Source of the DNA: an uncultured bacterium | GTDB lineage: Bacteria > Desulfobacterota > Deferrimicrobia > J040 | Direction: 5' to 3' | Assembly (NCBI GenBank): GCA_964347065.1 | Contig: CAYFXN010000005.1 | Coordinates: 1-61,719 of the forward strand | Length of the DNA: 61,719 bases | Shown here: positions 1 through 61,719 of the stretch, in pieces | Position numbering within the stretch: position 1 is the first letter of the stretch | Layout of the letters: the number at the start of each line of letters is the position of its first letter | Notes under the pieces: generated by a model | Told to the model about the DNA's origin: nothing | Seen by the model: the letters and a program-made list of their open reading frames with translations, nothing else | The model's database searches: none | Made by a program: the position numbers and the translations under genes

Positions 1-101
1 AAGGCGACGAAACCACAGAAAAGCTTTTTAAGGATATTCTCCAGGATGAGGAAGACCACCACGATACCTTCGCGGGTCTTCTCGAAGGTGGGGATCTCTG
101 A
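1..101 (+). CDS. 3' end of a ferritin-like (bacterioferritin/Dps-like/rubrerythrin-type) protein, partial
   Basis: Not in the ORF track. Frame starting at base 3 reads GDETTEKLFKDILQDEEDHHDTFAGLLEGGDL* (TGA 99-101), matching the terminal helix with the EExH di-iron ligand motif of ferritin-like proteins. Confidence 0.7.
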   Translation, partial: GDETTEKLFKDILQDEEDHHDTFAGLLEGGDL

Positions 102-129
102 TTCGAAGGACTGTTTTGAAGGACGAAAG

Positions 130-156
130 AAAGGGGCGCATCTCTGTGCCCCTTTT
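130..156 (+). terminator. Intrinsic terminator hairpin after the ferritin-like gene
   Basis: AAAGGGGCGCA-TCTC-TGTGCCCCTTTT: GC-rich stem with one G-U pair, ending in a T run, ~30 nt after the stop. Confidence 0.7.
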
Positions 157-255
157 CCAATTCAAAAAGGATGCAGCACGATACAGGGTTTGTTTTCCGC
201 CGCCGACCCTCTCCCCCGGGTATAATCTTCTTAATAACCCATCCATCTTTTTCAG

Positions 256-1068
256 GTGAGAGCGGGGAGCCTTCTTATGAAAACTTTTTCGCCGGACAGG
301 CAGACCTGTCTGTCAATACCGATCGATGGCCCCGAAGGGTACTATAACGCTCTCGGGGACGGTTTGGAAAGCCTGGGGGTCGAAACAATTCTGGGAGGAT
401 ATTCTAAGATTATCGTCAAGCCTAATATGGTCAATGGAAGCCCCCCTCCGGTCACAACCGATGTTGCGTGTGTGCGGGCGCTCGTGGCGCTGCTCAAGGA
501 GTACTTCACCGTACCCGTAATCATCGCTGACGGCTCGGGCGAAGGGGATACGATCAAGAACATGAAAAAGAACGGGTACGGAAATATAGGAGTATCTCTC
601 CTTGATCTCGATTCCTGTCAATGCATTGTATACAGGAATGATCGGGCGTCCCACTTGAAGGAGGTTTATCTGCCAGATCAACTTGAGGGGGCAGCAATCA
701 TCTCGGTCCCTTCCGCCAAAGATCACACCATGACGGGTGTTACCCTCGGTTTAAAAAATATGATCGGATGCCTTCCCGCCCGTCATTACGGCGGGTACTG
801 GAGCTATAAAAAGTCAAAGCTCCACCAGATCGGTATTGACGAGGCAACTGCGGATTTGATTCTCTATCTCGAACCTCACCTGACGGTTATCGATGCCAGG
901 CTCGGACTCAAAGGGGGACATCTCTGGGGGACCGTACCCGAGCCTTCTCTTGGAAAAGTTTTTATCGGGAAAGATGTGCTGGAGGTGGACAGGGAAGGAG
1001 CGCGACTCCTCGGCCACGACCCTGATCGCATAAAACACCTTGTCCTTGCTGAAAGATTACGGGAATGA
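256..1068 (+). CDS. DUF362 domain-containing protein
   Basis: KIIVKPNMV...PVTTD, IIADGSG, KDHTMTGVTLGLKNMIG are typical DUF362 blocks. The start could be the ATG at 277. Confidence 0.8.
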   Translation: MRAGSLLMKTFSPDRQTCLSIPIDGPEGYYNALGDGLESLGVETILGGYSKIIVKPNMVNGSPPPVTTDVACVRALVALLKEYFTVPVIIADGSGEGDTIKNMKKNGYGNIGVSLLDLDSCQCIVYRNDRASHLKEVYLPDQLEGAAIISVPSAKDHTMTGVTLGLKNMIGCLPARHYGGYWSYKKSKLHQIGIDEATADLILYLEPHLTVIDARLGLKGGHLWGTVPEPSLGKVFIGKDVLEVDREGARLLGHDPDRIKHLVLAERLRE

Positions 1069-1070
1069 TC

Positions 1071-2183
1071 TCATTCAGAGATGGCTAAATGGACCATCCT
1101 CGCGAAATTGAAGACGAGAACGCCATTGAATTCCCTCCCTGAATTCTCCATCATCAGAGCGATAATATCTTTGATTTCCCAATCTTTTTTGTACGGCCTC
1201 TTGCTCCTCAGAGCATCGAAAAAATCGGCAATCTGGACGACCTGACTCACGAGATGCTGCTTTTTTCTTTTATTGTTAAGCTTGGGATATCCTGTGCCGT
1301 CGTATCTCATGTGATGTTCGAAGGCAACGATCGGAGCGAGTTGTGTTAAGCCTTTCATACCAACCAGATAATTTGCTCCAGTAATCGTGTGGCGGGTTAC
1401 TTCCTGAAATTCCTCATCGGTGAGCTTGCCTTTTTTATTGAGGATATCTCTGGATAGGAACAGTTTTCCAACATCGTGAAGCAGGGCCGCAATGCCAATT
1501 TCGTGAAGCATTTCGTCGTTTATCCCGAGGGCCTCTGCCTGAAACATGGAAAGAACAGCCACGTTCGCTGCGTGAGTGTACGTATACTCGCTGTGCGATT
1601 TCACCGGGCTGATGAGCTTGAGAAAATGTGCTTCCCGCTTGAAGGTTATGAAAAAGTTGACCACGATCTCTTCGAGGCCGGCCACGTTTAACTTCTTGAA
1701 GGGAGATATGGAATTGAATATTTCCTTTGCCATCTCCAGCTGGGCTGCCGTTGCATTGCCCAATCCATCCGCTTCGGCTTCAGCGAGGGGCTGCAATTCG
1801 CCGGCCCGTAGTTCGACAACGCCCGTTTTTATGTGGGGATATGATCGAAACGGCTTGTTTTTATCGGTAAAATCCTCAATAAAACCGGCAAATTCCGGGG
1901 CCGTCAATCCTTTTAAAAAATCTATTCGCGATACTCCTTTTCTCTTCATCCGCTTTTTCAGGTTGTTTACGAGGCTTCCTTCATCGCGGGTGGGGCTTTT
2001 ATTGACGATAAGGTCATCTTCGACCATCATTATTTCAAAACTTTCGTTTTCCGCGAAGAATTCTGTGATGGTGGACAGGGATTTACCGATGAGGGCTTCT
2101 ACCGATGGATGCTCGGGCGAATAGAGAGAGCAGGTTGAGACGGCAGCCATGAACGTGGAGAGAAAGTTCTTATGGGGTTCCAT
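1071..2183 (-). CDS. HD-GYP phosphodiesterase with N-terminal YxxxHP domain (pair 1)
   Basis: YTYTHAANVA, LLHDVGK, EHHMRYDGTGYP, ADFFDALRSKRPYK. Start reassigned to ATG at 2183 (MEPHKNF) with a GGGGG RBS upstream. Confidence 0.88.
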   Translation of the reverse strand: MEPHKNFLSTFMAAVSTCSLYSPEHPSVEALIGKSLSTITEFFAENESFEIMMVEDDLIVNKSPTRDEGSLVNNLKKRMKRKGVSRIDFLKGLTAPEFAGFIEDFTDKNKPFRSYPHIKTGVVELRAGELQPLAEAEADGLGNATAAQLEMAKEIFNSISPFKKLNVAGLEEIVVNFFITFKREAHFLKLISPVKSHSEYTYTHAANVAVLSMFQAEALGINDEMLHEIGIAALLHDVGKLFLSRDILNKKGKLTDEEFQEVTRHTITGANYLVGMKGLTQLAPIVAFEHHMRYDGTGYPKLNNKRKKQHLVSQVVQIADFFDALRSKRPYKKDWEIKDIIALMMENSGREFNGVLVFNFARMVHLAISE

Positions 2184-4356
2184 GGTAGTTCCCCCGTGAG
2201 GTGGATTCAATTTTTTCACCACTTTTTAACAGTTTCAACGACTCCCCTCTTATAACATCGTTTTTTGATTTTGCCCCGGCTTCTGCGAGGCCCCGCACGT
2301 CATTTAAGGGGTAATGTTTCAATGTTTTGAAAACCTCTTCCCTGAGCCTCTCTATTGCACTTTTAAATAGAATGCTCTTTGAAAACATGAGATTTTTTAA
2401 AGCCCCAATTGCAGAGGGATCTCCGATCTTTCCCAGGACAGCAACCAGCGGGATCTTATCGAGATAATCTGCTCCGGTGACACCCTTTTTCTCCACCATC
2501 CTGAGTAGTTCGGGAACTGCTTCTTTGATCTTGAATGTTCCCGATAGGGTTATCGCCTGATTTACGAGTTTTTTTGAATTTGATCTGATATTTTTCATCA
2601 CCATATCTATGCCGTCCCTCTCACCTTTTTGAAGGAGGCATTTAATCGCTTCGGTACTTACTTGGATGTTTTCATTCTGACAGTAGGGTTTAACGTGAGG
2701 AATGACTTCCTTATCACCGCACTCTGTCAGGATAAATATCATGTTTCTTTTCACGAACCACCTATCATCGTCGAGTCGTTTTATCGCTTCTGAAACTGAT
2801 CTTTTACCGAAACCGGTGATCAACGTAATGATGAATCTCCTCGTTGCTTTGGACTCCTCATCGAATAAGACATCGAAGAGGTACGGCAGTATTCTCTCAC
2901 CGTAATAATTGCAGAGAACAGTGGTTTCATCGCGATTTAGTCTCCCCATGATCCTTAAAGATTCAACGAATCTAACAATGAATTCCTCTGAGTGAAATTG
3001 TTCGATAATGGTGGCAAAGAGATCCGGAAAAATTTTCTTTGCCTCGCTCTTTTCTATCCCTTTTATTATATTGAGGGCTTCGAAGTACTGACCAGTTTCG
3101 ACGTAATGTTGACACTGTTCGAGCAAAATTGGGATCTGTTTCTCCATGTCTTCATGAGAGACCATATTTGTACTTATAAGTTCGAGAAGAAATCGGTAGA
3201 AGGCCTTTTCGAGAGCCTCATATTCACATGCTTCTTTCAATTCTTTCATTTCTTCCTGGGCCAACTTTCCCGGTTCAAATTCAAGGATTTTCTGGATCTC
3301 ACGGTTATATTTCTCTGTAACGAATGCCTTGAAGTCACCCTTGCTGAGAAGGTTGATGATATCGGGTGACAGTAATATGTCATCGAGAATCGGTGAATCT
3401 TCGATAAACAAGTTTAACGGGTCATCTCTGCCATCAATTTTCGAGAACTTATCTATAAGGTTTTTAAGGGCTTCGGGTACCATGATCTTGTGTTCATTGA
3501 CGACGCTTAAAAGTTCTATAACTCTGTCGACAGATACTTCTCCGAGAGCTTTTTCAATCGGGACCATATCGGTTGAGATATTTTTCATAGTGGAAGAGAG
3601 AAACTGTTGTTTGAGTTCCGGACGGAGAGAATGTATGAAATCGAGCAATTTTTTCAGCTCAGTATCAGAAAAAAAACGTTCTGAGGAACTTCGTATGTAT
3701 GTGGTTATTACCCTGTCGTATGATTCCTCTTTTAAGTAACTGACCCCTTTCTCATTCAGCAGGGATGCGAGCATTTCCGGTGGGATTTTCCGTATTATCT
3801 CCGATCCTTCATTTTTCTGAAGGGTGCCTTCGAGGAGGCCGAAGAGGTAAAGTTCCCACAATTTTTTTTTCTCCTCGCCAGCCTCGGTCTTTCCCTCCTC
3901 GAAGATAAATGAGTCGTAATCTACGAAATCCAGGGTAATATTTTTAAGATTGAAACTTTTGCGGGATTCTTTTATCTCCTCGATAGATGTTTCGGAGGAC
4001 GTTTCAGAGAGGAACCGGTGAAATGCGTAAATATCATCTCTTGATAGGTTACGCGGGAAGGTAACGGAAGCGATACCGAGGCCGCTCAGGTACGTGGCGA
4101 AGTCCCGGTAAACGGGGTTTTTTTTGTCCAGGTAATGATTGTCAATCACCAGAGTGTCTTTCGCGATACCGAGGGTTATCTTCGGGCGTATATCGAAGAG
4201 CTTTTGCAACAGATCGTATGCCCGGTCAAGGGACCGTTGCACGGAGGGATGGTCTTCCGGATATATCGCGACATTTCTCCTCGAGATGTTGAGTTCGATT
4301 ATCGAATCGCTGAGCAACCGTGCATCGAGGGGTAATTTTTCCCTGCTATCCGCCAT
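2170..4356 (-). CDS. HEAT/ARM-repeat protein with N-terminal YPxxHP domain (pair 1)
   Basis: C-terminal half has PBS-lyase-type HEAT repeats (LDDDRWFVKRNMIFIL, STEAIKCL, LGKIGDPSAIGAL). N-terminus AIYPEDHPSV. ATG at 4356. Stop overlaps the HD-GYP start by 14 nt. Confidence 0.85.
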   Translation of the reverse strand: MADSREKLPLDARLLSDSIIELNISRRNVAIYPEDHPSVQRSLDRAYDLLQKLFDIRPKITLGIAKDTLVIDNHYLDKKNPVYRDFATYLSGLGIASVTFPRNLSRDDIYAFHRFLSETSSETSIEEIKESRKSFNLKNITLDFVDYDSFIFEEGKTEAGEEKKKLWELYLFGLLEGTLQKNEGSEIIRKIPPEMLASLLNEKGVSYLKEESYDRVITTYIRSSSERFFSDTELKKLLDFIHSLRPELKQQFLSSTMKNISTDMVPIEKALGEVSVDRVIELLSVVNEHKIMVPEALKNLIDKFSKIDGRDDPLNLFIEDSPILDDILLSPDIINLLSKGDFKAFVTEKYNREIQKILEFEPGKLAQEEMKELKEACEYEALEKAFYRFLLELISTNMVSHEDMEKQIPILLEQCQHYVETGQYFEALNIIKGIEKSEAKKIFPDLFATIIEQFHSEEFIVRFVESLRIMGRLNRDETTVLCNYYGERILPYLFDVLFDEESKATRRFIITLITGFGKRSVSEAIKRLDDDRWFVKRNMIFILTECGDKEVIPHVKPYCQNENIQVSTEAIKCLLQKGERDGIDMVMKNIRSNSKKLVNQAITLSGTFKIKEAVPELLRMVEKKGVTGADYLDKIPLVAVLGKIGDPSAIGALKNLMFSKSILFKSAIERLREEVFKTLKHYPLNDVRGLAEAGAKSKNDVIRGESLKLLKSGEKIESTSRGNYHGTP

Positions 4357-4712
4357 AAGCAATTAAAGGCAACCGATAATTTTCGTTCAATGCATCCTTT
4401 CATTCGCTCGACTAAGGTGAGCTCACGGCATCTCCTTTCAAGAGAGCCCGGCCATGATGAGCGTTCCTCTTTCCTTTCTTTATCGGATTCGGGGGATGAT
4501 TGTTGAGCCCCTCGGCACCAGGGAGCGCAACGGGGTATAGCCGGAGGACCACCTCCAGGATACCGCTCTGTTTTTTCCAGCGATTCTGACAAAGTGGAAG
4601 GGGAACTTTCGAGAGGACAAACCGTGTCAGACATCGGTTTTGTTATGGTATTATATGAAGAAATTCCGTGCATATGATCGGAAGAGAAGAACGTTGGGTT
4701 CGGAGCTATCCG

Positions 4713-6188
4713 GTGAAGGTTCTTTTGGTATATCCTGAGTACCCGGAAACATTCTGGAGTTTCAGATACGCCCTGAAATTCGTGAAAAAGATGGCTGCCT
4801 ACCCCCCCCTCGGGCTTCTCACCATCGCTTCCATTCTCCCTGAAGACTGGGAAAAAAGAGTTTTGGACCTGAACGTGGACACCCTCACTGATGCTGATTT
4901 GCGGTGGGCCGACATGGTTTTCGTAAGCGCCATGGACATTCAGAGAGAGTCAGCCAACAAGATCATCAGCCGTTCCAGAGAGCTGGGAGTCGCGACGGTT
5001 GCCGGGGGACCTCTTTTCACATCATGCCATGAAGATTTCGGCGAGGTTGATCATTTCGTCCTCGGCGAAGCGGAAGAGACCCTCCCGGAATTTGTCGATG
5101 ACGTTAACCGGGGCCAACCGAAAAAAATTTACCGGCAGCGATTTTGGGCCGACCTCCAAAAGAGCCCACCTCCAACCATGGATCTGGTCGACATCCAGAA
5201 ATATCAATGCATGAGCATCCAGTATTCCCGGGGGTGCCCCTATCATTGCGAGTTTTGCGATGTAACCTACCTTTTCGGAAAATCGGTGAGAACCAAGAGC
5301 GGAGCACAGGTGATCGGTGAGCTGGAGCAGCTCTACGCCATGGGGTGGAGGGGCTGTGTCTTTTTCGTGGACGACAATTTCATCGGAAACAAGAGAAAGC
5401 TGAAAGAGGAAATACTCCCGGCGATAATTTCTTGGATGAGGGAGAAGGACTATCCTTTCGAATTTATAACGCAGGCATCGATAGACATAGCCGATGACGA
5501 TTCACTGATCCAGATGATGGTGGAAGCAGGGTTTGACGAGGTTTTCATAGGTATCGAGACGCTGGACCATGAAAGCTTGAAAGAGGCGGGGAAATCGATC
5601 AATCGTAACAGAGACGTTATCGGGAGTGTCAAGAAACTTCACCGGCACGGCATGCAGGTCAAGGCAGGGTTTATCGTCGGTTTTGACAGCGATAAGACCA
5701 CAGTTTTTGACCGGATGATCAAGTTCATTCATGATTCAGCCATCACGACCGCGATGGTGGGTCTCCTCAACGCTCCCCGGGGAACGGGGCTGTACAAGCG
5801 CTTAGAGCGGGAAGGAAGACTCATATTTGATACCACGGGAAACAACACGGATTTTACCATTAACTTCATCCCGAAGATGAACGGAGAAGTTCTTATGAAA
5901 GGTTACCGGAGGATCGTGGAGGTTATATACTCTCCTCCCAATTTCACCAGGAGGCTGAAAAAATTTCTGAGCGAATACAGGCCATTGAAGACAAAAGGGA
6001 CAATTATGAAAAAAGGGTATCTCGGGGCGTTCATTAAATCTATCTTTTTCCTCGGCATCTTGGAAAAGGGGCGGCTCGATTTCTGGAAGATTGTTTTTTG
6101 GTCGGCATTCAGACGACCTTCACTTTTTCCCCTCGCCGTTAAGCTGTATATTTGCGGTTACCATTTTAGAAAGATATTTCAGGTGTAA
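4713..6188 (+). CDS. B12-binding class B radical SAM protein with DUF4070 C-terminus (HpnP-like family)
   Basis: YPPLGLLT and VAGGP (B12 domain), RGCPYHCEFC (CxxxCxxC), FFVDDNFIG. GTG start at 4713 with GGAG 7 nt upstream. Confidence 0.85.
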   Translation: MKVLLVYPEYPETFWSFRYALKFVKKMAAYPPLGLLTIASILPEDWEKRVLDLNVDTLTDADLRWADMVFVSAMDIQRESANKIISRSRELGVATVAGGPLFTSCHEDFGEVDHFVLGEAEETLPEFVDDVNRGQPKKIYRQRFWADLQKSPPPTMDLVDIQKYQCMSIQYSRGCPYHCEFCDVTYLFGKSVRTKSGAQVIGELEQLYAMGWRGCVFFVDDNFIGNKRKLKEEILPAIISWMREKDYPFEFITQASIDIADDDSLIQMMVEAGFDEVFIGIETLDHESLKEAGKSINRNRDVIGSVKKLHRHGMQVKAGFIVGFDSDKTTVFDRMIKFIHDSAITTAMVGLLNAPRGTGLYKRLEREGRLIFDTTGNNTDFTINFIPKMNGEVLMKGYRRIVEVIYSPPNFTRRLKKFLSEYRPLKTKGTIMKKGYLGAFIKSIFFLGILEKGRLDFWKIVFWSAFRRPSLFPLAVKLYICGYHFRKIFQV

Positions 6189-6203
6189 ACAAACCGTTAT
6201 ATT

Positions 6204-6257
6204 TCATAAAAGTGATTGATTTTTATGAGTAATGATGTTTTATTGGAAGTGATTGAT
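6204..6257. promoter_or_regulatory. Inverted plus direct repeats upstream of the HAMP-HD-GYP gene (candidate operator)
   Basis: TCATAAAA-N9-TTTTATGA (6204-6228), and AAGTGATTGAT twice (6210-6220, 6247-6257). Confidence 0.4.
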
Positions 6258-6279
6258 AAGGTAATTTTCTGGGGAGGAA

Positions 6280-7638
6280 ATGAAGGTATTCACCGGAATA
6301 AGATTTAAACTTTCGCTCGTCACGCTCGTGCTCATTTTGTTTGTCACCGGAGCATCTTCTTTTATTGTCACCAATATAATGGATAGTTTCCTACTCAAAG
6401 AGCTCGTCAGGAGGGGTTTTTCCATCACCGGGAGCGCCTCCACAGCGGCAGGGTACAGCATCCTTTCGAACGACAGGCTTGCGCTGGATAATCTTGCTTC
6501 GAAGATTAGGCAGTATCAGAAAGACATCGTGTATGTGGCGATGGTTGATGACGAGGGCGTCATCAAGGCGCACAGTGATCTGGAAAAAATGGGAGAGCTT
6601 TTTATAGAGAGGGAAAGCGAGGTCATACGCAGAGAAGAAGACGGGTCGACGGTGAAAAAGGTCTTGAGAATGGGTACCATGTGCTTCGAATTCCGAACGC
6701 CCATCATTTTTGCAGATAAAGACCTGGGAGCGATCTATCTCGGAATAGCAGAACAGACTCTCATTGCATCTCAGGAGGAAGCAAGAAAAAAGATCATTCT
6801 CGTATCGGGAATAATTCTCACACTCGGAGTGGCCGGGGTATTTTTCCTTTCCGGTTTCATAACTACCCCGGTAAAGCGCCTTATGGAAGGCGTGTTGAAA
6901 ATGAAATTGTGGGAGTACAGGAGTGAAATCAAAGTGGTTTCCCGGGATGAGCTTGGAGAGCTGACGCGTAATTTCAACGAGATGGCGAACACGATAATGA
7001 ACCAGAAAGAAAAGCTCGAGCTCTCCGCCAGGGAACTGGAGGATGCGTATGTTGCAACAGTGAGGATTCTCGCAGCGGCGATTGATGCGAGGGATGAGTA
7101 TACCTTTGGTCATTCCGAAAGAGTTGCGAAGATATCTGTTCTCATCGGCAGTAAGAGCGGCCTCTCCAATGCCGAAGTGCGGGATCTTGAGATGGTATGC
7201 CTCTTTCACGATGTGGGAAAGATAAAAACCCCTGACAAGATTCTCCATAAGATGGCGCCCTTAAATGATGAAGAGTACAGATTGATGATGAAACATCCCG
7301 AGGACGGGGCAGACATCCTCCGGCTGGCAAATTCGCTGCAGAAACACGTCAAAGCTGTCCTCCACCATCATGAATGGCATAACGGGAAGGGATACCCTCA
7401 CGGGTTGAAAGACGGGCAGATTCCCTATTTTTCTTCTATTATTGCCATCGCAGACGCCTACGATGCCATGACATCATCGCGACCATACCGGAAAGGGATG
7501 TCAAGGCAGGAGGCGATGCAGGAGATTGTCAAGTATAAAGGCGTCCAATTCAATCCGGAAATAACAGACGTGTTCGTCGAAATACTGAAAGATCCGAAAT
7601 ACGCCAAAAAACTGGAAAGAAAAGGGGTCTATGGATGA
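6280..7638 (+). CDS. Membrane-bound periplasmic-sensor / HAMP / HD-GYP c-di-GMP phosphodiesterase
   Basis: Two TM segments, HAMP (SRDELGELTRNFNEM), AAIDARDEYTFGHSERVA, LFHDVGK, HHEWHNGKGYP, DAMTSSRPYR. GGGGAGG RBS. Confidence 0.9.
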   Translation: MKVFTGIRFKLSLVTLVLILFVTGASSFIVTNIMDSFLLKELVRRGFSITGSASTAAGYSILSNDRLALDNLASKIRQYQKDIVYVAMVDDEGVIKAHSDLEKMGELFIERESEVIRREEDGSTVKKVLRMGTMCFEFRTPIIFADKDLGAIYLGIAEQTLIASQEEARKKIILVSGIILTLGVAGVFFLSGFITTPVKRLMEGVLKMKLWEYRSEIKVVSRDELGELTRNFNEMANTIMNQKEKLELSARELEDAYVATVRILAAAIDARDEYTFGHSERVAKISVLIGSKSGLSNAEVRDLEMVCLFHDVGKIKTPDKILHKMAPLNDEEYRLMMKHPEDGADILRLANSLQKHVKAVLHHHEWHNGKGYPHGLKDGQIPYFSSIIAIADAYDAMTSSRPYRKGMSRQEAMQEIVKYKGVQFNPEITDVFVEILKDPKYAKKLERKGVYG

Positions 7639-8264
7639 ACGGGGCTATTACCTCCCTGGTCGTTTTCTTGTTCGCTGCCGTTACCGTTTTCTCATGCACC
7701 CACGCGGAACGAAGGATTGCCCGAACCGCTCCTTTTGATAAAAGCGGGGGGAAACAGGTTTACTCCGACCGGTCGAGCAAGAAGGTAGAGTTGGAAAGCA
7801 CCGAGAAATTGGCCTATCTCATTCGGAAGAAGAACTATTCCAGGGCTCTGAATCTGGTGAAAGACGAAATTGACGGGGGTATGAAAGAGGTATCCTATGA
7901 AGACGAATACGTTGCCGCGATAAACAGGATGATAGATCAGGGCGCGCAGAGGCAAAGAAGCGGTGATTATGAAAATTCGGGGCTTATCTTCAGTTCCGTC
8001 ATCGATATGTACCCGAACGGGAAGTCGCTGAGATCCAGGGTAAAAGAAAAACCGGAAAAACTCAAAGAGCATATACAGCTGAGTTCAGATAAGCTTATGG
8101 AGGAAGGCCTGTCCGAATACAGGGAAGGAAATCTCGGAAACGCGATAAAGGTCTGGCGGAAAATACTGAGGTTCAACGCCGAATACGCGGAGGCGAAAAA
8201 AGCGATAGAGACGGCGACAGTGCAATTGAATAATCTCAAGTCCCTGCAGGAAAAGACCGAATAG
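7635..8264 (+). CDS. TPR-repeat lipoprotein
   Basis: Hydrophobic N-terminus ending VFSC (lipobox-like). Helical TPR-like repeats (GLSEYREGNLGNAIKVWRKILRFNAEYAEA). ATGA overlap with the upstream gene. Confidence 0.7.
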   Translation: MNGAITSLVVFLFAAVTVFSCTHAERRIARTAPFDKSGGKQVYSDRSSKKVELESTEKLAYLIRKKNYSRALNLVKDEIDGGMKEVSYEDEYVAAINRMIDQGAQRQRSGDYENSGLIFSSVIDMYPNGKSLRSRVKEKPEKLKEHIQLSSDKLMEEGLSEYREGNLGNAIKVWRKILRFNAEYAEAKKAIETATVQLNNLKSLQEKTE

Positions 8265-8281
8265 AAGGGACCTGAATTACG

Positions 8282-8545
8282 TTACTCCTCTTCGGTGAGG
8301 AGATATACCGTGTCGTTGCCACGGACCTTATCGATAACCTTGATACCAACGAGGTCGCCGGCTTCGGCTGTTTCCACGTCTATGTGGTCCACCTGCATCG
8401 ACTCTACCACCTGGGTGAAGTCGCTCGTTGCTCCTTTCACCATAATCCTGTCTCCCAGGCTCAACGATCCCTCGGTGATCTTTATGGCAGCGACGCCGAT
8501 CTTGGCAAAATAGTTATCCACCACGCCTATCTGTTTTTCAGCCAT
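8282..8545 (-). CDS. Stand-alone EF-Tu domain II-like / U32-peptidase C-terminal-like beta-barrel protein
   Basis: IGVVDNYFAKIGVAAIKITEGSLSLGDRI...VESMQVDH..VETAEAGDLVGIKV...VRGNDTVY. Strong AAGGAGG RBS. Confidence 0.8.
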   Translation of the reverse strand: MAEKQIGVVDNYFAKIGVAAIKITEGSLSLGDRIMVKGATSDFTQVVESMQVDHIDVETAEAGDLVGIKVIDKVRGNDTVYLLTEEE

Positions 8546-8949
8546 TTTCCCCTCCTTAATCTCTCATTTTCTGTATTTCAACTGGATTTCCCGTTATGTG
8601 GGCGAAAAGCCGGTATCCTCTTTCCCGCTTGAGCGCCCTGGCAACTGATCTCCCTGCATCACGGGGAAAAACGCTGTGCACGGGGTTCTATTTTTCCGTT
8701 GCTGGAACTCCATCACAATCGTGACGACTTTTCATTTCCGTAAATTTTCTCACTTTTTCTTGTGTCTTACAACGTGAGACTGACCCCGTCTCCCCGCACA
8801 AAATATTTGTACCAGTTTTGAAAAGAGAAATCCAGCCTGAACGCATTTCCGGAGCCGCCGCCGAACCCCTTCTGGCTGGCGTTATCGGGAGAGAGGCTGT
8901 GCGGCTATTCTGGCAGCGGCACAGAGGCAATAAATGAGGAGGTAAAATA

Positions 8950-9000
8950 GTGAGGAAAAGGGATGAAGGATGCCGGTGTCTTGCTGTGGTGAGGATGTAA
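8950..9000 (+). CDS. Candidate 16-aa small protein MRKRDEGCRCLAVVRM
   Basis: Near-perfect SD GAGGAGGT at 8936-8943, GTG at 8950, TAA at 8998-9000. No homology recognised. Confidence 0.25.
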   Translation: MRKRDEGCRCLAVVRM

Positions 9001-9176
9001 CCTTTTGTTTTCGTGAAAGTAAATATTATTGAAAGGGAAAGAGTTCAATGTGCAGGTTTGGTACTGAAAGAATCGGGCTCTATGAGAATTTGGGCATCGG
9101 GCCTGGTGATTCCGCGAAAAGAACGAAAAACTTCCCGAAAGGTATATCGCCGAAGTGGCGAAACCAGCGGATGACC

Positions 9177-11162
9177 CTATTTTTTCAGTAATTTCCTGAC
9201 ACTCTGGGTTAATTCCCGGAGTTTGACAAGATCTTCCGGTGAAATTTTCCCGAACCGTGCACGGTTGTACTCACGGATGAACAGGTGGTAAGCAGCGGAA
9301 TCCAGAATCATCCTATCATTCACTTTACAAAGATACTCGGTGGGGGTTTCCGATTTTTCCTTTCGAATTCCATGTTTTTTTCCTTCGCGTATTATCGGCC
9401 TGAGAAATTGTTTGTAAATTGGGTTCTGACGTCCTATCGAGGATATTCTTTTTCTCCGGGCGGGGAGAAGATACAGGAAACAGGCGGAAGTGACAATGAG
9501 GACCAATAAAGGCAGAAGAAGGGCCCTTGCACCCTCCCGCAGATTGCCGCTTACGTTGCGACTCAATTTCAGAGAACCGAGGATGAGTTCTCTCGAGAGT
9601 TTTACCTGTTTCTCGAGGTCGTACCCAACTACGTACTCCTGCCAGTTCTGTCTGATCCAATCGAAGACGTGGTTGAGACGGCTGTTCGGGGAGAGTTGCA
9701 AAGGACCGAGGGGAGTGGAATCTACGATTGTCCACCCAGCACCCCGGAGAAAGACCTCTGCCCAGGCGTGTGCGTCTCGCTGCCGGAACATCCAGTAATT
9801 TCCCATTTCGTTGTATTCGCTGGAAATGTAACCACCGGCAAGCCTGGCCGGAAGTCCCATAGCCCAGGCGAGCAGCACCGTCGATGTTGCAAAATGCTGG
9901 CAGTTCCCCTCTTTTCTCCCGTCGAGGAATTCTCGCAGAGATACTTTTCCCGGGACCCTTTTATATCGGAAGTTTTTACGAAGATAACCGGTTATCGCAC
10001 TCACTTTGTCTGGCTCGTCAAAAGTTCCGGCTCGAAGATTTCTCGCAATGATTTCGATCATCTCCGGAAGATCACCATTCGCTGAGTAGTGTTTCTCTCC
10101 TGTTTCCTCTTTTCTCTGGTTCTTGCCGTTGATGAGGGTGTACTTTACCGGATGGGTTATGGGTGCCTGTGAATTCACGTCACCTTCCTGGTCGATGAAG
10201 AGTTTTCCCCAGTCCCACTTTATGGCGATGGATTCAGGAAGTGTGGGTACGATGGTATCTCCCGTTGCTCCCAGGAAAACGTCCACCCGATTGTCGGTTA
10301 GACTTTTTCCGTCCCCTTTGAGCAGGGAATGGGTTCCCTTCCCGATCAGGTGAAGCCGCTGATTTCTCTTGAACCAGGCGTCATTGTGGTATTCGGAAAG
10401 TGTTATGGACTTGAGATAGATTGGCGATGCTCTCGACAGATTTCCCCTTACCCGCGCGATTACTTTCCCGTCAATATTTGAAAACGTGTCCATTTTGAGA
10501 TCGAGCTTCCCGGCGGCGCCCGGCATATTTTCTCCTTGCATCATCTTCCTTCCGAGAAAACCGACACCGAGACGGGGTATGGAGAGAAAAATAATGATCG
10601 TGATGACCAAGGAGGCCAGTCCGATGCCTCCTAAAAAAGTGATGAAACTCGATCTCAGCGTGATATCACCATCTCTTTCGGCGGACCGGAGATCGGATTC
10701 CGTGTTCACGAAGAGTATGAACAAGGTAACAGTCGTCAGAACAGTTATGAGAACGAAAATTGGGAGAAAGAGAAATTTTGAAGTGAGAGAGGCGCCAGCT
10801 ACCACCTGGATATACGCGATTCCCGTGAGGATGAAGAAATCCTTTACTACCAGGGGACTGATCCACTTGAAACCCTGATATACCAGCAGTGTTTCAAGGA
10901 AAACGGGTAAGAGGTCCCCTCCGGTCAGGGTGATTCTCAAAATCATGTAGAGCATTAGAGCCGTGGCTGCTACCAGATCCCTGATCTTGCTCTTTTCCGA
11001 AAACGTGATGTGCCTCCGGGGAAAGAGGAGCCGGAATGAGATCGCCATCGCTACGAAGATGATCAGAGAGAAGGAGATAGATCCCGTTATGAGAATGCAC
11101 GCCAACGACAGGAACGTGTACAACGCAGATATCCGAACAATTATGTGGTACTGTTTATTCAT
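9177..11162 (-). CDS. DUF3488 + transglutaminase-like membrane protein (TgpA family)
   Basis: Multi-TM N-terminus, catalytic triad GNCQHFAT / AHAWAEVF / VDSTP, C-terminal TM and DUF4129-like tail. Confidence 0.88.
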   Translation of the reverse strand: MNKQYHIIVRISALYTFLSLACILITGSISFSLIIFVAMAISFRLLFPRRHITFSEKSKIRDLVAATALMLYMILRITLTGGDLLPVFLETLLVYQGFKWISPLVVKDFFILTGIAYIQVVAGASLTSKFLFLPIFVLITVLTTVTLFILFVNTESDLRSAERDGDITLRSSFITFLGGIGLASLVITIIIFLSIPRLGVGFLGRKMMQGENMPGAAGKLDLKMDTFSNIDGKVIARVRGNLSRASPIYLKSITLSEYHNDAWFKRNQRLHLIGKGTHSLLKGDGKSLTDNRVDVFLGATGDTIVPTLPESIAIKWDWGKLFIDQEGDVNSQAPITHPVKYTLINGKNQRKEETGEKHYSANGDLPEMIEIIARNLRAGTFDEPDKVSAITGYLRKNFRYKRVPGKVSLREFLDGRKEGNCQHFATSTVLLAWAMGLPARLAGGYISSEYNEMGNYWMFRQRDAHAWAEVFLRGAGWTIVDSTPLGPLQLSPNSRLNHVFDWIRQNWQEYVVGYDLEKQVKLSRELILGSLKLSRNVSGNLREGARALLLPLLVLIVTSACFLYLLPARRKRISSIGRQNPIYKQFLRPIIREGKKHGIRKEKSETPTEYLCKVNDRMILDSAAYHLFIREYNRARFGKISPEDLVKLRELTQSVRKLLKK

Positions 11163-12136
11163 TGGCGAATGAGGGAAAGCACCCTCTTTAACTTTCCCCT
11201 TCCCTTCCCGTCTTTTTCTACCACAGATAGCAGTCCCAGAGCTGTGAGATAGGGAACCGGGTAGCGAGTAGAGGAGACCTCCATGTCCCTCAGTTTCATC
11301 ACAAAGGGGATATTCTTATTTCTCAATGCGACGATTTTTCCGGCACAACGCGCAACTTGGCGCTCGAAGATACGATCGTCCTCTTCGGGCGTAATTTCCA
11401 AGATAACGGGAGGGTCTTTTTCTTCCTCGAGTTCTTTCACGTAAAGCTGTTTCGTATGCATAAACTTTTTCCAGAGCACCATCTTAACCGGGTCTTTCGG
11501 AAGAAATTTCCTGATGTTGTTCAGTGAGTGCCCGGTATATCCCGTTCTCACGAGTTCGCCGGAGCCATCAGAATCTTCGCTATACATCAAAGCAGCCTCT
11601 TCGGCTGTTGAAAGGGGGGATGGGCTGGGGAACACGATGATCGAGATGTCGGCCTTCACGTGATAATACTTTTCGAAAAAACCGAAGGGGAAACGAGTCA
11701 TGACAGAGACCTTCCTTACGGTGTATATTCCCCGTTTTGCAAAGATGCCTTCCAGCACTGCTGAGGTTTCACGGCCGGGACCAACGTAGGGTACCGTTTT
11801 TACAACCTTTTTTCCAGCTGCTTCCAGGATGACTCTCAGATAATAAAGGGGCAGCACTGTTTTTTCATTTTTTATCGTGGCGAGTATTTTCCCTTTTTTT
11901 CCGGCATATATCTCTTTTCCCGGTAAAACCTTGAGGTACACGTTCCTCGTTGCGAGATCCGATAAAATACCCGAGGTTATCATGAGGGACAGGTTCATGG
12001 CGAGACAGAGGTAGACCAGGTTGTTCCCCGTGTTTATCGCTGCTATGCCGAGGGCGATGGTGATAAAAATAAACCATTTCCCCGTGGCAGTTATCCTGAA
12101 AAATCGGGGGGTTTTCGATTTCTTCTCTACATTCAT
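11159..12136 (-). CDS. DUF58 domain-containing protein
   Basis: GIAAINTGNNLVYL, RFPFGFF, IRKFLPKDPVKMVLWK are characteristic of DUF58. Overlaps both neighbours by 4 nt. Confidence 0.85.
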   Translation of the reverse strand: MNVEKKSKTPRFFRITATGKWFIFITIALGIAAINTGNNLVYLCLAMNLSLMITSGILSDLATRNVYLKVLPGKEIYAGKKGKILATIKNEKTVLPLYYLRVILEAAGKKVVKTVPYVGPGRETSAVLEGIFAKRGIYTVRKVSVMTRFPFGFFEKYYHVKADISIIVFPSPSPLSTAEEAALMYSEDSDGSGELVRTGYTGHSLNNIRKFLPKDPVKMVLWKKFMHTKQLYVKELEEEKDPPVILEITPEEDDRIFERQVARCAGKIVALRNKNIPFVMKLRDMEVSSTRYPVPYLTALGLLSVVEKDGKGRGKLKRVLSLIRQ

Positions 12137-13071
12137 GCCGGTACGGGAATTGCGTCCAGTATCTCTGAAACAACTCTGCCGCGAACGTCTGATTTGCCCG
12201 ATCCCTCCATGTCTTCGCTTACAAAGATTCTGTGGGAGAGGATGAAGGGTGAGAGAAACTTAACATCGTCGGGGAGGATAAAGGTCCTTCCTTTCAGAAG
12301 TGCCAGCGCGGCCGACGTTTTTTTCATGCTGATGGAACATCGCGGTGAAGCGCCCAGTCGAAGGAGTGGGTGATCTCTCGTTGCTTGAACGATTTCCACT
12401 ATGTATCTGTCTATCTCCGGATCGCAGATGATCATTTTGCACGAATTCATTATCTGAAGGACCTGTTTGGTGTCTATCACCGTGTCGATGTCGTCCAGGG
12501 GATCCCGCATGATTTTACTGTTGAGTATCTTCAATTCAGATTTCAGATCCGGATAGCCGAGAGATACTTTCAGGTTGAACCGGTCGAGCTGGGATTCCGG
12601 CAAGGGAAATGTTCCGTGGAACTCGAAGGGGTTTTGCGTGGCAATCACGAAAAAGGGGTCTGGGAGCCGGTGAGAGCTGTTCTCGAGGGTCACCATCCTC
12701 TCACTCATGGCTTCCAAAAGGGCAGCTTGTGTTTTCGGATTGGTCCTGTTGATCTCGTCTGCCAGGACGACGTTGGCGAATATCGGTCCTGCATTGAACG
12801 TGAGGGTATTACTTTCGTGGGTGTAGATGCTGTAACCGAGAAGGTCCTGGGGGAGCATGTCGCTGGTGAACTGAATTCTCTTGAATTTTCCCGAAATACT
12901 TCTGGCGAGTGCCTGTCCGAGGGTTGTTTTTCCCCTGCCGGGAGCGTCCTCTATGAGGACGTGACCGCCCGAGAAAAAGGAAGCGAGAATCAGATCTATG
13001 ACTTCCTCCTTCCCGTATATTACCCGTGTCAGATTTGTCCTCAACGCCTCTATTTTTTCATGAATATCCAT
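12133..13071 (-). CDS. moxR: MoxR-family AAA+ ATPase
   Basis: GHVLIEDAPGRGKT, RIQFTSDMLPQD, LADEINR, ATQNP...GTFPLPESQLDRF. Start moved to ATG at 13071 (GGGGAG RBS). Confidence 0.93.
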   Translation of the reverse strand: MDIHEKIEALRTNLTRVIYGKEEVIDLILASFFSGGHVLIEDAPGRGKTTLGQALARSISGKFKRIQFTSDMLPQDLLGYSIYTHESNTLTFNAGPIFANVVLADEINRTNPKTQAALLEAMSERMVTLENSSHRLPDPFFVIATQNPFEFHGTFPLPESQLDRFNLKVSLGYPDLKSELKILNSKIMRDPLDDIDTVIDTKQVLQIMNSCKMIICDPEIDRYIVEIVQATRDHPLLRLGASPRCSISMKKTSAALALLKGRTFILPDDVKFLSPFILSHRIFVSEDMEGSGKSDVRGRVVSEILDAIPVPA

Positions 13072-13176
13072 CACACTCCCCGTAAATTCTACCACAGGGG
13101 ATCCCCTGTGGCGTTTTTAAAAAAATTAGCTGCGTGGGGTAATGAAAGGCCCGTTCAAATTGGCAAATCCCTCATC

Positions 13177-13205
13177 TTGACCGGAAGGACGTTTAAGAGG
13201 ATAAT
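13177..13205 (+). promoter_or_regulatory. Sigma70-type promoter of the plsC-rnj-ftsK-lolA-rimO operon
   Basis: TTGACC-N17-GATAAT. Confidence 0.5.
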
Positions 13206-13239
13206 TTACGTAAATCGGGAGTAAGCGGTTGCCGAGTAC

Positions 13240-13989
13240 GTGAGCAAAAGAAAGAAAAGTGTTAAAACGTTTGCCAAAACTTCTCTGGTTGTGCTCCTCA
13301 CTCTTTACTACTCAGTGAAAGCGATTGTATCCTTCAAACTTGCCAGGGATTCCGAAATTGCCGGGCAAAGTGCCCTGAAGTGGGCAAAGCGCCGGGTAAG
13401 TTCAACGAACATTGCCTTTGATGTCGACGGGCTGGATAATATCGAAAGGTGCAAACCGCGCGTTATCGTGACCAACCATTCCAGCGCTGCCGATATTCCA
13501 ACGCTCATTTCGGCGTTGCCAATAGATTTCCGCCGCATTGCCAAGAGGGAGGTCCTGTCCCTCCCCTTTCTCGGCAAAGCGATGGAGGTGAGGGGGAACA
13601 TCGCGGTGGCCACGGATGACCGCAGCGGTGGAGCGAAGGCGATGAAAAAATCGATAACCTATATCAATAGGGGCAAGTCGATTCTGATCTTTCCCGAGGG
13701 GACGAGAAGCAAGGGGAAAAAGATCGGTCAGTTCAAGCAAGGGGCTTTTCTCATAGCGAAAAAAGCGAAAATTCCACTCCTTCCCGTCGTCATATGGGGA
13801 ACCGATGTGATGATGCCGAAAGGGGAGGGCGTCGTGGCTTCAGCTGGCGTATGCGTCAAGGTCCTTGAATCAATCAGGCCGGGCATGTACATGAATTGGA
13901 CAGTAAAAGAGTTTTCCGATAAGGTGAGAGATATAATGGCGAAGGGGCTTTTGGAAATGGAATATAGTGCAACGGAAGCGGATAAATGA
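13240..13989 (+). CDS. plsC: 1-acyl-sn-glycerol-3-phosphate acyltransferase (lysophospholipid acyltransferase)
   Basis: NHSSAAD (NHxSxxD) and FPEGTRS motifs. Confidence 0.85.
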   Translation: MSKRKKSVKTFAKTSLVVLLTLYYSVKAIVSFKLARDSEIAGQSALKWAKRRVSSTNIAFDVDGLDNIERCKPRVIVTNHSSAADIPTLISALPIDFRRIAKREVLSLPFLGKAMEVRGNIAVATDDRSGGAKAMKKSITYINRGKSILIFPEGTRSKGKKIGQFKQGAFLIAKKAKIPLLPVVIWGTDVMMPKGEGVVASAGVCVKVLESIRPGMYMNWTVKEFSDKVRDIMAKGLLEMEYSATEADK

Positions 13990-15626
13990 GCGTGGCTATC
14001 AGTGCCCTCGGGGGCCTCGGTGAAATCGGAATGAACTGCATGCTCTTGGACAGCGGGAGCGAGGCAGTCATAATCGACGCCGGTATCATGTTTCCCGACG
14101 ACGGCATGTTCGGAATAGACTACGTCATGCCGGACTTCTCCGTCCTGAATTATGTGAGGGAGAGGATAAGCGGTATCTTCTTGACTCATGGCCACGACGA
14201 TCATATCGGAGCAGTTTACTATCTTCTCCAGGCGGTCAATGTTCCGGTATATGCAACGAGGCTTACGGCGGAACTGTTGAAACTGAGACTGGAGGATCAG
14301 GAGCCGGATCTTCCGTACGATATTAGGGTTATTGAGAGAAACGCAGTTGTCTCTCTTGCGGATTTTGAGTTCGAGGCCTTCCCGGTTTGCCATTCAATCC
14401 CTGAAGGGGTGGGCTATATCATAAGAACGGGAGACGGGATCATAATTCACACCGGGGATTTCAAGATCGATGACACTCCGCGGGACGGGGTCGTAACGGA
14501 TCTAACGAGGGTTTCTCAAGTTGCCAGAGAGGGGATAACGCTTCTCCTGTCAGATTCAACGAACGTTGAAAACAGGGGGAGGACCCGGTCGGAAAAATAC
14601 GTGAAGGATGTTCTCGACAGCATTATTCAGGAGATTCCCGGCAGAGCCATCGTCTCCATGTTCTCTTCAAACATCACACGCCTGGCAGATACGATAGAAA
14701 GCGCTGCAGAAGCCGGACGCATGGTGGCAGTTACGGGCAAGAGCATGGAGCAGAATTTGGCCGTGGCCAGAAAACTGGGGTACGTGAAATCGGAGAGAAA
14801 CGATCTCTTCGTTGATATCGAAAATGCCCGGAAGATAGATGATGACTCCCTCGTCGTGATGACAACCGGGTCCCAGGGAGAACCGCTGAGCGCGCTCTCT
14901 CTCATGGCGAGGAACCAGCACAGGTACGTGAAGGTGAAGGAAAGCGATACCGTGATTATTTCGTCCCGGTTTATTCCCGGTAACGAAAAAGCCATTTTCC
15001 GGCTTATAGATAACCTCTGCAGGAGAGGGGCAGACGTAATCTATCAAGCGATTTCAGATGTGCACGTATCCGGTCATGGTGCACGGAAGGAACTGGAACT
15101 CATGATCGAAGCAGCTTCGCCAAAATACTTTGTCCCGATTCATGGTGAGTACAGACATCTGGTTCAGCACGCCAGGGTTGCCAGCAGGTTGAACCGGACA
15201 GAGACCATCGTTGTTGAGAACGGTGAGGTACTGGTTCTTGAAAACGGGTCGCTTCGTAAAGAAGGCTCTCTCGCTGTGGGAAAAGTATTCGTCGATGGAA
15301 AGGGTGTGGGAGATGTCTGTGAAATGGTCTTGCGTGAGAGGAGAAATCTCTCGAGAGACGGGGTCGTAATTGCCATTGTGGGCTACGATTCCCGAAAAGA
15401 TAAGATTACCTATGGCCCTGAGATGATCTGCCTAGGCGTAACAGATATGGTTGCTGGAAACGGGATCATCGAGGGAGCAAAAAGGCTCGTGGAGGAGATG
15501 GTCCTGGAATGTGCAAAAGCCGGAAGTGAAGAAACCTCATCAAACATAAGGCGGGAGCTTAAAAGATATTTTAACCGGCAGCTCGAGAGAAAGCCCGTCA
15601 TCTTTCCGGTGATGATAGATTATTGA
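13986..15626 (+). CDS. rnj: Ribonuclease J
   Basis: LGGLGEIGMNC, THGHDDHIG, HTGDFKID, GSQGEP, HVSGHG, PIHGEYRHL. Confidence 0.95.
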   Translation: MSVAISALGGLGEIGMNCMLLDSGSEAVIIDAGIMFPDDGMFGIDYVMPDFSVLNYVRERISGIFLTHGHDDHIGAVYYLLQAVNVPVYATRLTAELLKLRLEDQEPDLPYDIRVIERNAVVSLADFEFEAFPVCHSIPEGVGYIIRTGDGIIIHTGDFKIDDTPRDGVVTDLTRVSQVAREGITLLLSDSTNVENRGRTRSEKYVKDVLDSIIQEIPGRAIVSMFSSNITRLADTIESAAEAGRMVAVTGKSMEQNLAVARKLGYVKSERNDLFVDIENARKIDDDSLVVMTTGSQGEPLSALSLMARNQHRYVKVKESDTVIISSRFIPGNEKAIFRLIDNLCRRGADVIYQAISDVHVSGHGARKELELMIEAASPKYFVPIHGEYRHLVQHARVASRLNRTETIVVENGEVLVLENGSLRKEGSLAVGKVFVDGKGVGDVCEMVLRERRNLSRDGVVIAIVGYDSRKDKITYGPEMICLGVTDMVAGNGIIEGAKRLVEEMVLECAKAGSEETSSNIRRELKRYFNRQLERKPVIFPVMIDY

Positions 15627-15645
15627 CGTTACTCTTAGGTGTGAG

Positions 15646-17781
15646 ATGAGAGATATTAAAAAAGAGATCGTCGGGGTGTTGAACGTTGCAATAGGTCTCT
15701 TGCTGCTCATATCGCTTATTTCGTACAATCCCTTTGACCCTTCCTTCTCGACCTACTCGTCGAAGGTTATGAAAATAACGAACTGGAGCGGAAAGGTAGG
15801 TTCCTACTCCTCTGACCTTCTCATACAGTGGTTCGGAATAGGCGCATTTGTGATTCCTCTGATCTTCTTCGCCCAAGCAGTCTTATCCTTCAGAGGAATC
15901 GCGACCCGTCAGATGCTCGTGAGGAGCATCGGCATTATTCTCGCCCTCGTCTCATCGGTGGCTATTTTGAGTATCTATTCGGAGTACGTGAGGCTCTTTG
16001 GAATTGATTTTTATCTTTCAGGAATAACCGGTTACGTTCTGGGGAAAAACCTCGTAAAAGCCGTTTTCGGCCGTGTGGGGGGGAGCATTGTGCTCTTTTC
16101 GCTCTTCGTCATTTTCTTGATGATGTCCACGGGAATAACGATTGGCGACATACGGGCGTTCATCAACAGGAAGAAAGAGAAAAGGAAAAAAGTGAGAGAA
16201 AAGATCAAGGAGGACGCCTCACTCAGAAGCCTGACCAGGAAGGGCATCGTGTTTAGCGACGAAGCCGATGATATAGAGGAGGTAAAAATTGTTCGGGGAA
16301 CGGGAGAAGGCTTGGACAGGAAAAAGGGCGTCAAGACCTTCGTCAGCTCCGAGCATTCGGATTTTACCCTCCCTTCAAGGAGCCTCCTCGATGACCCTCC
16401 GGTGGATAGAGTTATTCCGGACGAGGATGACCTGAAGGATAATGTCAGGGTCCTCATAAAGGAACTCAGGCAGTTCGGGGTCGACGGCGAAATAACGTCG
16501 GTGATGGCGGGCCCGATGGTTACACTCTACGAGTTCAAGCCGGCACCGGGAGAAAAACTGAACCGGATCGTGAAACTCTCGGAAGACCTGGCCTTGTCCC
16601 TCAAGGCGGAAAGCCTGAGAATCATAAAAAATATTCCCGGCAAGGGTGTAATGGGGATCGAGGTCCCCAACAAAAAGAGGGAGCAGGTATACATCAAAGA
16701 GATGCTGCAGAGCGATGAATACCTTTCTTCCCGGCTACCCCTAACCATCTCAGTGGGAATGGATATTCTCGGCAGGCCCATCGTGACAGATCTGTCCAAG
16801 ATGCCGCACCTTCTTATTGCCGGTACGACGGGTTCCGGCAAAAGTGTCTCTTTGAATGCGATGATACTTTCCCTCCTATACAGAACGACGCCCGATGAAC
16901 TGAGATTGATTCTCGTTGACCCAAAGATGCTCGAGTTTAATCCCTACGACGGGATACCGAACCTCCTTCACCCCGTGGTTACCCAGCCAAGAGATGCCGC
17001 AAAAGTCCTACGCTGGGCGGTGGCAGAAATGGAGGGGAGATACCGGTTGATGATGGAAAACGGGGTAAGAAACATCGATTCTTACAACAAAATGGTGCGC
17101 AAGAGAAGATCGAGCGGCAAAAATGATGACGAGCCATCTCTGCTTCCCTTTATCGTTATCGTGATAGATGAGCTGTCGGATTTAATGCTCAGTTCCGCAA
17201 GAGAGGTTGAGGAGGCAATTACGAGGCTCTCGCAAATGGCGCGGGCATCTGGGATCCACCTCATAGTTGCGACACAGAGGCCTTCCGTCGATGTTGTGAC
17301 GGGCGTGATCAAGGCCAATTTCCCCTGCAGGATTTCTTTCAAAATGTCATCGAGATACGACTCCTACACGATTCTCAGTCAGTACGGGGCTGAGTTTCTC
17401 CTCGGCCAGGGGGACATGCTTTTTTTGCGCCCGGGTCCGGAGGGCCTCATCAGAGTTCACGCCCCGTACGTTTCCGAAGATGAGATTAAGAAGGTGGTCT
17501 CCTTTTTGAAAAAACAGGGGAAGGTGGCATACGATGAATCGGTCGTCGATGGGGATATCGATGATCTCGGTGGCATTGTCGAGTTCTCCGACGAAAAATA
17601 TGAGGAGGCGGTCAGGATAGTCGTTGAGACGAGAAAGGCTTCCATATCCTTCCTGCAGAGAAAACTTGGGATAGGATTCAACAGGGCTGCGCGACTTATT
17701 GAGAGGATGGAAGAAGAGGGTATCGTAACACCCGTCGGACCGGGAGGAAAAGGAAGGGAAGTCAGGATACGGGAAACATGA
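15646..17781 (+). CDS. ftsK: DNA translocase FtsK
   Basis: 4TM N-terminus, [33 protein letters not shown]-terminal gamma domain (LQRKLGIGFNRAARLIE). Confidence 0.96.
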   Translation: MRDIKKEIVGVLNVAIGLLLLISLISYNPFDPSFSTYSSKVMKITNWSGKVGSYSSDLLIQWFGIGAFVIPLIFFAQAVLSFRGIATRQMLVRSIGIILALVSSVAILSIYSEYVRLFGIDFYLSGITGYVLGKNLVKAVFGRVGGSIVLFSLFVIFLMMSTGITIGDIRAFINRKKEKRKKVREKIKEDASLRSLTRKGIVFSDEADDIEEVKIVRGTGEGLDRKKGVKTFVSSEHSDFTLPSRSLLDDPPVDRVIPDEDDLKDNVRVLIKELRQFGVDGEITSVMAGPMVTLYEFKPAPGEKLNRIVKLSEDLALSLKAESLRIIKNIPGKGVMGIEVPNKKREQVYIKEMLQSDEYLSSRLPLTISVGMDILGRPIVTDLSKMPHLLIAGTTGSGKSVSLNAMILSLLYRTTPDELRLILVDPKMLEFNPYDGIPNLLHPVVTQPRDAAKVLRWAVAEMEGRYRLMMENGVRNIDSYNKMVRKRRSSGKNDDEPSLLPFIVIVIDELSDLMLSSAREVEEAITRLSQMARASGIHLIVATQRPSVDVVTGVIKANFPCRISFKMSSRYDSYTILSQYGAEFLLGQGDMLFLRPGPEGLIRVHAPYVSEDEIKKVVSFLKKQGKVAYDESVVDGDIDDLGGIVEFSDEKYEEAVRIVVETRKASISFLQRKLGIGFNRAARLIERMEEEGIVTPVGPGGKGREVRIRET

Positions 17782-18419
17782 GGATGCGTTTTTTTAGAAA
17801 CCATTATTTATCAGGTGTTGTCCTGATTGCCCTATGCGTTATCAATATCACGGTAGTTACAGAGGCAGGACATCCCGAAGATGAGGTGATCGATGAGATC
17901 GAGGAAGGATACGATATTGTTTCCTCCGTTTCGGGTACATTCGAACAGGTCATGCCTCTTCAGGGGATGGGTATCACCAGAGAAGCCAGTGGGTTATTCT
18001 ATATACAGAAACCCGGCAAGAGCAGGTGGGAGTATCTGGATCCCGTAAAACAGGTATTCATCGTTGATGGGGAAAATCTCTTTTACAAGAAAGAAAAAGA
18101 GGAAGGTTACAGGCGTAGCAGAATAGATGGGCAGCTTGTGGGCATATTCAACGTTCTTCTCGGAGGAGAGGGTGATTTCCGTGAGCTTTTCACCTACTCT
18201 CGTGTTAAAATTGACGGGAAAAATTACGCGGAGGTTGAGCTGATCCCTCAGGGCAAATTCAGGCGGGATGTCAAAAGAGTGGTATTGACCTGGAACAGAA
18301 AGAGCAAGCTCATCGAAGAGCTCACGATATTTTCTCTGACGGGTGCCTCGAATACCCTGTCATTTAAAAATGTAGAAGTGAATTCGCCAATCCCGCCTTC
18401 CCTGTTCATCACACAGTAA
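17778..18419 (+). CDS. lolA: Outer-membrane lipoprotein carrier LolA
   Basis: GTFEQ, KPGKSRWEY.DP..QVFIVDGE, FKNVEVN..IPPSLF. Canonical position after ftsK. Confidence 0.85.
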   Translation: MRMRFFRNHYLSGVVLIALCVINITVVTEAGHPEDEVIDEIEEGYDIVSSVSGTFEQVMPLQGMGITREASGLFYIQKPGKSRWEYLDPVKQVFIVDGENLFYKKEKEEGYRRSRIDGQLVGIFNVLLGGEGDFRELFTYSRVKIDGKNYAEVELIPQGKFRRDVKRVVLTWNRKSKLIEELTIFSLTGASNTLSFKNVEVNSPIPPSLFITQ

Positions 18420-18429
18420 AAGGAGTTCC

Positions 18430-19800
18430 GTGAGTGCAAATGTGAAAGACACCTATCGTGTCGGCTTTGTACATCTGGGCTGTGCGAAAAACATGGTAGA
18501 CACCGAGATCATGGAAACACTCCTTTCCCGGAGCGGTTTCCAGCTTCGGCAAAGGGGCTTCCTCGATGCTGTAATCGTGAATACATGTGGCTTTATCGGG
18601 GATGCAAAAGAGGAGTCCCTCGAAGAAATTTTTAGGGTCGTTGGTCTGAAAAAGGCAGGACGGGTGGGAAAAATTCTCGTGGGAGGGTGTCTTTCCCAGA
18701 GGTATCTGACCGATCTCGTAAGGGAGATACCGGAGGTCGATAGGTTTTTCGGGTTGGGAGATGTGGCCGGGATAGACGAGATTCTGATCGATGTCATTGA
18801 GGATAAACCGCTCCGAATTCCCCCAGGCGGGACATCGGATTTGGAAGACGCGTATCTTTTACGTCTGAAACGGAATAAAACCGGCTGGACCTATCTGAAA
18901 ATTTCCGATGGTTGTTCGAATAACTGCGTCTATTGTACCATTCCCAGCATCAGGGGACCCCTGAAGAGCAGGGATTTGCAGCGAGTGAAATCGGAATTTC
19001 AGGCTATAGTCGAAAAGGGGATAAAAGAGGTCAACGTGATCGGGCAGGATATCGGTTCATATGGGAGGGACCGCGAAGGCTCCATAGGCTTAGAGGGTTT
19101 GCTCGAGGAATTGGCTCCCCTCGTTGCTGGAGATATCTGGCTAAGATTGCTCTACCTCCACCCGGAAAATGTGACGGAACGCCTTGCGCGGATAATGAGA
19201 GAGAGCCCCTTCATAGTAAATTATCTCGATATCCCGGTGCAACACGCAAGTGACAGGATACTTGCGAAAATGAACCGGAGATACACGAGAGGGTATCTTT
19301 ATGATCTCTTTTCCATGCTCCGGCAAGTCCTGGACGACATCGTTTTGCGAACGACAGTCATGGTTGGTTTCCCCGGGGAACGGCGGGTGGATTTTGAGTA
19401 TCTCCAGAGTTTCTTGGAGGATGTAAGGTTCGACCGGCTCGGAGGGTTTATCTATTCAAGGGAGGAAAACACGCCCGCATGGAACATGGGCCGGAGGGTG
19501 AAAAGAGATACGGCGGTTTTACGACTCGAAGAGATTCTCACAGTTCAATCACAGATATCGCTTGAAAAAAACCGCCTCTTGCAGGGGAAAAAGGTAAAGG
19601 TCCTCGTCGAGGAAGCGCACAGAACCGAAGGAAGGCTCACCGGCAGGTATTACGGACAGGCACCTGAGGTCGATGGAGTCGTTTCGGCTAAATATTGCAA
19701 TCCTGTCAAGAGAGGAGATTTCGTTCCGGTTAAAATCAGTCACTACGATCACTATGACCTTTTCGGTGAGGTTGCCGCTGAAAAAACGATTGACTTTTAA
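18430..19800 (+). CDS. rimO: Ribosomal protein S12 methylthiotransferase RimO
   Basis: LGCAKNMVDTE, VNTCGFI, GCSNNCVYCTIP, TRAM domain with QAPEVDG. Confidence 0.93.
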   Translation: MSANVKDTYRVGFVHLGCAKNMVDTEIMETLLSRSGFQLRQRGFLDAVIVNTCGFIGDAKEESLEEIFRVVGLKKAGRVGKILVGGCLSQRYLTDLVREIPEVDRFFGLGDVAGIDEILIDVIEDKPLRIPPGGTSDLEDAYLLRLKRNKTGWTYLKISDGCSNNCVYCTIPSIRGPLKSRDLQRVKSEFQAIVEKGIKEVNVIGQDIGSYGRDREGSIGLEGLLEELAPLVAGDIWLRLLYLHPENVTERLARIMRESPFIVNYLDIPVQHASDRILAKMNRRYTRGYLYDLFSMLRQVLDDIVLRTTVMVGFPGERRVDFEYLQSFLEDVRFDRLGGFIYSREENTPAWNMGRRVKRDTAVLRLEEILTVQSQISLEKNRLLQGKKVKVLVEEAHRTEGRLTGRYYGQAPEVDGVVSAKYCNPVKRGDFVPVKISHYDHYDLFGEVAAEKTIDF

Positions 19801-19817
19801 CTTGGAAAGTGTATATT
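19790..19817 (+). promoter_or_regulatory. Candidate sigma70 promoter for the dksA-like gene
   Basis: TTGACT-N16-TATATT overlapping the end of rimO. Confidence 0.4.
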
Positions 19818-19853
19818 TTTTGAAATTTGCGATAAATATCCAGGAGGAACTTC

Positions 19854-20258
19854 ATGAAGTCAATAAAGGGAGTCCTCATAAAGATGCGGGACGATCTTAT
19901 TAGAGATATAACGCGAAGGCTCAAAGAGACGAGCAAAAATATAAACGAAGACATCGGGGATGACATCGACTCCTGCTTTCAAGAGAGAGCAAGGGAGTTC
20001 GATCTCCTCCTCTCCAAACGGGAGAAGGAGAAACTCCGTTTAATAGAAGAGGCACTGGATAAATTCGAGGAAGGAACCTACGGAACCTGTGAGGAGTGCG
20101 GAGGAAAGATACCGAAGGGGCGCCTGAAGGCTATGCCGTTTGCTCTCTACTGCGTCGACTGCAAGGAAATGATCGAAAAGGAGGAAAAGTCCCGGACAGA
20201 GGAACCGGAAGAAACCCTGAGAAAGATCTCCCTGATCGATTACGAAGAAGAAGATTAA
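19854..20258 (+). CDS. dksA: DksA/TraR C4 zinc-finger transcription factor
   Basis: Coiled coil plus GTYGTCEECGGKIPKGRLKAMPFALYCVDC. GGAGG RBS. Confidence 0.85.
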   Translation: MKSIKGVLIKMRDDLIRDITRRLKETSKNINEDIGDDIDSCFQERAREFDLLLSKREKEKLRLIEEALDKFEEGTYGTCEECGGKIPKGRLKAMPFALYCVDCKEMIEKEEKSRTEEPEETLRKISLIDYEEED

Positions 20259-20436
20259 CCGTATTTTCGTTGTTTCTCAAAGAGCGTAATCCCTCCCCTT
20301 TTCCGAAATCGACTGGCGAACCGCCTTTTATTCCTTCATGCAATTCGGAATCTGGGTTTCCGTTTCTCGCGCATATTTGGAATATTTCTTACGAATTATC
20401 GAACCACGGGAGCTCAAACAAACCTGCTCGTTGCGA

Positions 20437-21495
20437 TTACCTCGATCCCTTATTGATTTTCTGATACCTGTTGACGGCGTTTATGTGCTCCCTCAAAGTG
20501 CGTGAGAAGTGATGTGAGCCGTCGTTTTTCGATACGAAATAGAGATAATTTGTATCTGCCGGGTATAGTGCCGCTATGATGGATGCTCGGCCGGGATTGG
20601 AGATTGGTCCGGGGGGAAGCCCGTTTATCACATAAGTATTAAATTCATTGAAGCGATTTAGATCTTTTTTCGTGAGCCTACCGTTCCACTTTTTGAAACC
20701 GTATATAACCGTCGGGTCCATCTGGAGGCGCATATTTTTTTTGAGCCGCTGGTAGATTATGGCGGCGATTATCGGTTTTTCACTGTCCAGGGACGTCTCT
20801 TTTTCGATTATTGAAGCTATGGTGATAACCTCATCCATGGTCAGGCCCAGCTCTTTTCTCCTCTCATCCATTTCGCTTGAATATTCTCTGTTAAAGTGGT
20901 TGGTCATCATGTTGATGATCGCTTTTTCATCCATATTTCGGGTGAAGACGTAGGTATCGGGAAATAGATATCCCTCCAGGGCCCGGGATTCGATACCGTA
21001 GGTTTTTGCCACTTCTCTAGACCCGGCCATGGCGAGAAATCTCTCTCCCTCCGCTATTTTATAATCGTCAAGGAGCGAGCTTATGTTATAGATGTTACTC
21101 CCTTCAGGAATCGTGATGTAGTATTTTGTAACAAGTCCCTTCACGAGTTTATTGAGAACGTAGAGCGGTTTCTGGGGTGTTGGGATCACATATTCGCCGG
21201 CCTTTATATTTCTCGTGTTGAAGGTCAGGTATGCAAGAAGGTTGAAAAAGGTTTTGGAGCTTATAATGCCATCCTTGTGGAGCGTATCGACGACTGACCT
21301 GAAGGAAGTTCCTTTCTCGATGTATATTTTCTTCGCCTGAAAATTGTTCGATGAGGGCGTGCTGTAGAGGTAGACGACGAATAAAATGGAGGTGATGGCC
21401 ACGTACAGGCACAGAGATATCAGAAACAGTTCGGCGACTTTTCTCAAAACTGTCCTCTCCAGGATCGTTTTTTCAACTATCTCTCGATTCAGCAT
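20437..21495 (-). CDS. mltG: Endolytic transglycosylase MltG
   Basis: LEGYLFPDTY, ASIIEKET, LQMDPTVIYG, GLPPGPISNPG, YLYFVSKNDGSH. Confidence 0.95.
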   Translation of the reverse strand: MLNREIVEKTILERTVLRKVAELFLISLCLYVAITSILFVVYLYSTPSSNNFQAKKIYIEKGTSFRSVVDTLHKDGIISSKTFFNLLAYLTFNTRNIKAGEYVIPTPQKPLYVLNKLVKGLVTKYYITIPEGSNIYNISSLLDDYKIAEGERFLAMAGSREVAKTYGIESRALEGYLFPDTYVFTRNMDEKAIINMMTNHFNREYSSEMDERRKELGLTMDEVITIASIIEKETSLDSEKPIIAAIIYQRLKKNMRLQMDPTVIYGFKKWNGRLTKKDLNRFNEFNTYVINGLPPGPISNPGRASIIAALYPADTNYLYFVSKNDGSHHFSRTLREHINAVNRYQKINKGSR

Positions 21496-21913
21496 CCAGG
21501 TAACTCTGGAGAATGATGGTTGCCGCGAGCTGGTCGATAACCTCTTTTCTCCTCTTTCGCCTCACGTTGTTCCTGATCATCTCTCTTTCAGCAAAAACCG
21601 TCGACAGGCGTTCATCCCAGGTATCTATATCCACCTCTGTCAGGGCCGAACCGAGTTTTTCGCTAAAACGTTGCACCTCCAGGGCACTCTGCCCCACCTG
21701 GCCTGACAGTGTCAATGGCAACCCCACAACAATTTTTTTTACATCGTACATATCGATAATCTGTCGAATTTTTTCAATATCGAGATCGTCGTTCTTTCTC
21801 TCTATTACGGAGAGCGGCTGCGCGATCGTTCCTGTTGGATCCGAAATGGCGATGCCTAACTTTTCCTTCCCGAAGTCGATGCAGAGCCGCCTTCCTTTTC
21901 TTTTTTCCTCCAT
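21473..21913 (-). CDS. ruvX: Holliday junction resolvase-like / pre-16S rRNA nuclease RuvX (YqgF)
   Basis: CIDFGKEKLGIAISDP, VVGLP, WDERLST, IDQLAATIILQSYLD. Confidence 0.93.
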   Translation of the reverse strand: MEEKRKGRRLCIDFGKEKLGIAISDPTGTIAQPLSVIERKNDDLDIEKIRQIIDMYDVKKIVVGLPLTLSGQVGQSALEVQRFSEKLGSALTEVDIDTWDERLSTVFAEREMIRNNVRRKRRKEVIDQLAATIILQSYLDAESRDS

Positions 21914-22067
21914 ACTTAAAAAGTTTATGGTACTACCCGGGGAAAAGTCAACGCGAGGGAATCAATATCCAATGGGAAGGGGAAAGTGGTTTTCCGTCGG
22001 TATTTCAGGGAGGGTCGAAAGCCCTATATTCTTGACATTTGTGGCGTAAATTGTTTCAAATATCCCA

Positions 22068-23069
22068 ATGATTGCAAAAAACAGATCATGGCAGTCGATA
22101 GAGGGAGTAAGAATCGGAAAGGCCGTTTCCGCAAACGGGCTCACGGGGACCTCGGTTATGATTTTCCCCGATGGGGCGGTTGCTTCCGCAGAGGTACGGG
22201 GTTTTGCAACGGGAACCCGGCAGATGGATTCCCTCTCGCTGACCCACACGGTGGAAAAAGCCTACGCCCTGGTTGTTTCTGGCGGGTCCGTATTTGGCCT
22301 CGATGCGGCATCGGCGGTTGCACGTGAGTTGAACCTGAAAAACATCGGGCTTTTCACGGGTATTACCAGCATCCCCGTGGTTCCAACAGCCGTGATATAT
22401 GACCTGTCATTCCCGGAAAATGTAGGAACCAATTACGGAGAGTTGGGGAAAAAAGCCATTGACGATGCTTTCTCAACGGCTGTCGGGGAGGAGGGGGGTG
22501 GTGCCGGTGCCGGTGCATCGGTTGGCAAAATTCTCGGCATAGAGCGGGCGACGAAAACTTCCAAAGGACTTGCCGCTCGATCGGTGAAGGAAGGATATCA
22601 TGTTGGTGCCATGGTGGTTCTCAATGCCTTTGGAGATGTATACGACAAAAAGGGTGGCATAGTTGCAGGTGTCAGGCGCATGGACGGGAAGGGATTCGAT
22701 AATTCAAGGAAGCTGTTCATGGAGGGGCACACGAGGAAACCCTTTGGCGTTATGGACAGTACCACCGTGTCGGCTGTGGTGACGGACGCAGATCTCGGAA
22801 AGAAGGAACTTTTCATCGTTGCTTCTCAAATCAACAACTTTCTCGCGTCACATATACGGCCTTACGGCTCCATTTTCGACGGAGATATCGTATTTTCTCT
22901 CTCCACGGGGAAAAGGGGAAAGGTGGATAATCTCTTGAAATTTATTGTTATGGCGGAAGAGGTGGTTTATGAATCTCTGATGGTGGCCGTTTTTTCCGCA
23001 AAATCCTCAGGCGGTTTGCCCTGTGCAAGGGAAATATTGGGAGAAGGAGGAGAAATTGGAAGAGATTGA
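22068..23069 (+). CDS. P1/S58 family peptidase (DmpA-like)
   Basis: EVRGFATGTR, VVSGGSVFGLDAASAV, VPTAVIYDL, GAGAGASVGK, FDGDIVFSLST. Confidence 0.88.
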   Translation: MIAKNRSWQSIEGVRIGKAVSANGLTGTSVMIFPDGAVASAEVRGFATGTRQMDSLSLTHTVEKAYALVVSGGSVFGLDAASAVARELNLKNIGLFTGITSIPVVPTAVIYDLSFPENVGTNYGELGKKAIDDAFSTAVGEEGGGAGAGASVGKILGIERATKTSKGLAARSVKEGYHVGAMVVLNAFGDVYDKKGGIVAGVRRMDGKGFDNSRKLFMEGHTRKPFGVMDSTTVSAVVTDADLGKKELFIVASQINNFLASHIRPYGSIFDGDIVFSLSTGKRGKVDNLLKFIVMAEEVVYESLMVAVFSAKSSGGLPCAREILGEGGEIGRD

Positions 23070-23631
23070 AAGGATACTGAACATCCTCATTCAAGATGAG
23101 GTCGCTCCCGTGAAAGATGAGGCGGTTAAATCCCTCGGCAAGTTCTCTGCGAGAAGGAGATTTCCTGAGTTTATGGGGGTACTTACTTCCGGAAAACCTG
23201 AAGACCGGATGAGGGTTGTTTACGCTGCAGAGGAGATGGGAGGAGATGAGGGTCTCAAGCTTCTCATGCAAGCCGTTGAAGACAGCGCCGATGATGTGAG
23301 AGGCGCAGCGATAAGGATTCTCGAGAATTACCCCCGGGCAGAGGTGTTGAAGACTCTCGTGGATCGGCTTCCCCAAGAAAAGGGCTTCGTTCTGGGAAAC
23401 CTGATAAGCGTTCTGGGCCGGTCCGGGAGAAAGGAGCTCGCCCCCATTCTGACACGGTTCATAAGTCACCCTGACACGGAGATACAGGCAAGAACGATCG
23501 AAGCTCTCGGCCATATAGGAACTGCAGAGGACCTGAAAGAGATAATCGGAAAAGCTGTTTCAGAGAGTCCGTCAGTTCGCAAGGCAGTGGCATTTGCACT
23601 CGGAGCTATCTCCTTAAGCCACGGATCTTGA
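23056..23631 (+). CDS. HEAT-repeat (PBS lyase-like) protein
   Basis: About five HEAT repeats (DDVRGAAIRIL, IQARTIEALGHIG, VRKAVAFALG). Start reassigned to TTG at 23056 behind AGGAGG. Confidence 0.8.
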   Translation: MEEIERILNILIQDEVAPVKDEAVKSLGKFSARRRFPEFMGVLTSGKPEDRMRVVYAAEEMGGDEGLKLLMQAVEDSADDVRGAAIRILENYPRAEVLKTLVDRLPQEKGFVLGNLISVLGRSGRKELAPILTRFISHPDTEIQARTIEALGHIGTAEDLKEIIGKAVSESPSVRKAVAFALGAISLSHGS

Positions 23632-24990
23632 AGGGTTTGCGTTCTCAAGGAGGGGGTTGACGGTGGTGACGATGCTCCTGTTGAACTTCCCCGTTTTCGG
23701 GTCTTTTTCTATAAGGTCTATGTGAACGGGAAAGTCCAGATTCCTGCCTTCTGCGTCGGTGAGCACGATTACCTTCGGTCGAGCCGAATCCTCAGTGTTT
23801 TGGGCTGATACGACGGCCACCTCGTCTGTATCGAGCTTCACCATCGTACCGATCGGGTAAATACCGAGAATTTTTATCAGGACCTTGATCATCGCCGGGT
23901 CCAGAGACTTGCCCGCCATTTTTGTCATCACTTCCAGGGATTCTTTCGGGGTTCTCGGTTTCTGATATGTTCTGAGCGTTGAGAGGGCGTCGTAACAGTC
24001 TGCAATGCTCACGATCTGGCTGTACGGTTCCATTTTGTATCCGGGCTCGATTTTGGGATATCCGGAGAGATCGAAACCCATGTGGTGTTCCCGTACGATC
24101 TTGCCGGAAACGGGGTTTATGAACTCCATTTCGATCAATATCCTGTGTCCTTCGTCGGGATGTTTCTTGATCTCTTCAAATTCCTCAAGTGTCAGGGTCG
24201 ATGGTTTTCTGATGAGGTCGAGAGCGACCTGGGTCTTCCCTACGTCGTGGAGGAGTCCCGCGACCCCTATGTCGATCTTTTCGCTTTCAGATAGGGAGAG
24301 GGATTCAGCGATAGTGAGTGAGATAACCCCGACGTTAACGGAATGGGTGTAGGTATATTCATCGTAGTTCTTTATCATCGTGAGGGCAAGCATGGCATCC
24401 TGATTTTTCTTGAGCATGCCCGACATGTCCTGGACCACTTTTCTCGATTCACTTCCCGAGGGAATTTTACCGAGGCGGATGTCGTTCATTGCCGCCGTAA
24501 CCGCCGAAATTGCGTTCTCGTAAATTTCCTTCGCTGCGGAGAGATCATCCGGTTCCTTGTCTTTCTCGACGGTGACGACCACGATCTTTTTAATATCCTC
24601 GATCTGGAAAAGGTTTCTCACCTTCTGCTCGCTTAATATGCTCCCGCGATTTGCGTGAAGTATCGATATGAAGCTCTCCAGTTCGCTTTTTTTCAATCCC
24701 CGGTGGAAGACAAGTGCCTCGATGCCGCATTCTCCGAGAGATTTGATGAATAGTTCTAAAGAAGAGGTGAGTTGAAACAGGGGAGTTCCTTCGAAAACGA
24801 GCGTTTCGTCCACGATGGCCAGCGCGAGTTCATTGAGTGATTCGAGCAGGGAAGTTATGAGATCGTAAGCTTGAGCTATAGTTTTTTGCACGAGAGGATG
24901 GTTTTCGGGGTAAAGGCCAAGGTTTTTGAGGGCGCCCCCCAGAGCTTTCGTTATTTCCTTTATCTGTGCCTCAAGCTCCATCCTTTCCAT
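23614..24990 (-). CDS. HD-GYP phosphodiesterase with N-terminal YPxxHP domain (pair 2), RxxQ variant
   Basis: GLYPENHPLV, YTYTHSVNVG, LLHDVGK, EHHMGFDLSGYP, DALSTLRTYQ, C-terminal YPIGTMVKL extension. Confidence 0.88.
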   Translation of the reverse strand: MERMELEAQIKEITKALGGALKNLGLYPENHPLVQKTIAQAYDLITSLLESLNELALAIVDETLVFEGTPLFQLTSSLELFIKSLGECGIEALVFHRGLKKSELESFISILHANRGSILSEQKVRNLFQIEDIKKIVVVTVEKDKEPDDLSAAKEIYENAISAVTAAMNDIRLGKIPSGSESRKVVQDMSGMLKKNQDAMLALTMIKNYDEYTYTHSVNVGVISLTIAESLSLSESEKIDIGVAGLLHDVGKTQVALDLIRKPSTLTLEEFEEIKKHPDEGHRILIEMEFINPVSGKIVREHHMGFDLSGYPKIEPGYKMEPYSQIVSIADCYDALSTLRTYQKPRTPKESLEVMTKMAGKSLDPAMIKVLIKILGIYPIGTMVKLDTDEVAVVSAQNTEDSARPKVIVLTDAEGRNLDFPVHIDLIEKDPKTGKFNRSIVTTVNPLLENANPSRSVA

Positions 24991-26539
24991 GGTCCATCCT
25001 CTCGAGAATTTTGGCTGCCTCCTTCCTACATATGCTATCGGAACCTTTGGTCAAATTTTCAAGTGCTTCATGTGCTTTTTCGGATTTTATTTTTCCGATG
25101 CCCTGGACGGCAAACATTTTGAGCTCCTTCAATCTCCTTGGCTTGAACAGCGGGTTGTACAGGGCGATGCTCTGTAATACAACTACCGCATTCTCGGTTC
25201 CGATGTTTTTCAGCGAATCGATAATCTCCTTCGAGATCCTGTAGTCAGGATAGACGAACTTTCTCCTTCCGAACCTCTCTTTGAGGATTTGTATGGCCGA
25301 ATCGTCTTTTTTCGTTCCCAAGGCTGCCACAGAAATAGTCGCTATGTTTTCGTCGGCATCGAAACAGCATTGACCAAGAGCCGTAATCGATATGGGGCTC
25401 TGGATTTTTGAAAGCGCTTTGATCGCCTCTTTCTTAACCCGCGGGTCGGGGTTCTTGAGCGTGTTTGCTATGTGCTGGGCAACCTCCTCTTTCCCAATTC
25501 CTCCCAGAATGGTGATCATGTTTCTGATGACGTACCATCTCGTGTCATCGAGGAACTTTACGATATACGGGATGGCAGGGTCCCCTATCTTGGTAACCAG
25601 ATCAACCATCGCTTTCCGGACGATGAGGTTCTTTTCATCAGTGAGCGCTGCAAGAATTTTTACCACGCCCGCTTCCCCTATAATGAGCAGGACGGTCTGG
25701 GCTTCCACCCTCTCCTGAAGCGATTTGCTCCCGAATTTTTTCACGTAAAGGTCGATAATATCCTCATCGACGAGCTCTTTGATACCCGTGATGGCGAGAT
25801 CTTTGATTTCTTCGTTCCCACCGGGAGGATACTCCGTGTGGTTGGAAAAGATCTTGATGGCCTTTTCGGCTTGGAGCAGTCGCTCCTTACGTGTCAGCTC
25901 ATCGATTTTTTTCAAAATCTGCTGAAGAGTATCTCTGTATTCTCCCGATTCAGCCGTTTGCGCCAGTTTGGACAGGAGCGTGTCGATATCGTCTTCCTCA
26001 ATTTTCATCTCCTTATCAATGGGCACTTTTTCAAAAATGATATGTTCATTTTCCTGTGGTGCCGGCTCCTTCTCCTTCTTGAGCTCCTCCATCAATTTTT
26101 CATAATCAACCCTGTTTATCCAGATTTTTGAAATTCTCATTCCTATGAGGATCCTCTCAAGCCCGCCCTTATTCATAATCTCGTCGGGATCGAGAGAAAT
26201 AGCTTGCAAAAAATCCCTCATCTCATCAAGTGTTACACCGGGTAGGAGGATGAGTTTGTTGGTTCTGCGAACGAAGAGTGCATTTCGAAAATCCGAGATG
26301 GCATCATGCTTTTCGGGAAGTTTTGTTTCACCGACGGTAAGGCTCGGTTTGCTCACGGAAATTTCGATTCCCCCGTCAGGGGGGGGGACATCATCTATCG
26401 ACTGGCAGATTTTCTGTAATATTTTTATCAGCGAGGGATGGCTTTCCGGATAGAAAGAAACTGCTTTCATCCCCTTCGCCATTTCCGTTACTGCTTTTGT
26501 AATCTTGTCGATGTAGGATTCCCTGTTATCGTCTTTCAA
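24971..26539 (-). CDS. HEAT-repeat protein with N-terminal YPxxHP domain (pair 2)
   Basis: SFYPESHPSL at the N-terminus, HEAT repeats (LDDTRWYVIRNMITILG, DPRVKKEAIKAL). TTG start. Overlaps the HD-GYP start by 20 nt. Confidence 0.85.
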   Translation of the reverse strand: MKDDNRESYIDKITKAVTEMAKGMKAVSFYPESHPSLIKILQKICQSIDDVPPPDGGIEISVSKPSLTVGETKLPEKHDAISDFRNALFVRRTNKLILLPGVTLDEMRDFLQAISLDPDEIMNKGGLERILIGMRISKIWINRVDYEKLMEELKKEKEPAPQENEHIIFEKVPIDKEMKIEEDDIDTLLSKLAQTAESGEYRDTLQQILKKIDELTRKERLLQAEKAIKIFSNHTEYPPGGNEEIKDLAITGIKELVDEDIIDLYVKKFGSKSLQERVEAQTVLLIIGEAGVVKILAALTDEKNLIVRKAMVDLVTKIGDPAIPYIVKFLDDTRWYVIRNMITILGGIGKEEVAQHIANTLKNPDPRVKKEAIKALSKIQSPISITALGQCCFDADENIATISVAALGTKKDDSAIQILKERFGRRKFVYPDYRISKEIIDSLKNIGTENAVVVLQSIALYNPLFKPRRLKELKMFAVQGIGKIKSEKAHEALENLTKGSDSICRKEAAKILERMDHGKDGA

Positions 26540-26600
26540 GCCTGCCCCTGACCTATGCGTATTATTCTTTTAAGCGATATTCTATTTTTATAATTCTTTG

Positions 26601-26626
26601 AAAGTCAATAATTTATAATTGACTTT
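26601..26626. promoter_or_regulatory. Perfect 9-bp inverted repeat in the divergent promoter region (back-to-back TTGACT boxes)
   Basis: AAAGTCAAT-N8-ATTGACTTT. On the minus strand TTGACT-N18-TAGAAT points to the HEAT gene. Confidence 0.45.
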
Positions 26627-26699
26627 GGCAACCCTTGAAGGAAATACTTACCACTGAGCGGCATTTGGCGACCCGGAAACCGACTCACGGGGTCATTCT

Positions 26700-27182
26700 G
26701 TGATCGATGGGAAAAAAGGAACGTTTTTACGCATATCCGAAATGGTGGCGAGAGGGTTCTACACGGGAAATATCCCTCTCGTACCGGGAACTTTCGGTAC
26801 GGCTGTCGGTTTTGCCATATGGATCTTTGTTTCCGGTTCCTTCCTTTATTGGGCCCTTTTTGCGATATTGTGGACAATTTCCGTCCCCGGGGTCAAGGCG
26901 GTTATTGAAGAATCGGGCTCAAAAGACCCTCCTGCCGTCGTCGTGGATGAAATACTGGGCTTCCTGCTCGCCTCGGGGCTTTTCGAAAGAAGTTTTCAGG
27001 CAGGTTTGAGCCTGTTTGTCCTTTTCAGAATTTTTGATATCTTAAAACCATGGCCGGCGTCATGGGCCAACAGGGGGGAAGGGCTCCTGTTTGTCTATCT
27101 GGATGACCTGGTCGCTGGTATGTATGCCGCCCTGGTCCACTACCTGTTTGTAGTAAAAGTTCTCGTCCCTGCCTGGGGGTAG
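26700..27182 (+). CDS. pgpA: Phosphatidylglycerophosphatase A
   Basis: PLVPGTFGT, KDPPAVVVDEILG, FRIFDILKPWP, LDDLVAG. Confidence 0.93.
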   Translation: MIDGKKGTFLRISEMVARGFYTGNIPLVPGTFGTAVGFAIWIFVSGSFLYWALFAILWTISVPGVKAVIEESGSKDPPAVVVDEILGFLLASGLFERSFQAGLSLFVLFRIFDILKPWPASWANRGEGLLFVYLDDLVAGMYAALVHYLFVVKVLVPAWG

Positions 27183-27186
27183 ATAT

Positions 27187-27876
27187 GTGAACGCGATGAA
27201 GGTGAAATTCTTCTCAGCAGAAGGTGGGTTTGTGGAAAACACAAAACAGTTTTACAGAGCCAGGGGAGTTTTCCGCGATTATACAAATAAGAACTTTTAT
27301 GAACATGTCTTCGAACTAGAAGTCGAGCAACGGGATCACAGGGATAATCTTATTCCCCCCTTTGGTGAACCACATTTTGTTGGCACAAAAGACCTGGGTC
27401 TCGAGGATTTCCTAAAACAGATTGCCGTTGAAAGAGGGGTTACACTGTCGGTCGCTGAGTCCTGCACCGGCGGTCTCGTTGCGCATAGAATCACCAATGT
27501 CCCGGGAAGTTCGAGTTATTTCGAGGGAGGGGTTGTTGCCTACAGCGACAGGATGAAAATTGCAATTCTGGGAGTTCGCAAGGATTCGATCAAAAATTAT
27601 GGGTCTGTCAGCCCGCAGGTGGCGGAGGAGATGGCATGCGGTGTTGCCAGTGTAACCGGGTCGGATTTTGCCCTTTCGGTAACCGGGATAGCCGGACCTT
27701 TAGGAGGGACAAGGGAAAAACCGGTGGGAACGGTCTGGTTCGGTATCAGGACGCCAGGTGGTACGGAAAGAAAACGCCTGCTGTTTGAGGGCTCGAGAAC
27801 GGACATCAAATTCAAGGTTTCATCTTTCGCAATTTTCGACTTGATGAAAAAAATCAGGTGTTTTAGTTGGAAATGA
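27187..27876 (+). CDS. cinA: CinA/PncC-family nicotinamide-nucleotide amidohydrolase (C-terminal domain only)
   Basis: LSVAESCTGGLVAHRITNVPGSSSYF, GSVSPQVAEEMA, TGIAGP.GG...KPVGTVWFG. No recognisable MoCF-like N-terminal domain. Confidence 0.88.
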   Translation: MNAMKVKFFSAEGGFVENTKQFYRARGVFRDYTNKNFYEHVFELEVEQRDHRDNLIPPFGEPHFVGTKDLGLEDFLKQIAVERGVTLSVAESCTGGLVAHRITNVPGSSSYFEGGVVAYSDRMKIAILGVRKDSIKNYGSVSPQVAEEMACGVASVTGSDFALSVTGIAGPLGGTREKPVGTVWFGIRTPGGTERKRLLFEGSRTDIKFKVSSFAIFDLMKKIRCFSWK

Positions 27877-28418
27877 GAATGTTCACCGGAATATCCCTCC
27901 CTCTTGAGGTCCGGGAGGAAATTGATGCTCTCGTCGTCCGCATGAGCGCTCTCTTCAAAGGGATCAAATGGGTGGAGGTGGACAATTTACACATAACTTT
28001 GCGGTTTCTCGGTGAGGTGGAAAAAGAAAGGGTCCCTGACCTGCGTGAAGGTCTGAAAAGTGCCGCCGTCGGCAAAAAGCCCTTTCTCATCTCCCTGGCC
28101 ACCCTGGGAGCCTTTCCTTCATTGAGGTATCCACGGGTGTACTGGATCGGCGTTGACGAGGGGAAGGAGATGGTAAGATCTTTGCATGATGATATCAGCG
28201 ACGAGCTGAAAAAAGTCGGCTTCGATCCGGAGGGGAAAAAGTTTCACCCCCACGTAACGATCGGGAGGGTCAGAAAACGCGCATCGGAGAACCGATTGTT
28301 GCCCGAGAGAACCCACATCGGTGCGTTCACGGCGAAAGATTTCTGCCTTTTCAAAAGTACCATTACAAAGAAAGGACCCATATACGATATAATCGAGAAA
28401 ATAGAATTTAAGGAATAA
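27873..28418 (+). CDS. thpR: RNA 2',3'-cyclic phosphodiesterase (2H family)
   Basis: Two HxT motifs ([16 protein letters not shown]). ATG at 27873 overlaps the cinA stop (ATGA). Confidence 0.92.
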
Positions 28419-28473
28419 AGCATTCATCAAACAGCGTCTTGTTACCGATATTAAATATATGCTGGAGGTAGTC

Positions 28474-29505
28474 ATGGAGTCCAATAAGAAAAAAGCTCTC
28501 GATATAGCCCTTTCGTCCATTGAGAAACAATATGGAAAGGGTTCAATCATGCGGCTAGGGGAGCGCGTCAGCGTTCCGGACGTTCCGGTGATCCCCACCG
28601 GCTCCATTTCTCTTGATTTAGCACTCGGCATCGGGGGTATTCCCCGGGGAAGGATCACGGAGATTTTCGGTCCCGAAATGTCGGGAAAGACGACGCTCGC
28701 TCTCCACATTTTGGCGGAATCACAGAAAATGTCGGGCGTCACCGCTTTCGTCGATGCCGAACATGCCCTCGATGTGCGCTATGCGTCGAAACTGGGTGTC
28801 AATACAGATGATCTTATCATTTCCCAGCCCGACTCAGGGGAACAGGCCCTCGATATTGTCGAGACGCTGGTTCGGAGCGGGGCGCTTGATCTGATCGTCA
28901 TCGATTCAGTGGCGGCGCTCGTGCCGAGAGCCGAACTCGAAGGGGAGATGGGTGACGCGCACATGGGCCTCCAGGCAAGACTCATGTCCCAGGCGCTGCG
29001 GAAACTTACGGCAACAATAAGTAAGTCCAACACCTCCGTGGTGTTTATCAACCAGACGAGGATGAAAATAGGGGTAATGTTCGGAAATCCCGAGACCACG
29101 ACGGGAGGCATGGCCCTCAAGTTTTATTCGTCACTGAGGATAGACATCCGGAGAATAGCACAGATCAAGGTGGGCAACGAGGTGATCGGAAACAGGACTC
29201 GGGCGAAGATCGTAAAAAACAAGCTCGCTCCTCCTTTCAGGGATGTGGAGTTCGACATACTCTACGGTGAAGGTATTTCCAAGGAGGGAGACCTGGTTGA
29301 TCTGGCCACCAATTTGGGAATAGTGGAGAAGAGCGGATCCTGGTATTCTTTCAAGGACGAGAAAGTGGGGCAGGGCAGGGAAAACGTGCGCCTGTTCCTT
29401 CAGCAAAATAAGGATGTGAGCGATAGCATAGAGAGGGAAGTGAGGGAGAAAACGGGGTTGAAGGCGTTGAAAGGGGAGGAGAAAAACCAAGAGCAGGGAG
29501 ATTGA
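28474..29505 (+). CDS. recA: Recombinase RecA
   Basis: [59 protein letters not shown] at 28474 behind GGAGG. Confidence 0.99.
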
Positions 29506-30647
29506 AGATGTCCCTTAATTTGAATGAAATATTACAGGTTGCCGTTAAAAACGGCGCATCGGATGTTCACCTTAAAGTGGGGCTACCCCCAGTACTCAGA
29601 GTTAACGGGAGGCTCGTTCCCCTGAAAGTGGACTATCGGTTGAAACGCGAAGATCTCATGGCCATCACGAATATGGTTCTGAGCGATGCCCAGAAGGAAA
29701 AGTTTAGGGACGCGCGAGAACTCGACGTGGCCTATAGCGTCTCCGGGCTCGGTCGTTTCAGGACCAATATATTCATGCAGCGGGGTACGCTCGGCATCGC
29801 CCTGCGGGTTGTCCCCGGGGGCGTCCTCTCCTTCGAGGAGTTAAACCTTCCGGAAGTTCTCGAAAAAGTTGCCATGGAGGCAAGAGGCCTTATCCTTTGT
29901 ACCGGAACCACGGGGAGCGGCAAATCGACGACACTTGCTTCGATCATAGAATATATCAACAATCACAGGACATGCCATATCATCACCATCGAAGACCCGA
30001 TCGAGTTTCTCCTCAAGGATAAAAAGAGCATTATCACACAACGGGAGGTGGAAGTTGACACCCCCTCGTTCGCAGCGGCCCTGAAGAGCGCCCTCAGACA
30101 GGATCCCGACGTGATACTCCTGGGAGAGATGAGGGACTACGAGACCATTGAAACTGCTCTTATTGCTGCCGAAACGGGACATCTCGTTCTCAGCACCCTT
30201 CACACGCTGGATGCGGCAGAGACCATCAACCGCATAATTACCGTTTTTCCTCCCTATCAGCAGAAACAGATACGCCTGCAGCTCTCAACGATCCTCAAAT
30301 CAGTCATATCGCAGCGCCTGGTGATGAGAGCTGATGGTGAAGGTAGGGTGCCGGCAGTGGAAATACTTCTGAACACTGCAAGGGTCAGGGAATATATCGA
30401 GGACAAAGAGAAGACGAAAAAGATACGGGATGCGATAGCCGAGGGCTTCGTATCCTACGGGATGCAGACCTTCGACCAGTCCCTCATGAGTCTCTACAAA
30501 AGTCAACTGATTAGCCTCGATGAGGCGATGAGGCAGGCAAGCAACCCTGACGACTTTGCCCTACGCGTCAAGGGTGTGACGAGCAGTTCCGACCTCACAT
30601 GGGATGAGTTTGAAAGGGCAGGAGGAGATGAGGAAGACGGTCTGTGA
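29502..30647 (+). CDS. pilT: Type IV pilus retraction ATPase PilT/PilU family
   Basis: [60 protein letters not shown]. Start is TTG at 29502 or ATG at 29508. Confidence 0.93.
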
Positions 30648-31138
30648 AAAAGGGTGACGGTGATTGTTTCAGGGAATCTCTCAGGATAGTGTCCAGGCGG
30701 CAATATTCTGTGTTGGAGGTGCGTGAGAAACTTCTGAAGAAGGGTTTTGGCGAGGGACCTGTCGGGGAATCGGTAAGCAAACTGGAGGATTACGGATACC
30801 TCGACGATAGGGAACTGGCGAAATCGATCGTCTATAGCAAGTTCCATTCAGCAGGGTACGGGAGAAGAAAAATCCGTCAATATCTCAGGAGAAGGAAAAT
30901 CCCTGAGAATATAATAGATAGTGAACTGGAAGAGTCCGTTTCCCGGAGGGAGGCAATCGAGAGAGGGGTAGCGCTCCTGGGAAGAAAACAGCAGCGGGCT
31001 GAAAAAAAACTCATGTCGGAGAAGGGAAGGGTTTTGCGGTTCCTCGCGGGGAGGGGGTTTGAACTCGGCGAGTGTATCGATATAATTTCTGCATACGAGA
31101 AAATGAAGAGGAAAGAAAATGACGGGGAAGGAAGTTAG
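30644..31138 (+). CDS. recX: Regulatory protein RecX
   Basis: RRQYSVLEVREKL, YGYLDDRELA, YGRRKIRQYLRRRKI, RFLAGRGF. Confidence 0.85.
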   Translation: MKKGDGDCFRESLRIVSRRQYSVLEVREKLLKKGFGEGPVGESVSKLEDYGYLDDRELAKSIVYSKFHSAGYGRRKIRQYLRRRKIPENIIDSELEESVSRREAIERGVALLGRKQQRAEKKLMSEKGRVLRFLAGRGFELGECIDIISAYEKMKRKENDGEGS

Positions 31139-33755
31139 AGAGAGGTTCTTGAAATACTTCGAGAAACACGAGCATAAGATACTTTCCAGCTCATCGCTCG
31201 TCCCTGCAAAGGACCCCTCTTTGCTCTTTACCAATGCCGGGATGGTCCAGTTCAAAGGGGCTTTTCTCGGTATTGAGAATGTGGGCACGAAGAGAGCAAC
31301 CACCTCTCAAAAATGCCTCAGAGTCTCGGGAAAACACAACGACCTGGAAAATGTGGGTTACACGGCGAGGCATCACACGTTTTTTGAAATGCTGGGGAAC
31401 TTTTCCTTCGGCGACTATTTTAAAAAGGAAGCCATATTTTTCGGCTGGGATTTTCTTGTGTATGACCTCGGTCTTGACCCATCCCGGCTCTACGTGTCCG
31501 TTTTCGAGGATGATGCAGAGGCCTACGTATTGTGGAACAAAGATATGGGTGTGCCCGAGGAGAGAATTTTTCGCTTCGGCGAGGAGGACAATTTTTGGGC
31601 TATGGGAGATACAGGTCCCTGCGGGCCCTGTTCTGAAATTATCTATGATCAGGGCGCAATTGCCGGCTGCGGTAAACCAACCTGCACCGTGGGCTGCGAC
31701 TGTGACCGTTACCTCGAAATATGGAACCTGGTTTTCATGCAGTTTGACAGAGATGAGAAAGGAGCCTTGAACCCTCTCCCGAAACCGAGCATAGATACCG
31801 GCATGGGGCTCGAGCGGATAACTGCTGCGATGCAGGGGGTGAAGAGCAATTACGACACGGATTTCTTCACCGGCCTCATCGAGAAAATCGAGAAGATAGC
31901 AGGGATAGGCTATGGAAGGGATGAGACCGTTGATTCGGCGATGAGAGTCATTGCCGACCACGGCAGGGCAACGGCGTTTCTGATAGCAGATGGGGTTTTA
32001 CCTTCCAACGAAGGGAGGGGCTATGTGCTTCGCAGGATTATGCGTAGAGCCCTCCGCCACGGGAAAAAGTTGGGATTTGAAAAGCCTTTCCTGCATGCCG
32101 TTGCCGCGCAGGTAGTCGAGGAGATGGGAGGGCAATATCCCGAACTCCCTTCGAACAGGGAGTTTATCCGAAAGGTGGTTGTCAATGAGGAAGAGCGCTT
32201 TCTTGCAACTCTTGACAGTGGGCTGAAGATTTTTGAGGAAGCGGCGAGAAAAAGCCTTGAAAGCGGAAAAAAGTTGTTTCACGGGAAGGTAGCGTTCAAG
32301 CTCTATGACACCTTCGGGTTTCCCCTGGACCTCACGCAAGATATATGCAGGGAACGTGGCTTGGAGGTCGACACTGCAGAGTTTGACACCGAGATGGAAA
32401 AGCAAAAAGAGAGGGCGAGGCAGGCCTGGAAGGGCGGGGATTATGTGTCGGAAATTTCAACCTATACGGATCTTCTCGAGCAGGGTTTTAAGACGGAATT
32501 TACCGGATATGATTTCACCTCCGACACCGGTGCAGTCGTGAGTATTGTCAGACAGAGAGAAAAGGTGGAACGGGCCGAATCCGGAGACGAGATCGATCTT
32601 GTGACGAACAGGACCCCTTTCTACGCGGAGAGCGGAGGACAGGCAGGTGACCGGGGAAAAGTGTGGTCGAAGGAGGGGGCCGTTGAGATAGAGGAAACGT
32701 TTTTTGTTGCCGAAAATATCATCGTGCACAGGGGAAAGGTGGTTTCCGGAAGCGTTGCCGTCGGTGACAGGGTAAACCTCGCTATCGAGGAAGAATTGCG
32801 CCAGAGAACTCAGGCAAATCATACTGCCACGCATATCCTTCAGGCTGCCCTGCGGGATATTCTCGGTGACCATGTGAGACAGGCGGGGTCGTACGTTGGT
32901 CCCGACAAGCTCCGGTTCGACTATACCCATTTCGACCAGGTCACACTGGAGCAGAAAAGAGAGATCGAGGAATTTGTAAACAGGGTGATACATCAGAGAA
33001 GGGATGTAACCTGGGAACTGCTTTCCTACGACCTCGCACTGGCGAATGGGGCTATGGCGCTTTTCGGAGAAAAGTATGGTGACATCGTAAGGATGGTTAA
33101 GATAGATGGCGTGAGCGCAGAGCTTTGCGGGGGCACGCATGCTACCAATACGGGCGATCTCGGCGTTTTCGTGCTCACTGAGGAGAGGGCTCTGGCTTCC
33201 GGCGTTCGAAGGATGGAGTCCCTGACCGGTATGGAGGCCTTCGCCTACCTGAATGATCTGCGCCGGATGCTTGAAAAAACATCCCACCTCCTCGCTGTGG
33301 CCCCCGAGGATGTTGACGCACGGGTGGAAAAGCTTCTCTCAGATATGAAAAGGCTCGAGAAGGAAAAAGAGGAGATCAGGAAAAAAGCGATGAAAGGAGA
33401 CCTCCTGGGGGGAGAGTTGAAGGTGGAGGAATATTCGGGAGTTCCATTTGCCCACAGGTTTGTCGAAGAGGTGGAGGTGAAAATTCTGAGAGAGATGATG
33501 GACGAGCTGAAGGGAAAGCTGAAAAAAGGGGTCATTGTGCTGGGAACGAAGACAGAAGGAAAGTGCACCGTTCTCGTGGGAGTAACGAGGGATATCTCGG
33601 ATCGCATCGACGCGAGAAAAATTGTGGATGAAATTTCTCGTGTTACCGGTGGATCGGGAGGTGGGAGAGCAGATCTCGCTCAGACGGGGTCAACAGATCC
33701 CCGCTTGCTGGAGACAGCAGTCGACACAACGAAGGATTATTTAAAAAATCTTTGA
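31119..33755 (+). CDS. alaS: Alanine--tRNA ligase
   Basis: LLFTNAGMVQFK, RHHTFFEMLGNFSFGDYFK, DTGMGLER, editing domain NHTATH/ELCGGTH, GGGRADLAQ. Confidence 0.99.
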   Translation: MTGKEVRERFLKYFEKHEHKILSSSSLVPAKDPSLLFTNAGMVQFKGAFLGIENVGTKRATTSQKCLRVSGKHNDLENVGYTARHHTFFEMLGNFSFGDYFKKEAIFFGWDFLVYDLGLDPSRLYVSVFEDDAEAYVLWNKDMGVPEERIFRFGEEDNFWAMGDTGPCGPCSEIIYDQGAIAGCGKPTCTVGCDCDRYLEIWNLVFMQFDRDEKGALNPLPKPSIDTGMGLERITAAMQGVKSNYDTDFFTGLIEKIEKIAGIGYGRDETVDSAMRVIADHGRATAFLIADGVLPSNEGRGYVLRRIMRRALRHGKKLGFEKPFLHAVAAQVVEEMGGQYPELPSNREFIRKVVVNEEERFLATLDSGLKIFEEAARKSLESGKKLFHGKVAFKLYDTFGFPLDLTQDICRERGLEVDTAEFDTEMEKQKERARQAWKGGDYVSEISTYTDLLEQGFKTEFTGYDFTSDTGAVVSIVRQREKVERAESGDEIDLVTNRTPFYAESGGQAGDRGKVWSKEGAVEIEETFFVAENIIVHRGKVVSGSVAVGDRVNLAIEEELRQRTQANHTATHILQAALRDILGDHVRQAGSYVGPDKLRFDYTHFDQVTLEQKREIEEFVNRVIHQRRDVTWELLSYDLALANGAMALFGEKYGDIVRMVKIDGVSAELCGGTHATNTGDLGVFVLTEERALASGVRRMESLTGMEAFAYLNDLRRMLEKTSHLLAVAPEDVDARVEKLLSDMKRLEKEKEEIRKKAMKGDLLGGELKVEEYSGVPFAHRFVEEVEVKILREMMDELKGKLKKGVIVLGTKTEGKCTVLVGVTRDISDRIDARKIVDEISRVTGGSGGGRADLAQTGSTDPRLLETAVDTTKDYLKNL

Positions 33756-33772
33756 GAACCCAACAAATGCTG

Positions 33773-34474
33773 TCAGCTATCCTTGGCTATTGATTTCAGG
33801 TACAGGTGAGCAAGTTTGTTCGTCGGCTCAATTGTCAGTGATTTCTCCCAGAAGGCTTTCGCTTCTCCTGCGTTCCCCTCAATATAATGGATCAATCCTA
33901 TGCCGAGAAGGGCCGGAACGTACGCCGGTTTCTCTTCAAGGATCTCATAAAGAGTCTGTTTTGCCTCCTCAAAGTCTCCTTTTTCTCTGAGAGCTGCGGC
34001 GTACTCCAGTTTTACGTCAAGGTAATCAGGGGCGATCTCGAGGGCTTTTTTGAAGTGAAAAACCGCCTGTTCGTATCTGTTGATAGAGATGGAAACCCTG
34101 CCGAGTTCTCTGTGAAGATTTACTATTCGTGGTTTGACGATGGTGTCGGGAATTAACTTCTTTTCGCCCGATAATGCAGTTATTGCCTTCTCGAATGCAT
34201 CTTTTGCCTCTCGGTACTTTCCCATATCGTTGAGGGTTATCGAGAGGCCGAGCAGGGCTTCGACATACCCTTCATTTAAAATCAGGGCCTCTTTGAAAAA
34301 ATATATAGCCCGGTTTATTTCCCCGAGTGAGTGGCAGGTGAGTCCGAGGGTGTAGTAGACGTCGGCATATTTTGCCCCCTTTTCGATGGCGCTCAGAAGG
34401 ATTTTTTCCGCCCTTTTGTAATCCTTTTCCTCAAAAGATCTTTTCCCCAGCGTGACGAGGGTGTTTTTCTTCAT
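33773..34474 (-). CDS. Tetratricopeptide-repeat protein
   Basis: Six or so TPR units (YADVYYTLGL, YVEALLGLSITL, YLDVKLEYAAAL, YVPALLGIGLIHY). Confidence 0.85.
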   Translation of the reverse strand: MKKNTLVTLGKRSFEEKDYKRAEKILLSAIEKGAKYADVYYTLGLTCHSLGEINRAIYFFKEALILNEGYVEALLGLSITLNDMGKYREAKDAFEKAITALSGEKKLIPDTIVKPRIVNLHRELGRVSISINRYEQAVFHFKKALEIAPDYLDVKLEYAAALREKGDFEEAKQTLYEILEEKPAYVPALLGIGLIHYIEGNAGEAKAFWEKSLTIEPTNKLAHLYLKSIAKDS

Positions 34475-35223
34475 TGGGTATCTCCTTCAATTTCTTCTCT
34501 GAGATTCGCTGTCTCCTCCCTGTCAGGATAATAATTCTCCATGAACTCCAGAAGTTTTCGCGCCTCCTCACTCTTATTTTCTGAAAGGTAGGTCTCGGCG
34601 AGCAAATTGACTATTTCGGGAGCTGTTTTCGTATCGGAGTATTTCTCGAATGCTACCTTCAATCGTTTTTCTGCACTCGGTAACTTTTTCAGCTTGATGT
34701 AGAACCGTGCAATCAGCACCTCATGTCTTGCGAGATCGTTCTTTAACTCTTTGATTCGTAGAATTGCTTTTTTTGCCTCGGGACTGCCTTCGTGCTTCTC
34801 GACAATTTGCGTGTATAGAGCTATTGCCCCCTCCGTGTTACTCTGGTCCCTCCCGGCTTTTTCCCTGTCCCGCTCCAAATTTCTTCCTTTGAGAAGGAGC
34901 GCCGCTGGCATGAGCTTGCTGTCTGGGTAGAGCCGCGTGAAGTCATCGAGAGCGACCTCGGCCTCGACGTTTTGCTCGTCGAGGTAATAGGCTCTGCCAA
35001 TTTCAAAATAGGCGTTTTCAAGGAGCGGCGAAGAAGCATGATCGTTGATCATCTCTTTCAATATGGTTATCGCATCTATGTACTCTTCATCGGCGATCAA
35101 GCTCTCGGCGGCCTGGAAGACTTCCCTGTCACTCGATTTTTCTTTGATTTTTGCCCCTGAACAGCCAGAGAGAACCGCCAGGAATAGCATCCCGATAGGA
35201 ATAATTAAGCTTTCTCGACTCAT
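34471..35223 (-). CDS. bamD: Outer membrane protein assembly factor BamD
   Basis: Lipobox LSGC, TPRs, RDQSNT..AI..Y..IV..H, LARHEVLIARFYIK. Confidence 0.9.
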   Translation of the reverse strand: MSRESLIIPIGMLFLAVLSGCSGAKIKEKSSDREVFQAAESLIADEEYIDAITILKEMINDHASSPLLENAYFEIGRAYYLDEQNVEAEVALDDFTRLYPDSKLMPAALLLKGRNLERDREKAGRDQSNTEGAIALYTQIVEKHEGSPEAKKAILRIKELKNDLARHEVLIARFYIKLKKLPSAEKRLKVAFEKYSDTKTAPEIVNLLAETYLSENKSEEARKLLEFMENYYPDREETANLREEIEGDTQ

Positions 35224-35464
35224 TGAATGATAACGTGTTCCGTTCAGTTTTACTCTCGATTATAGGGGAAATCAGCGCCACAAAAAAGAAAAAGTTGATT
35301 CCAGACAGAGTAAAATGGCCCCTAATTGCTGAGGCGTGGGTGGTCTTTTTCCCCGGAGAAAGGGTACCCCTCTCTTATTCTGAGAAGCGGATAATAAATC
35401 CCGGGACCAGACGCCTCTTTTTCGCTCCTGTCGCAAAAGGTTGTTTGTTACGGGTTTTTTACAC

Positions 35465-35493
35465 TTGACACTCTTTGAACATCGTAATATAAG
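35465..35493 (+). promoter_or_regulatory. Sigma70 promoter of the TetR gene
   Basis: TTGACA-N17-TATAAG. Confidence 0.7.
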
Positions 35494-35507
35494 GTGGATT
35501 ACATTTG

Positions 35508-35523
35508 TCAATCGTTTGATTAA
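35508..35523. promoter_or_regulatory. Candidate TetR operator (imperfect palindrome)
   Basis: TCAATCG-TT-TGATTAA between the -10 box and the ATG. Confidence 0.55.
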
Positions 35524-35525
35524 TT

Positions 35526-36161
35526 ATGCCAAAGAAGAAGAAAAAAACCCGATCTCCCGAAGAAGTCAGGCAGAAGATAATGGTGGCTGCAGAGGAACTC
35601 TTCGCTGAAAAGGGGTTTGCAGCAACCTCCATCAGAGAGATAGCGGCGCGGGCAAGTGTGAACAGCGCAATGATCTATTATTACTTCGAGGATAAGCAGG
35701 GGCTCTACAGAAGCATAGTGGATTTCTGCTCAAATGAAACCTACCGGATGCTCCTCCGGGCGTTCAAAGGGAGGAGGGACCCTGCCGAACAGCTGAAAGA
35801 ATTCTGTGTTGAATATGCCCGGGCACACTATCTGAACAGGGATATCGTCAAGATTATCCACAGAGAAATGGTTTCAAACGGTGAAGACCTGAGCGATTTC
35901 GTGAGAGTGTACTTCAGAAAAACCCTCGATACCGTGAAGGATATACTCGAGAGGGGCATTGACAATGGAAGGTTCAGAAATGTCGACATGGAATTGACAG
36001 CCGCCACCCTTTTCGGCCTCATACTCTTTATCTTTTTGACTGAGCCGGTGATAGTTTCCATGAGGAATATTTCGTCTCTCGATGAGGCAACGGTGATCGC
36101 TATTACAGAGGACCTCATAGATATATTTCTCGCCGGCATCATAAACAGGCATCCCGTTTAA
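35526..36161 (+). CDS. TetR/AcrR-family transcriptional regulator
   Basis: AAEELFAEKGFAATSIREIAARASVNSAMIYYYFEDKQGLY HTH. Confidence 0.95.
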   Translation: MPKKKKKTRSPEEVRQKIMVAAEELFAEKGFAATSIREIAARASVNSAMIYYYFEDKQGLYRSIVDFCSNETYRMLLRAFKGRRDPAEQLKEFCVEYARAHYLNRDIVKIIHREMVSNGEDLSDFVRVYFRKTLDTVKDILERGIDNGRFRNVDMELTAATLFGLILFIFLTEPVIVSMRNISSLDEATVIAITEDLIDIFLAGIINRHPV

Positions 36162-36162
36162 A

Positions 36163-36178
36163 ATAATCGATCGTTTAA
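36163..36178. promoter_or_regulatory. Second operator-like palindrome immediately after the tetR stop
   Basis: ATAATCG-AT-CGTTTAA, the same AAWCG-NN-YGWTT pattern as the upstream site. Confidence 0.45.
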
Positions 36179-36282
36179 TAAAAGCCCATGTAGCGCTTGG
36201 ATTGTGCCGAGACGCTTTTTCATCTTTCTTCCAACCGGTTTTTGTTTTATAAATCTTTTATGTGCGTTGGAGGGAGGTCCTT

Positions 36283-36735
36283 TTGAGGGGAATCATCCAG
36301 AGAGTTCTCGGGGCGAGGATTACCGTAAAGGAGGGCGAAGTTGCCAGAATAGGAAGAGGTATTCTGGTCTTTCTTGCCGTTGAGAGGGGTGATGGCGAAG
36401 AGGATGGAGAATATATGGCGCGGAAAATTGCGGGCCTTCGCATATTTCCTTCCGCAGATGGGAGCACGGAGAGCGATCGCTCCGTTTCCGAGTTAGATGC
36501 CGAGATTTGCATCGTGCCGCAGTTTACCCTGATGGGAGATGTAAGGAAGGGAAACAGGCCCTCCTACTCTGAGGCGGAAAAACCCGATATCGCAAGAGAT
36601 CGTATCATGAGAGTCGTGGAAATCCTCAAAAGGAGCGGTCACTCGATTGTTGCTGGCTCTTTTCGAGAGCATATGCACGTGGAGATCGTCAATGATGGAC
36701 CGTATACGGTTATACTGGATTCCCGGAAAAAATGA
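36283..36735 (+). CDS. dtd: D-aminoacyl-tRNA deacylase
   Basis: MRGIIQRV, VPQFTL.GD.RKGNRPSY, VEIVNDGPYT. TTG start at 36283 behind GGAGG. Confidence 0.95.
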   Translation: MRGIIQRVLGARITVKEGEVARIGRGILVFLAVERGDGEEDGEYMARKIAGLRIFPSADGSTESDRSVSELDAEICIVPQFTLMGDVRKGNRPSYSEAEKPDIARDRIMRVVEILKRSGHSIVAGSFREHMHVEIVNDGPYTVILDSRKK

Positions 36736-36741
36736 CGGAGG

Positions 36742-38241
36742 ATGGCTGAAGTGAAAATCGACGTTTTTTCAGGCCACGTGAGTGATGTCGCTGCCGACTT
36801 CCTGGTCGTGGGTCTGTTTGAAGGAGTAAAGAAAATCAGGGGAGCGACGAAAACAGTCGATGATATTCTCGGCGGGGTCATCACCGGGGCCATTCGAAAG
36901 CAGGAATTGAAGGGGAAATTTGGGGAGTGCATACCCTTCCCGACGGGAGGAAAGCTCAAATCCCAGAGGGTCCTCGTGATCGGCCTCGGCCAGAAGAAAC
37001 ATTTCTCCCTCGAAAAGATAAGGCACCTGACGCTTTTCCCAGTAAAAGAAGCGAAAAAATTGAGAAAGAGACATCTTGCCACTGTTATTCCGGGCGAAGA
37101 TGAGAGCGGTTTTGCTTCGCTGGATGCCGCGCGTTTTTTGGCTTTGGGGTACCTGCTATCGGATTATGCTTACGACAGGTTCAAGGAGGAGAAAGCACAC
37201 CGGTTAGGACTCCTGACAATTGTGGATAAGGACGCATCTTCGGAAAAAGAGATAAAAAAGGGTATCTTCGAAGCTCAGGGAATTGCATCGGGTGTAAACT
37301 ACGCGCGTGACCTCGTCAACACGCCCCCCCTATATATGCGTCCCGATGATCTTGCAAAAGAAGCTGCGAAGCTCTCGAAGGGGAAGATTACGGTGAAAAT
37401 CTACAGGGAGAGAGAGATAAAGAAAATGGGGATGAACGGCCTCTATGCCGTCGGCATGGGTTCGTCGGCTCCACCCCGGTTGATCGTCGCCACCTACCGC
37501 GGAGGAAAACAGAGGGAGAAACCTTTCGCTGTGGTAGGCAAAGGCGTGACCTTCGATACAGGAGGTATCTCCCTGAAAAAGTGGGAAGGCATGGAGAAGA
37601 TGAAGTATGACATGGCCGGGGCGGCAGCTGCGCTGGGCACGCTCAAGGCCGTCTCGCAACTCGGACTGAAAAAGAACGTGATCGTTGTCGTCCCCGTCGC
37701 TGAGAACATGCCGTCGGGGACAGCATACCGGCCGGGAGACGTGATCACGATGATGTCGGGCAAGACGGTTGAAGTGTTGACAACGGATGCGGAAGGACGA
37801 TTGATCCTCGGTGATGCGTTGCATTTTGCAACGAAAAAGGGCGGGGCCAGGGCTATCGTGGATATCGCTACTCTGACAGGTGCATGCGTCGTCGCCCTCG
37901 GGAGCATCCCTATGGGGTTGATGGGAAACAACAAAGGTCTCGTCGAGAAATTTGCAAAAGCCGCGGAGGCGAGCGGTGAGCGTGCCTGGGAGCTTCCCCT
38001 CTATGAGGAATATGGAGAGCAGATCAAGAGCGAAGTGGCCGACATCAAGAACCTTGGAGGCCCCGAGGCGGGTGCTATAACAGCGGGGTTTTTCCTGAGT
38101 CAATTTGTCGGTGATGTCCCGTGGGTGCATCTGGATATCGCCGGTGTTGCCTGGAAAGATAAAGAGAGACTCGGATACTCGCCCGGTGCCACCGGTGCAG
38201 GTGTCAGATTGATAACGCAGGTTCTCATGACGTATGATTAG
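36742..38241 (+). CDS. pepA: Leucyl aminopeptidase (M17)
   Basis: VGKGVTFDTGGISLK, MKYDMAGAA, TTDAEGRLILGDAL, IATLTGAC, WVHLDIAG. Confidence 0.97.
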   Translation: MAEVKIDVFSGHVSDVAADFLVVGLFEGVKKIRGATKTVDDILGGVITGAIRKQELKGKFGECIPFPTGGKLKSQRVLVIGLGQKKHFSLEKIRHLTLFPVKEAKKLRKRHLATVIPGEDESGFASLDAARFLALGYLLSDYAYDRFKEEKAHRLGLLTIVDKDASSEKEIKKGIFEAQGIASGVNYARDLVNTPPLYMRPDDLAKEAAKLSKGKITVKIYREREIKKMGMNGLYAVGMGSSAPPRLIVATYRGGKQREKPFAVVGKGVTFDTGGISLKKWEGMEKMKYDMAGAAAALGTLKAVSQLGLKKNVIVVVPVAENMPSGTAYRPGDVITMMSGKTVEVLTTDAEGRLILGDALHFATKKGGARAIVDIATLTGACVVALGSIPMGLMGNNKGLVEKFAKAAEASGERAWELPLYEEYGEQIKSEVADIKNLGGPEAGAITAGFFLSQFVGDVPWVHLDIAGVAWKDKERLGYSPGATGAGVRLITQVLMTYD

Positions 38242-38250
38242 AAAGGACTC

Positions 38251-38889
38251 ATGATGACCATGAACGGAGATGGAGAAAACAAAAAGTTCGTCGCATGCCC
38301 CCACTGCACGATGCAGATGCCGGCAGACGTTGGTTCGTGTCCCCACTGCGAGCTTCCCGTCTTTTCAGAGGATCGCAGGAGCAAAGAGGGCCGAGACGAT
38401 TTCCTTCGTCAAAAAGGGGATTGGAGGAAGGCGAGGAAGAGCCGTTTGCTCCTCCTTCTCCTGGTTCCCTGCCTCTTGATTGCGTACTACGGCGGAGCCG
38501 GCCTTTACAGAACATTTTTCGGGGTGAACGTTGTCATCCTTGAGAATCCCGACCTGCCGATAAGAGATGTTGAGATCGATATGGTGAGCAATAAGCGTGT
38601 ATTGAGGGGAACGGTTTTGAACAACCTTACCGATGTTCCCGCGATCTCTCTAAAATCAATTGGTGTAAAGGCCGGTGTGGAGATGAAGGACGGGCAAGTT
38701 TATGTAAAGACCCTTTTTCCGATAGGCCCTTTGAACGAGCCGGGGGCGTTGCTCTTGGGTGATAGCGGTATTTTCGAGCTCCCCATCCCCAGCAATAATG
38801 TCAAGGCAGTGAGGCTCGGCGCAGAAATCATCGATCTGGCCGGGAAAAAAAGAATCTATGCGCCGGGTGACAGGAGCGAACCCAAATGA
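38251..38889 (+). CDS. Zinc-ribbon / single TM / periplasmic Ig-like hypothetical protein
   Basis: CPHC-x9-CPHC, then a hydrophobic helix (LLLLLLVPCLLIAYYG), then a beta-rich domain (RVLRGTVLNN). Confidence 0.65.
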   Translation: MMTMNGDGENKKFVACPHCTMQMPADVGSCPHCELPVFSEDRRSKEGRDDFLRQKGDWRKARKSRLLLLLLVPCLLIAYYGGAGLYRTFFGVNVVILENPDLPIRDVEIDMVSNKRVLRGTVLNNLTDVPAISLKSIGVKAGVEMKDGQVYVKTLFPIGPLNEPGALLLGDSGIFELPIPSNNVKAVRLGAEIIDLAGKKRIYAPGDRSEPK

Positions 38890-39554
38890 GGGGAGAGTTT
38901 AATCGCTGCCCGGGAAAATCTCGTCCGCAATAGTGGAGTGTTGGGTTTTTTCGCGATGTGCTGAACATATTTTTCGATATCGCGTGCCGTATCTATGTCG
39001 AAAAGCTCTTCCGTGAAACTGAAGGAGAGAGCTCCCTCTTCCAGTTTTGCAATGGTTGACTTCAGGACTCTGTCGGTTGACCAGGGTATTTGTTGAAAGG
39101 GGACGGAAGTGAAATCTCTCATTCCGATGAGGTAGTAGCCCCCGTCGTCGCAGGGACCGATTACAATATCTGTGCTCTCGAGCATGGCAACCGAACGGGT
39201 GATGATCGAAGGGGTCAGGAGGGGTATATCGGTGCCGATAATGATGAGAGGGTTTTTCGATTGCTCCCAGACGAGCTTTGCTGCATTCTCCATCTTTTCC
39301 CCTAGGTTTATTCCACTCTGTGGCAGGATGGATATGCCCATACCGCCATACCTGTCAAAGTAGGGGGAATTTTGAGGTTCAACGAAAAGGTACATTCCTG
39401 CTCCCTTCAGGGATATTACGATATCGATGGTATCGGAAAGCATCGCTTCGTACAGGTACGAGGCGAGCTGATGTGACAAAGGGGGACTCAGGCGTGTTTT
39501 AACCCTGCCGGGCGCCGGTTCTCTTGCCATAACAAGTATCGAGAAATGATCCAC
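38856..39554 (-). CDS. DUF2064 / TIGR04282 glycosyltransferase-like protein (CofC-like fold)
   Basis: MAREPAPGRVKTRL, QSGINLGEKM, IIGTDIP, IGPCDDGGYYLIG, DIDTARD. Confidence 0.88.
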   Translation of the reverse strand: MDHFSILVMAREPAPGRVKTRLSPPLSHQLASYLYEAMLSDTIDIVISLKGAGMYLFVEPQNSPYFDRYGGMGISILPQSGINLGEKMENAAKLVWEQSKNPLIIIGTDIPLLTPSIITRSVAMLESTDIVIGPCDDGGYYLIGMRDFTSVPFQQIPWSTDRVLKSTIAKLEEGALSFSFTEELFDIDTARDIEKYVQHIAKKPNTPLLRTRFSRAAIKLSPHLGSLLSPGA

Positions 39555-39836
39555 TTTGCCGACCTCTTGACCAGAGAGTTCTTAAACAGTGGTTTCTCAA
39601 ATTATAAATGAAGTTTTCGGCCCCGAAAGGATAAATCTGTTGAAGATGACCGACGCGCGGGCGTCCCTTGCAGGGGGAACCGGGGAAAAAAGCGATTGAG
39701 ATGAGGAAATTACCGGTTACACCAGGCGCGAGACCTTGGTGGGCTGAAGTGTTTTTGCGGTAAAATAAACTTGGTTGATTTTCCCTTTCTTATCATCTAT
39801 GTTATATGATTTTAGTAACCAAGGGAGCTAGGTTAT

Positions 39837-40715
39837 ATGTCCGAAAATATTCTGAGATTGGGTTTGCCGAAAGGTTCGCTTCAGGAGTCCACGCTGAAGA
39901 TATTCAGGAAAGCCGGATTCAATATATCCGTGGGCCCCAGAATCTACATCCCCGATATAGATGACCCGGAAATTACCGGTCTCTTGATAAGGGCCCAGGA
40001 GATGGCCCGCTACGTTCAGGATGGTATCCTGGATGTGGGGCTCACCGGCCGTGATTGGGTCCTCGAACAGGGTGCAAAGGTCAAGGAGATCTGCGAGCTC
40101 AACTACGCGAAGGGAGGGCTCCGGCCGGTTCGCTGGGTTGTTGCAGTTCCCGAAGATTCCAAGATAAGGTCACTGAGGGATCTGGAGGGAAAGAGGATCG
40201 CCACCGAACTCGTCAACTTCACAAAAAAATACTTTCGCGAGAAGGGGGTGAACGCCCTCATCGAGTTTTCCTGGGGCGCAACTGAAGTAAAGGCGCCTGT
40301 GCTGGCAGATGCCATCGTCGAGGTAACCGAAACGGGGTCCACCCTGAGAGCAAACAAATTGAAGATCATAGAAACGATTCTCGAGTCCAAGACGCTTCTC
40401 ATTGCGAACAGGAAATCCCTGAAAGACCCCTGGAAGAAGAAAAAAATCGAGAAAATTGCCCTCCTTTTGACGGGCGCGCTCAATGCGCAAGAGATGGTGG
40501 GGTTGAAGATGAACGTGGAGAAAAAAGATCTCGATACCATTTTGAAAGTTCTTCCCTCGATGAAAAATCCCACCATATCTGCCCACACTGATGACCGGTG
40601 GGTCAGCCTCGAGGTTATCGTCGACGAGAGGACGGTGAGGGACCTGATCCCTGAACTGGTAGTGAAGGGCGCATCCGGCATTGTCGAATATCCCCTGAAC
40701 AAGGTTATTCCTTGA
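39837..40715 (+). CDS. hisG: ATP phosphoribosyltransferase, long form
   Basis: [50 protein letters not shown], plus C-terminal regulatory domain. Confidence 0.97.
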
Positions 40716-41560
40716 AGGAAACCGAGCTCAAGATCAAAGACCATCTCGATTCCCTTTACGCAAAATACGGAAAGTCCTACCTTGAAACCGATCCCGTAGC
40801 GTTCGTCCACAGGTTCAGCGCAAAAGATGATATCGAAATCGTCGGGTTCCTCTGTGCCCTTCTCGCCTTTGGAAATGTTCCGCAGATCAAGAGGTCCCTG
40901 GAGGATTTGCTCTCGAGACTGGGGGATTGCCCGGCGGTGTTCGTGCGAAATTTCCGCATGGAGCAAAGGGTTGTCTTCGCTGGATTCAGACACCGTTTTG
41001 TGGGGGAAGACCAGATGACTGCCCTGGTCACGGTAGTGGGAAAGCTATTGCGCGATCGGGGCTCCATAAAAAATGCATTTACCGACTGTTATTCTCCCGG
41101 TGATTTGACTAGCAGCCTTTCCCGGTTCATAGAGAAGATGAAAAGGGCGGCGGGCGAAAGAGGGAAGCTCTTGAAGTTTATTCTCCCCGACCCGAAGGCA
41201 GGAAGCGCCTGCAAGAGACTCTTCCTCTTTCTCCGCTGGATGGTGAGGAGGGACGATGGGGTCGATTTCGGAATATTTGACACAGTGAGCCCGGCGGAGC
41301 TCATAATCCCCCTTGACACCCATATTGCCCGGATTTCAAATCTTTTTGGATTTACCAAGAAAAAAAGCAAGAGCCTGTCTACAGCCATCGAGATAACCGA
41401 ACGACTCAAGAGATATGATCCCCAAGATCCCGTGAAATATGATTTTGCCTTGACGAGGATCGGGATTGTCGAAGGGTGCCTCGGTGTATACTCGCAAAGT
41501 GTCTGTTTTCTTTGTGAAGCCGGTTTGCTCTGCAAGATGTTACGAACAGAGAGCGACTAG
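40712..41560 (+). CDS. TIGR02757 / DUF2400 family protein (HhH DNA-glycosylase-like)
   Basis: [49 protein letters not shown]-terminal Cys cluster. Confidence 0.88.
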
Positions 41561-42526
41561 TTTTCCCGCATCGGTCCTTTTTTTGTCAATTCTTTTCATG
41601 CCTGCAGCCCTGATCAATTTCAGCATTTCCTCCTCCGAATAGACCTTCCCTTTCAGGGTATTGACGAGCATATTTACAGAGAAAAGGGCGGCGTGGACGG
41701 GCTTGGTCCCCGATCTGTCTACTGTCATGTCATGAACCAGGAGTCGTCCGTTTTTGGTGAGCCAGCTTCTCAGGCGCGAAAAAAGCATGAGGCAGTCTTT
41801 TTCGCCCAGACTGTGGATAATGTTGGACAGTATCACCAGGTCGAATTCCATTCCGGGGTCGACTTTGAAAAAATCTCCTTCTATGAAACGAATTTTCTTC
41901 AACTCCTCTCTGTTTGTTTTCCTGATAATTTTTTTTGCCTCCCGAACCATTTCGGGGAGGTCGAGAACGTGCACGCTGTCAGATGAGGATGACTCCATGA
42001 TGGAAAGGGCATACCTGCCCGTACATCCTCCCACGTCGAGGATCGAACAAACCGATGAATAGTCGAAAAGGAGCGAGATTTCTTTCGAAGAGGCGATACC
42101 CCCCTGGTGCATCGCGAGAGCGAAATTGTAGAGCGACCGCTTGTCTGTGAGGTAATTCTTGACGGCGAATCCCTCGGAGGGTCTCCCCGTTTTCATCACC
42201 GAGGTCAAGTTTCCCCATGCATTCCACAGGCCCATGTTGTGAAGGACAAACCCCGTTAAGGGTTCCCCACTCCCTTCCACAAGGTGATTCCTGGCAAAAG
42301 GGCTGTTTTGATAGGTGCCTCTATACTTCTTAATCAGTTCCAAGCCGGTGAGGGCGTTCAGCAGGATTTCGGTGCTTCTTTGATCGAGTCTGAGCCCCTC
42401 TGCAATCTTTTCCACCGTGCAGGCCTTTTTGTTCAAAAAATCGAATATGCCAGCCGATGTTGCAGCGAAGAGAATCTGGCTTTCCCAGTATCCACGTAAT
42501 ATGGTGTTGAATTTCTCCCTGTCCAT
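41540..42526 (-). CDS. SAM-dependent O-methyltransferase (family 2, dimerisation domain)
   Basis: N-terminal wHTH dimerisation region, LDVGGCTG, LDLPEMV, EGDFFK, LSNIIH, LLVHD. ATG at 42526. Confidence 0.88.
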   Translation of the reverse strand: MDREKFNTILRGYWESQILFAATSAGIFDFLNKKACTVEKIAEGLRLDQRSTEILLNALTGLELIKKYRGTYQNSPFARNHLVEGSGEPLTGFVLHNMGLWNAWGNLTSVMKTGRPSEGFAVKNYLTDKRSLYNFALAMHQGGIASSKEISLLFDYSSVCSILDVGGCTGRYALSIMESSSSDSVHVLDLPEMVREAKKIIRKTNREELKKIRFIEGDFFKVDPGMEFDLVILSNIIHSLGEKDCLMLFSRLRSWLTKNGRLLVHDMTVDRSGTKPVHAALFSVNMLVNTLKGKVYSEEEMLKLIRAAGMKRIDKKRTDAGKLVALCS

Positions 42527-42548
42527 CTTTTCCCCCCGCAATTTAAGC

Positions 42549-42576
42549 TTGATAAAATGACGTTTATTATTATAAG
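42549..42576 (+). promoter_or_regulatory. Candidate sigma70 promoter of the MshEN-PilT gene
   Basis: TTGATA-N16-TATAAG in an AT-rich divergent spacer. Confidence 0.45.
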
Positions 42577-42612
42577 TTTATCTCATGTATACCTATCATA
42601 ACTGATGAGGGT

Positions 42613-44172
42613 ATGGCTATGAGAAAGAGACTCGGCGAGATTCTGATTGAGGCGGGACTTATAACCAACCAGGATCTCAACTACGCCCTCAAATCGCAGC
42701 GGCAGCTCGGTGGTACCGTTGGTGAAGCATTGGTTAGATTGGGATACGTGTCTGAAGAGCAGATCCTCCGTGCGCTATCCAAGCAACTTTCCCTCTCCCA
42801 TGTGAATTTGAGTAAAATCTCCATTCCCGAGGATGTGCTCAAAGTGGTTTCTTATTCAACGGTAAAGGAGAGAAAGATTCTTCCCCTCGGGTATGAAGGC
42901 TCGAAACTGATTGTCGGGATGGTGGATCCGACCGACCTCGAAGTGCTCTCGCAGGTGGAATTTAAAACGGGAAAAGCGACGCAACCGGTAATCATATCAT
43001 CCCACCAGTTTGGTGATGCCCTTCTCTTTTTCGAGGATCGTGGTTACGGAACGGTTCTTTTCGAACTGAGAGAGGATGTTGTCAAAAGAACGGAGGTAAT
43101 CGGGAATGATGTAGACAGCTTTCTCTCTACCCTCGTTGAGTTAAAAGGGCAGGACCTTCACCTTTCGGCAGGCGCGATCCCGAGTCTCAGGGTAGACAAC
43201 GAGTTGAGGAGGCTCAACTTTCCCGCCCTGACGCCTATTCAGATGGATAACATGATGTCCAAAATGCTTTCTTCGGAAAGGAAGAAGAGATTCGATGAGA
43301 CATTCGAGCTAGATTTTGCCTATTCTCTCGATGGGGTGGGCAGGTTCAGGTGTAATCTCTACAAGCAGCGGGGGTCTTTGGCATTTATAGCCCGCCACGT
43401 AGTGGAAGAGGTTCCAGAAGCCGATGAATTGGGCCTCCCTGCCTTCATTCGTGACTATGCGCTGAAAATAAGCGGGCTCATCCTCATTGTGGGAGCGAAC
43501 GGCCACGGAAAGTCAACAACCCTCGCTACCATGGTTGACATTATCAACAGGGAACGGAAGGCAAACATCATAACCATAGAAGATCCCATAGAGTTCACGC
43601 ACAAGCACAAGAACTCGAACGTGAACCAGCGGGAGGTTGGGACCGACACAAAATCTTTCGCTGACGGGTTGAGACATGTCTTCAGGCAGAATCCGGATGT
43701 CATCGTTATCGGTGAACTGAGGGATTTCGAAAGTATTTCGATAGCGCTGAGTGCGGCAGAGACGGGCCACCTCGTAATGGGAACGCTCCACTCCAACAAT
43801 GCCGTTTCCGCGGTGGACAGAATTATTGATATCTTCCCCCCGGGCCAACAGCAGCAGGTTCGGGCGCAGTTTGCAGACTGCATCGAGCTGGTTTTTTCAC
43901 AGCGGCTCATAAAAAAAGCCGATGGCACGGGGAGGATCTTGGCCTGGGAGAAGATGGCAACCAGCCCGCGGGTTCGCAATGCGATTCGGGAAGGAAAGAC
44001 ACATAATATTCGGAACATGATGCAGACGAACCTGGAGGAGCTGGTGAGCATCGACTGGACAATCGCCGAACTCGTTGCCGCGGGAAGGATCCACTATGAG
44101 GAGGCGATCAAGTTTGCCGATAACCTGAATTATTTTAACGATCTCTTGAAATTAAGGGGTGTTTACCGGTGA
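42613..44172 (+). CDS. MshEN/T2SSE_N-fused PilT-family ATPase
   Basis: N-terminal [24 protein letters not shown] (MshEN motif) with a second degenerate copy. C-terminal PilT domain ([57 protein letters not shown]). Confidence 0.9.
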
Positions 44173-44180
44173 GAGACAGG

Positions 44181-44285
44181 TTGGTCCAGATAAGAGGCCA
44201 AGCAGAGGCGAGAGAGAAATGGCACTTCTGGTGGTTCTACATCCTGAAGTGGCGCCCCTGTGGTTTCGATTCCCTTTCGTTATGA
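44181..44285 (+). CDS. Aromatic-rich attenuator leader peptide ([34 protein letters not shown])
   Basis: Not in the ORF track. TTG at 44181 with GGTGA SD 8 nt upstream, or GTG at 44169 overlapping the pilT stop. TGG-CAC-TTC-TGG-TGG-TTC-TAC at 44220-44240. TGA at 44283-44285. Confidence 0.72.
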
Positions 44286-44291
44286 TTCCGG

Positions 44292-44324
44292 AGCCACCGG
44301 GGGGAACACCCGGTGGTTTTCTTT
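44292..44324 (+). terminator. Intrinsic terminator (attenuator) upstream of aroA'
   Basis: AGCCACCGGG-GGGAACA-CCCGGTGGTT followed by TTCTTT, 30 nt before the aroA' start codon. Confidence 0.85.
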
Positions 44325-44353
44325 CAATTAAGCTTGAAAGGTGGAGGAAGACA

Positions 44354-45145
44354 TTGATAGGAAAAAAGGTAAGGCTCGAAAGAATAATCAATAGAAATAC
44401 GGGGAAAACGGTTATCGTTCCCATGGATCATGGGCTCACCGCAGGCCCGATAGAAGGGCTGATCGACGTTTCGAAAGCCGCGAATCTTGTTGCCGAGGGG
44501 GGTGCCAACGCAGCTGTGGTTCACCGGGGCGGAGCGATGTTTGGCCACCGCGGTTACGGTAAGGATTTGGGTCTGATAATCCATCTGTCGGCATCGACGA
44601 ACCTTGCTCCCGATGCGAATAAAAAGATCCTCGTTGCGACTGTGGAGGACGCCATCCGGTTGGGTGCCGACGCGGTATCCATACACATCAACCTCGGTGC
44701 CGATAACGAGGCTGAAATGTTATCCGATTTCGGGGTCATTTCTTCTTCGTGCCATTATTGGGGGATGCCGCTTTTGGCGATGATGTACACTCGGGGACCG
44801 AAAATATCGAACCAGTTCGATCAAAAATATGTAAAGCACGCCGCGAGGGTCGCTGCAGAGATGGGAGCGGATATCGTGAAGGTCCCCTATTCCGGTTCCG
44901 TTGAATCCTTCAGCGAAGTCGTTACTGGCTGCGCCATACCGGTAGTGATAGCGGGAGGAGAGAAGATGAGCAGCGATTTTGAAGTCCTGACGATGGTCGG
45001 GGAGGCAATATCAGCGGGGGCAACGGGCGTTTCCATCGGAAGAAACGTATTTCAGCACACATCTCCCACGAAAATGGTGAGGGCGATTTCCGATATTGTG
45101 CATAACGGGGCCGGCGTAGAAGAAGCCCTGTGTGTTCTTGAGTAG
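44354..45145 (+). CDS. aroA': 2-amino-3,7-dideoxy-D-threo-hept-6-ulosonate synthase (archaeal-type AroA', class I aldolase)
   Basis: [59 protein letters not shown]. Start reassigned to TTG at 44354 (GGAGG RBS). Paired with DHQ synthase II. Confidence 0.88.
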
Positions 45146-45155
45146 GGAGTGTGAG

Positions 45156-46145
45156 ATGGAATTCTGGGTGAGGAGCATCCCCTACAAGAAAGAAATTATC
45201 ACCTTCGCTCTGGAACGCGGAATATCGACCTTCTGGGTGCAGGACAAATCGGTTGGTGCCGTGAGGAGGCTGGGCAAAGTGAATGTCGTAGCAGAGTCTG
45301 GGGACGTGAAACCGGGTGTGGATTTTAAGGTCTGTGAGATAACGGAACGGGGAGAACTGGAGAGGCTGTACACCCTTCCCGATGAGCTGTTGATATACGT
45401 GGAGGCAAGGAAAGAAGAGATCATACCACTTGAAAACCTCGTGGCTCAGCGCAAGAAGGTCCTTGTTCCTGTCAGGGGGGAAGATGACCTTCGTGTCTTC
45501 TCGGGGGTTCTGGAAAAAGGCGTCTGGGGGGTCGTTTTCGATGTGGATTCGCCGGGGGAACTATCCTTCCTCCTGTCCCGTTTCGATGAATGGCAAATAT
45601 CCCTCCAGTTGAAAAAAGCCGTGATTACGGAGGTTGACGTTCTCGGTCTCGGGGATAGAGTGTGCGTCGACACCTGCACCCTCATGACAGGACCGGTTGG
45701 TATGCTCGTGGGCAACTCCTCGAGAGGCTTATTCCTCGTCTCAGCCGAAAACGTCTCCTCTGAGTATGTTGATGAAAGACCTTTCAGAGTGAATGCCGGG
45801 GCAGTGCACATGTATACTCTCCTCCCATCGGGGAGGACCTGTTACCTTTCCGAAATCGAGGCGGGAAGCCAGGTCCTCACTGTGAGAAGCGATGGCGTTT
45901 CAGAAGTTGCGTGGGTGGGAAGGGCAAAGATCGAGAAAAGGCCCCTTCTCTTGATAAAAGGGGATGCGGGGGGAAAGGAGGTCTCTGCTGTTGTGCAGAA
46001 CGCAGAAACAATAAGGCTGATTTCCCCCAAGGGAGAACAGATATCGGTATCGGAGATAAAGAGGGGCAAGGAAGTCCTGTGTTTTCTGGACGAGGGGGGA
46101 AGACACTTCGGGATGAAAATAGAGGAAACGATCAAAGAGAAGTGA
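45156..46145 (+). CDS. aroB': 3-dehydroquinate synthase II (archaeal-type AroB')
   Basis: IIPLENLVA, GDRVCVDTCTLM..PVGMLVGN, RPFRVNAGAVH, GRAKIEKRPL, GGRHFGMKIEETIKEK. ATG at 45156. Confidence 0.93.
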   Translation: MEFWVRSIPYKKEIITFALERGISTFWVQDKSVGAVRRLGKVNVVAESGDVKPGVDFKVCEITERGELERLYTLPDELLIYVEARKEEIIPLENLVAQRKKVLVPVRGEDDLRVFSGVLEKGVWGVVFDVDSPGELSFLLSRFDEWQISLQLKKAVITEVDVLGLGDRVCVDTCTLMTGPVGMLVGNSSRGLFLVSAENVSSEYVDERPFRVNAGAVHMYTLLPSGRTCYLSEIEAGSQVLTVRSDGVSEVAWVGRAKIEKRPLLLIKGDAGGKEVSAVVQNAETIRLISPKGEQISVSEIKRGKEVLCFLDEGGRHFGMKIEETIKEK

Positions 46146-46284
46146 CCGCCCTTTCTGCAACGAATCCCCTTTGCATTATCGAACGGCTCTTTCGGACCCG
46201 CGCAGGTTCTCGGCGTTTGACAAATAGTTTTTCCATATCACATGTATAACTGATACAATAAATTTAGCAATTGTGGAGGAATAT

Positions 46285-46473
46285 ATGTTCGGATTAGGAT
46301 TGCCGGAACTGCTGATCATTTTGGTCATCGTGGTGTTGATATTCGGAGCGGGAAAGCTTCCGCAAATCGGCGCGGGATTGGGCCAGGCAATAGGTAATTT
46401 CAAGAAAGCAATCAAAGATTCAAAGTCGATAGATGTCACTCCGAAAGAGGAAGAGAAGAAAAAAGAAGAGTAA
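46285..46473 (+). CDS. tatA: Twin-arginine translocase subunit TatA/E
   Basis: [50 protein letters not shown]. Confidence 0.95.
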
Positions 46474-46550
46474 TAACCATTTACCAATTCCACAGAGCGA
46501 CTCGCAATACTCTTATCAGCCCAACAAATTACATCGGTAACCGTGTCAAC

Positions 46551-48257
46551 TCAGTCGATGCTCTCCACCTTGTACGCCTCGATTTTCTCCGGCAGGTCGA
46601 AAAATACGACCATGAATGGAACGGAAGAACCTGGCTGAATGTCGATGTTTGAGAGGTTTTTGCCGAGTCTATTCTGCTGCGACTCTTCAATCGACTTCTT
46701 CGAGGAATTTCTCAGCATCTTGTTATCAAGGGGGTTTCCTGCGTATACTTTTTTCTCTTCCAGAACCTTGTTGCTATCTCCGAGCAACTGGCCTTTCAAA
46801 ACGATTCCGCTGGCCACCGTCTTCGAGAGGTTGACCACGTCGCCCTTTATGATAAATACTTTTCCCTCATTGCGGTTTGTCTCGTAATAGCCGATGAGGT
46901 TCGCGATGTCGAACTGGCTCGAACCCTGGCCGCCTTTCAGACCCAAGAGAGAACGCACGTAGGGAGTATATTTGATTATTATTTCATTTCCTGGCTCCGT
47001 GAAGGCAAGATAAGCACCGGCTCCCGCCACAGCGAGCAGGAATATGAGAAGCATCATGAGGAACCCGCCGAGCTTTGACCTTGTTCTCTTCTTGGCGATG
47101 GTCTTCGGTACAAACTCATAGGGAGATACTGGCTCTCTCATAACCGGTTCGGAAACTTCAAAACGCATATCGGAAACTCTTTGCTCCTGGCCGGCTGTTC
47201 GTTTTCCAATCGCATCCATATCCAGGGTCGGCGTGTCGGCGGGAGTCTCTTTCACAGATTCGATGATTCCTTCCGTAGGCACATCGACGGGCGGCGTCCA
47301 TCCAGCCTCCTCCGTCTCATCGGGCGTGGGACGCATTGATTCGGCAAAGTCCGAGGGGCTTTGAAAATCAAGCTTCTCCTCCTGCAGTTTCAGGTCAAAG
47401 GGATCGTGTTTCTCATCCGGTGGCTCATCTTTGCTTAAAAATTCGAGGGTATCACCGGCTGATAGAATTTCCGGCTTTTCTTCAGCGCTTTCCTCCGGTC
47501 CGGAGGGGGGCGCAACTTCCTCTGTTGCATCTTGCTCCGCTATCGGTTCTTGCTTTGCATCCGCTAAATAATCAGGCTGTTCGAAGGAGTCCTCCGGTAT
47601 TTTGGAGTCCTCTCTCAGGGAGCCGAGGAACCTTTCGAAAGCAAGATCGATGTCGTCTTTTGGCACTTCGTCCTCTTTTTCGGTTACCTCCGGCGTATCC
47701 GGTTCTTCTTCGTCAAAAGCAACCTCCTCCCTTCCCTCATCATCTTTTTCCGGAAGGTGGGAAACCGCTTCTGCTTTGAAGGGCTCCTCTGGCACCTCTT
47801 CCCTCTGCCCGGGCTCCTCCTCTTCCTGTACCTTCATGCCGGCAATCTCTTCCTCTGCGCTTTCTCCGGCGAACAGTTCTCTCTCTTCCTCCTCCTCCTC
47901 CTCTTCTTCCTGTGCCTTCATGCCGGCAATCTCTTCCTCTGCGCTTTCTCCGGCAAACAGCTCTCTCTCTTCTTCCTCCCGTTCATCTTCTCGGGGAACA
48001 GGCGGTTCGACCGGCGGTTCCACCTCCTGTTCTGCTTCGTCGACTTCTCGAGTTTCCTCTTTTTCTTCCATGGCCCTTTTCAGCTCATCAGCGCGGATCC
48101 CATCAATGAACTCACGTTTCAAGTGTTCGTATTCCGGTTTCATGACGATTATGTAATCGGAGCACTTTCTGCATTTCACGCGGGCTCCTTTTCCCGCAAT
48201 TTTGTCTTCGCTCAGCCTGTATTTGGCCTTACAATTGTCACACAGAATTATCATCAA
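46551..48257 (-). CDS. MJ0042-type zinc-ribbon / acidic linker / TM / DUF3426 protein (ZitP/GltJ-like architecture)
   Basis: CDNC..KY.L...KI...GARVKCRKC, ~300 aa Glu/Pro-rich linker, one TM, C-terminal domain (FIIKGDVVN...PFMVVF). Confidence 0.85.
   Translation of the reverse strand: MMIILCDNCKAKYRLSEDKIAGKGARVKCRKCSDYIIVMKPEYEHLKREFIDGIRADELKRAMEEKEETREVDEAEQEVEPPVEPPVPREDEREEEERELFAGESAEEEIAGMKAQEEEEEEEEERELFAGESAEEEIAGMKVQEEEEPGQREEVPEEPFKAEAVSHLPEKDDEGREEVAFDEEEPDTPEVTEKEDEVPKDDIDLAFERFLGSLREDSKIPEDSFEQPDYLADAKQEPIAEQDATEEVAPPSGPEESAEEKPEILSAGDTLEFLSKDEPPDEKHDPFDLKLQEEKLDFQSPSDFAESMRPTPDETEEAGWTPPVDVPTEGIIESVKETPADTPTLDMDAIGKRTAGQEQRVSDMRFEVSEPVMREPVSPYEFVPKTIAKKRTRSKLGGFLMMLLIFLLAVAGAGAYLAFTEPGNEIIIKYTPYVRSLLGLKGGQGSSQFDIANLIGYYETNRNEGKVFIIKGDVVNLSKTVASGIVLKGQLLGDSNKVLEEKKVYAGNPLDNKMLRNSSKKSIEESQQNRLGKNLSNIDIQPGSSVPFMVVFFDLPEKIEAYKVESID
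47815..47980 (-). repeat. Two tandem 84-nt (28-aa) repeat units within the acidic linker
   Basis: CCTTCATGCCGGCAATCTCTTCCTCTGCGCTTTCTCCGGC at 47831 and 47915, encoding ERELFAGESAEEEIAGMK(A/V)QEEEE. Confidence 0.9.
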
Positions 48258-48277
48258 ATACCTCCAGATTACAGTGG

Positions 48278-48814
48278 TTACGCATCTCTCTCCTGAAAAA
48301 GGAGGATATCTTTTATGTTACGAAATTTTTCAGAAAAGTCCATACCATATCCTATGACGAAGCCAGACTCTATTTCAAACCCAAAGTAGTCGATCTTCAG
48401 GTTTCCTTTCCTCCTGCCCCGCTTATCGATGAGGCAACAAATTTTCAGGGATGAGGGGTTTTTGCCCTCGATATGCTTCACGATGAAATCGAATGTGCCT
48501 CCTGTGTCTATAATATCTTCTATCACAATCACATCTCTTGCGCCGATGTCAATCGTTAGGTCCCTGGTAACTACCGGCTGGGTGGCGGGTAACGTTTTAT
48601 TTCTGTAGGAGCTCACCCCCAGGAAGTCTATCTCCATGTCAACCTCTTCGATGGTTCTTACCAGGTCAGCCATGAATACGAAGGCCCCCTTCAAAATCCC
48701 TATCAATACCGGTGCTTTTCCTCGGTAATCGTTTTCTATTTGTTGTCCGATTTCCCCCACTTTTCTCTGAATTTGTTTGTGGTCGAACAGTATTCTGTAT
48801 CCGGTTCTTCTCAC
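48278..48814 (-). CDS. hpt: Hypoxanthine phosphoribosyltransferase
   Basis: GILKGAFVFMADL, VSSY, VIEDIIDTGGT, FVIGYGMDF. Confidence 0.95.
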   Translation of the reverse strand: MRRTGYRILFDHKQIQRKVGEIGQQIENDYRGKAPVLIGILKGAFVFMADLVRTIEEVDMEIDFLGVSSYRNKTLPATQPVVTRDLTIDIGARDVIVIEDIIDTGGTFDFIVKHIEGKNPSSLKICCLIDKRGRRKGNLKIDYFGFEIESGFVIGYGMDFSEKFRNIKDILLFQERDA

Positions 48815-48920
48815 GGAAATATTGTACCCTGATTTGCCTATCTTCGAATATAGCAGAATTCTGCTAGCTCAAGGCGCCAGTCCATCTCCTTGTGCAGCTA
48901 TTAGATCGGTGATGCTCTTT

Positions 48921-49661
48921 TTACAATTGCTGGATCTTTTTTCGATACATTTTCTCGCCTAATTTTGCCAGCACTATGCTCGCCTCAAAGATAGCGAACA
49001 GGGGAAATCCGACGATCAATTGGGAGATGACGTCGGGAGGGGTTATGATCGCAGCAATAACGAATGAAAGGAGGAAAAAAAACTTCCGGGCTCCTTTGAA
49101 TACTTCACTGCTGAGCAAACCGATCTTTGCGAGATAAAATGAAGTCACCGGTATTTCGAAGATGAGCCCGAAAATCAGAAACAGCCGTATGACGACGGAA
49201 ACCGAGCTCTTTATCGTCGGCAACGGCTTTATGAGATCAGCTCCGAATGAGAGGAGGAAGGGGAAAAGAACGGGCAGGATGATGAAATAGCAGAAGAGGA
49301 TTCCCAACAGGAGTGCCAGAACGGCCATTGATACGAACTGTATGGTGGCTTTTTTCTCCCTGTGGTAGAGACCCGGAACAACGAACATCCACAGCTGGAA
49401 AAATACGTAAGGGCTGGCAATGATGAACCCGGCAAGGATTGAAATCTTTAGGTAGGCGATGAAAGCCTCTGTTAAGTTAATGAAAACGAGACTCGACCCT
49501 TCAGGTATGGACGCAAGAAGGGGTCGCAACAATATTCTGAGAATCTTTTCGGCGAAGATGTAAGAGATTATTGCCAATCCGAATACTGCTACGAGGGCTT
49601 TTATCAGGCGAGCGCGGAGCTCTTCGAGGTGTTCGGTAACCGGTAGTTTCTCATCCTTCAT
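48921..49661 (-). CDS. tatC: Twin-arginine translocase subunit TatC
   Basis: EHLEELRARL, TEAFIAYLK, FQLWMFVVPGLY..E, FEIPV, AAIITPPDVISQ. Confidence 0.97.
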   Translation of the reverse strand: MKDEKLPVTEHLEELRARLIKALVAVFGLAIISYIFAEKILRILLRPLLASIPEGSSLVFINLTEAFIAYLKISILAGFIIASPYVFFQLWMFVVPGLYHREKKATIQFVSMAVLALLLGILFCYFIILPVLFPFLLSFGADLIKPLPTIKSSVSVVIRLFLIFGLIFEIPVTSFYLAKIGLLSSEVFKGARKFFFLLSFVIAAIITPPDVISQLIVGFPLFAIFEASIVLAKLGEKMYRKKIQQL

Positions 49662-49998
49662 CAGGGGAGCTGAACTCCTTCACTTTTCCATCGGCGGTCT
49701 TTGCGTCCTCATCTATCTTTTTCAGGTCGTCCTCCAGATCTCCCACTTCTTTTTTCACATCTTTTTCCAGGTCGCTTCCCATGTCTTTCAGCTCTTGCAA
49801 CTCGTCTTTCAATTCTTTCTTGAGCGATTCCTCCTCCACCACCTCTTCGAAACTCCTCTTCACCTCGTCGGCTGCCTTTTTAAATTCCGCTACACCCCTG
49901 CCAAGACTCCTCGCCAGGTCGGGTAATTTCTTGGGCCCGAAAAATATCAGGGCGATGAGGAGAACCAGGAGAATTTCTTGAAAACCGATACCAAACAT
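49651..49998 (-). CDS. tatB: Twin-arginine translocase subunit TatB (TatA/B family)
   Basis: MFGIGFQEILLVLLIALIFFGPKKLPDLARSLGRGVAEFKKA, directly upstream of tatC. Confidence 0.88.
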   Translation of the reverse strand: MFGIGFQEILLVLLIALIFFGPKKLPDLARSLGRGVAEFKKAADEVKRSFEEVVEEESLKKELKDELQELKDMGSDLEKDVKKEVGDLEDDLKKIDEDAKTADGKVKEFSSPDEG

Positions 49999-50076
49999 CG
50001 AATCACCATAATGTAATTTGCAACTGTCATTATAAATCCAAAAGGGCTCCCGGTGGAGAATTATTTTTTCCCTTTC

Positions 50077-50100
50077 GCTTTCCCGTCGAGTCGGGAAAGC
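50077..50100. other. Perfect 9-bp hairpin/inverted repeat in the tatB-activase divergent spacer
   Basis: GCTTTCCCG-TCGAGT-CGGGAAAGC. Confidence 0.5.
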
Positions 50101-50260
50101 CTTAAAACGCTGTTTTCACTCTTTGTCACCGGATTCCCCCTGATCCACAACGGGATGCAAAGCGTTTCGCCAAATATTTTTTTTCTCCAACAGATGTATT
50201 ACGCAGGAAATCTGGGTTAAAATACTACCTTTAGATGGGCATTTATTGGAGGGGGGGTAA

Positions 50261-53200
50261 ATGCGAGCATTTTTGGGTATCGATGCCGGAACGGCATATC
50301 TAAAATCAGCTTTCTTCGTCCCGCTACCTGACGACGGGTTTCACCGGTCGGTTCCTTTTCACAACGGTTACATTGACGTTCCCGGCGGTCGGCTCTATTT
50401 CCTTGACTTCGTTAAATTTTTTGGTGAACCGCTGAAGGTTGTGGAAGAACGTTTGCGCGTTTACTTCGATTTCCTGGGGAAAGGGAACTATCAACTCATT
50501 CTCTGTGCAACGGGAAGATTCGGCAAAACCGTTGCACAGCGATTTGGGGGATATTACGAAAACGAATTCGGGTCTATTGCAAAGGCAGTTTCGTATCTCA
50601 ACCCGGATGCAAATGCAGTTTTTGAGATCGGGGCCGAGACATCGAAATTCATGAGCCTGAAACGGGATCGGGATGGACAGGTCACCATCGATGAATACGG
50701 AACGAATGGTGAATGCGCCGCCGGTACGGGATCTTTTATAGACCAGCAGGCGGTTCGCATGAAAGTGGATGTGGAAAAGATAGGCGACGGGGTCAAGGAT
50801 GTGAAATATCCTGCCAGGATAGCGGGAAGGTGCTCGGTGTTTGCGAAAACGGATATGATCCACGCTCAGCAGAAAGGTGCCACCCCTGAGCAGATACTGA
50901 AAGGGCTCATGTACGCCGTAGCGAGAAATTTCAAGGGAAACGTCTTCAGGGGAAGGAACCTCAAACCGCCAATTCTTTTTCTGGGGGGCGTGGCAGCAAA
51001 CGGTGGCGTTTTCGAAGCCCTGACAGATACCTTTGACCTCGATGAGGCAGATCTGGTCCGTCCTGTCCATTTCAGGCACTATTCTGCAGCAGGAGTCGCC
51101 CTTCTCGTGTCGGAAAAACACTGTGGAACGGATACGGCGGCCGTCAAGATGGGAGGTTTCAAAGTTGAAGAAGGGCTGAAAAGCGTTTCCTCTCAGCGGC
51201 CGCTGTCGAAGGATAATGTCGTTTTCCTAAGAGATAGCGACGAGAAAAGATCTGCCGAGGCATACAATGGCTATCATGGAGACGTTTACATCGGCATAGA
51301 TGTGGGCTCTGTGAGCACGAATTTCGCCGTCGTGAACGATCACGGTGACGTTATTGCCGAGGTATACGTTAGTACCGACGGAAGGCCCGTTGCCGTCGTG
51401 ACGGAAAATCTCAGGAATTTGGGGGAAAAACTCGGCGGGAACATCATCGTGCGGGGGGTGGCCACGACAGGATCCGGAAGAGAACTCGTCGGTGAACTCG
51501 TGGGGGCAGATGTGATCATCGATGAGATAACGGCCCACAAGACGGGAGCGTCATCTGTGGCACAAAGGTATTTCGGGAGCACCGTCGATACAATTTTTGA
51601 AATTGGCGGTCAGGACTCGAAATTCATATCGATCCGAAACGGGATTGTCGTCGATTTTGCCATGAACGATGCCTGCGCTGCCGGAACGGGATCCTTCCTC
51701 GAGGAACAGGCAGCAAGGATCGGAGTGAGAATCAAGGACGAATTCGCGGAGCTGGCACTTATCTCGAGAAATCCTCTCAGGCTCGGAGAGCGGTGCACTG
51801 TTTTCATGGAACAGGATGTGAGCAGTTACGTGAAAAGGGGGGCGATAAAGGAAGACATCGTCGCCGGCCTGGCGTACGCTGTCGTTCTCAATTACCTGAA
51901 CAGGGTTGTGAGAGGGAGACCGCTGGGAGACAGTATATTCTTCCAGGGGGGTACTGCGTACAACGATGCTGTGGCCGCCGCGTTTTCCATCATACTGGGA
52001 AAGCAAATTATCGTCCCACCCCACAACGGCGTGATGGGTGCTATAGGTGCCGCCCTCGTGGCGAAGGAAAAATACGGGAAGGTAGGGGAGATGACCAGGT
52101 TCCGGGGGTTCAACCTGGACGGGGTGAGACTCGACCGGAGGGAATTTCTCTGCAGGGGTTGTTCGAACGAGTGCGAGGTGAAGGAGATTACCATCGAGGG
52201 AGAGAAGACCTACTGGGGTGACAAGTGTTCCGAGCGGTTCAGAAAACCCCCCAAGGTTCCCGTAAAGCCAATATCGGATGATCTCGTCGGCTATAAGGTC
52301 TCTCTTCTCAGCACGCTGCTCGAGGAGGGTGGAAAAGAAAGGAAATATCTGGCGGGGGTACCACGATCACTCTATTTTTTCGAGAGATTTCCCTTCTGGC
52401 ACGGTTTTTTCCAGTATCTCGATGTTTCTGTCAGGGCAACTCCTCAGACTTCGAGGGTAATTGCCGAAGAGGGCTTCGATGTAGCACTTTCGGAACCCTG
52501 CTATCCGGTGAAAGCTGCCCTCGGGCACGTATCATTCATGCTGAAGGAGATGGTTGAAGCTGATTTCTATTTTATTCCAAATGTGATCAATGCAGAAAAA
52601 ACAAAGAGGTCGACGGAAACTCACTACTGTCCCTGGGGGCAAACACTTCCCTTTGTCGTCTCTGCAAATCCGGAGCTTTTAAAGCACATGGACTCCAAAG
52701 TCATATCTCCAACCGTTTATTTCAGAGACGGTGAGAAATTCGTTGCGAATGACCTGTACGAATCGTTCAAGAGATTCGGGTGGAAGAAGTCCAAAATAAG
52801 AGATGCTATAAGATGCGGGTACGAGAACTACCGGAGCTTCTTGGGGAAGATTTCGCAGGCGGGCGAAAATGTCCTGAATGATATCCAGGGGAATGGGGGG
52901 AAAGCCATTTTGCTTCTGGGTAGGCCGTACAACATCTACGACAGAGAGATGAACCTCAACATTCCGGCAAAAATTCGGGAGCATTACGGATTGGACGTGG
53001 TACCGTACGAATTTATCCCTCATCTGGACGAGATCGATATCAACGACCTGAACTGGAACATGTTCTGGGGTCTGGGAAGCAAGTTGATCAAGGCGGCAAG
53101 GTGGGCAGAAGACAAGAACAACATGAGCATCATTTACATAACCAACTTCAATTGCGGGCCCGATTCTTTCATCCGGCACTATATCGAAAACGCTTCAGGG

Positions 53201-53314
53201 AGGCCCTTTTTGACGCTTCAGTTTGACGGACACGGGAACGATGCGGGATACATGACGCGCATCGAAGCGCACCTCGACAGCAGGGGTGTTATGAGGTGGT
53301 GGAATGAAAGGTAA
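50261..53314 (+). CDS. CoA-substrate-specific enzyme activase (two BadF/BadG/BcrAD ASKHA ATPase domains + DUF2229)
   Basis: GIDAGT / GIDVGSVST, EIGAETSK / EIGGQDSK, NGECAAGTGSF / NDACAAGTGSF, GRCSVFA / ERCTVFM, C-terminal SEPCYPVK and NFNCGPD. Confidence 0.9.
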   Translation: MRAFLGIDAGTAYLKSAFFVPLPDDGFHRSVPFHNGYIDVPGGRLYFLDFVKFFGEPLKVVEERLRVYFDFLGKGNYQLILCATGRFGKTVAQRFGGYYENEFGSIAKAVSYLNPDANAVFEIGAETSKFMSLKRDRDGQVTIDEYGTNGECAAGTGSFIDQQAVRMKVDVEKIGDGVKDVKYPARIAGRCSVFAKTDMIHAQQKGATPEQILKGLMYAVARNFKGNVFRGRNLKPPILFLGGVAANGGVFEALTDTFDLDEADLVRPVHFRHYSAAGVALLVSEKHCGTDTAAVKMGGFKVEEGLKSVSSQRPLSKDNVVFLRDSDEKRSAEAYNGYHGDVYIGIDVGSVSTNFAVVNDHGDVIAEVYVSTDGRPVAVVTENLRNLGEKLGGNIIVRGVATTGSGRELVGELVGADVIIDEITAHKTGASSVAQRYFGSTVDTIFEIGGQDSKFISIRNGIVVDFAMNDACAAGTGSFLEEQAARIGVRIKDEFAELALISRNPLRLGERCTVFMEQDVSSYVKRGAIKEDIVAGLAYAVVLNYLNRVVRGRPLGDSIFFQGGTAYNDAVAAAFSIILGKQIIVPPHNGVMGAIGAALVAKEKYGKVGEMTRFRGFNLDGVRLDRREFLCRGCSNECEVKEITIEGEKTYWGDKCSERFRKPPKVPVKPISDDLVGYKVSLLSTLLEEGGKERKYLAGVPRSLYFFERFPFWHGFFQYLDVSVRATPQTSRVIAEEGFDVALSEPCYPVKAALGHVSFMLKEMVEADFYFIPNVINAEKTKRSTETHYCPWGQTLPFVVSANPELLKHMDSKVISPTVYFRDGEKFVANDLYESFKRFGWKKSKIRDAIRCGYENYRSFLGKISQAGENVLNDIQGNGGKAILLLGRPYNIYDREMNLNIPAKIREHYGLDVVPYEFIPHLDEIDINDLNWNMFWGLGSKLIKAARWAEDKNNMSIIYITNFNCGPDSFIRHYIENASGRPFLTLQFDGHGNDAGYMTRIEAHLDSRGVMRWWNER

Positions 53315-54572
53315 GCGAGACGGACTTGAAAAGCGCACGATCTTTATCCATCCAATGACTTACACCGGTGCGAGGGCCATGGCAGCTGTTCTCCAGTCAC
53401 TGGGTCTCGACGGCAGGGTAATAGTTCCCTCCGATGAGAAAACCCACGAACTGGGTTCGATGCATGCGTCGGGTGAAGAGTGTTACCCGCTCAAAATTAC
53501 CATCGGGGACATATTGAGGCTCTTTTTCGTTCAGGGGATGAAGCCCGAGGAAACAGCCATTTTGATGCCCACATCGAACGGCCCGTGCAGGTTTGGCCAG
53601 TATGCCCCTTTTCTGAGAAAAGTCTTAGCCGAGGTCGGTCTTGAAGACGTGCTAATCCTCTCCCCTACATGCGAGGACGGATATGGCAGTTTCGAAAACT
53701 ATGTGAGCAGGGTAAAGAAGCCCGCCTGGCTGGGGATCGTTGCGGCAGACATACTGCGCAAGGTTCTGCTCATGTACAGGCCTTACGAGGTAAACCGGGG
53801 AGAGGCGGAAAAGCTCTTTGATAGCTCTCTCGATCTTGTGTGCGAGACGATAATAAGGACCGGAAAAAACCCTGAAAAGTGTCTCAAAGGACTCATGGGA
53901 TGCCTAGATAAGGTGAGAGATGATTTCGCGGCGATGCCCGTGAGAAAGGAAAAAAGGCCGCTTATCGGCGTTGTTGGTGAGATTTTCTGCAGGTTGAACC
54001 GGTACAGCAACATGGACGTCATTAAAAAGGTCGAAGAACTGGGGGGAGAAGCATGGCAAAGCGATGTGGCCGAGTGGATCTGGTACACGGACAGGGAGAA
54101 TAAACGAATCCTGAAGAGGCTCGGCAAGACGTTTTCAAAGGAAATGATCGGGGCAAAAATGAAATACCTTTACCAGAAAAGGGCAGAACATGCGCTTTAT
54201 TCCATCTTCAAGCATACTTTTTCCGGGAGGGAAGAACCCGGCGACGTCAGCGATGTTCTCAAGCTTGCAAGCCCGTACTTAAAACAGGGGGGTGCTCTTG
54301 GCGAGATGATTCTGAGCGTGGGAAAATCTGTTTATTACATGAAGAAGGGAGCCCTCGGCGTGATAGACATAAGCCCCTTCTCGTGCATGAACGGGATTGT
54401 TTCCGAGTCGATCTATTACAAACTTTCCGCGGATCTGAGAGGATTTCCCATCAAGATCTTCTATTTCGACGAGACACATAGGGATATCGACTACGACCTT
54501 GAGATATTCATGGAGATAGCGAGAGATTTCGGCAACAGGGAGAGGGTGAAGCCAATTAGCAGGGTCTCATGA
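53304..54572 (+). CDS. Activase partner / 2-hydroxyacyl-CoA dehydratase-like subunit
   Basis: SGEECYPLKITIG, GPCRFGQY, IGVVGEIFCR, ISPFSCM. Overlaps the activase stop. Confidence 0.8.
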   Translation: MKGKRDGLEKRTIFIHPMTYTGARAMAAVLQSLGLDGRVIVPSDEKTHELGSMHASGEECYPLKITIGDILRLFFVQGMKPEETAILMPTSNGPCRFGQYAPFLRKVLAEVGLEDVLILSPTCEDGYGSFENYVSRVKKPAWLGIVAADILRKVLLMYRPYEVNRGEAEKLFDSSLDLVCETIIRTGKNPEKCLKGLMGCLDKVRDDFAAMPVRKEKRPLIGVVGEIFCRLNRYSNMDVIKKVEELGGEAWQSDVAEWIWYTDRENKRILKRLGKTFSKEMIGAKMKYLYQKRAEHALYSIFKHTFSGREEPGDVSDVLKLASPYLKQGGALGEMILSVGKSVYYMKKGALGVIDISPFSCMNGIVSESIYYKLSADLRGFPIKIFYFDETHRDIDYDLEIFMEIARDFGNRERVKPISRVS

Positions 54573-54573
54573 C

Positions 54574-55314
54574 ATGAGGATCGCTATCGTCTCCGACGTC
54601 CATTCCAATCTCGAAGCACTTACGTCAGTTCTGAAAGATATTCGATCACAAGGAGCAGACCAGATATGGTGTCTGGGGGATGTGGTAGGGTATAATGCTG
54701 ACCCTGACAGTTGCTGTGAGATCATCGCAAAGACGTGCAGCATAACCATATTGGGGAATCACGATTCTGCAGCTGTGGGCAATATCGAGCCGTCCCATTT
54801 CAACAGAGTAGCGAAAGAGGCGGCAATGTGGACGAGGAAAGTTCTGAAACGCTCCAATGTTAAATTTCTCAAGAATTTAAAGAGTGCTGTCGTTTTCAAC
54901 GACGAGGTATTGATCGTTCACGGCGCTCCCTCTGACCCTGACAGGTATATTATCTCGGAAAGTTCGGCGAAAACTGAGTTGATGTACATGACAAAAAATA
55001 TCAACAAAACCATATGCTTTTTCGGGCACACGCACTATCCTGGCGCTTATGAGCTGAGCGTGGGCGGGGTTTTTTCGGGTTATCGAGGGCAGGGCTCCAT
55101 CACCCTAGCGCCCCGCGCGAGCTACCTGATCAATCCCGGTTCCACGGGACAGCCAAGGGACGGTGACACGCGGGCTTCATACGTTTTGTTCGATAGAGAT
55201 AAAAGGGTTGTTACGTGGCGGAGGATACCATATGATATAAATTCCTGCCAGGAAAAAATTATCAACGCTGGCCTTCCGTCGTTTCTCGCTGAGAGGCTTG
55301 CCGGTGGTTACTAA
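54574..55314 (+). CDS. Calcineurin-like metallophosphoesterase
   Basis: VSDVHSN, CLGDVVGY, GNHD, VHGAP, FFGHTH, INPGSTGQPRDGD. Confidence 0.92.
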   Translation: MRIAIVSDVHSNLEALTSVLKDIRSQGADQIWCLGDVVGYNADPDSCCEIIAKTCSITILGNHDSAAVGNIEPSHFNRVAKEAAMWTRKVLKRSNVKFLKNLKSAVVFNDEVLIVHGAPSDPDRYIISESSAKTELMYMTKNINKTICFFGHTHYPGAYELSVGGVFSGYRGQGSITLAPRASYLINPGSTGQPRDGDTRASYVLFDRDKRVVTWRRIPYDINSCQEKIINAGLPSFLAERLAGGY

Positions 55315-55733
55315 TGGCAGATTACCGGATGCTCCCCCATACGGCAGATATTATGATCATGGTCGAAGGGGCATCTCTTGACGATCTCTTCAAGAGGGCT
55401 GGAGAGTCTCTCGCCAGCATCGTCCTGGACAGGAGAAGGATCAGAAAGCGAAGTAAGCAGCAGGCGGTGCTTAAGGGTTCAGGGCCCGAGGAATTGCTCT
55501 TTCACTTCCTGCGATGGATACACTTTTTGATTTTTGCGGAAAACTTTCTCGTTCGGAGGGCTGAAGGGAAAATAGATACAGCGGGAAACACATTCAGAGC
55601 TGTGGCCTGGGGAGAATCTTTCGAGGAGGGAAGACATATTTTCAAGACGGAGGTCAAAGCGGTAACCTACCACAACCTCAGGATCGAGAGAAGAGGGGAG
55701 GGGTATCGCGCAATATTTATCATCGATGTGTAG
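55314..55733 (+). CDS. Archease
   Basis: YRMLPHTADI...EVKAVTYHNL...IIDV. TAATG overlap with the upstream gene. Confidence 0.93.
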   Translation: MADYRMLPHTADIMIMVEGASLDDLFKRAGESLASIVLDRRRIRKRSKQQAVLKGSGPEELLFHFLRWIHFLIFAENFLVRRAEGKIDTAGNTFRAVAWGESFEEGRHIFKTEVKAVTYHNLRIERRGEGYRAIFIIDV

Positions 55734-55740
55734 GTGAATC

Positions 55741-57189
55741 ATGAAAATTAAAGGGATGGAACTGGAAAAAATCAATGATTTCATGTGGAAGATTCCAAAG
55801 GACGGCAAAATGCTCGTTCCCGGTGTAGTCTTCGCCTCGAAAAAGATACTGGAGGATATTGTCAGAGACGATTGCCTGCAGCAGGTGATGAACGTGGCTC
55901 ACCTTCCGGGTATTGAAAAGTACAGCATTGCTATGCCGGATATCCATCGGGGTTATGGTTTCCCCATCGGTGGTGTTGCTGCCATGGACATGGAAAGGGG
56001 TGTCATAAGCCCGGGAGGCGTCGGTTACGACATCAATTGCGGGTGCAGGCTGCTCCGGAGCAACCTCGAACTCAAAGACGTTGAACAGGATCTCGATAGG
56101 CTCGGTGCAGCACTTTTCACCAATATCCCATCGGGAGTCGGGAAAACAGGAAAAATAAAACTGAGCCGGAGCGAGGAGAAAAATGTCCTCATGCAGGGAG
56201 CCAAGTGGGCAGTCAGCCAGGGTTTCGGCTCATCGGATGACTTGGAAAAAACCGAAGACGGCGGTACATATGCCGGTGCCGATCCGGATGTGGTCTCGGA
56301 AACTGCGTTAAAGAGGGGGAGAAACCAGCTCGGGACGCTCGGTTCGGGAAATCATTTTCTCGAAATCGATATTGTGGATGAAGTATACGATGCCGATGCA
56401 GCCGATGCCTTCGGCCTGAGAAAGGGACAGGTTGCAGTGCAAATCCATTCCGGATCGAGAGGCTTTGGGTACCAGGTCTGTGACGATTTTCTGGCGGAGA
56501 TGATTAGCTACATGCGGGAGAACCGCCTCGATCTGCCGGACAGGCAGCTTGCCTGCGCACACATTCACTCTCGGGAGGGGCAAAAATATCTCAAAGCGCT
56601 CGCCTGTGCGGCCAATTATGCATGGGCGAACAGGCAAGTTCTCTGCCACTGGACGAGGGAAACTTTTCAGCAGGTCCTGAGGGCAGGCCCCGATCACCTC
56701 GGGATGAGCATGGTCTATGACTGCGGACACAACATCGTAAAGATCGAGAACCATGAAGTGGAGGGGAAGCTCAAAAAACTCCTCGTCCACAGGAAGGGCT
56801 CGACGCGGTCTCTGCCTGCGGGAAGAGCGGAGCTCCCTGATGTGTACCGAGAAATTGGACAGCCGGTGCTTATCCCGGGTGATATGGGCAGCTGCTCTTA
56901 TGTGCTCGTAGGGCAAGAGAATGCGTTGACCCTTTCTTTTGGAAGCACCTGCCACGGCGCAGGAAGGGTGATGTCCAGGTCAAGTGCGAAAAAGCAGTTC
57001 CGGAAAAGGGATATACAAGGAGAGTTGCGCAAGAAGGGAATCAGGGTCTTCGTAGCCGGAAGGGCGACCTTGATGGAAGAGGTTTCCGAGGCGTACAAGG
57101 ATGTTTCAGATGTGGTGGAAGTGGTGCACCAGCTGGGAATCGCGAGGAGAGTGGCAAAGCTCAGGCCCGTTTTAGTGGTGAAAGGATAG
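55741..57189 (+). CDS. rtcB: RNA-splicing/repair ligase RtcB
   Basis: AMPDIHRGYGFPIGGV, VGYDINCG, LGTLGSGNHFLE, IHSGSRG, HRKGSTR, STCHGAGR. Confidence 0.97.
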   Translation: MKIKGMELEKINDFMWKIPKDGKMLVPGVVFASKKILEDIVRDDCLQQVMNVAHLPGIEKYSIAMPDIHRGYGFPIGGVAAMDMERGVISPGGVGYDINCGCRLLRSNLELKDVEQDLDRLGAALFTNIPSGVGKTGKIKLSRSEEKNVLMQGAKWAVSQGFGSSDDLEKTEDGGTYAGADPDVVSETALKRGRNQLGTLGSGNHFLEIDIVDEVYDADAADAFGLRKGQVAVQIHSGSRGFGYQVCDDFLAEMISYMRENRLDLPDRQLACAHIHSREGQKYLKALACAANYAWANRQVLCHWTRETFQQVLRAGPDHLGMSMVYDCGHNIVKIENHEVEGKLKKLLVHRKGSTRSLPAGRAELPDVYREIGQPVLIPGDMGSCSYVLVGQENALTLSFGSTCHGAGRVMSRSSAKKQFRKRDIQGELRKKGIRVFVAGRATLMEEVSEAYKDVSDVVEVVHQLGIARRVAKLRPVLVVKG

Positions 57190-57311
57190 GGAGCTGTGCT
57201 CCCGGTGGCGAGAAGTGTTAGTACCTGAGCTTTTATGTTTTGGTGGCGAAAACCTTCTGATAAGAAACACTTTGCTCCATCGATCGGTGAACAGTGATGG
57301 GTGTTTACCCG

Positions 57312-59369
57312 TCATAGGATGTCGTCCATAATCTTTTTCTTTTCTTCGCGCCTTTTTACTGCAGGTTGAAACCAGGGGGGAGTGGTTCCCAGCTTGAAGG
57401 GAACCATTATTCCCTTGTCGTTTCTACCCACCCGCAACCCGCTTTTTGGGTCCACCTTTGCGAAAACAATTCCCGGTGCAAGGTCGAATTGGGTGGAGGG
57501 ATATTTATTAATCGCTCTCTGCATGTATCGAATCCAGATGGGAAGGGCTGCAACTGCTCCCGTTTTTCCTTTTCCCATGGGAATGGGTTTGTCAAAACCC
57601 ACCCACACGCCCGCGAGGACTCTGGGGGAAAAGCCGATGAACCAGGCGTCTATGTAATCGTTCGTCGTCCCCGTTTTCCCCGATAGGTTGCTCCCGAGAA
57701 ATCTCGCTTTTCTTCCCGTTCCGTCCCGGATAACCGATTGTAGCATGTAGGTCATGATGTAAGAAGTCTCTGGAGATGTCACTCTTTCAGCGGCAGGTTT
57801 GTTGGTCTCGAGAACCTCCCCGTTGATATCCCTGACTTCTCTGATAAATATCGGCGTTGGTCGTTTGCCCAGGTTCCCTATTGAAGCGTATGCTTCGCAA
57901 AGCTCGATGAGGGAGAGGGATACGCTTCCAAGCGCCATGGAGAGATCGCTCGGTATAGGGGATTCAATTCCGAGATTCCTTGCCATCGTTATGGCCTTCT
58001 GGATGCCCACCTTCTCCAGAAGCCTCACCGTGGCAAGATTTCTTGACTTGGCAAAAGCCTCTCTGAGTGTAATGTCACCGAGAAATTTTCCGTCATAATT
58101 CGTGGGTTTCCAGTTTTCCTTCTCGTTTTTCACATACTCTACTGGATTGTCGCCAATTCTGTCTGCGGGTGTGTAACCCGAATCGATAGCTGCTGCATAT
58201 ATGATCGGTTTGAACGCAGATCCCGGTTGCCTCTTCGACTGAATTGCTCTGTTGAACTCGGATTCGGAGAAATCTCTTCCTCCAACTATAGCAAGGACTT
58301 CCCCGGTGGAGACGTCCATGGAAAAAAGGGCTCCTTGAAGTTCAATTTCTTTGGACTCCCCTTCATCTCCAGTATCCATGACCACTTCGATTTCTCCCTC
58401 CTCGATTTCACCCGTGACTTTTTTCCCATTGTTTATCGTGGCTTCGAGTTCAAGAATCCAGTCTTTGAGGCTTGTCTCTGCCACTCCCTGCAGTTCCCGG
58501 TCCATCGTCGTGAACACCTTAAGGCCTCCCTTATAGAGGGCGTCGTAACCATACTTTTCGAGAATGTAAATACGCACGTACTCGATAAAGTAAGACCCCG
58601 CAGATTTCTCCTGTTTTGGTACGAGATTTATCGGTTCCAGAGACGCCAAAATTGCATCTTCCGGCGTTAGGTATTTCTCATCCACCATTCTTTCCAGAAC
58701 GTACCTGCGACGTATGAGGGCCCTGTCCAAATGGATCCGGGGAGAATAAAACCCGGGAGATTTTGGAAGGCCGGCGATGAGGGCTATTTCTCCGAGGGTC
58801 AGCTCATCCGGTTCTTTCCCAAAATATGCCCTTGCAGCGGCTTCGATTCCGTATTGCCCCTCGCCGAGGTAAATCTGGTTGAGATACAAACCCAGTATCT
58901 CGTCTTTGGAAAGGTTGTTATCCACCTTGATCGCGAGCAAAATTTCCAAAATTTTACGCCGTATGCTCTTTTCCGGCGTGAGATAAAGAAGTTTCACCAA
59001 TTGCTGGGTTATGGTCGAGCCTCCCTGGGAAAACTTGAATTTTTCGATATTTTTTATGAGCGCCCGCATGATTCCCGAGAGATCTATTCCACCGTGAGAG
59101 TAAAATTTTGCGTCTTCGGCAGCGATAAAAGCCGTTTTTATGAGTTTCGGTATTTCGTCGACATGGATCGTTGTCCTTTTTTCGATGGCGAAATCACCGA
59201 TCAGATTGCCCTCCCTGTCGTAGAGCTTGGTGGCGTTGAAAGGGCGGTAATCTCTCAGCACAGAAACGTCGGGGAAGGGGCCGATGTGGTAGATTATTAT
59301 CGTTCCGAGGAGCATGCCTGCCATGAGGCAGGTCATCATGACTGTAATAATTTTGATCTTTCTTTCCAC
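57312..59369 (-). CDS. Class A penicillin-binding protein (PBP1A family)
   Basis: Glycosyltransferase AEDAKFYSHGGID, GGSTITQQL, LYLNQIYLG. Transpeptidase QPGSAFKP, SRN, KTGTTN. Confidence 0.95.
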   Translation of the reverse strand: MERKIKIITVMMTCLMAGMLLGTIIIYHIGPFPDVSVLRDYRPFNATKLYDREGNLIGDFAIEKRTTIHVDEIPKLIKTAFIAAEDAKFYSHGGIDLSGIMRALIKNIEKFKFSQGGSTITQQLVKLLYLTPEKSIRRKILEILLAIKVDNNLSKDEILGLYLNQIYLGEGQYGIEAAARAYFGKEPDELTLGEIALIAGLPKSPGFYSPRIHLDRALIRRRYVLERMVDEKYLTPEDAILASLEPINLVPKQEKSAGSYFIEYVRIYILEKYGYDALYKGGLKVFTTMDRELQGVAETSLKDWILELEATINNGKKVTGEIEEGEIEVVMDTGDEGESKEIELQGALFSMDVSTGEVLAIVGGRDFSESEFNRAIQSKRQPGSAFKPIIYAAAIDSGYTPADRIGDNPVEYVKNEKENWKPTNYDGKFLGDITLREAFAKSRNLATVRLLEKVGIQKAITMARNLGIESPIPSDLSMALGSVSLSLIELCEAYASIGNLGKRPTPIFIREVRDINGEVLETNKPAAERVTSPETSYIMTYMLQSVIRDGTGRKARFLGSNLSGKTGTTNDYIDAWFIGFSPRVLAGVWVGFDKPIPMGKGKTGAVAALPIWIRYMQRAINKYPSTQFDLAPGIVFAKVDPKSGLRVGRNDKGIMVPFKLGTTPPWFQPAVKRREEKKKIMDDIL

Positions 59370-59521
59370 CCTCTAACCTATTCGGGGAATTGAGGTGTTA
59401 TGTACTGACGCCGTAATTGTTAGAATATAGTATAACACTCGCATTTTGGTTAGCATATAATTTCTCCCTGTGAATATTCGTTTTTCCCGTAGCGTCTTCT
59501 CTTCGAAGGGAGGATGAGGCA

Positions 59522-60061
59522 ATGCAAAGAATACTGATGATGGCATGGATTGTGGCGTCTTTGTTCCTTTCAGGCTGTTTCGTCGAGAGCACCTTCGTTT
59601 TTGATGGTGAAGACGTGTTCATCGTGGAGTTTGCAAGCGTCGACTCTGAAGACGGCTTCGCCGATTCCAGCAGCATAATTCTCCACAGCGGCATACTCGT
59701 GGAGGAGGATCTTTCAACCGGATTTTTATCGTTTCACATCCACGCCATCCCCCGCCATGCCATAATCTCCAGTGCCTTTCTCTTTATCGGTGTTCACACC
59801 GTCTTCCCCGCCGCGGATTCGGTTTTCGTGGATATGTTTGTGGAGCCGGGGAGCTTCGCTGGAACATTTGAAATATTCGTGACCGATGAGAACAACTATA
59901 TTCTCCTCGATGTGACCGACGTGCTCATCGATGCAAGGAACGGTGGGTTCGACATCCTGGAAATTATCCTTGAAGCCAGGCATGGGGGGGTTTTTCTCGA
60001 AGACGGCGGGGACAATTTGAATACCGGTCTCATCCCTTTCATCGAGGTCACCTATCTCTAG
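59522..60061 (+). CDS. Hypothetical acidic lipoprotein (DNRLRE-like beta-sandwich)
   Basis: Lipobox LFLSGC, GGAGG RBS. GFLSFHIHAIPRHAIISSAFL and LLDVTDVL resemble DNRLRE/CBM96-type strands (weak). Confidence 0.6.
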   Translation: MQRILMMAWIVASLFLSGCFVESTFVFDGEDVFIVEFASVDSEDGFADSSSIILHSGILVEEDLSTGFLSFHIHAIPRHAIISSAFLFIGVHTVFPAADSVFVDMFVEPGSFAGTFEIFVTDENNYILLDVTDVLIDARNGGFDILEIILEARHGGVFLEDGGDNLNTGLIPFIEVTYL

Positions 60062-60086
60062 ATCATTAGGGAGAGGGGTTTTTATC

Positions 60087-60455
60087 ATGGACGAAAAATG
60101 GAGGCTGGTGAGCGTTTTGTCCCGGACGGGCGAATTGCTGACGGAGGCACACCTTTTAAGCTCTTTTTCCGGGAGGTTTTTCGGGCTTGCCTTCAAAGAC
60201 CTTCAGAGAATTACAAGGCCGGCAGTGTTGTATCCCTGCAGATCAATTCACACCTTTTTCATGAGATTTCCCCTGGACGCCTTCTTCGTTTCAGCCAGCG
60301 GAAATGTGGTGAAGATCATCAGAAATATCCCCCCCAACAGGGTAGTCTTGCCGGTTCATAAAGCGAGACTCGTAATCGAAATGCCCGCAGAAAAGGTTTA
60401 TCTTCCCGATGTTGAATCTGTTTATATCCCCGACCTGATTGCAAATAGCCCTTGA
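60087..60455 (+). CDS. DUF192 domain-containing protein
   Basis: RFFGL, PCRSIHTFFMRFPLDAFFV, VIEMPA. Confidence 0.85.
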   Translation: MDEKWRLVSVLSRTGELLTEAHLLSSFSGRFFGLAFKDLQRITRPAVLYPCRSIHTFFMRFPLDAFFVSASGNVVKIIRNIPPNRVVLPVHKARLVIEMPAEKVYLPDVESVYIPDLIANSP

Positions 60456-60501
60456 AAAATATATTCTTGAGGTAAAATAAAATCCCTATTGTATTAATTC
60501 A

Positions 60502-61263
60502 ATGGCCCGAAAAAAGAAAGTTACCCAGGAAGAGCTCGATTCTGCCCTCTCTGGCATCGTTCATGAAATCCGCAACCCACTCAACGCGCTAAACATTAAC
60601 AACCAGCTTCTTTCCGAATACGCCTACCTGCTTCCCGATTGGTTCGAAAAAAAGGAGGAAATGCAGGAAATCATCAGGTCGAATATGAGGGTGCTCTCGA
60701 GGCTCAACGATCTCATTTCGGAATTTTTACGATTTGCTCGCCCCAAAAAACCGGAATTTGTCGTTACCGAGCTGAACAGGATCATAGAGGAGGTTATTCG
60801 CTTCGTTGAAGTCGATTTTCGGGGAAGGGGGATAAAGGTGAAGTTTTACCCCGGCGATGGGTCGTATCCTGTTCTGGTGGACGAAAAAATGGTTAAGCAG
60901 GCGCTGCTCAACGTCCTTTTAAACGCTGCGGAATCGCTTGACAAGGAGGTAAAAATCATCAAGGTAACGTCCGGGAGAAAGAACGATGACTATTTCGTTT
61001 CTGTCAAGGATAACGGATGTGGAATCGGGAGGGAGGAGAGAAAAAAGGTATTCTCCGTGTTCTATACGACCAAGAGCGAGGGGAGCGGACTCGGATTACC
61101 GATAGTTCAGAAGATAATGAGAGCACATCATGGGAACATCCGCTTGAGGAGCAGGAAAAATAAGGGCACCGAATTCACGCTCGGCTTCCTCCCCGAGAAC
61201 CGTTTTCGTAAGATATTATCCACGAGCAACAGCGGCGTTCGCCTTCCGGAGGTGATCAAATGA
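60502..61263 (+). CDS. Histidine kinase core (HisKA + HATPase) with no sensor domain
   Basis: GIVHEIRNPL, QALLNVLLNA, DNGCGI, FYTTKSEGSGLGL. H-box at residue ~21. Confidence 0.92.
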   Translation: MARKKKVTQEELDSALSGIVHEIRNPLNALNINNQLLSEYAYLLPDWFEKKEEMQEIIRSNMRVLSRLNDLISEFLRFARPKKPEFVVTELNRIIEEVIRFVEVDFRGRGIKVKFYPGDGSYPVLVDEKMVKQALLNVLLNAAESLDKEVKIIKVTSGRKNDDYFVSVKDNGCGIGREERKKVFSVFYTTKSEGSGLGLPIVQKIMRAHHGNIRLRSRKNKGTEFTLGFLPENRFRKILSTSNSGVRLPEVIK

Positions 61264-61719
61264 AATCGCTCCCTGAATTTTCGGGGAAGAGGGTTACGGT
61301 CATAGATGATGATCGGGAAAATCTCGTCAGCATCGGAAAGGCTCTGTCGAGCCTGGGTTTCGAAGTGGATCTTTTCGGCTCTCCCGGCGAGTTTCTCTCT
61401 CGCCTGCCTGAGTCGGATGCCGACATTATCATAACGGATATGAAGATGCCGGATATCAGCGGCATGGAGGTTATCAAGGAGGTTCGGGAACATCTTCCGC
61501 AGGTTCCGGTGATCGTGCTCACCGCTTTTGGAACAATCGGAAATGCCGTCCTGGCAATAAAAGAGGGGGCAACGGATTATCTCCAGAAACCGATCGACAT
61601 CGAGGAGCTGAAGGGTGTGCTGATAAAAACCATGCGAGCCAGGGGAATGATGGAGGAACTGGGCACATTGAGGAGCCTCGTACGGACCGAGGTGGGTGAA
61701 ATCCTCTACCGGTCTCCCG
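61260..61719 (+). CDS. NtrC-family response regulator, partial (receiver domain and start of linker/AAA+)
   Basis: Not in the ORF track. ATG at 61260 (GGAGGTGA RBS, ATGA overlap): MKSLPEFSGKRVTVIDDD...IIITDMKMPDISG...LTAFGTIGNAVLAIKEGATDYLQKP...EILYRSP. Runs off the window. Confidence 0.9.
   Translation, partial: MKSLPEFSGKRVTVIDDDRENLVSIGKALSSLGFEVDLFGSPGEFLSRLPESDADIIITDMKMPDISGMEVIKEVREHLPQVPVIVLTAFGTIGNAVLAIKEGATDYLQKPIDIEELKGVLIKTMRARGMMEELGTLRSLVRTEVGEILYRSP

Follow-up and report, generated by a model that had tools for sequence, protein, structure and literature searches.

Gene organization of the locus

The window, that is, the whole stretch of 61,719 nucleotides that was analysed (contig CAYFXN010000005.1, assembly GCA_964347065.1, from an uncultured bacterium of the Deferrimicrobia), carries two copies of a two-gene unit in which a HEAT-repeat gene is followed by an HD-GYP phosphodiesterase gene, here named pair 1 (type B) and pair 2 (type A), together with a membrane HD-GYP used as comparator. 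The features are as follows.

24971-26539, minus strand: HEAT2, 522 aa, TTG start; N-terminal domain (N-domain), charged linker and PBS-lyase-type HEAT repeats
26090-26539, minus strand: shared N-domain of HEAT2, aa 1-150; YPESHP motif at 26435-26452
24980-25696, minus strand: HEAT-repeat region of HEAT2, aa ~282-520; Pfam HEAT_2, HEAT_PBS and HEAT
23614-24990, minus strand: PDE2, 458 aa; N-domain, two long helices, HD-GYP and C-terminal beta domain
24556-24990, minus strand: shared N-domain of PDE2, aa 1-145; YPENHP motif at 24895-24912
23866-24378, minus strand: HD-GYP catalytic domain of PDE2, aa 205-375; HHM at 24079-24087, RTYQ at 23962-23973
23653-23865, minus strand: C-terminal five-strand beta domain of PDE2, aa 376-446; GIYPIGTMVKL...TVNP
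23023-23631, plus strand: small HEAT-repeat protein, 202 aa, convergent with PDE2; Pfam HEAT_2 5e-24
2170-4362, minus strand: HEAT1 (pair 1, type B), 730 aa
1071-2222, minus strand: PDE1 (pair 1, type B), 383 aa; HHM, RPYK; without C-terminal domain
6280-7638, plus strand: membrane sCache-HAMP-HD-GYP (Pfam), comparator; HHE, RPYR

The initial annotation had described a second, divergent YPxxHP HEAT plus HD-GYP module, and its description was borne out: the ORFs of 522 and 458 aa are present with Pfam matches to HEAT_2 (1.1e-24; 87 bits, cut-off 27.7) and HEAT_PBS (38 bits, cut-off 20.9) in HEAT2 and to HD_5 (1.2e-23) in PDE2, and both SFYPESHPSL of HEAT2 and GLYPENHPLV of PDE2 were found in the translations. 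The gene order is identical in the two pairs and the ORFs overlap in both, as had also been noted; the overlap in pair 2 is 20 nt, and the Shine-Dalgarno-like GAGAGGA precedes the ATG of PDE2. The start of PDE1 is probably Met14, at 2183. The length of HEAT2 is constant among homologues of 38-92% identity, and the AlphaFold model of PDE2 (pLDDT 85.8) was matched by Foldseek to PmGH, Bd1817, PA4781 and DvhD. The two pairs resemble each other in the N-domain carried by both proteins, in HHM and in the Y-T-Y subfamily of the enzymes, whereas HEAT1 is about 200 aa longer than HEAT2 and PDE1, which is 27% identical to PDE2, has RPYK and no C-terminal domain; the HEAT regions of the two pairs share 25% identity (E=2e-17). 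A search for RNA data from this organism gave none, and the only sequencing runs that contain the sequence are metagenome-like contig sets of flat depth, which carry no information on the operon.

The 3' ends of the small HEAT gene and PDE2 overlap by 18 nt, the position of the small gene is unchanged in the relatives L001, L003 and L004, and it adjoins pair-2-type loci in three further families too, whereas pair 1 has no such convergent gene. The small HEAT protein is possibly a third component of pair 2.

Pairing of the genes and age of the duplication

Between one and three adjacent HEAT and HD-GYP pairs were found in each of the 31 class genomes (31/31), and at 50/50 loci examined (45 across the phylum and five apparent 'singletons') the HEAT gene immediately precedes the N-domain HD-GYP gene, with both on one strand. 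The HEAT-then-HD-GYP arrangement is also present at loci of Elusimicrobia and Nitrospirota, and pair-1-type and pair-2-type loci each recur in many families of the phylum. The entire neighbourhood of pair 2 (alaS-recX-pilT-recA ... ruvX-mltG) is syntenic in relatives, as would be expected if the adjacency were inherited synteny in one lineage and functionally meaningless, but that reading is contradicted by the distribution across families and phyla, where the pair recurs in varied contexts and a genome has between one and three copies, and by the domain that the two proteins have in common, so that we give it practically no credence.

In the N-domain tree, all HEAT-borne domains were separated from all enzyme-borne domains (SH-aLRT 93), type A and type B each formed their own group inside the HEAT side and inside the enzyme side, and type B divided in both partners into mirrored subclades of 10 and 18 members. 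Since the split between HEAT-type and enzyme-type domains precedes that between pair 1 and pair 2, the tree implies that the whole ancestral pair was duplicated as a unit, and long ago. The initial annotation, which had taken the modules for ancient paralogous systems and named a tree of the N-terminal domains as a check, agrees with this topology and with the occurrence of both types in many families.

The shared N-terminal domain

An alpha/beta domain of ~145 aa starts both proteins of pair 1 and of pair 2, and the N-domains of the four window proteins and their families align without gaps, with an invariant Y-x3-H-P motif (Y27, H31 and P32 in alignment A2). The N-terminal homology of HEAT2 and PDE2 is detected by BLASTP (E=7e-5), and the N-domain profile built on A2 matched HEAT2 at 26081-26524 (E=1.0e-51), PDE2 (E=1.8e-54), HEAT1 (E=5.1e-38) and PDE1 (E=5.1e-35). 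The model of the PDE2 N-domain alone (pLDDT 88, pTM 0.83) predicts two successive helices followed by beta/alpha units. In Pfam and NCBIfam no match was found for the N-domain (all four were Pfam-scanned, E<=10), the profile matched only designed or repetitive proteins among PDB sequences, and the best Foldseek match of the N-domain model in the PDB had E=0.45, with TM <=0.33. Identity with DUF3391 (PF11871) was rejected, as none of the four N-domains (0/4) matched it at E<=10, true members score 1e-21 to 1e-37, and 3TM8 was not matched by the model; identity with GAF was likewise rejected, there being no Pfam GAF match and GAF-like Foldseek matches only at E about 1-2 with probability <=0.08. 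The N-domain is an uncatalogued domain.

The profile matched 7,549 protein clusters (E<=1e-3), and the partners among the 64 top matches were HEAT repeats (44), HD-GYP (5), GGDEF (4) and MshEN with a T2SSE ATPase (1); the partner domains among these top matches are all from cyclic-di-GMP contexts. Fusion to AAA_16 was also observed, as were proteins with two tandem N-domains. The tandem proteins form their own clade, in which the first and second domains are sisters; this placement rules out a Rosetta-stone fusion of an enzyme-type with a HEAT-type domain, and the tandem proteins therefore give weak support to heterotypic docking.

The N-domain could instead be a sensor of a small molecule or signal that acts separately in each protein, co-transcription then reflecting a common cue and not binding. 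Its only invariant polar residues, the Tyr and the His, lie in one loop between two helices and might serve to bind a ligand or a metal; it is fused, like many sensor domains, to GGDEF, AAA_16 and MshEN/T2SSE outputs; and the weak GAF-like fold matches point the same way. On the other hand, no output activity is known for HEAT repeats, and a protein of sensor plus HEAT repeats would therefore still depend on a partner. The N-domain genes also stand adjacent in twos at every locus examined, and the HEAT-type domains form one old lineage and the enzyme-type domains another, the two having been kept together. We consider the sensor explanation unlikely.

Catalytic domain of the module enzymes

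The best solved relative of PDE2 is PmGH, the GAF-HD-GYP of Persephonella marina (PDB 4MCW; sequence E=1e-18, fold E=6e-9). The PDE2 metal ligands H216, H248, D249, H277, H302, H303 and D331, which correspond to PmGH H189, H221, D222, H250, H276, H277 and D305, do not vary among 122 family members or among the module enzymes (45/45), and the catalytic Lys (K252 in PDE2) and GYP are likewise kept in 45/45. The position of PmGH E185, which in the trinuclear subgroup (E/D-T-G) provides the eighth, bridging carboxylate, is Tyr (Y-T-Y) in 43 of the 45 module enzymes, and Y or F at this position marks the 7-ligand HD-GYP subfamily (PMC4159591). PmGH differs from PDE2 in having eight ligands, a trinuclear site, E-T-G, HHE and RxxK, and also in its GAF sensor and in being a homodimer with no partner gene.

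Within the loop HHExx(D/N)GxGYP, the HH, the D/N and the GYP are kept, and the Glu is replaced by M, I, L, V, T or F in all 45 module enzymes. The earlier observation of HHM in PDE1 and PDE2 and of HHE in the membrane HD-GYP at 6280-7638 was reproduced, and HHE also occurs in the remaining six HD-GYPs of the genome. This change might inactivate the enzymes and leave the module proteins as nucleotide receptors or as purely structural components, since HHE belongs to the canonical motif and the degenerate HD-GYPs Bd1817 and HnoD act without catalysis. The Glu of HHE, however, lies outside the eight metal ligands and the catalytic and substrate residues mapped in PmGH, and the mapped residues, including the GYP Tyr that Bd1817 lacks, are conserved in 45/45, so that inactivity appears very improbable; judged by these residues, the module enzymes look active.

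C-terminal beta domain of PDE2

The C-terminal domain of PDE2 is predicted by AlphaFold to form five strands (aa 383-444, pLDDT about 81-92) and is conserved in 120 homologues; a PDB sequence profile search with it returned no real homologue. Its HMM matched 12 DUF3391-type proteins (E 4.6e-4 to 6.9e-9), with the motif GIYPxG(S/T)xVxL common to the PDE2 domain and the DUF3391-HD-GYP extension. The YPIGTMVKL segment, pointed out earlier as an extra domain of this phosphodiesterase, is thus a real beta domain but is not peculiar to the module, as it also occurs in PA4108-like DUF3391-HD-GYPs of Proteobacteria.

Among the matches listed, most of them generic HD-GYPs, the best genome matches to PDE2 were DUF3391-HD-GYP proteins (30-36% identity over aa ~148-430). 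Proteins of this kind (Bd1817, PA4108 and VC2497; COG2206) resemble PDE2 in the two long helices that lead into a Y-T-Y, 7-ligand HD-GYP domain and in the unannotated C-terminal beta extension, whereas their N-terminal domain consists of four strands followed by two helices, unlike the helix-helix and beta/alpha order of PDE2, they read HHE and RxYK in place of HHM and RxxQ, and they lack the obligatory upstream HEAT partner bearing the same N-domain.

Prediction of the nucleotide substrate

Residues R340 and Q343 of PDE2 (R340-T-Y-Q343) align with R314 and K317 of PmGH. RxxQ was found in 16/17 type A enzymes and Rxx(R/K) in 26/28 type B enzymes, Gln being present in 2/28 of the latter, and each of the genome's seven other HD-GYPs has R or K at the position of Q343. 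RxxQ, or Rxx(Q/N), is the cGAMP-selectivity signature of PmxA, in which Q518R switches the specificity from cGAMP to c-di-GMP, and of six candidates bearing the signature, three seemed selective for cGAMP, two hydrolysed both cGAMP and c-di-GMP, and the remaining one had no activity (bioRxiv 10.1101/600031); RxxQ is an imperfect predictor of cGAMP selectivity. PmxA (MXAN_2061) resembles PDE2 in the Gln that replaces the guanine-O6-contacting Lys/Arg and differs from it in being a membrane Cache-HAMP-HD-GYP without a HEAT partner, the shared N-domain or the C-terminal beta domain. The residues suggest that PDE2 and type A enzymes degrade 3',3'-cGAMP rather than c-di-GMP and that type B enzymes, including PDE1, most likely degrade c-di-GMP. 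The proposal of the initial annotation that the pairs serve different nucleotides gains support from RxxQ versus Rxx(R/K) and loses the basis on which it had been made: HHM, with the Glu missing in 45/45 enzymes of both types, is common to both pairs and is therefore unable to tell pair 1 from pair 2.

One GGDEF protein of the genome (G000:C71:2084-3457; NDSYGHLVGS...RYGGDEF) has Ser at the GacA-348 position, in line with the Hypr rule of Ser/Thr at GacA position 348 plus GGDE[F/Y] (PMC6456294). It is the only Hypr-signature GGDEF in the genome, and Ser or Thr is kept in 30/30 class orthologues; this protein is a possible source of cGAMP. A Hypr-type GGDEF was the best match in 13/23 type A genomes and in 10/98 others of the phylum sample, counts that consider best matches only, include several type A genomes that gave none and ignore kinship. 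The genome's only GEMM-I riboswitch (G000:C80:4893-4969) was ruled out as a cGAMP type and assigned to the c-di-GMP type by the G at the equivalent of Vc2 G20, where an A is associated with cGAMP sensing.

It is also quite conceivable that both paralogous enzymes degrade c-di-GMP and that what separates the pairs is their regulation, partner or location, through the C-terminal domain and the small HEAT protein, and not the nucleotide. The closest characterised chassis, the DUF3391-HD-GYP PA4108, which has Y-T-Y and the C-terminal domain in common with PDE2, is an active c-di-GMP/pGpG phosphodiesterase; besides the two RxxQ enzymes that degraded both nucleotides, c-di-GMP is still hydrolysed by an RxxS enzyme; and the GEMM-I riboswitch belongs to the c-di-GMP type. 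Against this stand the near fixation of Gln in type A and its rarity in type B, the R or K in the seven other HD-GYPs, and the conservation of the Hypr-signature GGDEF throughout the class.

Proposed mechanism and implications

The reading that we favour, with a probability of roughly 0.55, is that pair 2 belongs, as its type A paralogue, to a conserved HEAT plus HD-GYP unit in which N-domain to N-domain docking places the enzyme under the hold of the HEAT protein and the enzyme prefers cGAMP. The PDE2 gene would be translationally coupled to the upstream HEAT2 gene, the N-domain of HEAT2 would dock on that of PDE2, and this contact would allow the HEAT scaffold to hold the enzyme, to localise it or to gate it, control passing along the long helical linker between the N-domain and the catalytic domain. 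After duplication of the ancestral pair as a unit, type B would have kept the guanine-reading Rxx(R/K) and the degradation of c-di-GMP, whereas type A, with RxxQ and the PA4108-like C-terminal domain, would most likely prefer 3',3'-cGAMP, of which the single Hypr-signature GGDEF could be the maker. A wider extension, put forward only tentatively and with low confidence, is that YPxxHP is a heterodimerisation module that builds HEAT plus HD-GYP holoenzymes, and that its two ancient paralogues are each devoted to one messenger: type B would clear c-di-GMP, and a three-component type A (HEAT, enzyme and small HEAT) would supply the degradative arm still missing from a complete Hypr-GGDEF/cGAMP pathway, both in Deferrimicrobia-like bacteria and in further lineages of the phylum.

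To our knowledge, of the classes of cyclic-dinucleotide phosphodiesterases the HD-GYPs are the less well understood, and for most of them the mode of regulation is unknown. A census of HD-GYP architectures from 2021 names REC, GAF, DUF3391, DUF3369 and membrane sensors and mentions neither HEAT partners nor the YPxxHP N-domain, and a full-text literature search found no publication that connects HEAT repeats with HD-GYP; the two-gene HEAT plus HD-GYP unit with a common N-domain is undescribed. If confirmed, the N-domain would be a module linking a scaffold of helical repeats with a phosphodiesterase, and elsewhere with GGDEF cyclases and MshE-type ATPases, and would represent a new principle by which second messengers are controlled locally. 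The two paralogous modules, which differ at a known HD-GYP specificity-switch residue within one small genome, constitute a natural experiment, and if the prediction for type A is true, cGAMP signalling would reach an uncultured sediment lineage and cGAMP would gain a dedicated, scaffolded phosphodiesterase.

Gene Pair 2 and the HD-GYP Proteins of the Genome

The window contains two gene pairs, each composed of a HEAT-repeat gene and an HD-GYP gene, which were designated type A (pair 2, HEAT2 and PDE2) and type B (pair 1, HEAT1 and PDE1), together with a membrane HD-GYP gene and a small HEAT gene.

24971-26539, (-): HEAT2, 522 aa, TTG start, Pfam HEAT_2 (1.1e-24)
23614-24990, (-): PDE2, 458 aa, ATG start, Pfam HD_5 (1.2e-23; HD-GYP-type HD)
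2170-4362 and 1071-2222, both (-): HEAT1 and PDE1, gene order as in pair 2, genes also overlapping
6280-7638, (+): membrane HD-GYP (sCache-HAMP-HD_5, HHE), from Pfam and motif reading
23023-23631, (+): small HEAT-only protein, 202 aa, convergent with PDE2 (18-nt 3' overlap)

Both reading frames of pair 2 were recovered where the initial annotation had placed them, and the order of HEAT then HD-GYP with overlapping ends, described there as common to the pairs, was seen in each. The HEAT2 stop and the PDE2 ATG overlap by 20 nt and a GAGAGGA stretch lies approximately 10 nt upstream of this ATG, so translational coupling from HEAT2 to PDE2 is plausible. Two alternative contigs of 61 nt span the junction (24965-25025) in run X3, and this bubble in the assembly is suggestive of strain variation in the overlap. 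Nine HD-GYP domains were detected in the window's genome (2.4 Mb, 183 contigs), seven of which combine HHE in the loop before GYP with the base-contacting motif Rxx(R/K); HHM was found only in PDE1 and PDE2, and RxxQ only in PDE2, in agreement with the earlier reading of HHM in both pair enzymes and HHE in the membrane enzyme.

The Shared N-Terminal Domain

The first ~150 residues of HEAT2 and PDE2 align with each other (BLASTP E = 7e-5), and the four families of this N-terminal YPxxHP domain (N-domain) and their homologues were aligned without internal gaps (alignment A2), with Y27, H31 and P32 (PDE2 numbering) invariant. The domain had no match in Pfam (E ≤ 10) or NCBIfam (E ≤ 0.1). AlphaFold gave a confident fold for the domain alone (pLDDT 88, pTM 0.83), predicted as two long helices linked via the YPxxHP loop, then a beta-hairpin and beta-alpha units. 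Nothing significant was returned by Foldseek for this model against the PDB (best E = 0.45, TM ≤ 0.33), and the profile matched only designed proteins among PDB sequences. Identity with DUF3391 was considered and rejected, as the order of strands and helices is unlike (four strands, then two helices in DUF3391, according to the HD-GYP architecture census) and genuine members are hit by the DUF3391 model at 1e-21 to 1e-37.

Searched against 1.84 billion representatives, the A2 profile retrieved 7,549 clusters at E ≤ 1e-3, of which 2,832 also passed E ≤ 1e-10, and the partners among the 64 top matches, which include one false positive (TPR), were HEAT (44), HD-GYP (5), GGDEF with AAA_16 (4) and MshEN with a T2SSE ATPase (1). 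Some proteins harbor two tandem N-domains, such as the GGDEF-AAA_16-N-N-HEAT proteins of Desulfobacterales; P0197, P0214 and their relatives (Desulfobacterales metagenome, ~1430 aa), in which AAA_16 is a STAND-like ATPase, are of this kind, a diguanylate cyclase being fused to the N-domain/HEAT unit. P0249 (957 aa) and P0208 (676 aa) combine the domain with MshEN, P0249 also with a GspE/PulE-type T2SSE ATPase, and these fusions are a further c-di-GMP-linked output for the YPxxHP domain.

Distribution, Pair Types and Duplication History

The window's genome has the N-domain only in HEAT1, PDE1, HEAT2 and PDE2. In each of the 31 class genomes, matches to the domain form adjacent pairs 1.5-2 kb apart, numbering from one to three, and the domain is present in 50 of the 121 sampled genomes of the phylum (38 of 92 genera). 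All 44 further loci fetched place the N-domain HEAT gene directly upstream of the N-domain HD-GYP gene on the same strand, an arrangement likewise observed in Elusimicrobia and Nitrospirota, and five apparent singletons proved to be pairs with a more divergent enzyme-side domain (IYDSKN, not YPxxHP). A third pair type was observed at L132-L136 (genomes G082, G114, G035, G045 and G118), where an N-domain HEAT protein of ~570-600 aa precedes an HD-GYP with an N-domain from which the motif's HP has been lost (IYDSKN, NYKFGH).

Table. Differences between the two pair types.
HEAT protein length: type A, 516-548 aa; type B, 665-750 aa
Enzyme length: type A, 443-464 aa; type B, 369-411 aa
Enzyme C-terminal beta domain: type A, present; type B, absent

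The length difference first noted between the two window pairs extends to the types, and an Elusimicrobia locus with a 728-aa HEAT protein and an enzyme bearing the C-terminal domain indicates that the combination is not absolute outside the phylum. The pair 2 locus is syntenic in Deferrimicrobiaceae-like MAGs at ~50% protein identity (alaS-recX-pilT-recA-ligT-cinA-pgpA, divergent HEAT and HD-GYP, convergent small HEAT, ruvX-mltG), and type A occurs in at least ten other families outside the window's class. The small HEAT gene keeps its position in relatives (~50% identity), and its product may be a third component of type A; in three further families (G062, G125 and G032), a similar small gene lies next to type A loci, on the opposite strand. 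The 333-aa reading frame upstream of the window's small HEAT gene (22068-23069, (+)) had no Pfam match; relatives L001 and L004 have a 327-aa Peptidase_S58 gene in its place.

In a maximum-likelihood tree of 90 N-domains, a quick search on a 150-column domain in which the deeper relations between groups are not secure, the 45 HEAT-borne domains were separated from the 45 enzyme-borne domains (SH-aLRT 93, and 83 after tandem domains were added), with three label changes for the four groups, the minimum possible. This split places the divergence of HEAT-type and enzyme-type N-domains first and the duplication of the whole pair later, which bears out the proposal of ancient paralogous systems, and we regard the paralogous-module part of the explanation as highly probable. 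Two subclades of type B (10 and 18 members) recur in both partners, indicating that the partners diversified together.

Catalytic Site and C-Terminal Domain of PDE2

The closest solved relatives of PDE2 are PmGH (4MCW), V-cGAP3, DvhD, Bd1817 and PA4781. When mapped on PmGH, for which ligands, catalytic D183/K225 and E185 have been assigned (PMC4159591), all 45 module enzymes (the N-domain HD-GYPs of the pairs) keep the seven His/Asp ligands, the D183/K225 equivalents and GYP, and their catalytic site is intact as far as sequence can tell. The eighth-ligand position (E185) is a Tyr within a Y-T-Y motif, which assigns them to the 7-ligand subgroup (PMC4159591). The Glu of HHE is absent in every module enzyme examined, replaced by M, I, L, V, T or F; as this Glu is neither a mapped ligand nor a substrate contact in PmGH (PMC4159591), the change to HHM is not read as inactivating. 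N-domain enzymes of Elusimicrobia, Krumholzibacteria and Nitrospirota have HHL and DUF3391 enzymes have HHE, and the missing Glu is, among the enzymes compared, a trait going with the N-domain.

A long two-helix connector (aa 149-203) links the N-domain and catalytic domain of PDE2, as in other sensor-HD-GYP proteins. The extra C-terminal domain reported on this enzyme is real, with five strands in the AlphaFold model (residues 376-446) and good conservation, but it is not special to the module: an HMM of the region matched the extension of ~415-aa proteobacterial HD-GYPs (E 4.6e-4 to 6.9e-9), which Pfam identifies as DUF3391-HD-GYP proteins. Since GIYPxG(S/T)xVxL and Y-T-Y are common to both, PDE2 is best described as a PA4108-like chassis with the YPxxHP domain in place of DUF3391.

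Nucleotide Specificity

R340 and Q343 of PDE2 align with R314 and K317 of PmGH, which hydrogen-bond guanine O6/N7 (PMC4159591). PmxA, an RxxQ enzyme, prefers 3',3'-cGAMP and Q518R reverses the preference (Wright et al., bioRxiv 10.1101/600031). Of six additional candidate enzymes with Rxx(Q/N) in that study, three seemed to be selective, two accepted both nucleotides as substrates and one showed no activity; the Rxx(Q/N) rule was restated by Galperin and Chou. The position of Q343 is Gln in type A (16 of 17 enzymes) and R or K in type B (26 of 28). The suggestion that the pairs serve different nucleotides gains from this division, whereas its original basis in HHM falls away, as both pairs have HHM. 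A possible source of cGAMP and the only riboswitch of the GEMM-I class were located elsewhere in the genome (G000).

G000:C71:2084-3457, (-): Hypr-signature GGDEF protein, 458 aa (L013/L075), NDSYGHLVGS, Ser at GacA-348 and GGDEF
G000:C80:4893-4969 (L131:1501-1577), (-): GEMM-I (c-di-GMP-I) riboswitch, 44.9 bits

The Hypr signature, Ser at GacA position 348 with GGDEF (PMC6456294), was found in one GGDEF among the 10 of the genome's 17 GGDEF domains with a readable substrate-contact motif, and the 290 residues preceding the GGDEF of this protein had no Pfam match. Full-length orthologues with Ser or Thr kept were present in 30 of 30 class relatives examined. Among the sampled genomes of the phylum, the best match was a GGDEF of the Ser/Thr type in 13 of the 23 with type A and in 10 of the 98 others (Fisher p 5e-6; 4e-4 without the window's own class), a rough comparison that takes only the best match per genome and ignores phylogeny. 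Related GGDEFs at L110, L113, L114, L116 and L124 (G100, G052, G092, G062 and G127) have Gly at the 348-equivalent (GHxxGG), mostly with GGDEY, a variant for which we know of no described specificity. The riboswitch has G at the position equivalent to Vc2 G20 and so looks like the c-di-GMP type, which counts against the cGAMP reading. A preference of PDE2 and type A for cGAMP is a tentative prediction, to which we give slightly less than an even chance.

Proposed Mechanism and Novelty

Tight gene linkage, a domain in common, and HEAT and enzyme lineages long kept together are observed. The N-domains of the HEAT and enzyme partners may dock on each other, a step that we favor by a small margin over its absence; the HEAT arm, perhaps also the convergent small HEAT protein, would bind something else, and this binding would position or gate the enzyme, with cGAMP as the substrate of type A and c-di-GMP as that of type B. 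The whole explanation, comprising the paralogous module, docking between N-domains and the cGAMP/c-di-GMP division, is given a probability of about 55%. Full-text literature searches returned no publication in which HEAT repeats and HD-GYP are brought together, and the HD-GYP architecture census lists neither the YPxxHP domain nor a HEAT partner. The HD-GYP enzyme class is already known, but the two-protein architecture with a common uncatalogued domain is not described, and the split into types A and B with a difference in specificity residues represents new information.

Follow-up and report, generated by a model that had tools for sequence, protein, structure and literature searches.

The DNA analysed here (the window) is a stretch of 61,719 nucleotides from an uncultured bacterium of the lineage Candidatus Deferrimicrobia. 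It encodes three HD-GYP proteins, one of which carries glutamine where the others carry lysine or arginine in the motif Rxx(K/R). The question is whether this protein is a phosphodiesterase that prefers 3',3'-cGAMP to c-di-GMP, and whether the organism uses cGAMP signalling at all. cGAMP signalling based on Hypr GGDEF synthases has been studied in few cultured bacteria (Geobacter, Myxococcus and Bdellovibrio), and little is established about the phosphodiesterases and effectors that belong to it. The class of cGAMP-selective HD-GYP enzymes itself is already known; judged by its sequence, the protein described below is a well-supported added member.

The RTYQ motif and its protein

On the minus strand, positions 23962..23973 of the window (AGA ACA TAT CAG) translate directly to R340-T-Y-Q343, which translation, alignment and conservation identify as a variant of the guanine-reading Rxx(K/R). 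The motif lies in an open reading frame of 458 aa at 23614..24990 (minus strand), within CYDALSTLRTYQKPR. The other two HD-GYP proteins of the window have canonical motifs: a protein of 383 aa (1071..2222, minus strand) reads DALRSKRPYK, and an sCache-HAMP-HD-GYP protein (6280..7638, plus strand) reads DAMTSSRPYR. Translation thus reproduces all three motifs as read in the initial annotation, whose account of the literature was also right: R314/K317 of PmGH read one guanine of c-di-GMP (bioRxiv 10.1101/600031; 10.1101/2021.11.05.467447), PmxA has R515/Q518 at this place, and Bd2325 has RxxN. PmxA degrades cGAMP and not c-di-GMP, and the substitution Q518R reverses this preference (bioRxiv 10.1101/600031). 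In a phmmer search against the PDB, RTYQ aligns without gaps to DRPYK of PmGH (4MCW), matching the R314/K317 pair, and likewise to RPYR of V-cGAP3. The glutamine therefore occupies the published selectivity position, in keeping with the cGAMP-type signature proposed for it.

The protein consists of an N-terminal YPxxHP domain, a long helix, an HD-GYP domain and a C-terminal beta domain. It matches the HD_5/HD-GYP family (PF13487) with E=1.2e-23 (84.1 bits, well over the curated cut-off of 27.2), and its AF2 model (pLDDT 85.2) matches PmGH, Bd1817, PA4781 and DvhD in a Foldseek search (E 1e-8 to 1e-6), with V-cGAP3 also among the matches. The catalytic domain, delimited by Pfam, the phmmer alignment and the orthologue alignment, spans aa 205-366 (23893..24378, minus strand). 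Its binuclear ligands H216, H248-D249, H277, H302-H303 and D331 align with H189, H221/D222, H250, H276/H277 and D305 of PmGH. In an alignment of 26 orthologues, the columns of the metal ligands and of the GYP motif (310-312) are invariant, as are the substrate-binding arginine and the tyrosine of GYP. The GYP loop reads HHMGFDLSGYP. Compared with the consensus HHExh[D/N]GxGYP of Galperin and Chou, it retains HH, D and GYP and shows two changes, E to M and G to L; the HH[MLT] form occurs throughout both of the module clades described below. The phmmer alignment places a tyrosine at E185, the third-metal ligand of PmGH, so that the protein would fall outside the trinuclear subgroup as defined by this residue; a shift by one residue is possible, since the 26 orthologues have an invariant D210 and often E211 next to this place. 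In any case, the missing equivalent of E185 bears on the assignment to the binuclear or trinuclear subgroup alone and not on membership in the HD-GYP family.

The N-terminal domain (aa 1-140; 24571..24990, minus strand), with its invariant Y27-P28 and H31-P32, is shared with the HEAT-repeat partner and with the paralogous module; searched in isolation, it has no significant Pfam match, and DUF3391 matches weakly (E=0.021) on the linker helix. The C-terminal domain (aa 376-446; 23653..23865, minus strand) is modelled by AF2 with beta strands at 383-444, and an isolated domain search assigns it to no Pfam family. The K-type paralogue, which stops near alignment residue 370, has no such domain. 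The domain is nevertheless not a novelty of the glutamine-bearing clade, an idea that we rejected on finding that Firmicutes homologues with RVYR align through residue ~429.

Paralogous modules and conservation of the glutamine

The start of the HD-GYP gene overlaps by 20 nt with an upstream gene for a HEAT-repeat protein of 522 aa (24971..26539, minus strand) that has the same YPxxHP N-terminal domain. This arrangement recurs: a HEAT gene lies upstream of the HD-GYP orthologue in 13 of 14 inspected loci with a family member. Within the window, the 383-aa HD-GYP protein with RPYK is likewise accompanied by a HEAT-repeat protein, of 730 aa (2170..4362, minus strand). Sequence comparison identifies the two HEAT/HD-GYP modules as true paralogues.

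Among the nine HD-GYP proteins encoded by the genome, only the RTYQ protein has glutamine at the selectivity position; the other eight have K or R. Across genomes, the residue is retained in 27/28 full-length orthologues and is near-invariant in the 26 that were aligned, and 33 of the 37 proteins in the deep clade around the RTYQ protein have it. In the sister clade, to which the second HEAT/HD-GYP module of the window belongs, all nine orthologues have K or R, and both types of paralogue often occur in one genome. On the tree, the distribution of glutamine takes 3 changes, compared with a mean of 20.7 after shuffling. Its uniqueness among the nine HD-GYP proteins, its near-invariance and this small number of changes together indicate, at the sequence level, that the glutamine is not a chance substitution. 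Four clade members have lost it (to K, R, H or S), yet their genomes still carry a GGDEF protein with Ser348, the synthase signature described in the next section. The proposal that the two modules of the window are split between c-di-GMP and cGAMP fits these patterns, given that the modules are true paralogues and that their orthologue clades keep K/R and Q, respectively. Two paralogous HEAT-partnered HD-GYP modules that differ in the selectivity residue within one genome amount to a natural experiment, and the pair is suited to tests of whether one residue can partition two cyclic-dinucleotide channels.

A predicted cGAMP synthase and its co-occurrence with the RxxQ signature

The genome encodes 17 GGDEF proteins, one of which, on contig C71 of the assembly G000 (C71:2081-3457, minus strand), is a GacA-like Hypr GGDEF. 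Its best PDB match is the Hypr domain of GacA (6D9M), which scores 180 bits, while the next match reaches 116 bits. Hypr GGDEFs are recognised by a Ser or Thr that replaces the guanine-specific Asp (position 348 in GacA), by the "Goldilocks" rule of GGD-E-[F/Y] instead of GGEEF, and by a non-Arg residue at the cross-dimer position, where Ser has been reported among cGAMP producers (eLife PMC6456294). In the C71 protein, the segment NDSYGHLVGS aligns to NDTHGHLVGS of GacA, with Ser at position 348; RYGGDEF is present; and LYNSRY puts Ser, a non-Arg residue, at the cross-dimer position Y304 of GacA. With its signature complete, the protein is a predicted cGAMP-type synthase. Since an RxxQ HD-GYP protein and a matching predicted synthase are encoded in one genome, a cGAMP pathway probably operates in this organism, as had been suggested, and the absence of a cGAMP synthase, which would have spoken against that suggestion, does not apply. 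A writer/eraser pair with complete signatures is thereby placed in an uncultured lineage.

The genome was also searched for the two other elements that the initial annotation had named along with a Hypr GGDEF, and neither was found. A CD-NTase of the DncV kind was ruled out as the source of cGAMP, because the genome has no match to the single Pfam model used (PF18144, SMODS). The GEMM-Ib riboswitch, the cGAMP type, is marked by A at Vc2 position 20 (PMC6140456); the sole GEMM-I element of the genome (C80:4893-4969, 44.9 bits) has G at model position 11, which corresponds to Vc2 G20, and is thus of the c-di-GMP type. This search of the genome yielded no cGAMP effector, and the lack of GEMM-Ib points to an effector of another kind.

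The two signatures also occur together in other genomes. Full-length orthologues of the C71 Hypr GGDEF are present in 20 of the 23 genomes that have close RxxQ orthologues. Of these orthologues, all 19 in which the signature region is available combine Ser348 with GGDEF and with a cross-dimer residue other than Arg; the twentieth (L127) is truncated by a contig end. Across the phylum (151 genomes), RxYQ as the mark of the eraser goes along with Ser/Thr348 GGDEF as that of the writer: the four-cell table is 26/9/18/98 (Fisher p=1.6e-10), a statistic that ignores kinship. The DNA pattern used for RxYQ demands D-x-[YF]-D-A and misses the contexts D-S and D-A-[AC]; fetching the loci brought in eight further family members with Q, so the table based on the pattern alone is conservative. 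When the missed family members are included, the table for the 151 genomes becomes 31/12/13/95, again with kinship ignored. Collapsed to the 75 GTDB families it reads 16/4/6/49 (p about 1e-8 to 3e-8), kinship within the tree still being ignored. Note that the DNA pattern for Hypr contains the codon prefix AG, which is ambiguous between Ser and Arg; in a spot check, 20/20 matches had Ser with GGDE[F/Y].

Substrate preference and relation to known enzymes

From this evidence the RTYQ protein is a probable cGAMP-preferring phosphodiesterase in an unusual, HEAT-partnered architecture. We infer which substrate it prefers, that it is catalytically active, and whatever part the HEAT protein plays. 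The full explanation that we favour, with moderate confidence, is that of a metal-dependent HD-GYP enzyme retuned from guanine to adenine, which degrades the cGAMP made by the C71 Hypr GGDEF and is the twin of the RxxK module. The open reading frame would encode a catalytically competent phosphodiesterase with an altered base pocket: in c-di-GMP, one of the guanines receives hydrogen bonds at O6/N7 from a Lys/Arg of the PmGH K317 type, and Gln343, which replaces it here, would accept a hydrogen bond from the N6 amino group of adenine, so that 3',3'-cGAMP would be linearised or degraded preferentially. The sole GacA-like Hypr GGDEF of the genome would supply this cGAMP. The enzyme would be co-translated with the HEAT-repeat protein that shares its N-terminal domain, as the cGAMP-side counterpart of the HEAT/HD-GYP module at 1071..4362, whose RxxK presumably acts on c-di-GMP.

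It is also conceivable, if unlikely, that the glutamine relaxes specificity rather than switching it, so that the enzyme would hydrolyse c-di-GMP as well as cGAMP and discriminate little between them. When Rxx(Q/N) enzymes were screened by Wright et al., five of six degraded cGAMP, three being selective for it (one of these from Geobacter metallireducens), and one was inactive; among the five active RxxQ enzymes, those of Moorella and Phaeobacter degraded both dinucleotides, as did Bd2325, an RxxN enzyme, with Mn2+ (bioRxiv 10.1101/600031). Such promiscuity would agree with the observation that the substrate's second base is recognised solely through main-chain atoms of the KPG motif, which tolerates adenine (bioRxiv 10.1101/2021.11.05.467447), and the Hypr GGDEFs, too, show promiscuity in vitro (PMC6456294). 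However, sister clades that have long held Q and K/R, often side by side in the same genome, argue for distinct, selected specificities, and the strong co-occurrence of Q with a cGAMP-type synthase also speaks for a switch. That Hypr GGDEFs accept other purine NTPs (PMC6456294) would fit a different substrate altogether, such as linear pApG or pGpG, c-di-AMP or another cyclic dinucleotide, and Wright et al. suggest that variants of HD-GYP might have further cyclic dinucleotides as substrates (bioRxiv 10.1101/600031); c-di-AMP, on the other hand, is hydrolysed by no HD-GYP tested (bioRxiv 10.1101/2021.11.05.467447). Conversely, the protein might be a conventional c-di-GMP enzyme whose Q is functionally neutral, as the RxxS protein HdgA still hydrolyses c-di-GMP (bioRxiv 10.1101/2021.11.05.467447), although neutrality is hard to square with the near-invariance of Q in its clade and its association with Ser348 GGDEFs. 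Taken together, these last readings, of another substrate or a neutral Q, appear the most improbable of those considered.

Hardly more probable is a weak or inactive protein that serves mainly as a dinucleotide receptor or a protein-interaction module signalling to the HEAT partner. The changes from HHE to HHM and from G to L in the GYP loop, which depart from the consensus of active HD-GYPs, and the obligate pairing with a HEAT protein that shares the N-terminal domain would suit such a role, for which there are precedents in RpfG, HnoD and ECA3548 (inactive HD-GYPs that work through protein contacts) and in the receptor DvhD. The documented inactive forms, however, have lost HD or HH residues, whereas here the His/Asp metal ligands, the tyrosine of GYP and the substrate-binding arginine are invariant in the 26 orthologues.

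On the reading of a cGAMP-preferring enzyme, a wider and more tentative picture can be drawn. The cassette of YPxxHP-HEAT and HD-GYP genes may have been duplicated early in the phylum, giving two insulated modules, one for c-di-GMP (RxxK/R) and one for cGAMP (RxxQ), the latter having gained the beta domain at its C terminus. Hypr GGDEF and cGAMP might then form an ancestral, widespread second channel in lineages of the Desulfobacterota type, including uncultured Deferrimicrobia, with a dedicated HEAT-scaffolded complex for degradation or sensing and with effectors other than GEMM-Ib.

Among known systems, the founding cGAMP-specific HD-GYP ("GAP"), PmxA of Myxococcus xanthus (MXAN_2061), resembles the RTYQ protein in having R and Q at PmGH R314/K317 and in being encoded by a genome that also has a Hypr GGDEF, GacB there and a GacA-like protein here. 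By published description, PmxA is a membrane protein (Cache-TM-HAMP-HD-GYP), whereas the RTYQ protein is cytoplasmic and operonic with a HEAT gene, and has a C-terminal beta domain and the YPxxHP N-terminal domain, which is undescribed. The sCache-HAMP-HD-GYP protein of the window belongs to the architecture class of PmxA but has RPYR and not its glutamine. Bd2325 of Bdellovibrio, Gmet_3476 of Geobacter metallireducens and Moth_2495 of Moorella, which have been named as Rxx(Q/N) HD-GYPs (bioRxiv 10.1101/2021.11.05.467447), share this signature class, again by description; a biosensor screen showed selectivity for cGAMP in the enzymes of Geobacter and Bdellovibrio, Bd2325 having N rather than Q, and Moth_2495 was promiscuous. 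PmGH of Persephonella marina (4MCW/4MDZ), the best match in both sequence and fold, has in common the metal ligands (H, HD, H, HH, D), GYP and KP(G), but differs in RxxK, HHE, E185 and a GAF N-terminal domain, against RxxQ, HHM and Tyr at E185 in the RTYQ protein. V-cGAP1-3 of Vibrio cholerae (PDB 5Z7C), the second-best PDB sequence match, degrade 3',3'-cGAMP but keep the canonical RxxR and so stand outside the RxxQ signature; they serve the DncV pathway, whereas the present genome has no CD-NTase detectable with PF18144. Bd1817 (DUF3391-HD-GYP, PDB 3TM8) is similar in its overall two-domain shape (Foldseek, ~328 columns, TM 0.62 on the target) but, unlike the RTYQ protein, has neither the tyrosine of GYP nor a HEAT partner nor the YPxxHP motif, and is thought to be inactive. 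Full-length homologues of the RTYQ protein, with RSYQ, also occur in two Desulfuromonadales MAGs (L054 and L055).

The RTYQ motif and its HEAT-partnered module

The HD-GYP protein of 458 aa encoded by the ORF at 23614..24990 on the minus strand (the Q-type protein) contains an R-T-Y-Q motif (AGA ACA TAT CAG) within SIADCYDALSTLRTYQKPRTPKE, and minus-strand translation places this motif at 23962-23973, where the initial annotation had located it. Residues 205-366 match HD_5/HD-GYP in Pfam (E=1.2e-23), and the top phmmer match among all PDB chains is PmGH (4MCW). Since cydalstlRtyQkpr of the Q-type protein aligns with vfdaltsdRpyKkaw of PmGH without a gap, R340/Q343 correspond to R314/K317 of PmGH, the pair that reads one of the guanines in c-di-GMP (Wright et al., bioRxiv 10.1101/600031). 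The other two HD-GYPs of the window are canonical, as had been claimed: DALRSKRPYK is found in the ORF at 1071..2222(-) (the K-type paralogue) and DAMTSSRPYR in an sCache-HAMP-HD-GYP protein (Pfam) encoded by the ORF at 6280..7638(+).

The rule given in the initial annotation, by which cGAMP-preferring HD-GYPs carry Q or N in place of K/R, is accurate. PmxA, which has R515/Q518, degrades cGAMP and hardly degrades c-di-GMP, and Q518R reverses this preference; Rxx(Q/N) occurs in 4.69% of 11,504 HD-GYP domains, and five of six such candidates tested degraded cGAMP, three selectively (from G. metallireducens, B. bacteriovorus [Bd2325, RxxN] and V. tapetis) and two promiscuously (bioRxiv 10.1101/600031). 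Galperin and Chou (bioRxiv 10.1101/2021.11.05.467447) name Bd2325, Gmet_3476 and Moth_2495, and caution that the RxxS enzyme HdgA still hydrolyses c-di-GMP. Because of these results and this caution, the signature is predictive of cGAMP preference, not absolute. The RxxQ class and the prediction rule are already published; what is new here is the lineage and an undescribed architecture, to which our analysis adds the clade-level split of the module between Q and K/R and the phylum-wide co-occurrence of writer and eraser.

In this architecture, a gene for a HEAT-repeat partner lies upstream of the HD-GYP gene, at 24971..26539 for the Q-type protein (522 aa, overlapping the HD-GYP start by 20 nt) and at 2170..4362 for the K-type paralogue. 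The two HD-GYPs share 27% identity over the N-domain and catalytic domain, the two partners share 25%, and all four proteins have an N-terminal domain bearing YPxxHP. The same HEAT-then-HD-GYP order was found upstream of orthologues in 13 of the 14 inspected loci with a family member. The stop-to-stop frame with the HD-GYP orthologue is 919 aa long in locus L036 and 705 aa in L047, compared with about 467 aa elsewhere, which may reflect either an in-frame HEAT/HD-GYP fusion or a missing stop codon. A third, short HEAT-repeat protein of 202 aa, without the YPxxHP domain, is encoded at 23023-23631(+); its gene is convergent with that of the Q-type protein, and the tails of the two genes overlap by 18 nt.

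Distribution of the Q and K/R states

The genome (2.4 Mb in 183 contigs, the window being contig C5) has nine HD-GYP domains, and Q occupies the selectivity position only in 23614..24990, the other eight having K or R. A homologue scan limited to a single genome for each species yielded 80 loci, the nearest coming from MAGs labelled Candidatus Deferrimicrobia, Deferrimicrobiaceae or 'Deltaproteobacteria'. Every full-length relative (28 loci, L028-L055, at 34-79% identity) had R-x-Y-Q, a Geoalkalibacter homologue had RAYR, and remoter homologues had K or R. When 62 HD-GYP domains from this family were placed on a maximum-likelihood tree, the long 'Q-type' group (37 rows) contained 33 with Q and four others with K, R, H or S, each occurring once, and the short paralogue type including 1071..2222 formed a sister clade of nine rows (support 100/96), all with K or R. 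Q required three changes on the tree, versus 20.7 with shuffled labels. The tree split and the few changes indicate that the two states have long been kept separate, often in the same genome.

A candidate cGAMP synthase and its co-occurrence with RxYQ

The initial annotation had held that a lack of any cGAMP synthase would refute its reading. A putative one, a signature-complete GGDEF protein of the Hypr (cGAMP-type synthase) class, is encoded on contig C71 of the genome (2081-3457, minus strand); the other synthase proposed there, a CD-NTase, was searched for as the SMODS type and was not found in the genome. Among 17 GGDEF matches, exactly this one has NDSYGHLVGS, the others ending in ...GD. 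Its domain scored 180.7 bits against PDB 6D9M, in which the Hypr GGDEF domain of G. metallireducens is fused to T4 lysozyme, and 116.7 bits against the best canonical cyclase. Three features mark Hypr enzymes (eLife PMC6456294): the residue at position 348, a GGDEF and not a GGEEF motif (the 'Goldilocks' rule), and a cross-dimer residue other than Arg. The C71 protein has Ser348, GGDEF and LYNSRY, respectively. The Ser of LYNSRY lies at the cross-dimer position of Y304 in the reference GacA, where Ser is one of the residues that enzymes making mainly cGAMP are reported to have (eLife PMC6456294). The approximately 290 residues upstream of the domain have no Pfam match; by eye, the start of the protein (IIFVSTSADE ... 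LILLASF) resembles a receiver domain whose phospho-acceptor Asp and acidic pocket have been lost. The C71 gene is flanked by hisS/aspS-like and ComEC-like/uvrC/uvrB-like ORFs (also named by eye).

A full-length orthologue of this protein was found in 20 of the 23 genomes with close RxxQ orthologues. All three Hypr features, with Ser at position 348, were present in each of the 19 whose signature region lay inside the fetched locus; the twentieth (L127) is truncated at a contig end. In five genomes with a RIYK homologue, the best GGDEF match had only the canonical Asp/GGEEF/Arg. For a wider comparison, two DNA patterns, each giving one true match and no others in the genome of the window, were applied to the same sample of 151 genomes of the phylum: N-D-x-x-G-H-x-x-G-[S/T], filtered for GGDEF-like context, occurred in 44 and D-x-[YF]-D-A-x-x-x-x-R-x-Y-Q in 35. 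All 20 spot-checked matches of the former, in which the last codon is ambiguous, had Ser and GGDE[F/Y]. By pattern only, 26 genomes had both, 9 RxYQ only, 18 Ser348 only and 98 neither (odds ratio 15.7, Fisher p 1.6e-10; all Fisher tests here ignore kinship); by GTDB family the counts were 16, 4, 6 and 49 (32.7, 2.8e-8). Adding eight fetched family members with DS, DAC or DAA contexts, which the RxYQ pattern misses, gave 31, 12, 13 and 95 genomes (18.9, 1.3e-12), with a mild bias from the choice of fetched loci, and 18, 5, 4 and 48 families (43.2, 1.8e-9). The association is strong and is independent of the published biochemistry.

Q has been lost in four members of the Q-type clade (L146 in genome G136, L141 in G134, L154 in G133 and L056 in the Geoalkalibacter MAG), being replaced by K, H, S or R, and all four genomes still have a Ser348 GGDEF. 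Either cGAMP is handled by another enzyme in these genomes, or the residue decides less than has been assumed. In the GTDB family to which the genome of the window belongs, another genome has a second, unrelated HD-GYP (L187, G063:C7:48800-49400) with the canonical HHEQFDGRGYP but DVFDALTTERPYQ; within this lineage, RxYQ has thus arisen on at least two HD-GYP backbones.

Predicted activity and alternative readings

From these sequence comparisons, we consider it rather probable that the Q-type protein is an active HD-GYP phosphodiesterase with a preference for 3',3'-cGAMP. The cGAMP would be supplied by the C71 Hypr GGDEF and preferentially degraded by the product of 23614..24990, and the two HEAT/HD-GYP modules would be twins, the Q-type one on the cGAMP side and the other on the c-di-GMP side. 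A promiscuous enzyme, like two of the published candidates and unlike the three selective ones, is the least unlikely of the alternatives, although still a minority reading. It is improbable that the protein is a catalytically weak receptor or scaffold, a reading retained mainly because its GYP loop, HHMGFDLSGYP, departs from the consensus HHExh[D/N]GxGYP. A second departure from consensus is the Tyr that phmmer aligns to the third-metal ligand E185 of PmGH. However, the metal ligands (H216, H248-D249, H277, H302-H303 and D331) are all present, together with the GYP motif (310-312), Tyr342 and the substrate Arg340, and none of these residues varies among 26 aligned orthologues. The AlphaFold2 model built from this alignment (mean pLDDT 85.2) has as its closest structural matches the solved PmGH, Bd1817, PA4781, DvhD and V-cGAP3. 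Slightly more improbable still is another substrate or a neutral Q; the long separation of the Q and K/R states and the association with Ser348 are more readily compatible with the cGAMP preference.

The HH[M/L/T] loop is common to both HEAT-partnered clades and is thus a family trait unrelated to the difference between Q and K. The loop Glu, at a position adjoining the metal-binding His pair, is replaced family-wide by Met, Leu, Thr, Ile or Val (minus strand, 24072-24104 and 1284-1320 in the window, with HHMGFDLSGYP and HHMRYDGTGYP among the forms seen; also L138-L157 and L178-L186), and HHE is kept in the other seven HD-GYPs of the genome. The model also shows an extra C-terminal beta domain in the Q-type protein (strands 383-444), which has no Pfam match; it was rejected as a Q-linked trait, being also present in Firmicutes homologues with RVYR.

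On the effector side, the suggested search of the genome for a GEMM-Ib riboswitch was negative. Its single GEMM-I riboswitch (contig C80:4893-4969(-), equivalent to L018:1501-1577(-); 44.9 bits) has G at model position 11, which corresponds to G20 of Vc2 (flanking pairs G21-C46 and C22-G45, with A47 next). As cGAMP riboswitches have A at position 20 and a G there selects against cGAMP (PMC6140456), this riboswitch is of the c-di-GMP type, and no cGAMP effector was thus identified in the genome. About 380 nt downstream of it, an ORF of unassigned function (L018 2..1117, minus strand) that runs off the locus has a signal-peptide-like N-terminus.

Follow-up and report, generated by a model that had tools for sequence, protein, structure and literature searches.

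In current models, the control of pili by c-di-GMP sits on the extension motor, that is on MshE or PilB by way of their MshEN domain, or on adaptors such as FimX-PilZ, and the retraction ATPase PilT is regarded as blind to the messenger. To our knowledge, MshEN has so far been studied only on the pilus-building (extension) motors MshE, PilB and GspE. In the FimX-PilZ-PilB systems of Xanthomonas and Pseudomonas and in the MshE-dependent control of MSHA retraction in V. cholerae, c-di-GMP acts indirectly, shifting pili towards extension or towards retraction (PMC7096442, PMC8389850). PilT appears as a c-di-GMP non-binder in a 2023 review (PMC10333796), and a 2016 survey puts all fusions of this kind under 'MshEN-T2SSE'. 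Our searches of open-access full texts, among them Wang 2016, the 2024 review on PilB, Romling 2023, Speers 2016 and the paper on PilF GSPII-B, brought up no description of a PilT-type MshEN fusion.

The described receptors V. cholerae MshE, M. xanthus PilB, C. perfringens PilB2 and the GspE PA14_29490 combine two 24-residue motifs, a 5-residue spacer and MshEN_C, and a linker then leads to an N2D-CTD secretion-ATPase core. The same arrangement is encoded in the window, by which we mean the whole stretch of 61,719 nucleotides that was analysed. Unlike MshE, PilB and GspE, however, the encoded protein has a PilT-type motor without the tetracysteine zinc site, a Walker A of the form GxNGHGKS and a second motif that opens with Thr. 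The indirect systems named above sense c-di-GMP through their extension motor or through an adaptor, whereas here the predicted receptor lies within the PilT-type polypeptide itself. The features of the gene are as follows:

42613..44172, forward strand: MshEN-PilT gene, 519 aa from the ATG at 42613 or, likelier, 517 aa from the ATG at 42619
42607..42611, forward strand: Shine-Dalgarno-like GAGGG as read from the sequence, 7 nt 5' of ATG 42619 and 1 nt 5' of ATG 42613
42628..42699, forward strand: c-di-GMP motif I (aa 6-29), 24 residues, strict match
42700..42714, forward strand: spacer RQLGG (aa 30-34), 5 residues; QLGG near-invariant, with Q and both G invariant, in 121 family members
42715..42786, forward strand: c-di-GMP motif II (aa 35-58), with a family-invariant Thr in place of the usual Arg; Gly, hydrophobic residues and Gln retained
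42790..43041, forward strand: MshEN_C / T2SSE_N1-like subdomain (aa 60-143), containing D105, the counterpart of VcMshE D108
43042..43110, forward strand: flexible, poorly conserved linker (aa 144-166), with a pLDDT under 50 in its part aa 155-161
43111..43422, forward strand: PilT N-terminal domain (N2D, PAS-like; about aa 167-270)
43423..44169, forward strand: PilT C-terminal RecA-like ATPase domain (about aa 271-519)
43492..43515, forward strand: Walker A (aa 294-301), GANGHGKS here and GPNGHGKS in the family consensus
43570..43596, forward strand: Asp box ITIEDPIEF (aa 320-328)
43696..43725, forward strand: Walker B with the catalytic Glu (aa 362-371)
43762..43803, forward strand: His box (aa 384-397), 14 residues
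43969..43992, forward strand: RVRNAIRE (aa 453-460), putative counterpart of the PilT AIRNLIRE helix
44290..44320, forward strand: GC-rich 12-bp hairpin followed by a T run, -22.6 kcal/mol over the folded stretch 44280-44335

The second ATG is probably the true start, giving 517 aa, because the GAGGG stands at a spacing of 7 nt from it and because the closest homologues begin with MRKRLGE or MKKKLGE. The hairpin downstream is the likely terminator of the gene, and the ADH synthase gene that follows probably starts only at TTG 44354.

At the N-terminus, aa 6-143 form a complete MshEN domain. The strict motif, RLGxx(L/V/I)(L/V/I)xxG(L/V/I)(L/V/I)xxxxLxxxLxxQ, occurs once among all six-frame ORFs of the window, exactly at aa 6-29, and the numbers of matches expected from residue shuffles are 0 for the strict and 0.075 for the relaxed form. 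The first-pass annotation had read a full match to motif I followed after 5 aa by a degenerate second copy, and both parts of this reading hold: every specified position fits at nt 42628-42699, and the spacer leads into a near-complete motif II that deviates at its Thr. Motif II keeps G3, G10, L21 and Q24 as well as hydrophobic residues at positions 2, 6, 7, 11, 12 and 17. The Thr at position 1 is covered neither by [RKPN] nor by the extended R/K/L set, and there the copy departs from the published motif in its strict and in its relaxed form. The NCBIfam model NF053729 (c-di-GMP_motif) recognises aa 6-58 over its full profile (1-53 of 53) with 67.9 bits (cutoff 38), and PF05157 (MshEN) scores 48.4 bits (cutoff 23.1) at aa 60-137. 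When compared with the sequences of solved structures, the N-terminal region matches MshE (5HTL) and the GSPII domains of PilF. Its AF2 model (pLDDT 90) consists of a four-helix MshEN_N bundle and an alpha/beta MshEN_C fold, and the best match in the PDB is V. cholerae MshE with c-di-GMP (5HTL_B; E 3e-12, TMt 0.74). Fifteen of the 16 VcMshE contact and turn positions (contacts from PMC5013675) are retained or conservatively replaced, D108 being matched by D105; R38, replaced by T35, is the sole outlier. In most of the query's family, Lys opens motif I and Thr opens motif II, and the motif glycines and both motif glutamines are near-invariant among the 121 sequences. Other first residues than Arg have been described in PilF, where GSPII-B, with Lys and Leu at the motif-first positions, binds c-di-GMP at 6 nM and GSPII-C, with Pro, at ~460 nM (PMC11731258). 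The PilF domains differ from the present one in that they occur as three copies on an extension ATPase and in that Thr is not among the motif-first residues given for them. The predicted ligand binding probably tolerates the Thr that opens motif II.

Downstream of the linker, aa 167-510 form a complete PilT-family ATPase. The pilT_fam model TIGR01420 scores 401.5 bits (cutoff 319.1) at aa 168-504, a stretch that spans positions 3-340 of the 343 in the profile. The models of the extension ATPases both stay below their cutoffs (TIGR02538, PilB, 183.6 of 675.65 bits; TIGR02533, GspE, 136.9 of 630.25 bits), and their best stretch comprises only the P-loop core at aa 286-435. Among sequences of solved structures, PilT is matched with 308-312 bits at 42-44% identity and PilB with at most 157 bits; PilU (9n32) reaches 248 bits at 36-37% identity, so that an identity as PilU is not favoured. 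The full-length model (pLDDT 84.5) was matched by Foldseek to PilT2, PilT4 and PaPilT at TMt 0.87-0.93, with values of 0.87-0.92 at 42-44% identity for PilT2 and PilT4, and to PilB and GspE only at E ~1e-23. Profile scores, structure-sequence matches and fold comparison thus reject a PilB or GspE affiliation of the motor. The protein resembles PilT4 of G. metallireducens and G. sulfurreducens, T. thermophilus PilT2, P. aeruginosa PilT and A. aeolicus PilT (39-44% identity) in its N2D and CTD and in four intact catalytic boxes, and its RVRNAIRE may correspond to their AIRNLIRE helix. Unlike these retraction ATPases, it carries ~165 more N-terminal residues (MshEN and linker) and a P-loop His, so that GHGK stands for GSGK, and its gene lies outside pil clusters. 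RVRNAIRE aligns to pnpAIRNLIRE of PilT4 and is identical to AIRNLIRE at 5 of 8 positions; like Walker A, Asp box, Walker B and His box, it is near-invariant across the 121 homologues. A tetracysteine zinc-binding motif is absent from the protein since Cys247 and Cys423 are its only cysteines. The Walker A GANGHGKS, RVRNAIREG (aa 453-461) and the missing tetra-Cys site, all pointed out before, were each confirmed in the sequence, and the claim that the motor is of the PilT type rather than the PilB type was borne out, as profiles, the neighbour-joining tree and the solved-structure matches all group it with PilT and not with PilB/GspE. We predict from its sequence that the gene product is a catalytically competent, hexamer-forming PilT-family (retraction-type) ATPase, and this prediction is part of our main reading.

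The fusion does not stand alone: MshEN-PilT is a large, old clade that is undescribed in the literature searched. Proteins of this collinear layout, ~520 aa long, make up more than 120 clusters (NCBI, JGI, ENA, Logan) and are encoded at six syntenic MAG loci, and databases label the clade only as 'PilT/PilU family'. The one named sequence, HOI95508.1, belongs to a MAG that was assigned to Syntrophobacter fumaroxidans. At 50% identity there are some 20 more clusters, from Syntrophobacteraceae, Nitrospirota and Acidobacteriota, and they make a single clade within PilT. In a neighbour-joining tree built from unlabelled representatives with one PilB-like outgroup, the main MshEN-PilT clade is nested in PilT, with a modest bootstrap of 46/100 for the exact clade and 98/100 when at most one extra taxon is allowed. 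The same collinear clusters and syntenic loci, together with the lack of any compositional break at the junction, refute the idea that an assembly or gene-calling artefact put a 5' end from PilB onto pilT; we give this explanation practically no weight, and a chimeric junction, named beforehand as a possible flaw, is dismissed with it. Within the clade, a truly degenerate Walker A is confined to five relatives (P0130, P0136, P0143, P0165 and P0191), and several others that lack the regex Walker A carry A/SxxxxGK[ST] variants. As Walker A and B are lost in several relatives, the function common to the clade may be sensing or scaffolding instead of motor work.

The surroundings of the gene are those of a housekeeping locus. 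In the window and at the six syntenic loci, no pilB, pilC, pilM-Q or pilin gene was found near MshEN-PilT, and the neighbours are hisG, DUF2400, ADH synthase and DHQS-II; prepilin genes occur only at locus L016, ~6 kb off. The tie to a pilus machine is therefore a prediction from homology. Signalling genes are present, as the window holds three HD-GYP proteins and loci of the Nitrospirota type have a GAF-GGDEF cyclase close upstream, immediately next to the fusion in L017 and at a distance of two genes in L012. At loci of the Syntrophobacter type (L015 and L013) the cluster that holds the fusion also includes a separate ATPase of the GspE/PilB type. In the window, the genes downstream include ADH synthase and DHQS-II, and L013 has a DAHP synthase upstream. 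A tie to aromatic amino-acid synthesis was considered and rejected, since such neighbours are missing in four other contexts; we treat them as lineage synteny or chance.

The first-pass annotation had also placed a conventional PilT elsewhere in the window. A second PilT-family gene does exist, at 29502..30647, and its product is 42% identical to MshEN-PilT, but the word conventional did not stand. The gene lies between recA and recX, and its product has ARVREYIED in place of AIRNLIRE. The flanks are those of G. sulfurreducens PilT1, as found in Geobacteraceae (PMC5065972). Judged by sequence and position, this gene is a specialised recA-pilT1-recX paralogue and not the PilT of a pil cluster. 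For the PilT paralogues of Geobacter, rescue of a P. aeruginosa pilT mutant was named only for PilT3 and PilT4, and non-retraction roles were proposed for PilT1, PilT2 and PilT3 (Speers 2016).

The fusion suggests that c-di-GMP can act directly on a retraction motor. In our main reading, to which we assign a probability of about 60%, the gene encodes an MshEN-bearing PilT-type motor in which binding of c-di-GMP gates engagement with the pilus machine or ATP hydrolysis. One c-di-GMP per protomer would bind in the four-helix MshEN_N bundle. The signal might travel through the flexible 23-residue linker and perhaps by docking of the N1D-like MshEN_C on the PilM/PilC platform, and the messenger would then reach retraction directly and not through the extension motor alone. 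By analogy with MshE, one would expect the apo domain to inhibit and the ligand to activate, although this sign is a guess.

Two other readings were weighed. MshEN might act as a docking module only, tethering a PilT paralogue to the platform or to a partner as the GspE N1D does on GspL and the PilB N-terminus on PilZ. The Thr that opens motif II, which is beyond both published definitions (PMC5013675), speaks for such a role, as do the non-binding MshEN-fold domains XpsE and PilF GSPII-A and the fit of the N-terminal model to the PilZ-bound N-terminus of Xanthomonas PilB (TMt 0.64). However, the changes that inactivate XpsE (G11V, L29R, G40L, L54H, L58C, Q61V) are all missing here, both Gly, both Gln and all hydrophobic contacts are near-invariant in the 121 sequences, the c-di-GMP_motif score is well over its cutoff, and the PilF domains bind at nanomolar affinity with non-Arg first residues. 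We therefore consider pure docking quite improbable. It is also unlikely that the protein binds c-di-GMP but is no retraction motor. It would then drive extension or be bifunctional, or it would be the traffic ATPase of a different type IV filament or of a DNA-uptake system, or a signalling ATPase. The seven loci without adjoining pilus genes, the N1D-N2D-CTD layout shared with extension ATPases, the pseudo-ATPase relatives and the roles proposed by Speers 2016 would fit this, and PilT of V. cholerae is reported to promote extension as well as retraction of MSHA pili (PMC9815625). It is countered by motor domains that are 42-44% identical to PilT4/PilT2 and have the PilT fold, by a putative PilT-like C-terminal helix and the absence of the tetracysteine site of extension ATPases, and by L015 and L013, where the fusion and a separate ATPase of the GspE/PilB type occur as a pair, as would be expected of an antagonist.

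The ligand itself could be another cyclic dinucleotide such as 3'3'-cGAMP, which some Deltaproteobacteria produce by Hypr-GGDEF enzymes. VcMshEN binds cGAMP, but weakly (KD 3.3e-4 M; PMC5013675). Both motifs are near-symmetric and of the guanine type, and the neighbouring or co-resident signalling genes encode HD-GYP and GGDEF proteins, which makes a physiological ligand other than c-di-GMP most implausible.

Our main reading, direct action of c-di-GMP on a PilT-type motor, admits an extension that we put forward tentatively and regard as rather doubtful. The clade might constitute a second, unrecognised arm of pilus c-di-GMP control, in which a retraction-type motor that is itself a high-affinity c-di-GMP receptor would, depending on the messenger level, rival the extension motor for the platform or take its place there (motor switching), and in which the members without Walker A and B that retain the c-di-GMP motifs would act as ligand-dependent brakes or plugs. 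If the main reading is true, the messenger could address retraction directly in many anaerobic lineages (Deferrimicrobiota, Syntrophobacteraceae, Nitrospirota, Acidobacteriota), and the database label 'MshEN-T2SSE' would conceal two classes of motor that are mechanistically opposite.

MshEN-PilT is a single open reading frame in which an MshEN c-di-GMP receptor domain is followed by a linker and an ATPase.

42613..44172, + strand: MshEN-PilT open reading frame, 519 open codons
42628-42699, + strand: motif I (aa 6-29), strict 24-residue MshEN motif with every specified position met
directly after motif I, + strand: spacer RQLGG, then a second 24-residue copy (motif II, aa 35-58)
aa 294-301, + strand: Walker A GANGHGKS (family consensus GPNGHGKS)
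aa 453-461, + strand: RVRNAIREG
44290-44320: GC-rich 12-bp hairpin followed by a T run, between MshEN-PilT and the ADH synthase gene

A GAGGG Shine-Dalgarno sequence (42607-42611) lies 7 nt upstream of the second ATG. As this spacing and the N-termini of the closest homologues (MRKRLGE or MKKKLGE) both fit that ATG, translation probably starts at 42619, giving a product of 517 aa. The stretch carrying the likely terminator hairpin (44280-44335) has a folding energy of -22.6 kcal/mol; the terminator is a sequence reading rather than a statistical result, with one site found by the scan and about two in shuffles. The ADH synthase gene most likely begins at TTG 44354, behind a good Shine-Dalgarno sequence. 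Its mechanical start, GTG 44159, runs over the MshEN-PilT stop and is unlikely to be correct; in that ORF the family model begins at residue 67. Given the hairpin with its T run and a downstream start at 44354, MshEN-PilT looks monocistronic.

ADH synthase and 3-dehydroquinate synthase II, an archaeal-type entry into the shikimate pathway, follow directly downstream (44354-46145, +), and in the locus of a distant relative (L013) a DAHP synthase-chorismate mutase gene (8894-9988) lies directly upstream of the homologue. Because shikimate-pathway neighbours are absent from four other MshEN-PilT contexts, this proximity is probably synteny or chance.

The first-pass annotation had called the ATPase PilT-type rather than PilB-type, and model scores, structure searches, Foldseek and a motor-domain tree all agree. 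The PilT/PilU family model TIGR01420 matched aa 168-504 with 401.5 bits (cutoff 319.1). An extension-type motor was rejected, the PilB and GspE models giving 183.6 (cutoff 675.65) and 136.9 bits (cutoff 630.25). Among sequences of solved structures, PilT chains scored 308-312 bits, PilU 248 and PilB at most 157. Modelled in full length by AlphaFold (pLDDT 84.5), the protein runs from a four-helix bundle through an alpha/beta subdomain and a disordered linker (aa 155-161, pLDDT <50) to a PilT core. Foldseek matched this core to T. thermophilus PilT2, Geobacter PilT4 and P. aeruginosa PilT (TMt 0.87-0.93, 39-44% identity), then to PilU and DotB, and to PilB and GspE only at E ~1e-23. The annotated GANGHGKS, VRNAIREG helix and lack of a tetra-Cys motif were likewise found in the ORF, which holds two cysteines only. 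Walker A, Asp box, Walker B with the catalytic Glu, His box and RVRNAIRE hardly vary across the family, and the P-loop His (GHGK vs GSGK) is a signature common to most distant clusters.

The domain-architecture search and ATPase phylogeny that the annotation had proposed revealed a widespread fusion whose main clade groups in PilT. More than 120 clusters came up in a word-indexed search (61-97% identity; NCBI, JGI, ENA and Logan), nearly all of 515-523 aa and all with PF05157 and PF00437. Where named, the proteins are listed as 'PilT/PilU family type 4a pilus ATPase', and their carriers as Ca. Deferrimicrobiaceae, Deltaproteobacteria and Thermodesulfobacteriota. In six MAG loci (63-73% identity) the order M17 peptidase, DUF2064, hisG, DUF2400, (O-methyltransferase), MshEN-PilT, ADH synthase, DHQS-II, tatC is kept as far as the contigs reach, and GC content shows no break across the domain junction. 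Together, the like clusters, the syntenic loci and the even GC content rule out an assembly chimera. An exhaustive search across 50%-identity representatives, evaluated with local HMMs, added 18-22 clusters with MshEN_N, MshEN_C and PilT at 34-52% identity, and a profile search about 80 further 90%-identity clusters, the named ones being from Syntrophobacter fumaroxidans, Desulfoferrobacter, Nitrospirota/Thermodesulfovibrionia and Acidobacteriota. The distant relatives P0142 and P0369 exceed both the pilT_fam and c-di-GMP_motif cutoffs.

In the neighbour-joining tree of motor domains, built with few labelled references, the main MshEN-PilT clade falls within PilT and well away from a PilB/PilF-like outgroup (bootstrap 46/100 for the exact clade, 98/100 allowing at most one extra taxon). 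Outside it, P0137 and the pair P0160/P0164 look like independent fusions. Walker A and B are degenerate (e.g. APPGHGGGT and DVIAVDELAD) in relatives P0130, P0136, P0143, P0165 and P0191, but the c-di-GMP motifs are largely retained, which makes these proteins probable pseudo-ATPase receptors. Tandem PilT-PilT fusions with two Walker A sites (~720-1020 aa; P0122, P0125, P0126, P0128, P0133, P0277-P0312; Byssovorax, Polyangiaceae and Kiritimatiellaeota among the sources) were common, and many further PilT domains carried N-terminal extensions of 150-750 aa.

At the N-terminus, the full MshEN motif claimed for 42628-42699 and the degenerate second copy after 5 aa were both recovered. The strict motif, defined by Wang et al., 2016 (PMC5013675), occurs once among all six-frame ORFs of the window, where residue shuffles predict 0 strict and 0.075 relaxed matches. 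NF053729 ('cyclic di-GMP-binding domain, MshE-related') matched aa 6-58 with 67.9 bits (cutoff 38) and Pfam MshEN aa 60-137 with 48.4 (cutoff 23.1). By sequence search of solved structures the N-terminus matches MshE (5HTL) and PilF GSPII domains; the model of aa 1-155 (pLDDT 90) has V. cholerae MshE (VcMshE) with c-di-GMP as its best PDB match (E 3e-12, TMt 0.74), followed by the PilF GSPII-B complex with c-di-GMP. The HMMER alignment pairs VcMshE R9/L10/G11 with R6/L7/G8, L25/L29/Q32 with L22/L26/Q29, R38/L39/G40 with T35/V36/G37, L54/L58/Q61 with I51/L55/Q58, and D108 with D105.

VcMshE contacts c-di-GMP mainly through hydrophobic clusters, Gly backbone amides and two Gln, and substitution of Arg9 shifts affinity less than five-fold (PMC5013675). 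Of the changes that inactivate XpsE (G11V, I19R, L29R, R38G, G40L, L54H, L58C, Q61V; PMC5013675), none is present in MshEN-PilT, the R38 position (Thr) excepted. By analogy this position is probably tolerant, since PilF GSPII-B, with Lys and Leu at the two motif-first positions, binds c-di-GMP with 6 nM affinity, and GSPII-C, with Pro, with ~460 nM (PMC11731258). Across 121 family members Thr35 never varies, both motif Gly, both Gln and the spacer Q, G and G vary little or not at all, and Lys-Ile-Gly opens motif I in most. The conserved contacts and the tolerant first position thus make c-di-GMP binding likely.

Encoded in the window are three HD-GYP proteins, predicted c-di-GMP phosphodiesterases whose HD and GYP motifs are all intact, which indicates that the organism uses c-di-GMP.

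1071..2222, - strand: HD-GYP protein
6280..7638, + strand: HD-GYP protein with sCache and HAMP sensor domains
23614..24990, - strand: HD-GYP protein

HEAT-repeat proteins (2170-4362, -; 23023-23631, +; 24971-26539, -) directly adjoin two of these three genes.

No pilus genes other than those of the PilT family lie within the window. The annotation had also placed a conventional PilT there, and a second PilT-family gene (42% identical to MshEN-PilT) is indeed present.

28459-29505: recA
29502..30647, + strand: PilT-family ATPase, 381 aa, 470 bits on pilT_fam
30644-31138: recX

'Conventional' did not hold: the gene sits within pgpA-cinA-thpR-recA-pilT-recX-alaS, and its C-terminal helix reads ARVREYIED in place of AIRNLIRE. 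This matches recA-pilT1-recX of Geobacteraceae, where pilT1 is co-transcribed with recA and a role in DNA uptake was proposed (PMC5065972). The gene cannot be counted as a sign that this genome has a conventional pil-cluster PilT.

Distant relatives keep other company. In the Syntrophobacter-type order (L015 8001-13726; L013 10001-15803) MshEN-PilT is followed by ODP (a di-iron oxygen/NO sensor-like protein), a histidine kinase, a receiver and a GspE/PilB-type ATPase (528-552 bits on GspE, 496-544 on PilB), which in L015 bears its own MshEN; such a grouping resembles two opposing motors under the control of a sensor. Nitrospirota-type loci have a GAF-GGDEF cyclase upstream of the fusion, either as its immediate, divergent neighbour (L017 6471-7904, -) or two genes away (L012 5935-7338, -), and a phosphofructokinase gene downstream. 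Prepilin genes lie ~6 kb from the relative in one locus only (L016).

MshEN-PilT has the N1D(MshEN)-linker-N2D-CTD layout of extension ATPases around a PilT-type motor. Its most economical reading is gating in three steps: one c-di-GMP per protomer would bind in the MshEN_N bundle, the signal would be relayed through the flexible linker or when the N1D-like MshEN_C subdomain docks onto the platform, and engagement or activity of the retraction-type hexamer would thereby be gated. As a triple-Leu MshE variant is described as constitutively active (2024 PilB review, PMC11656802), we would guess inhibition without ligand and activity once c-di-GMP is bound; the sign is not predictable from sequence.

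Rival readings part from this gating model at different steps. MshEN-PilT may bind c-di-GMP and serve a non-retraction role, which we consider unlikely; the lack of pilus neighbours in the window stands beside a motor grouping in PilT. Somewhat less likely still, MshEN would be a docking module only, without c-di-GMP sensing; the conserved contacts favour binding. That the ligand is another cyclic dinucleotide is very improbable, given two near-symmetric, guanine-type motifs and HD-GYP and GGDEF genes in the same window or next to relatives.

We found no description of a PilT-type MshEN fusion in the open-access literature. Wang et al., 2016 (PMC5013675) list 'MshEN-T2SSE' among many architectures, never split PilT-type from PilB-type motors and carry 'PilT' in the reference list only; the 2024 review of PilB regulation (PMC11656802) discusses MshEN solely on PilB, and the table of Romling 2023 (PMC10333796) gives PilT as 'no binding'. 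The clade is already visible in sequence databases; NCBIfam has no dedicated model for it, and at family level it has a generic name at best. MshEN-PilT brings together two well-understood modules, and their pairing would invert the target expected for the messenger.

Follow-up and report, generated by a model that had tools for sequence, protein, structure and literature searches.

A probable aromatic leader-peptide attenuator between pilT and the aroA'/aroB' genes of an uncultured Desulfobacterota bacterium

What lies in the gap between a pilT gene and the aroA' and aroB' genes of an uncultured Desulfobacterota bacterium, and does it control the two downstream genes? The window, by which we mean the whole stretch of DNA analysed, comprises 61,719 nucleotides of contig CAYFXN010000005.1 (assembly GCA_964347065.1). 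The gap measures 181 nt, since pilT ends at 44172 and aroA' starts with TTG at 44354. A sequence-only reading had proposed that it hides an attenuator responsive to aromatic amino acids. All sequence features named in that reading were confirmed at the positions it gives. From sequence comparison and modelling we consider the element likely to be a ribosome-mediated (leader-peptide) attenuator of transcription, placed within a transcription unit formed by pilT, aroA' and aroB', and we think that it most likely turns aroA'/aroB' on under aromatic amino-acid shortage.

The flanking genes were assigned by profile searches. The upstream product matches TIGR01420 (401.5 bits, cut-off 319) and the c-di-GMP motif profile NF053729 (67.9 bits, cut-off 38), and pilT is the upstream neighbour in all syntenic relatives. 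The sequence-only reading had named the downstream genes aroA' and aroB', and the profiles agree. The aroA' product matches TIGR01949 (368.9 bits, cut-off 299.45) and NF005556 (398.5 bits), and all relatives carry GGAGG at the matching site ahead of the conserved M(I/V/K)GK start of aroA'. The aroB' product scores 385.1 bits with NF002627, marginally under the cut-off of 392, in an alignment that begins at residue 10. Its longest open reading frame begins at GTG 45132; starting at ATG 45156 gives 329 aa, matching the relatives, which are of that length and carry PF01959 DHQS. No further aromatic-pathway genes that might share the leader were found among the 45 annotated ORFs of the window, and no His-type leader was found before hisG (39837). 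The features of the locus are collected in Table 1.

Table 1. Coordinates of genes and of observed or predicted control features at the pilT-aroA' junction.
Feature	Position	Strand	Remarks
pilT	42613..44172	+	PilT-family ATPase with N-terminal MshEN-type c-di-GMP-binding domain; upstream cistron; TGA stop 44170-44172
Shine-Dalgarno-like AAGGGG	44154..44159	+	9 nt before GTG 44169, within pilT codons for L-R-G
Leader ORF	44169..44285	+	38 codons; GTG 44169 start, TGA stop 44283-44285
Imperfect hairpin around control codons	44205..44267	+	possible 1:2 anti-antiterminator or pause structure; from minimum-energy folds
Control codons TGG CAC TTC TGG TGG TTC TAC (W H F W W F Y)	44220..44240	+	leader codons 18-24
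Antiterminator 5' strand (region 2), CCCCUGUGGUUUCG	44255..44268	+	pairs with 44289-44302
Antiterminator 3' strand (region 3)	44289..44302	+	same sequence as terminator 5' arm
Intrinsic terminator	44290..44324	+	12-pair stem 44290-44301 / 44309-44320, 7 G-C pairs; loop GGGAACA
Terminator G+C-rich core	44294-44301 / 44309-44316	+	
Terminator U-tract UUUUCUUU	44317-44324	+	
aroA' ribosome-binding site GGAGG	44343..44347	+	6 nt before TTG 44354
aroA'	44354..45145	+	predicted 2-amino-3,7-dideoxy-D-threo-hept-6-ulosonate synthase (ADH synthase); start TTG 44354; first regulated gene
aroB'	45156..46145	+	predicted 3-dehydroquinate synthase II; ATG 45156, 329 aa; second regulated gene

The gap contains a small open reading frame that the ORF track had missed and that encodes, as first noticed from the letters alone, 4 Trp, 3 Phe and 1 Tyr. 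The two starts offered for it, TTG 44181 and GTG 44169, are in frame with each other, and the GTG overlaps the pilT stop codon (GTGA); because of this overlap, translation of the leader is probably coupled to that of pilT. The AAGGGG within the end of pilT, of which relatives carry purine-rich equivalents, may serve as the ribosome-binding site of the leader, a role that we propose with caution because the same codons are also conserved for the PilT protein. Six of the seven residues of the WHFWWFY run are aromatic, and an additional Trp codon follows at 44250-44252. When all six frames of the whole window were scanned, only 3 of 98,888 stop-free 7-residue windows contained at least 6/7 aromatic residues, and the leader run was the only one of these with Trp. 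Since the regulated genes encode ADH synthase and DHQ synthase II, the codon content of the leader fits the end products of the pathway. The suggestion that His might also be read was rejected for lack of conservation: L008 has Asn in place of His19, and the other relatives have no His there.

The leader is followed by the strong terminator that the sequence-only reading had described, a 12-pair stem (44290-44320) followed by CTTTC and with an energy of -21 kcal/mol which, together with its U-tract, is the strongest terminator-like site within the 8.5 kb from 40000 to 48500. The antiterminator that had been suggested, GTGGTTTCG with CGGAGCCAC, is likewise present and extends to 44255-44268 paired with 44289-44302, giving 13 pairs with a single mismatch, U x C, and an energy of -22 to -24 kcal/mol; it begins 14 nt after the last control codon. 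The two structures are mutually exclusive because the 3' strand of the antiterminator is the 5' arm of the terminator. The hairpin CACTTC/GAAGTG claimed to span the control codons is present at 44223-44251 (44223-44228 / 44246-44251), where it forms the top of the 44205-44267 hairpin. Its sequence is not conserved, and what recurs is a loose 1:2-type hairpin, with region 2 pairing upstream of the codon run in the minimum-energy folds of 7/7 sequences. When compared with shuffles, this 1:2 hairpin was clearly better only in L009 (-37.2 versus a mean of -30.0, sd 3.6), and the full leader folded marginally better (z = -1.86). We regard the hairpin enclosing the control codons as a tentative element.

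We infer leader translation, stalling, termination and a response to amino-acid supply as follows. Transcripts from pilT would carry the 38-codon leader, with its GTG on the pilT stop. If charged tRNA-Trp, tRNA-Phe or tRNA-Tyr runs short, a ribosome would stall in the WHFWWFY run (44220-44240) and leave 44255-44268 free to pair with 44289-44302 as the latter emerges from the polymerase; the antiterminator would consume the 5' arm of the terminator, and polymerase would continue into aroA'/aroB'. When aromatics are plentiful, the ribosome would pass 44255-44268 and reach the stop at 44283-44285, so that no antiterminator forms, the hairpin at 44290-44320 and its U-tract take shape, and transcription stops 29 nt before aroA'. 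Expression of aroA' would depend on read-through, since the U-tract ends this close to its start and no promoter-like site was found on the forward strand from 42525 to 45634. The idea that the switch sits mid-operon, with no promoter after pilT, thus fares well, the more so as 9/9 lineages with a long gap show the same overlap of leader start and pilT stop.

The geometry was modelled in silico for the window and its relatives. With a stalled ribosome masking the transcript to 13 nt past the A-site, an antiterminator of -17 to -29 kcal/mol remained in 7/7 sequences and held 10-15 nt of the terminator 5' arm, whereas a mask placed from the stop codon left an antiterminator of only -0.5 to -8.7 kcal/mol, again in 7/7. 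According to these models, the antiterminator would be left free by a stalled ribosome and covered by one that has reached the stop, and the alternative folds give the expected ribosome-position switch in every sequence.

The codon run is not peculiar to the window. L008, L005, L003, L091, L001, L009, L171, L010 and L004 all retain an ORF that starts on the pilT stop, and a W-W-(F/W)-(Y/C) core occurs in the same frame, at codons 19-24, in six of about 10 syntenic lineages (the window, L008, L005, L171, L001 and L009), whose AroA' proteins are 77-100% identical. The core codons of these six show synonymous changes (TTC/TTT and TAC/TAT), and the N- and C-terminal residues of the leader and the length of the ORF (25-38 codons) diverge among relatives. 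L005 has Ala before WW and Cys replacing Tyr; within the window's clade, nothing in the run except the WW pair is strictly invariant. We aligned the leaders of the relatives from region 2 onward, as a full-leader MAFFT alignment misplaces region 2 of L001 and L009. Across seven sequences 91.7% of cells were paired in the terminator and 88.8% in the antiterminator, compared with 31-63% in slid controls for both helices and 44-63% when the antiterminator partner was shifted by 1-3 columns. A few substitutions affect both partners of a helix pair. Where the window's antiterminator has its U x C mismatch, L001 and L009 have G-C. Covariation is thin: only seven sequences are compared, their GCCACCGG core does not vary, and on most measures the observed values are reached by 31-64 of 500 shuffles. 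The element is also labile among relatives: L004 and L010 have neither aromatic run nor terminator, L003 and L091 keep terminator and antiterminator with two spaced Trp codons only, and L171 keeps the aromatic run without a hairpin plus U-run.

Translation of the regions upstream of aroA' at 164 loci revealed a small ORF with at least 5/7 aromatic residues on the sense strand of 27, and with at least 6 in 21. The reverse-complement control gave 1/164 and none, respectively, and the shuffle control 9/1640 and none. A hairpin plus U-run was found in 23 of the 28 leader-bearing loci tabulated, typically ending 29-36 nt before aroA'. Tyr/Phe-rich leaders of this kind occur in Desulfobacterales and related genomes, for example MVHNRSGRYYFYYWYFFNTGLPGVR in L041, MKRQHSSFFCYYYYYAVMAIEGAVRAC in L068 and MMRYSLYKIYFWSFYFRGGLSMAS in L043. 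They resemble the window's leader in their target, in the aromatic run within a small upstream ORF, and in a terminator that ends about 30 nt before aroA', but differ in having their own sigma-70-like promoter and a Tyr-dominated run with 0-1 Trp; many also possess a conserved RNA segment that encodes GLPGVR, and two hairpin plus U-run elements in tandem. Their sequences bear no evident similarity to the window's leader, and the two types may be independent inventions. In equilibrium folds of the Desulfobacterales-type leaders we saw no bypass route for the second terminator.

The core of the sequence-only reading, a ribosome-mediated aromatic attenuator gating aroA'/aroB', draws support from the conserved frame and run, the helices, the modelled geometry and this enrichment. 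Tentatively, we suggest that leader-peptide attenuators reading Trp, Phe and Tyr tRNA charging jointly are widespread and gate the ADH synthase/DHQ synthase II entry across Desulfobacterota-like bacteria, the leader being coupled here by translation to the gene of a c-di-GMP-binding PilT-like ATPase; we regard this wider proposal as credible but doubtful. If it is true, expression of the aromatic pathway depends both on translation of the upstream PilT-like gene and on the aromatic amino-acid supply.

The same attenuator might instead sense Trp only or mainly, through the tandem TGG TGG, with the flanking Phe and Tyr codons adding little. The strict invariance of WW alone points this way, as do L003 and L091, where Trp codons by themselves accompany a terminator and antiterminator, and the aroR leader (F-Y-F), for which the account in PMC11802643 describes an effect of Phe limitation alone. 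We nevertheless think a sensor of Trp only or mainly rather unlikely, since in most of the six lineages (L005 being the exception) Phe and Tyr beside WW are kept via synonymous changes, Tyr and Phe prevail in the other aroA' leaders, and all three amino acids are fed by the regulated step.

It is quite improbable, in our view, that the hairpin is a mere pilT terminator and the aromatic ORF a chance frame, with aroA' relying on leaky read-through or on a promoter that escaped recognition. The terminator does sit after pilT, the folding energies of the leader are only weakly better than those of shuffles, and L004 and L010 are without the ORF features. However, frame, position and aromatic core are conserved with synonymous changes while the remaining peptide diverges, the enrichment of such ORFs stands at 27/164 against 1/164 and 9/1640, the antiterminator is conserved with a geometry that suits the switch in our models, and the U-tract lies merely 29 nt from the aroA' start.

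Less probable again is occlusion of the pyrBI kind, in which a ribosome close behind the polymerase blocks the terminator, and the switch reports transcription-translation coupling rather than amino-acid supply. Only 4 nt in the window, 5 nt in L005 and 11 nt in L008 separate the leader stop from the terminator 5' arm, and a ribosome positioned on the stop would occupy approximately 44265-44295. In the window the extended stem follows the stop after 4 nt and the G+C-rich core after 8 nt; a ribosome lingering on the stop could hinder the base of the terminator, which counts against the attenuator reading. In L001, L009, L003 and L091, though, the stop is 27-38 nt upstream and the same helices are kept, and occlusion leaves both the conserved aromatic run and the conserved antiterminator unexplained.

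The element could also encode a small protein with a function of its own, or act as an RNA that a metabolite or protein recognises (riboswitch, T-box or TRAP-like), and part of the conservation could lie at the RNA level, as CUGGUGGUU resembles the 3' arm of the terminator. We consider this more improbable still. An Rfam search of 43800-44700 with E up to 10 gave nothing above noise (the best match, at 18.5 bits, was an unrelated sRNA whose cut-off is 72), and no match at the gathering score was obtained at 8 related loci; neither the amino-acid leader families (Trp RF00513, His RF00514, Leu RF00512, Thr RF00506 and others) nor, in 43800-44700 and the 8 related loci, the T-box (RF00230) matched, and no TRAP-type (G/U)AG triplet repeats are visible in 44169-44290. 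The peptide varies in length (25-38 residues) and in its flanks, and the synonymous changes suggest that selection acts on codon identity. Finally, an N-terminal extension of aroA' by 45 residues from ATG 44219, the form taken by the 308-aa gene call P0001 and favoured by a frame open for 66 codons upstream in the window and by a 99%-identical database protein called at 308 aa, is hardly credible and was rejected, since the frame closes 5-34 codons upstream in 8/9 relatives, all relatives begin at M(I/V/K)GK after GGAGG, alignments to the family profiles begin at residue 1-2 of the 263-aa form, and the extension would put the terminator inside the gene.

To our knowledge, the bacterial aroA'/aroB' route is poorly characterised. 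Recurrent Trp/Phe/Tyr-rich leaders before these genes would provide independent regulatory evidence for their role in aromatic amino-acid supply, a simple testable handle on control of the pathway, and an attenuator family absent from Rfam. An attenuator within an operon, its leader start fused to the preceding stop, could escape searches restricted to regions downstream of promoters. As the sequence-only reading had supposed, no description of an attenuator for aroA'/aroB', or of their regulation, was found in the full-text literature searched, mostly outside subscription journals. Rodionov et al. 2004 (PMC545781) describe no aromatic attenuator in delta-proteobacteria, and Naville & Gautheret 2010, Sun et al. 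2013, Korolev et al. 2016 and Price et al. 2018 do not cover one for aroA'/aroB'. The switch is thus of a classical type on a target for which we found no earlier description and, the mechanism being classical, the gain is one of scope and annotation rather than of principle.

Known systems resemble the window's element to different degrees. The aro supraoperon of Bacillus subtilis has an attenuator controlled by TRAP, a Trp-activated RNA-binding protein that binds (G/U)AG repeats; it shares a terminator/antiterminator switch placed between upstream and aromatic-pathway genes of one transcription unit, but there a protein rather than a translating ribosome senses Trp, and the leader region (44169-44290) shows no such repeats. 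The classical attenuators trpL-trpEDCBA and pheL-pheA of E. coli likewise have a short leader bearing a run of end-product codons, a terminator before the first structural gene and a mutually exclusive antiterminator chosen by ribosome position. The window's leader differs from these in mixing Trp, Phe and Tyr in its run, in its target, the ADH synthase/DHQ synthase II entry route, in a start that overlaps the stop of an unrelated upstream gene with no preceding promoter, and in showing no covariance-model similarity to the Rfam Trp leader or to any other Rfam family. The closest precedent found is the aroR leader (Phe-Tyr-Phe) of Corynebacterium glutamicum, which attenuates the aroF (DAHP synthase) operon (Neshat et al. 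2014, as described in PMC11802643) and of which that description reports only Phe limitation to act. That account already places a mixed-aromatic leader ahead of the first enzyme of the shikimate pathway, which makes the attenuator less exceptional than first thought. The aroR leader belongs to another phylum, and DAHP synthase is non-homologous to the window's ADH synthase; as described in PMC11802643, it has no Trp and stands in its own promoter context, and what it shares with the window's element is a mixed-aromatic leader ahead of the enzyme for the first committed step in the common aromatic pathway.

The 181-nt gap between pilT and aroA' in the window holds an ORF of 38 residues whose GTG start shares bases with the pilT stop codon (GTGA). 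The sequence-only reading had proposed this ORF as the leader of an attenuator sensing aromatic amino acids; its count of four Trp, three Phe and one Tyr is correct, and the alternative TTG start it offered lies in the same frame. Among 98,888 stop-free seven-residue stretches in the six frames of the window, just three have at least six aromatic residues, and the leader run (WHFWWFY) is the only one of these to contain Trp. With this core observation confirmed and the interpretation supported by sequence comparison, we consider it likely that a working aromatic-responsive attenuator precedes aroA'/aroB'. As regards gene starts, the aroA' frame is open for 66 codons upstream (44159-45145), and the 308-aa form of the protein (P0001, a 99%-identical database protein), which would begin at ATG 44219 within the control codons, has very likely been called with too early a start. 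In the region 45132-45158, the longest aroB' ORF begins at GTG 45132 and overlaps aroA'; the ATG at 45156 gives 329 aa, the length found in all relatives, and agrees with the family profile start.

Features of the window discussed in the text
Feature	Coordinates	Strand	Remarks
HEAT-repeat protein gene, then HD_5 (HD-GYP-like) gene	1071-4362	-	first pair
HD_5 gene	6280-7638	+	third HD_5 gene
HEAT-repeat protein gene, then HD_5 (HD-GYP-like) gene	23614-26539	-	second pair
recA	28459-29505		
PilT-like (T2SSE) ATPase gene	29502-30647		second PilT-like gene
recX	30644-31138		
pilT, PilT-family ATPase gene	42613-44172	+	MshEN c-di-GMP-binding domain; sequence and profiles
Leader ORF	44169-44285	+	alternative start TTG 44181
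Control codons	44220-44240	+	
Region 2	44255-44268	+	antiterminator 5' strand
Leader stop codon	44283-44285	+	
Region 3	44289-44302	+	antiterminator 3' strand and terminator 5' arm
Terminator stem	44290-44320	+	12 pairs, then CTTTC
aroA' (ADH synthase)	44354-45145	+	start TTG, GGAGG ahead; sequence and profiles
aroB' (DHQ synthase II)	45156-46145	+	next after aroA'; sequence and profiles
Promoter-like site of tatA	46230-46259		TTTCCA-18-TACAAT, TG upstream
tatA	46273-46473		3' of aroB'
Zinc-ribbon protein	46551-48257	-	

The terminator is the strongest site within 8.5 kb in our scan, and no promoter-like site was found on the plus strand from pilT to aroB'. The aroA' start codon follows the end of the U-tract by 29 nt, so that polymerase can reach the gene only by crossing the terminator. 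Between the leader stop codon and the stem there are 4 nt if the stem is taken at its full extent and 8 nt if only its G+C-rich core is counted; the timing of ribosome release could therefore influence termination, and the fusion of the leader start to the pilT stop suggests that leader translation is probably coupled to that of pilT. When charged tRNA-Trp, tRNA-Phe or tRNA-Tyr is scarce, the ribosome would stall at the control codons, the antiterminator would form and polymerase would go on to transcribe aroA'/aroB'. If these tRNAs are well charged, the ribosome would cross region 2 to the stop codon and the terminator would form. The gene tatA, which has its own promoter-like site, is probably outside the attenuated unit.

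The antiterminator of the sequence-only reading proved to be part of a longer helix between regions 2 and 3, in which 13 positions pair and one is a U x C mismatch; L001 and L009 (L-numbers denote aroA' loci of other genomes or metagenomes) pair G with C at that point. Seven sequences were each folded after masking the nucleotides that a ribosome would cover. When the mask stood for a ribosome on either the first or the last control codon, the antiterminator in the unmasked RNA had energies of -17 to -29 kcal/mol and took 10-15 nt of the terminator 5' arm in all seven; the terminators themselves ranged from -16 to -30 kcal/mol. With the ribosome at the stop codon, the antiterminator 5' strand was masked, leaving residual structure of -0.5 to -8.7 kcal/mol. 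In the seven-sequence alignment 88.8% of antiterminator and 91.7% of terminator positions were paired, against 31-63% when partners were slid by 1-3 columns. Both helices are conserved across the seven sequences but not proven by covariation, which is modest, the GCCACCGG core being invariant and the sequences few. Every fold also contained a hairpin of region 2 with sequence 5' of the codon run, whose energy beats shuffles in L009 only; in the window, the CACTTC/GAAGTG stem noted earlier forms the tip of this hairpin and is not itself conserved.

AroA' homologues 77-86% identical to that of the window were followed back to their contigs. All share the gene order DUF2400 gene, methyltransferase gene (opposite strand), pilT, gap, aroA', aroB' and tatA, with a gap of ~170-190 nt, and each has a small ORF whose start codon overlaps the pilT stop (GTGA, ATGA or TTGA). 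The aromatic codon run is kept in relatives of the window's lineage, as seen in the leader peptides of L008 (MSDRLIQVRWETLARVHWNFWWFYVLKWSPRGCVPL), L001 (MKKVGAGKSVRRCVSHSFFWWFYTPV) and L009 (MRGRDSVTLSFAQGSGFFWWWYPHL) and in excerpts from those of L005 (...RRDAWWFCLLKW...) and L171 (...DKRGSWWFYLFGW...). In these and the window a core of W-W-(F/W)-(Y/C) is fixed at codons 19-24, while the remainder drifts and length varies from 25 to 38 codons. Synonymous swaps within the core (TTC/TTT for Phe, TAC/TAT for Tyr) are what selection on codon identity would be expected to give, as opposed to selection for a folded peptide or simply for an RNA sequence. Not every relative has the whole element: L003 and L091 retain two spaced Trp codons and nothing more of the run, L004 and L010 have lost both run and terminator, and L171 keeps the run (...SWWFYLFGW...) and has no hairpin plus U-run. 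In L171-L173 and L010 the leader ORF is still on the pilT stop, with only stems lacking a U-run; translational or Rho-dependent control, or a decaying element, may account for these loci. In the next clade out (AroA' 71-75% identical), which includes Candidatus Deferrimicrobiaceae genomes (Deferrimicrobiaceae-like loci L015, L018, L092, L105 and L174-L176), pilT with a TAG stop adjoins aroA' at 30-50 nt without a leader, which dates the linkage to before the attenuator that sits inside it.

A wider survey took in 164 aroA' loci from collections of genomes and metagenomes; at each, the best small ORF within 300 nt upstream was scored by its aromatic residues per seven. At least 5/7 was reached at 27 loci and at least 6/7 at 21, compared with 1 and 0 on the reverse complement and 9 and 0 in 1640 shuffles. 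Positives outside the window's clade mostly carry the labels Desulfobacterales, Desulfobacteraceae or Deltaproteobacteria, and one is from a genome labelled Deferribacteres. No aromatic-run leader was found at survey loci labelled archaea or Planctomycetota, and the 5/7 run of L037 (Spirochaetota), which has no terminator, may be due to chance. Leaders of other lineages (for example MVHNRSGRYYFYYWYFFNTGLPGVR, MNKFTGSFSGFYYYSSTGLPVVR, MKRQHSSFFCYYYYYAVMAIEGAVRAC, MDARQVAYSFYYYFYYPWP and MMRYSLYKIYFWSFYFRGGLSMAS) are Tyr- and Phe-rich and are preceded by a TTGACA/TATAAT-like promoter of their own. Of 28 tabulated leader-bearing loci, 23 have a hairpin plus U-run downstream of the leader, either single or doubled, and the last such element ends ~30 nt before aroA'. 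The gating idea therefore has support beyond the window.

Leaders of the Desulfobacterales type (L041 at ~2170-2500; L034, L039, L042, L050, L133, L139, L142, L144, L145, L158, L159, L166, L168, L169) have their own promoter, a Tyr/Phe-rich run and a conserved C-terminal GLPGVR, whose RNA (GGUCUGCCUGG) has two possible partners, CAGGYAG 5' of the run or the 5' arm of hairpin 1. Two tandem hairpin plus U-run elements follow, and the hairpin 1 3' arm (CCCACGG) is complementary to the hairpin 2 5' arm (CCGUGG), so that the whole looks like a six-segment attenuator. A third type, at L043 and L069 (MMRYSLYKIYFWSFYFRGGLSMAS; ...WIWSFYYFMGARLWPSEP), has three or four GGCCAUG/CAUGGCC copies, from which alternative long hairpins arise before aroA'.

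Elsewhere in the window, recA, the second PilT-like gene and recX have overlapping stop and start codons, and the HD_5 genes together with the MshEN-PilT gene suggest that much c-di-GMP-related signalling is encoded here. The zinc-ribbon protein is very acidic, has DUF3426 in its relatives and carries an internal tandem duplication (...RELFAGESAEEEIAGMK.QEEEE... twice). No His-rich small ORF was found at 39555-39836, upstream of hisG, hence no classical his leader there.

Neither the leader region of the window nor eight other aromatic-leader aroA' loci matched an Rfam family. Neither Rfam nor the literature searched, which included few subscription journals, turned up an attenuator described for aroA'/aroB'; an earlier description may exist. 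The proposed switch would operate in the manner of trpL and pheL, so the principle is not new; the find is nonetheless solid and of use in annotating the obscure aroA'/aroB' pathway. Conceptually nearest among the precedents we found is aroR, the Phe-Tyr-Phe leader preceding aroF (DAHP synthase) in Corynebacterium glutamicum, where Phe limitation alone reportedly had an effect (Neshat et al. 2014, summarised in PMC11802643). The window's element differs from known attenuators in its target pathway, its mix of codons for three amino acids and its mid-operon site with a stop/start overlap.
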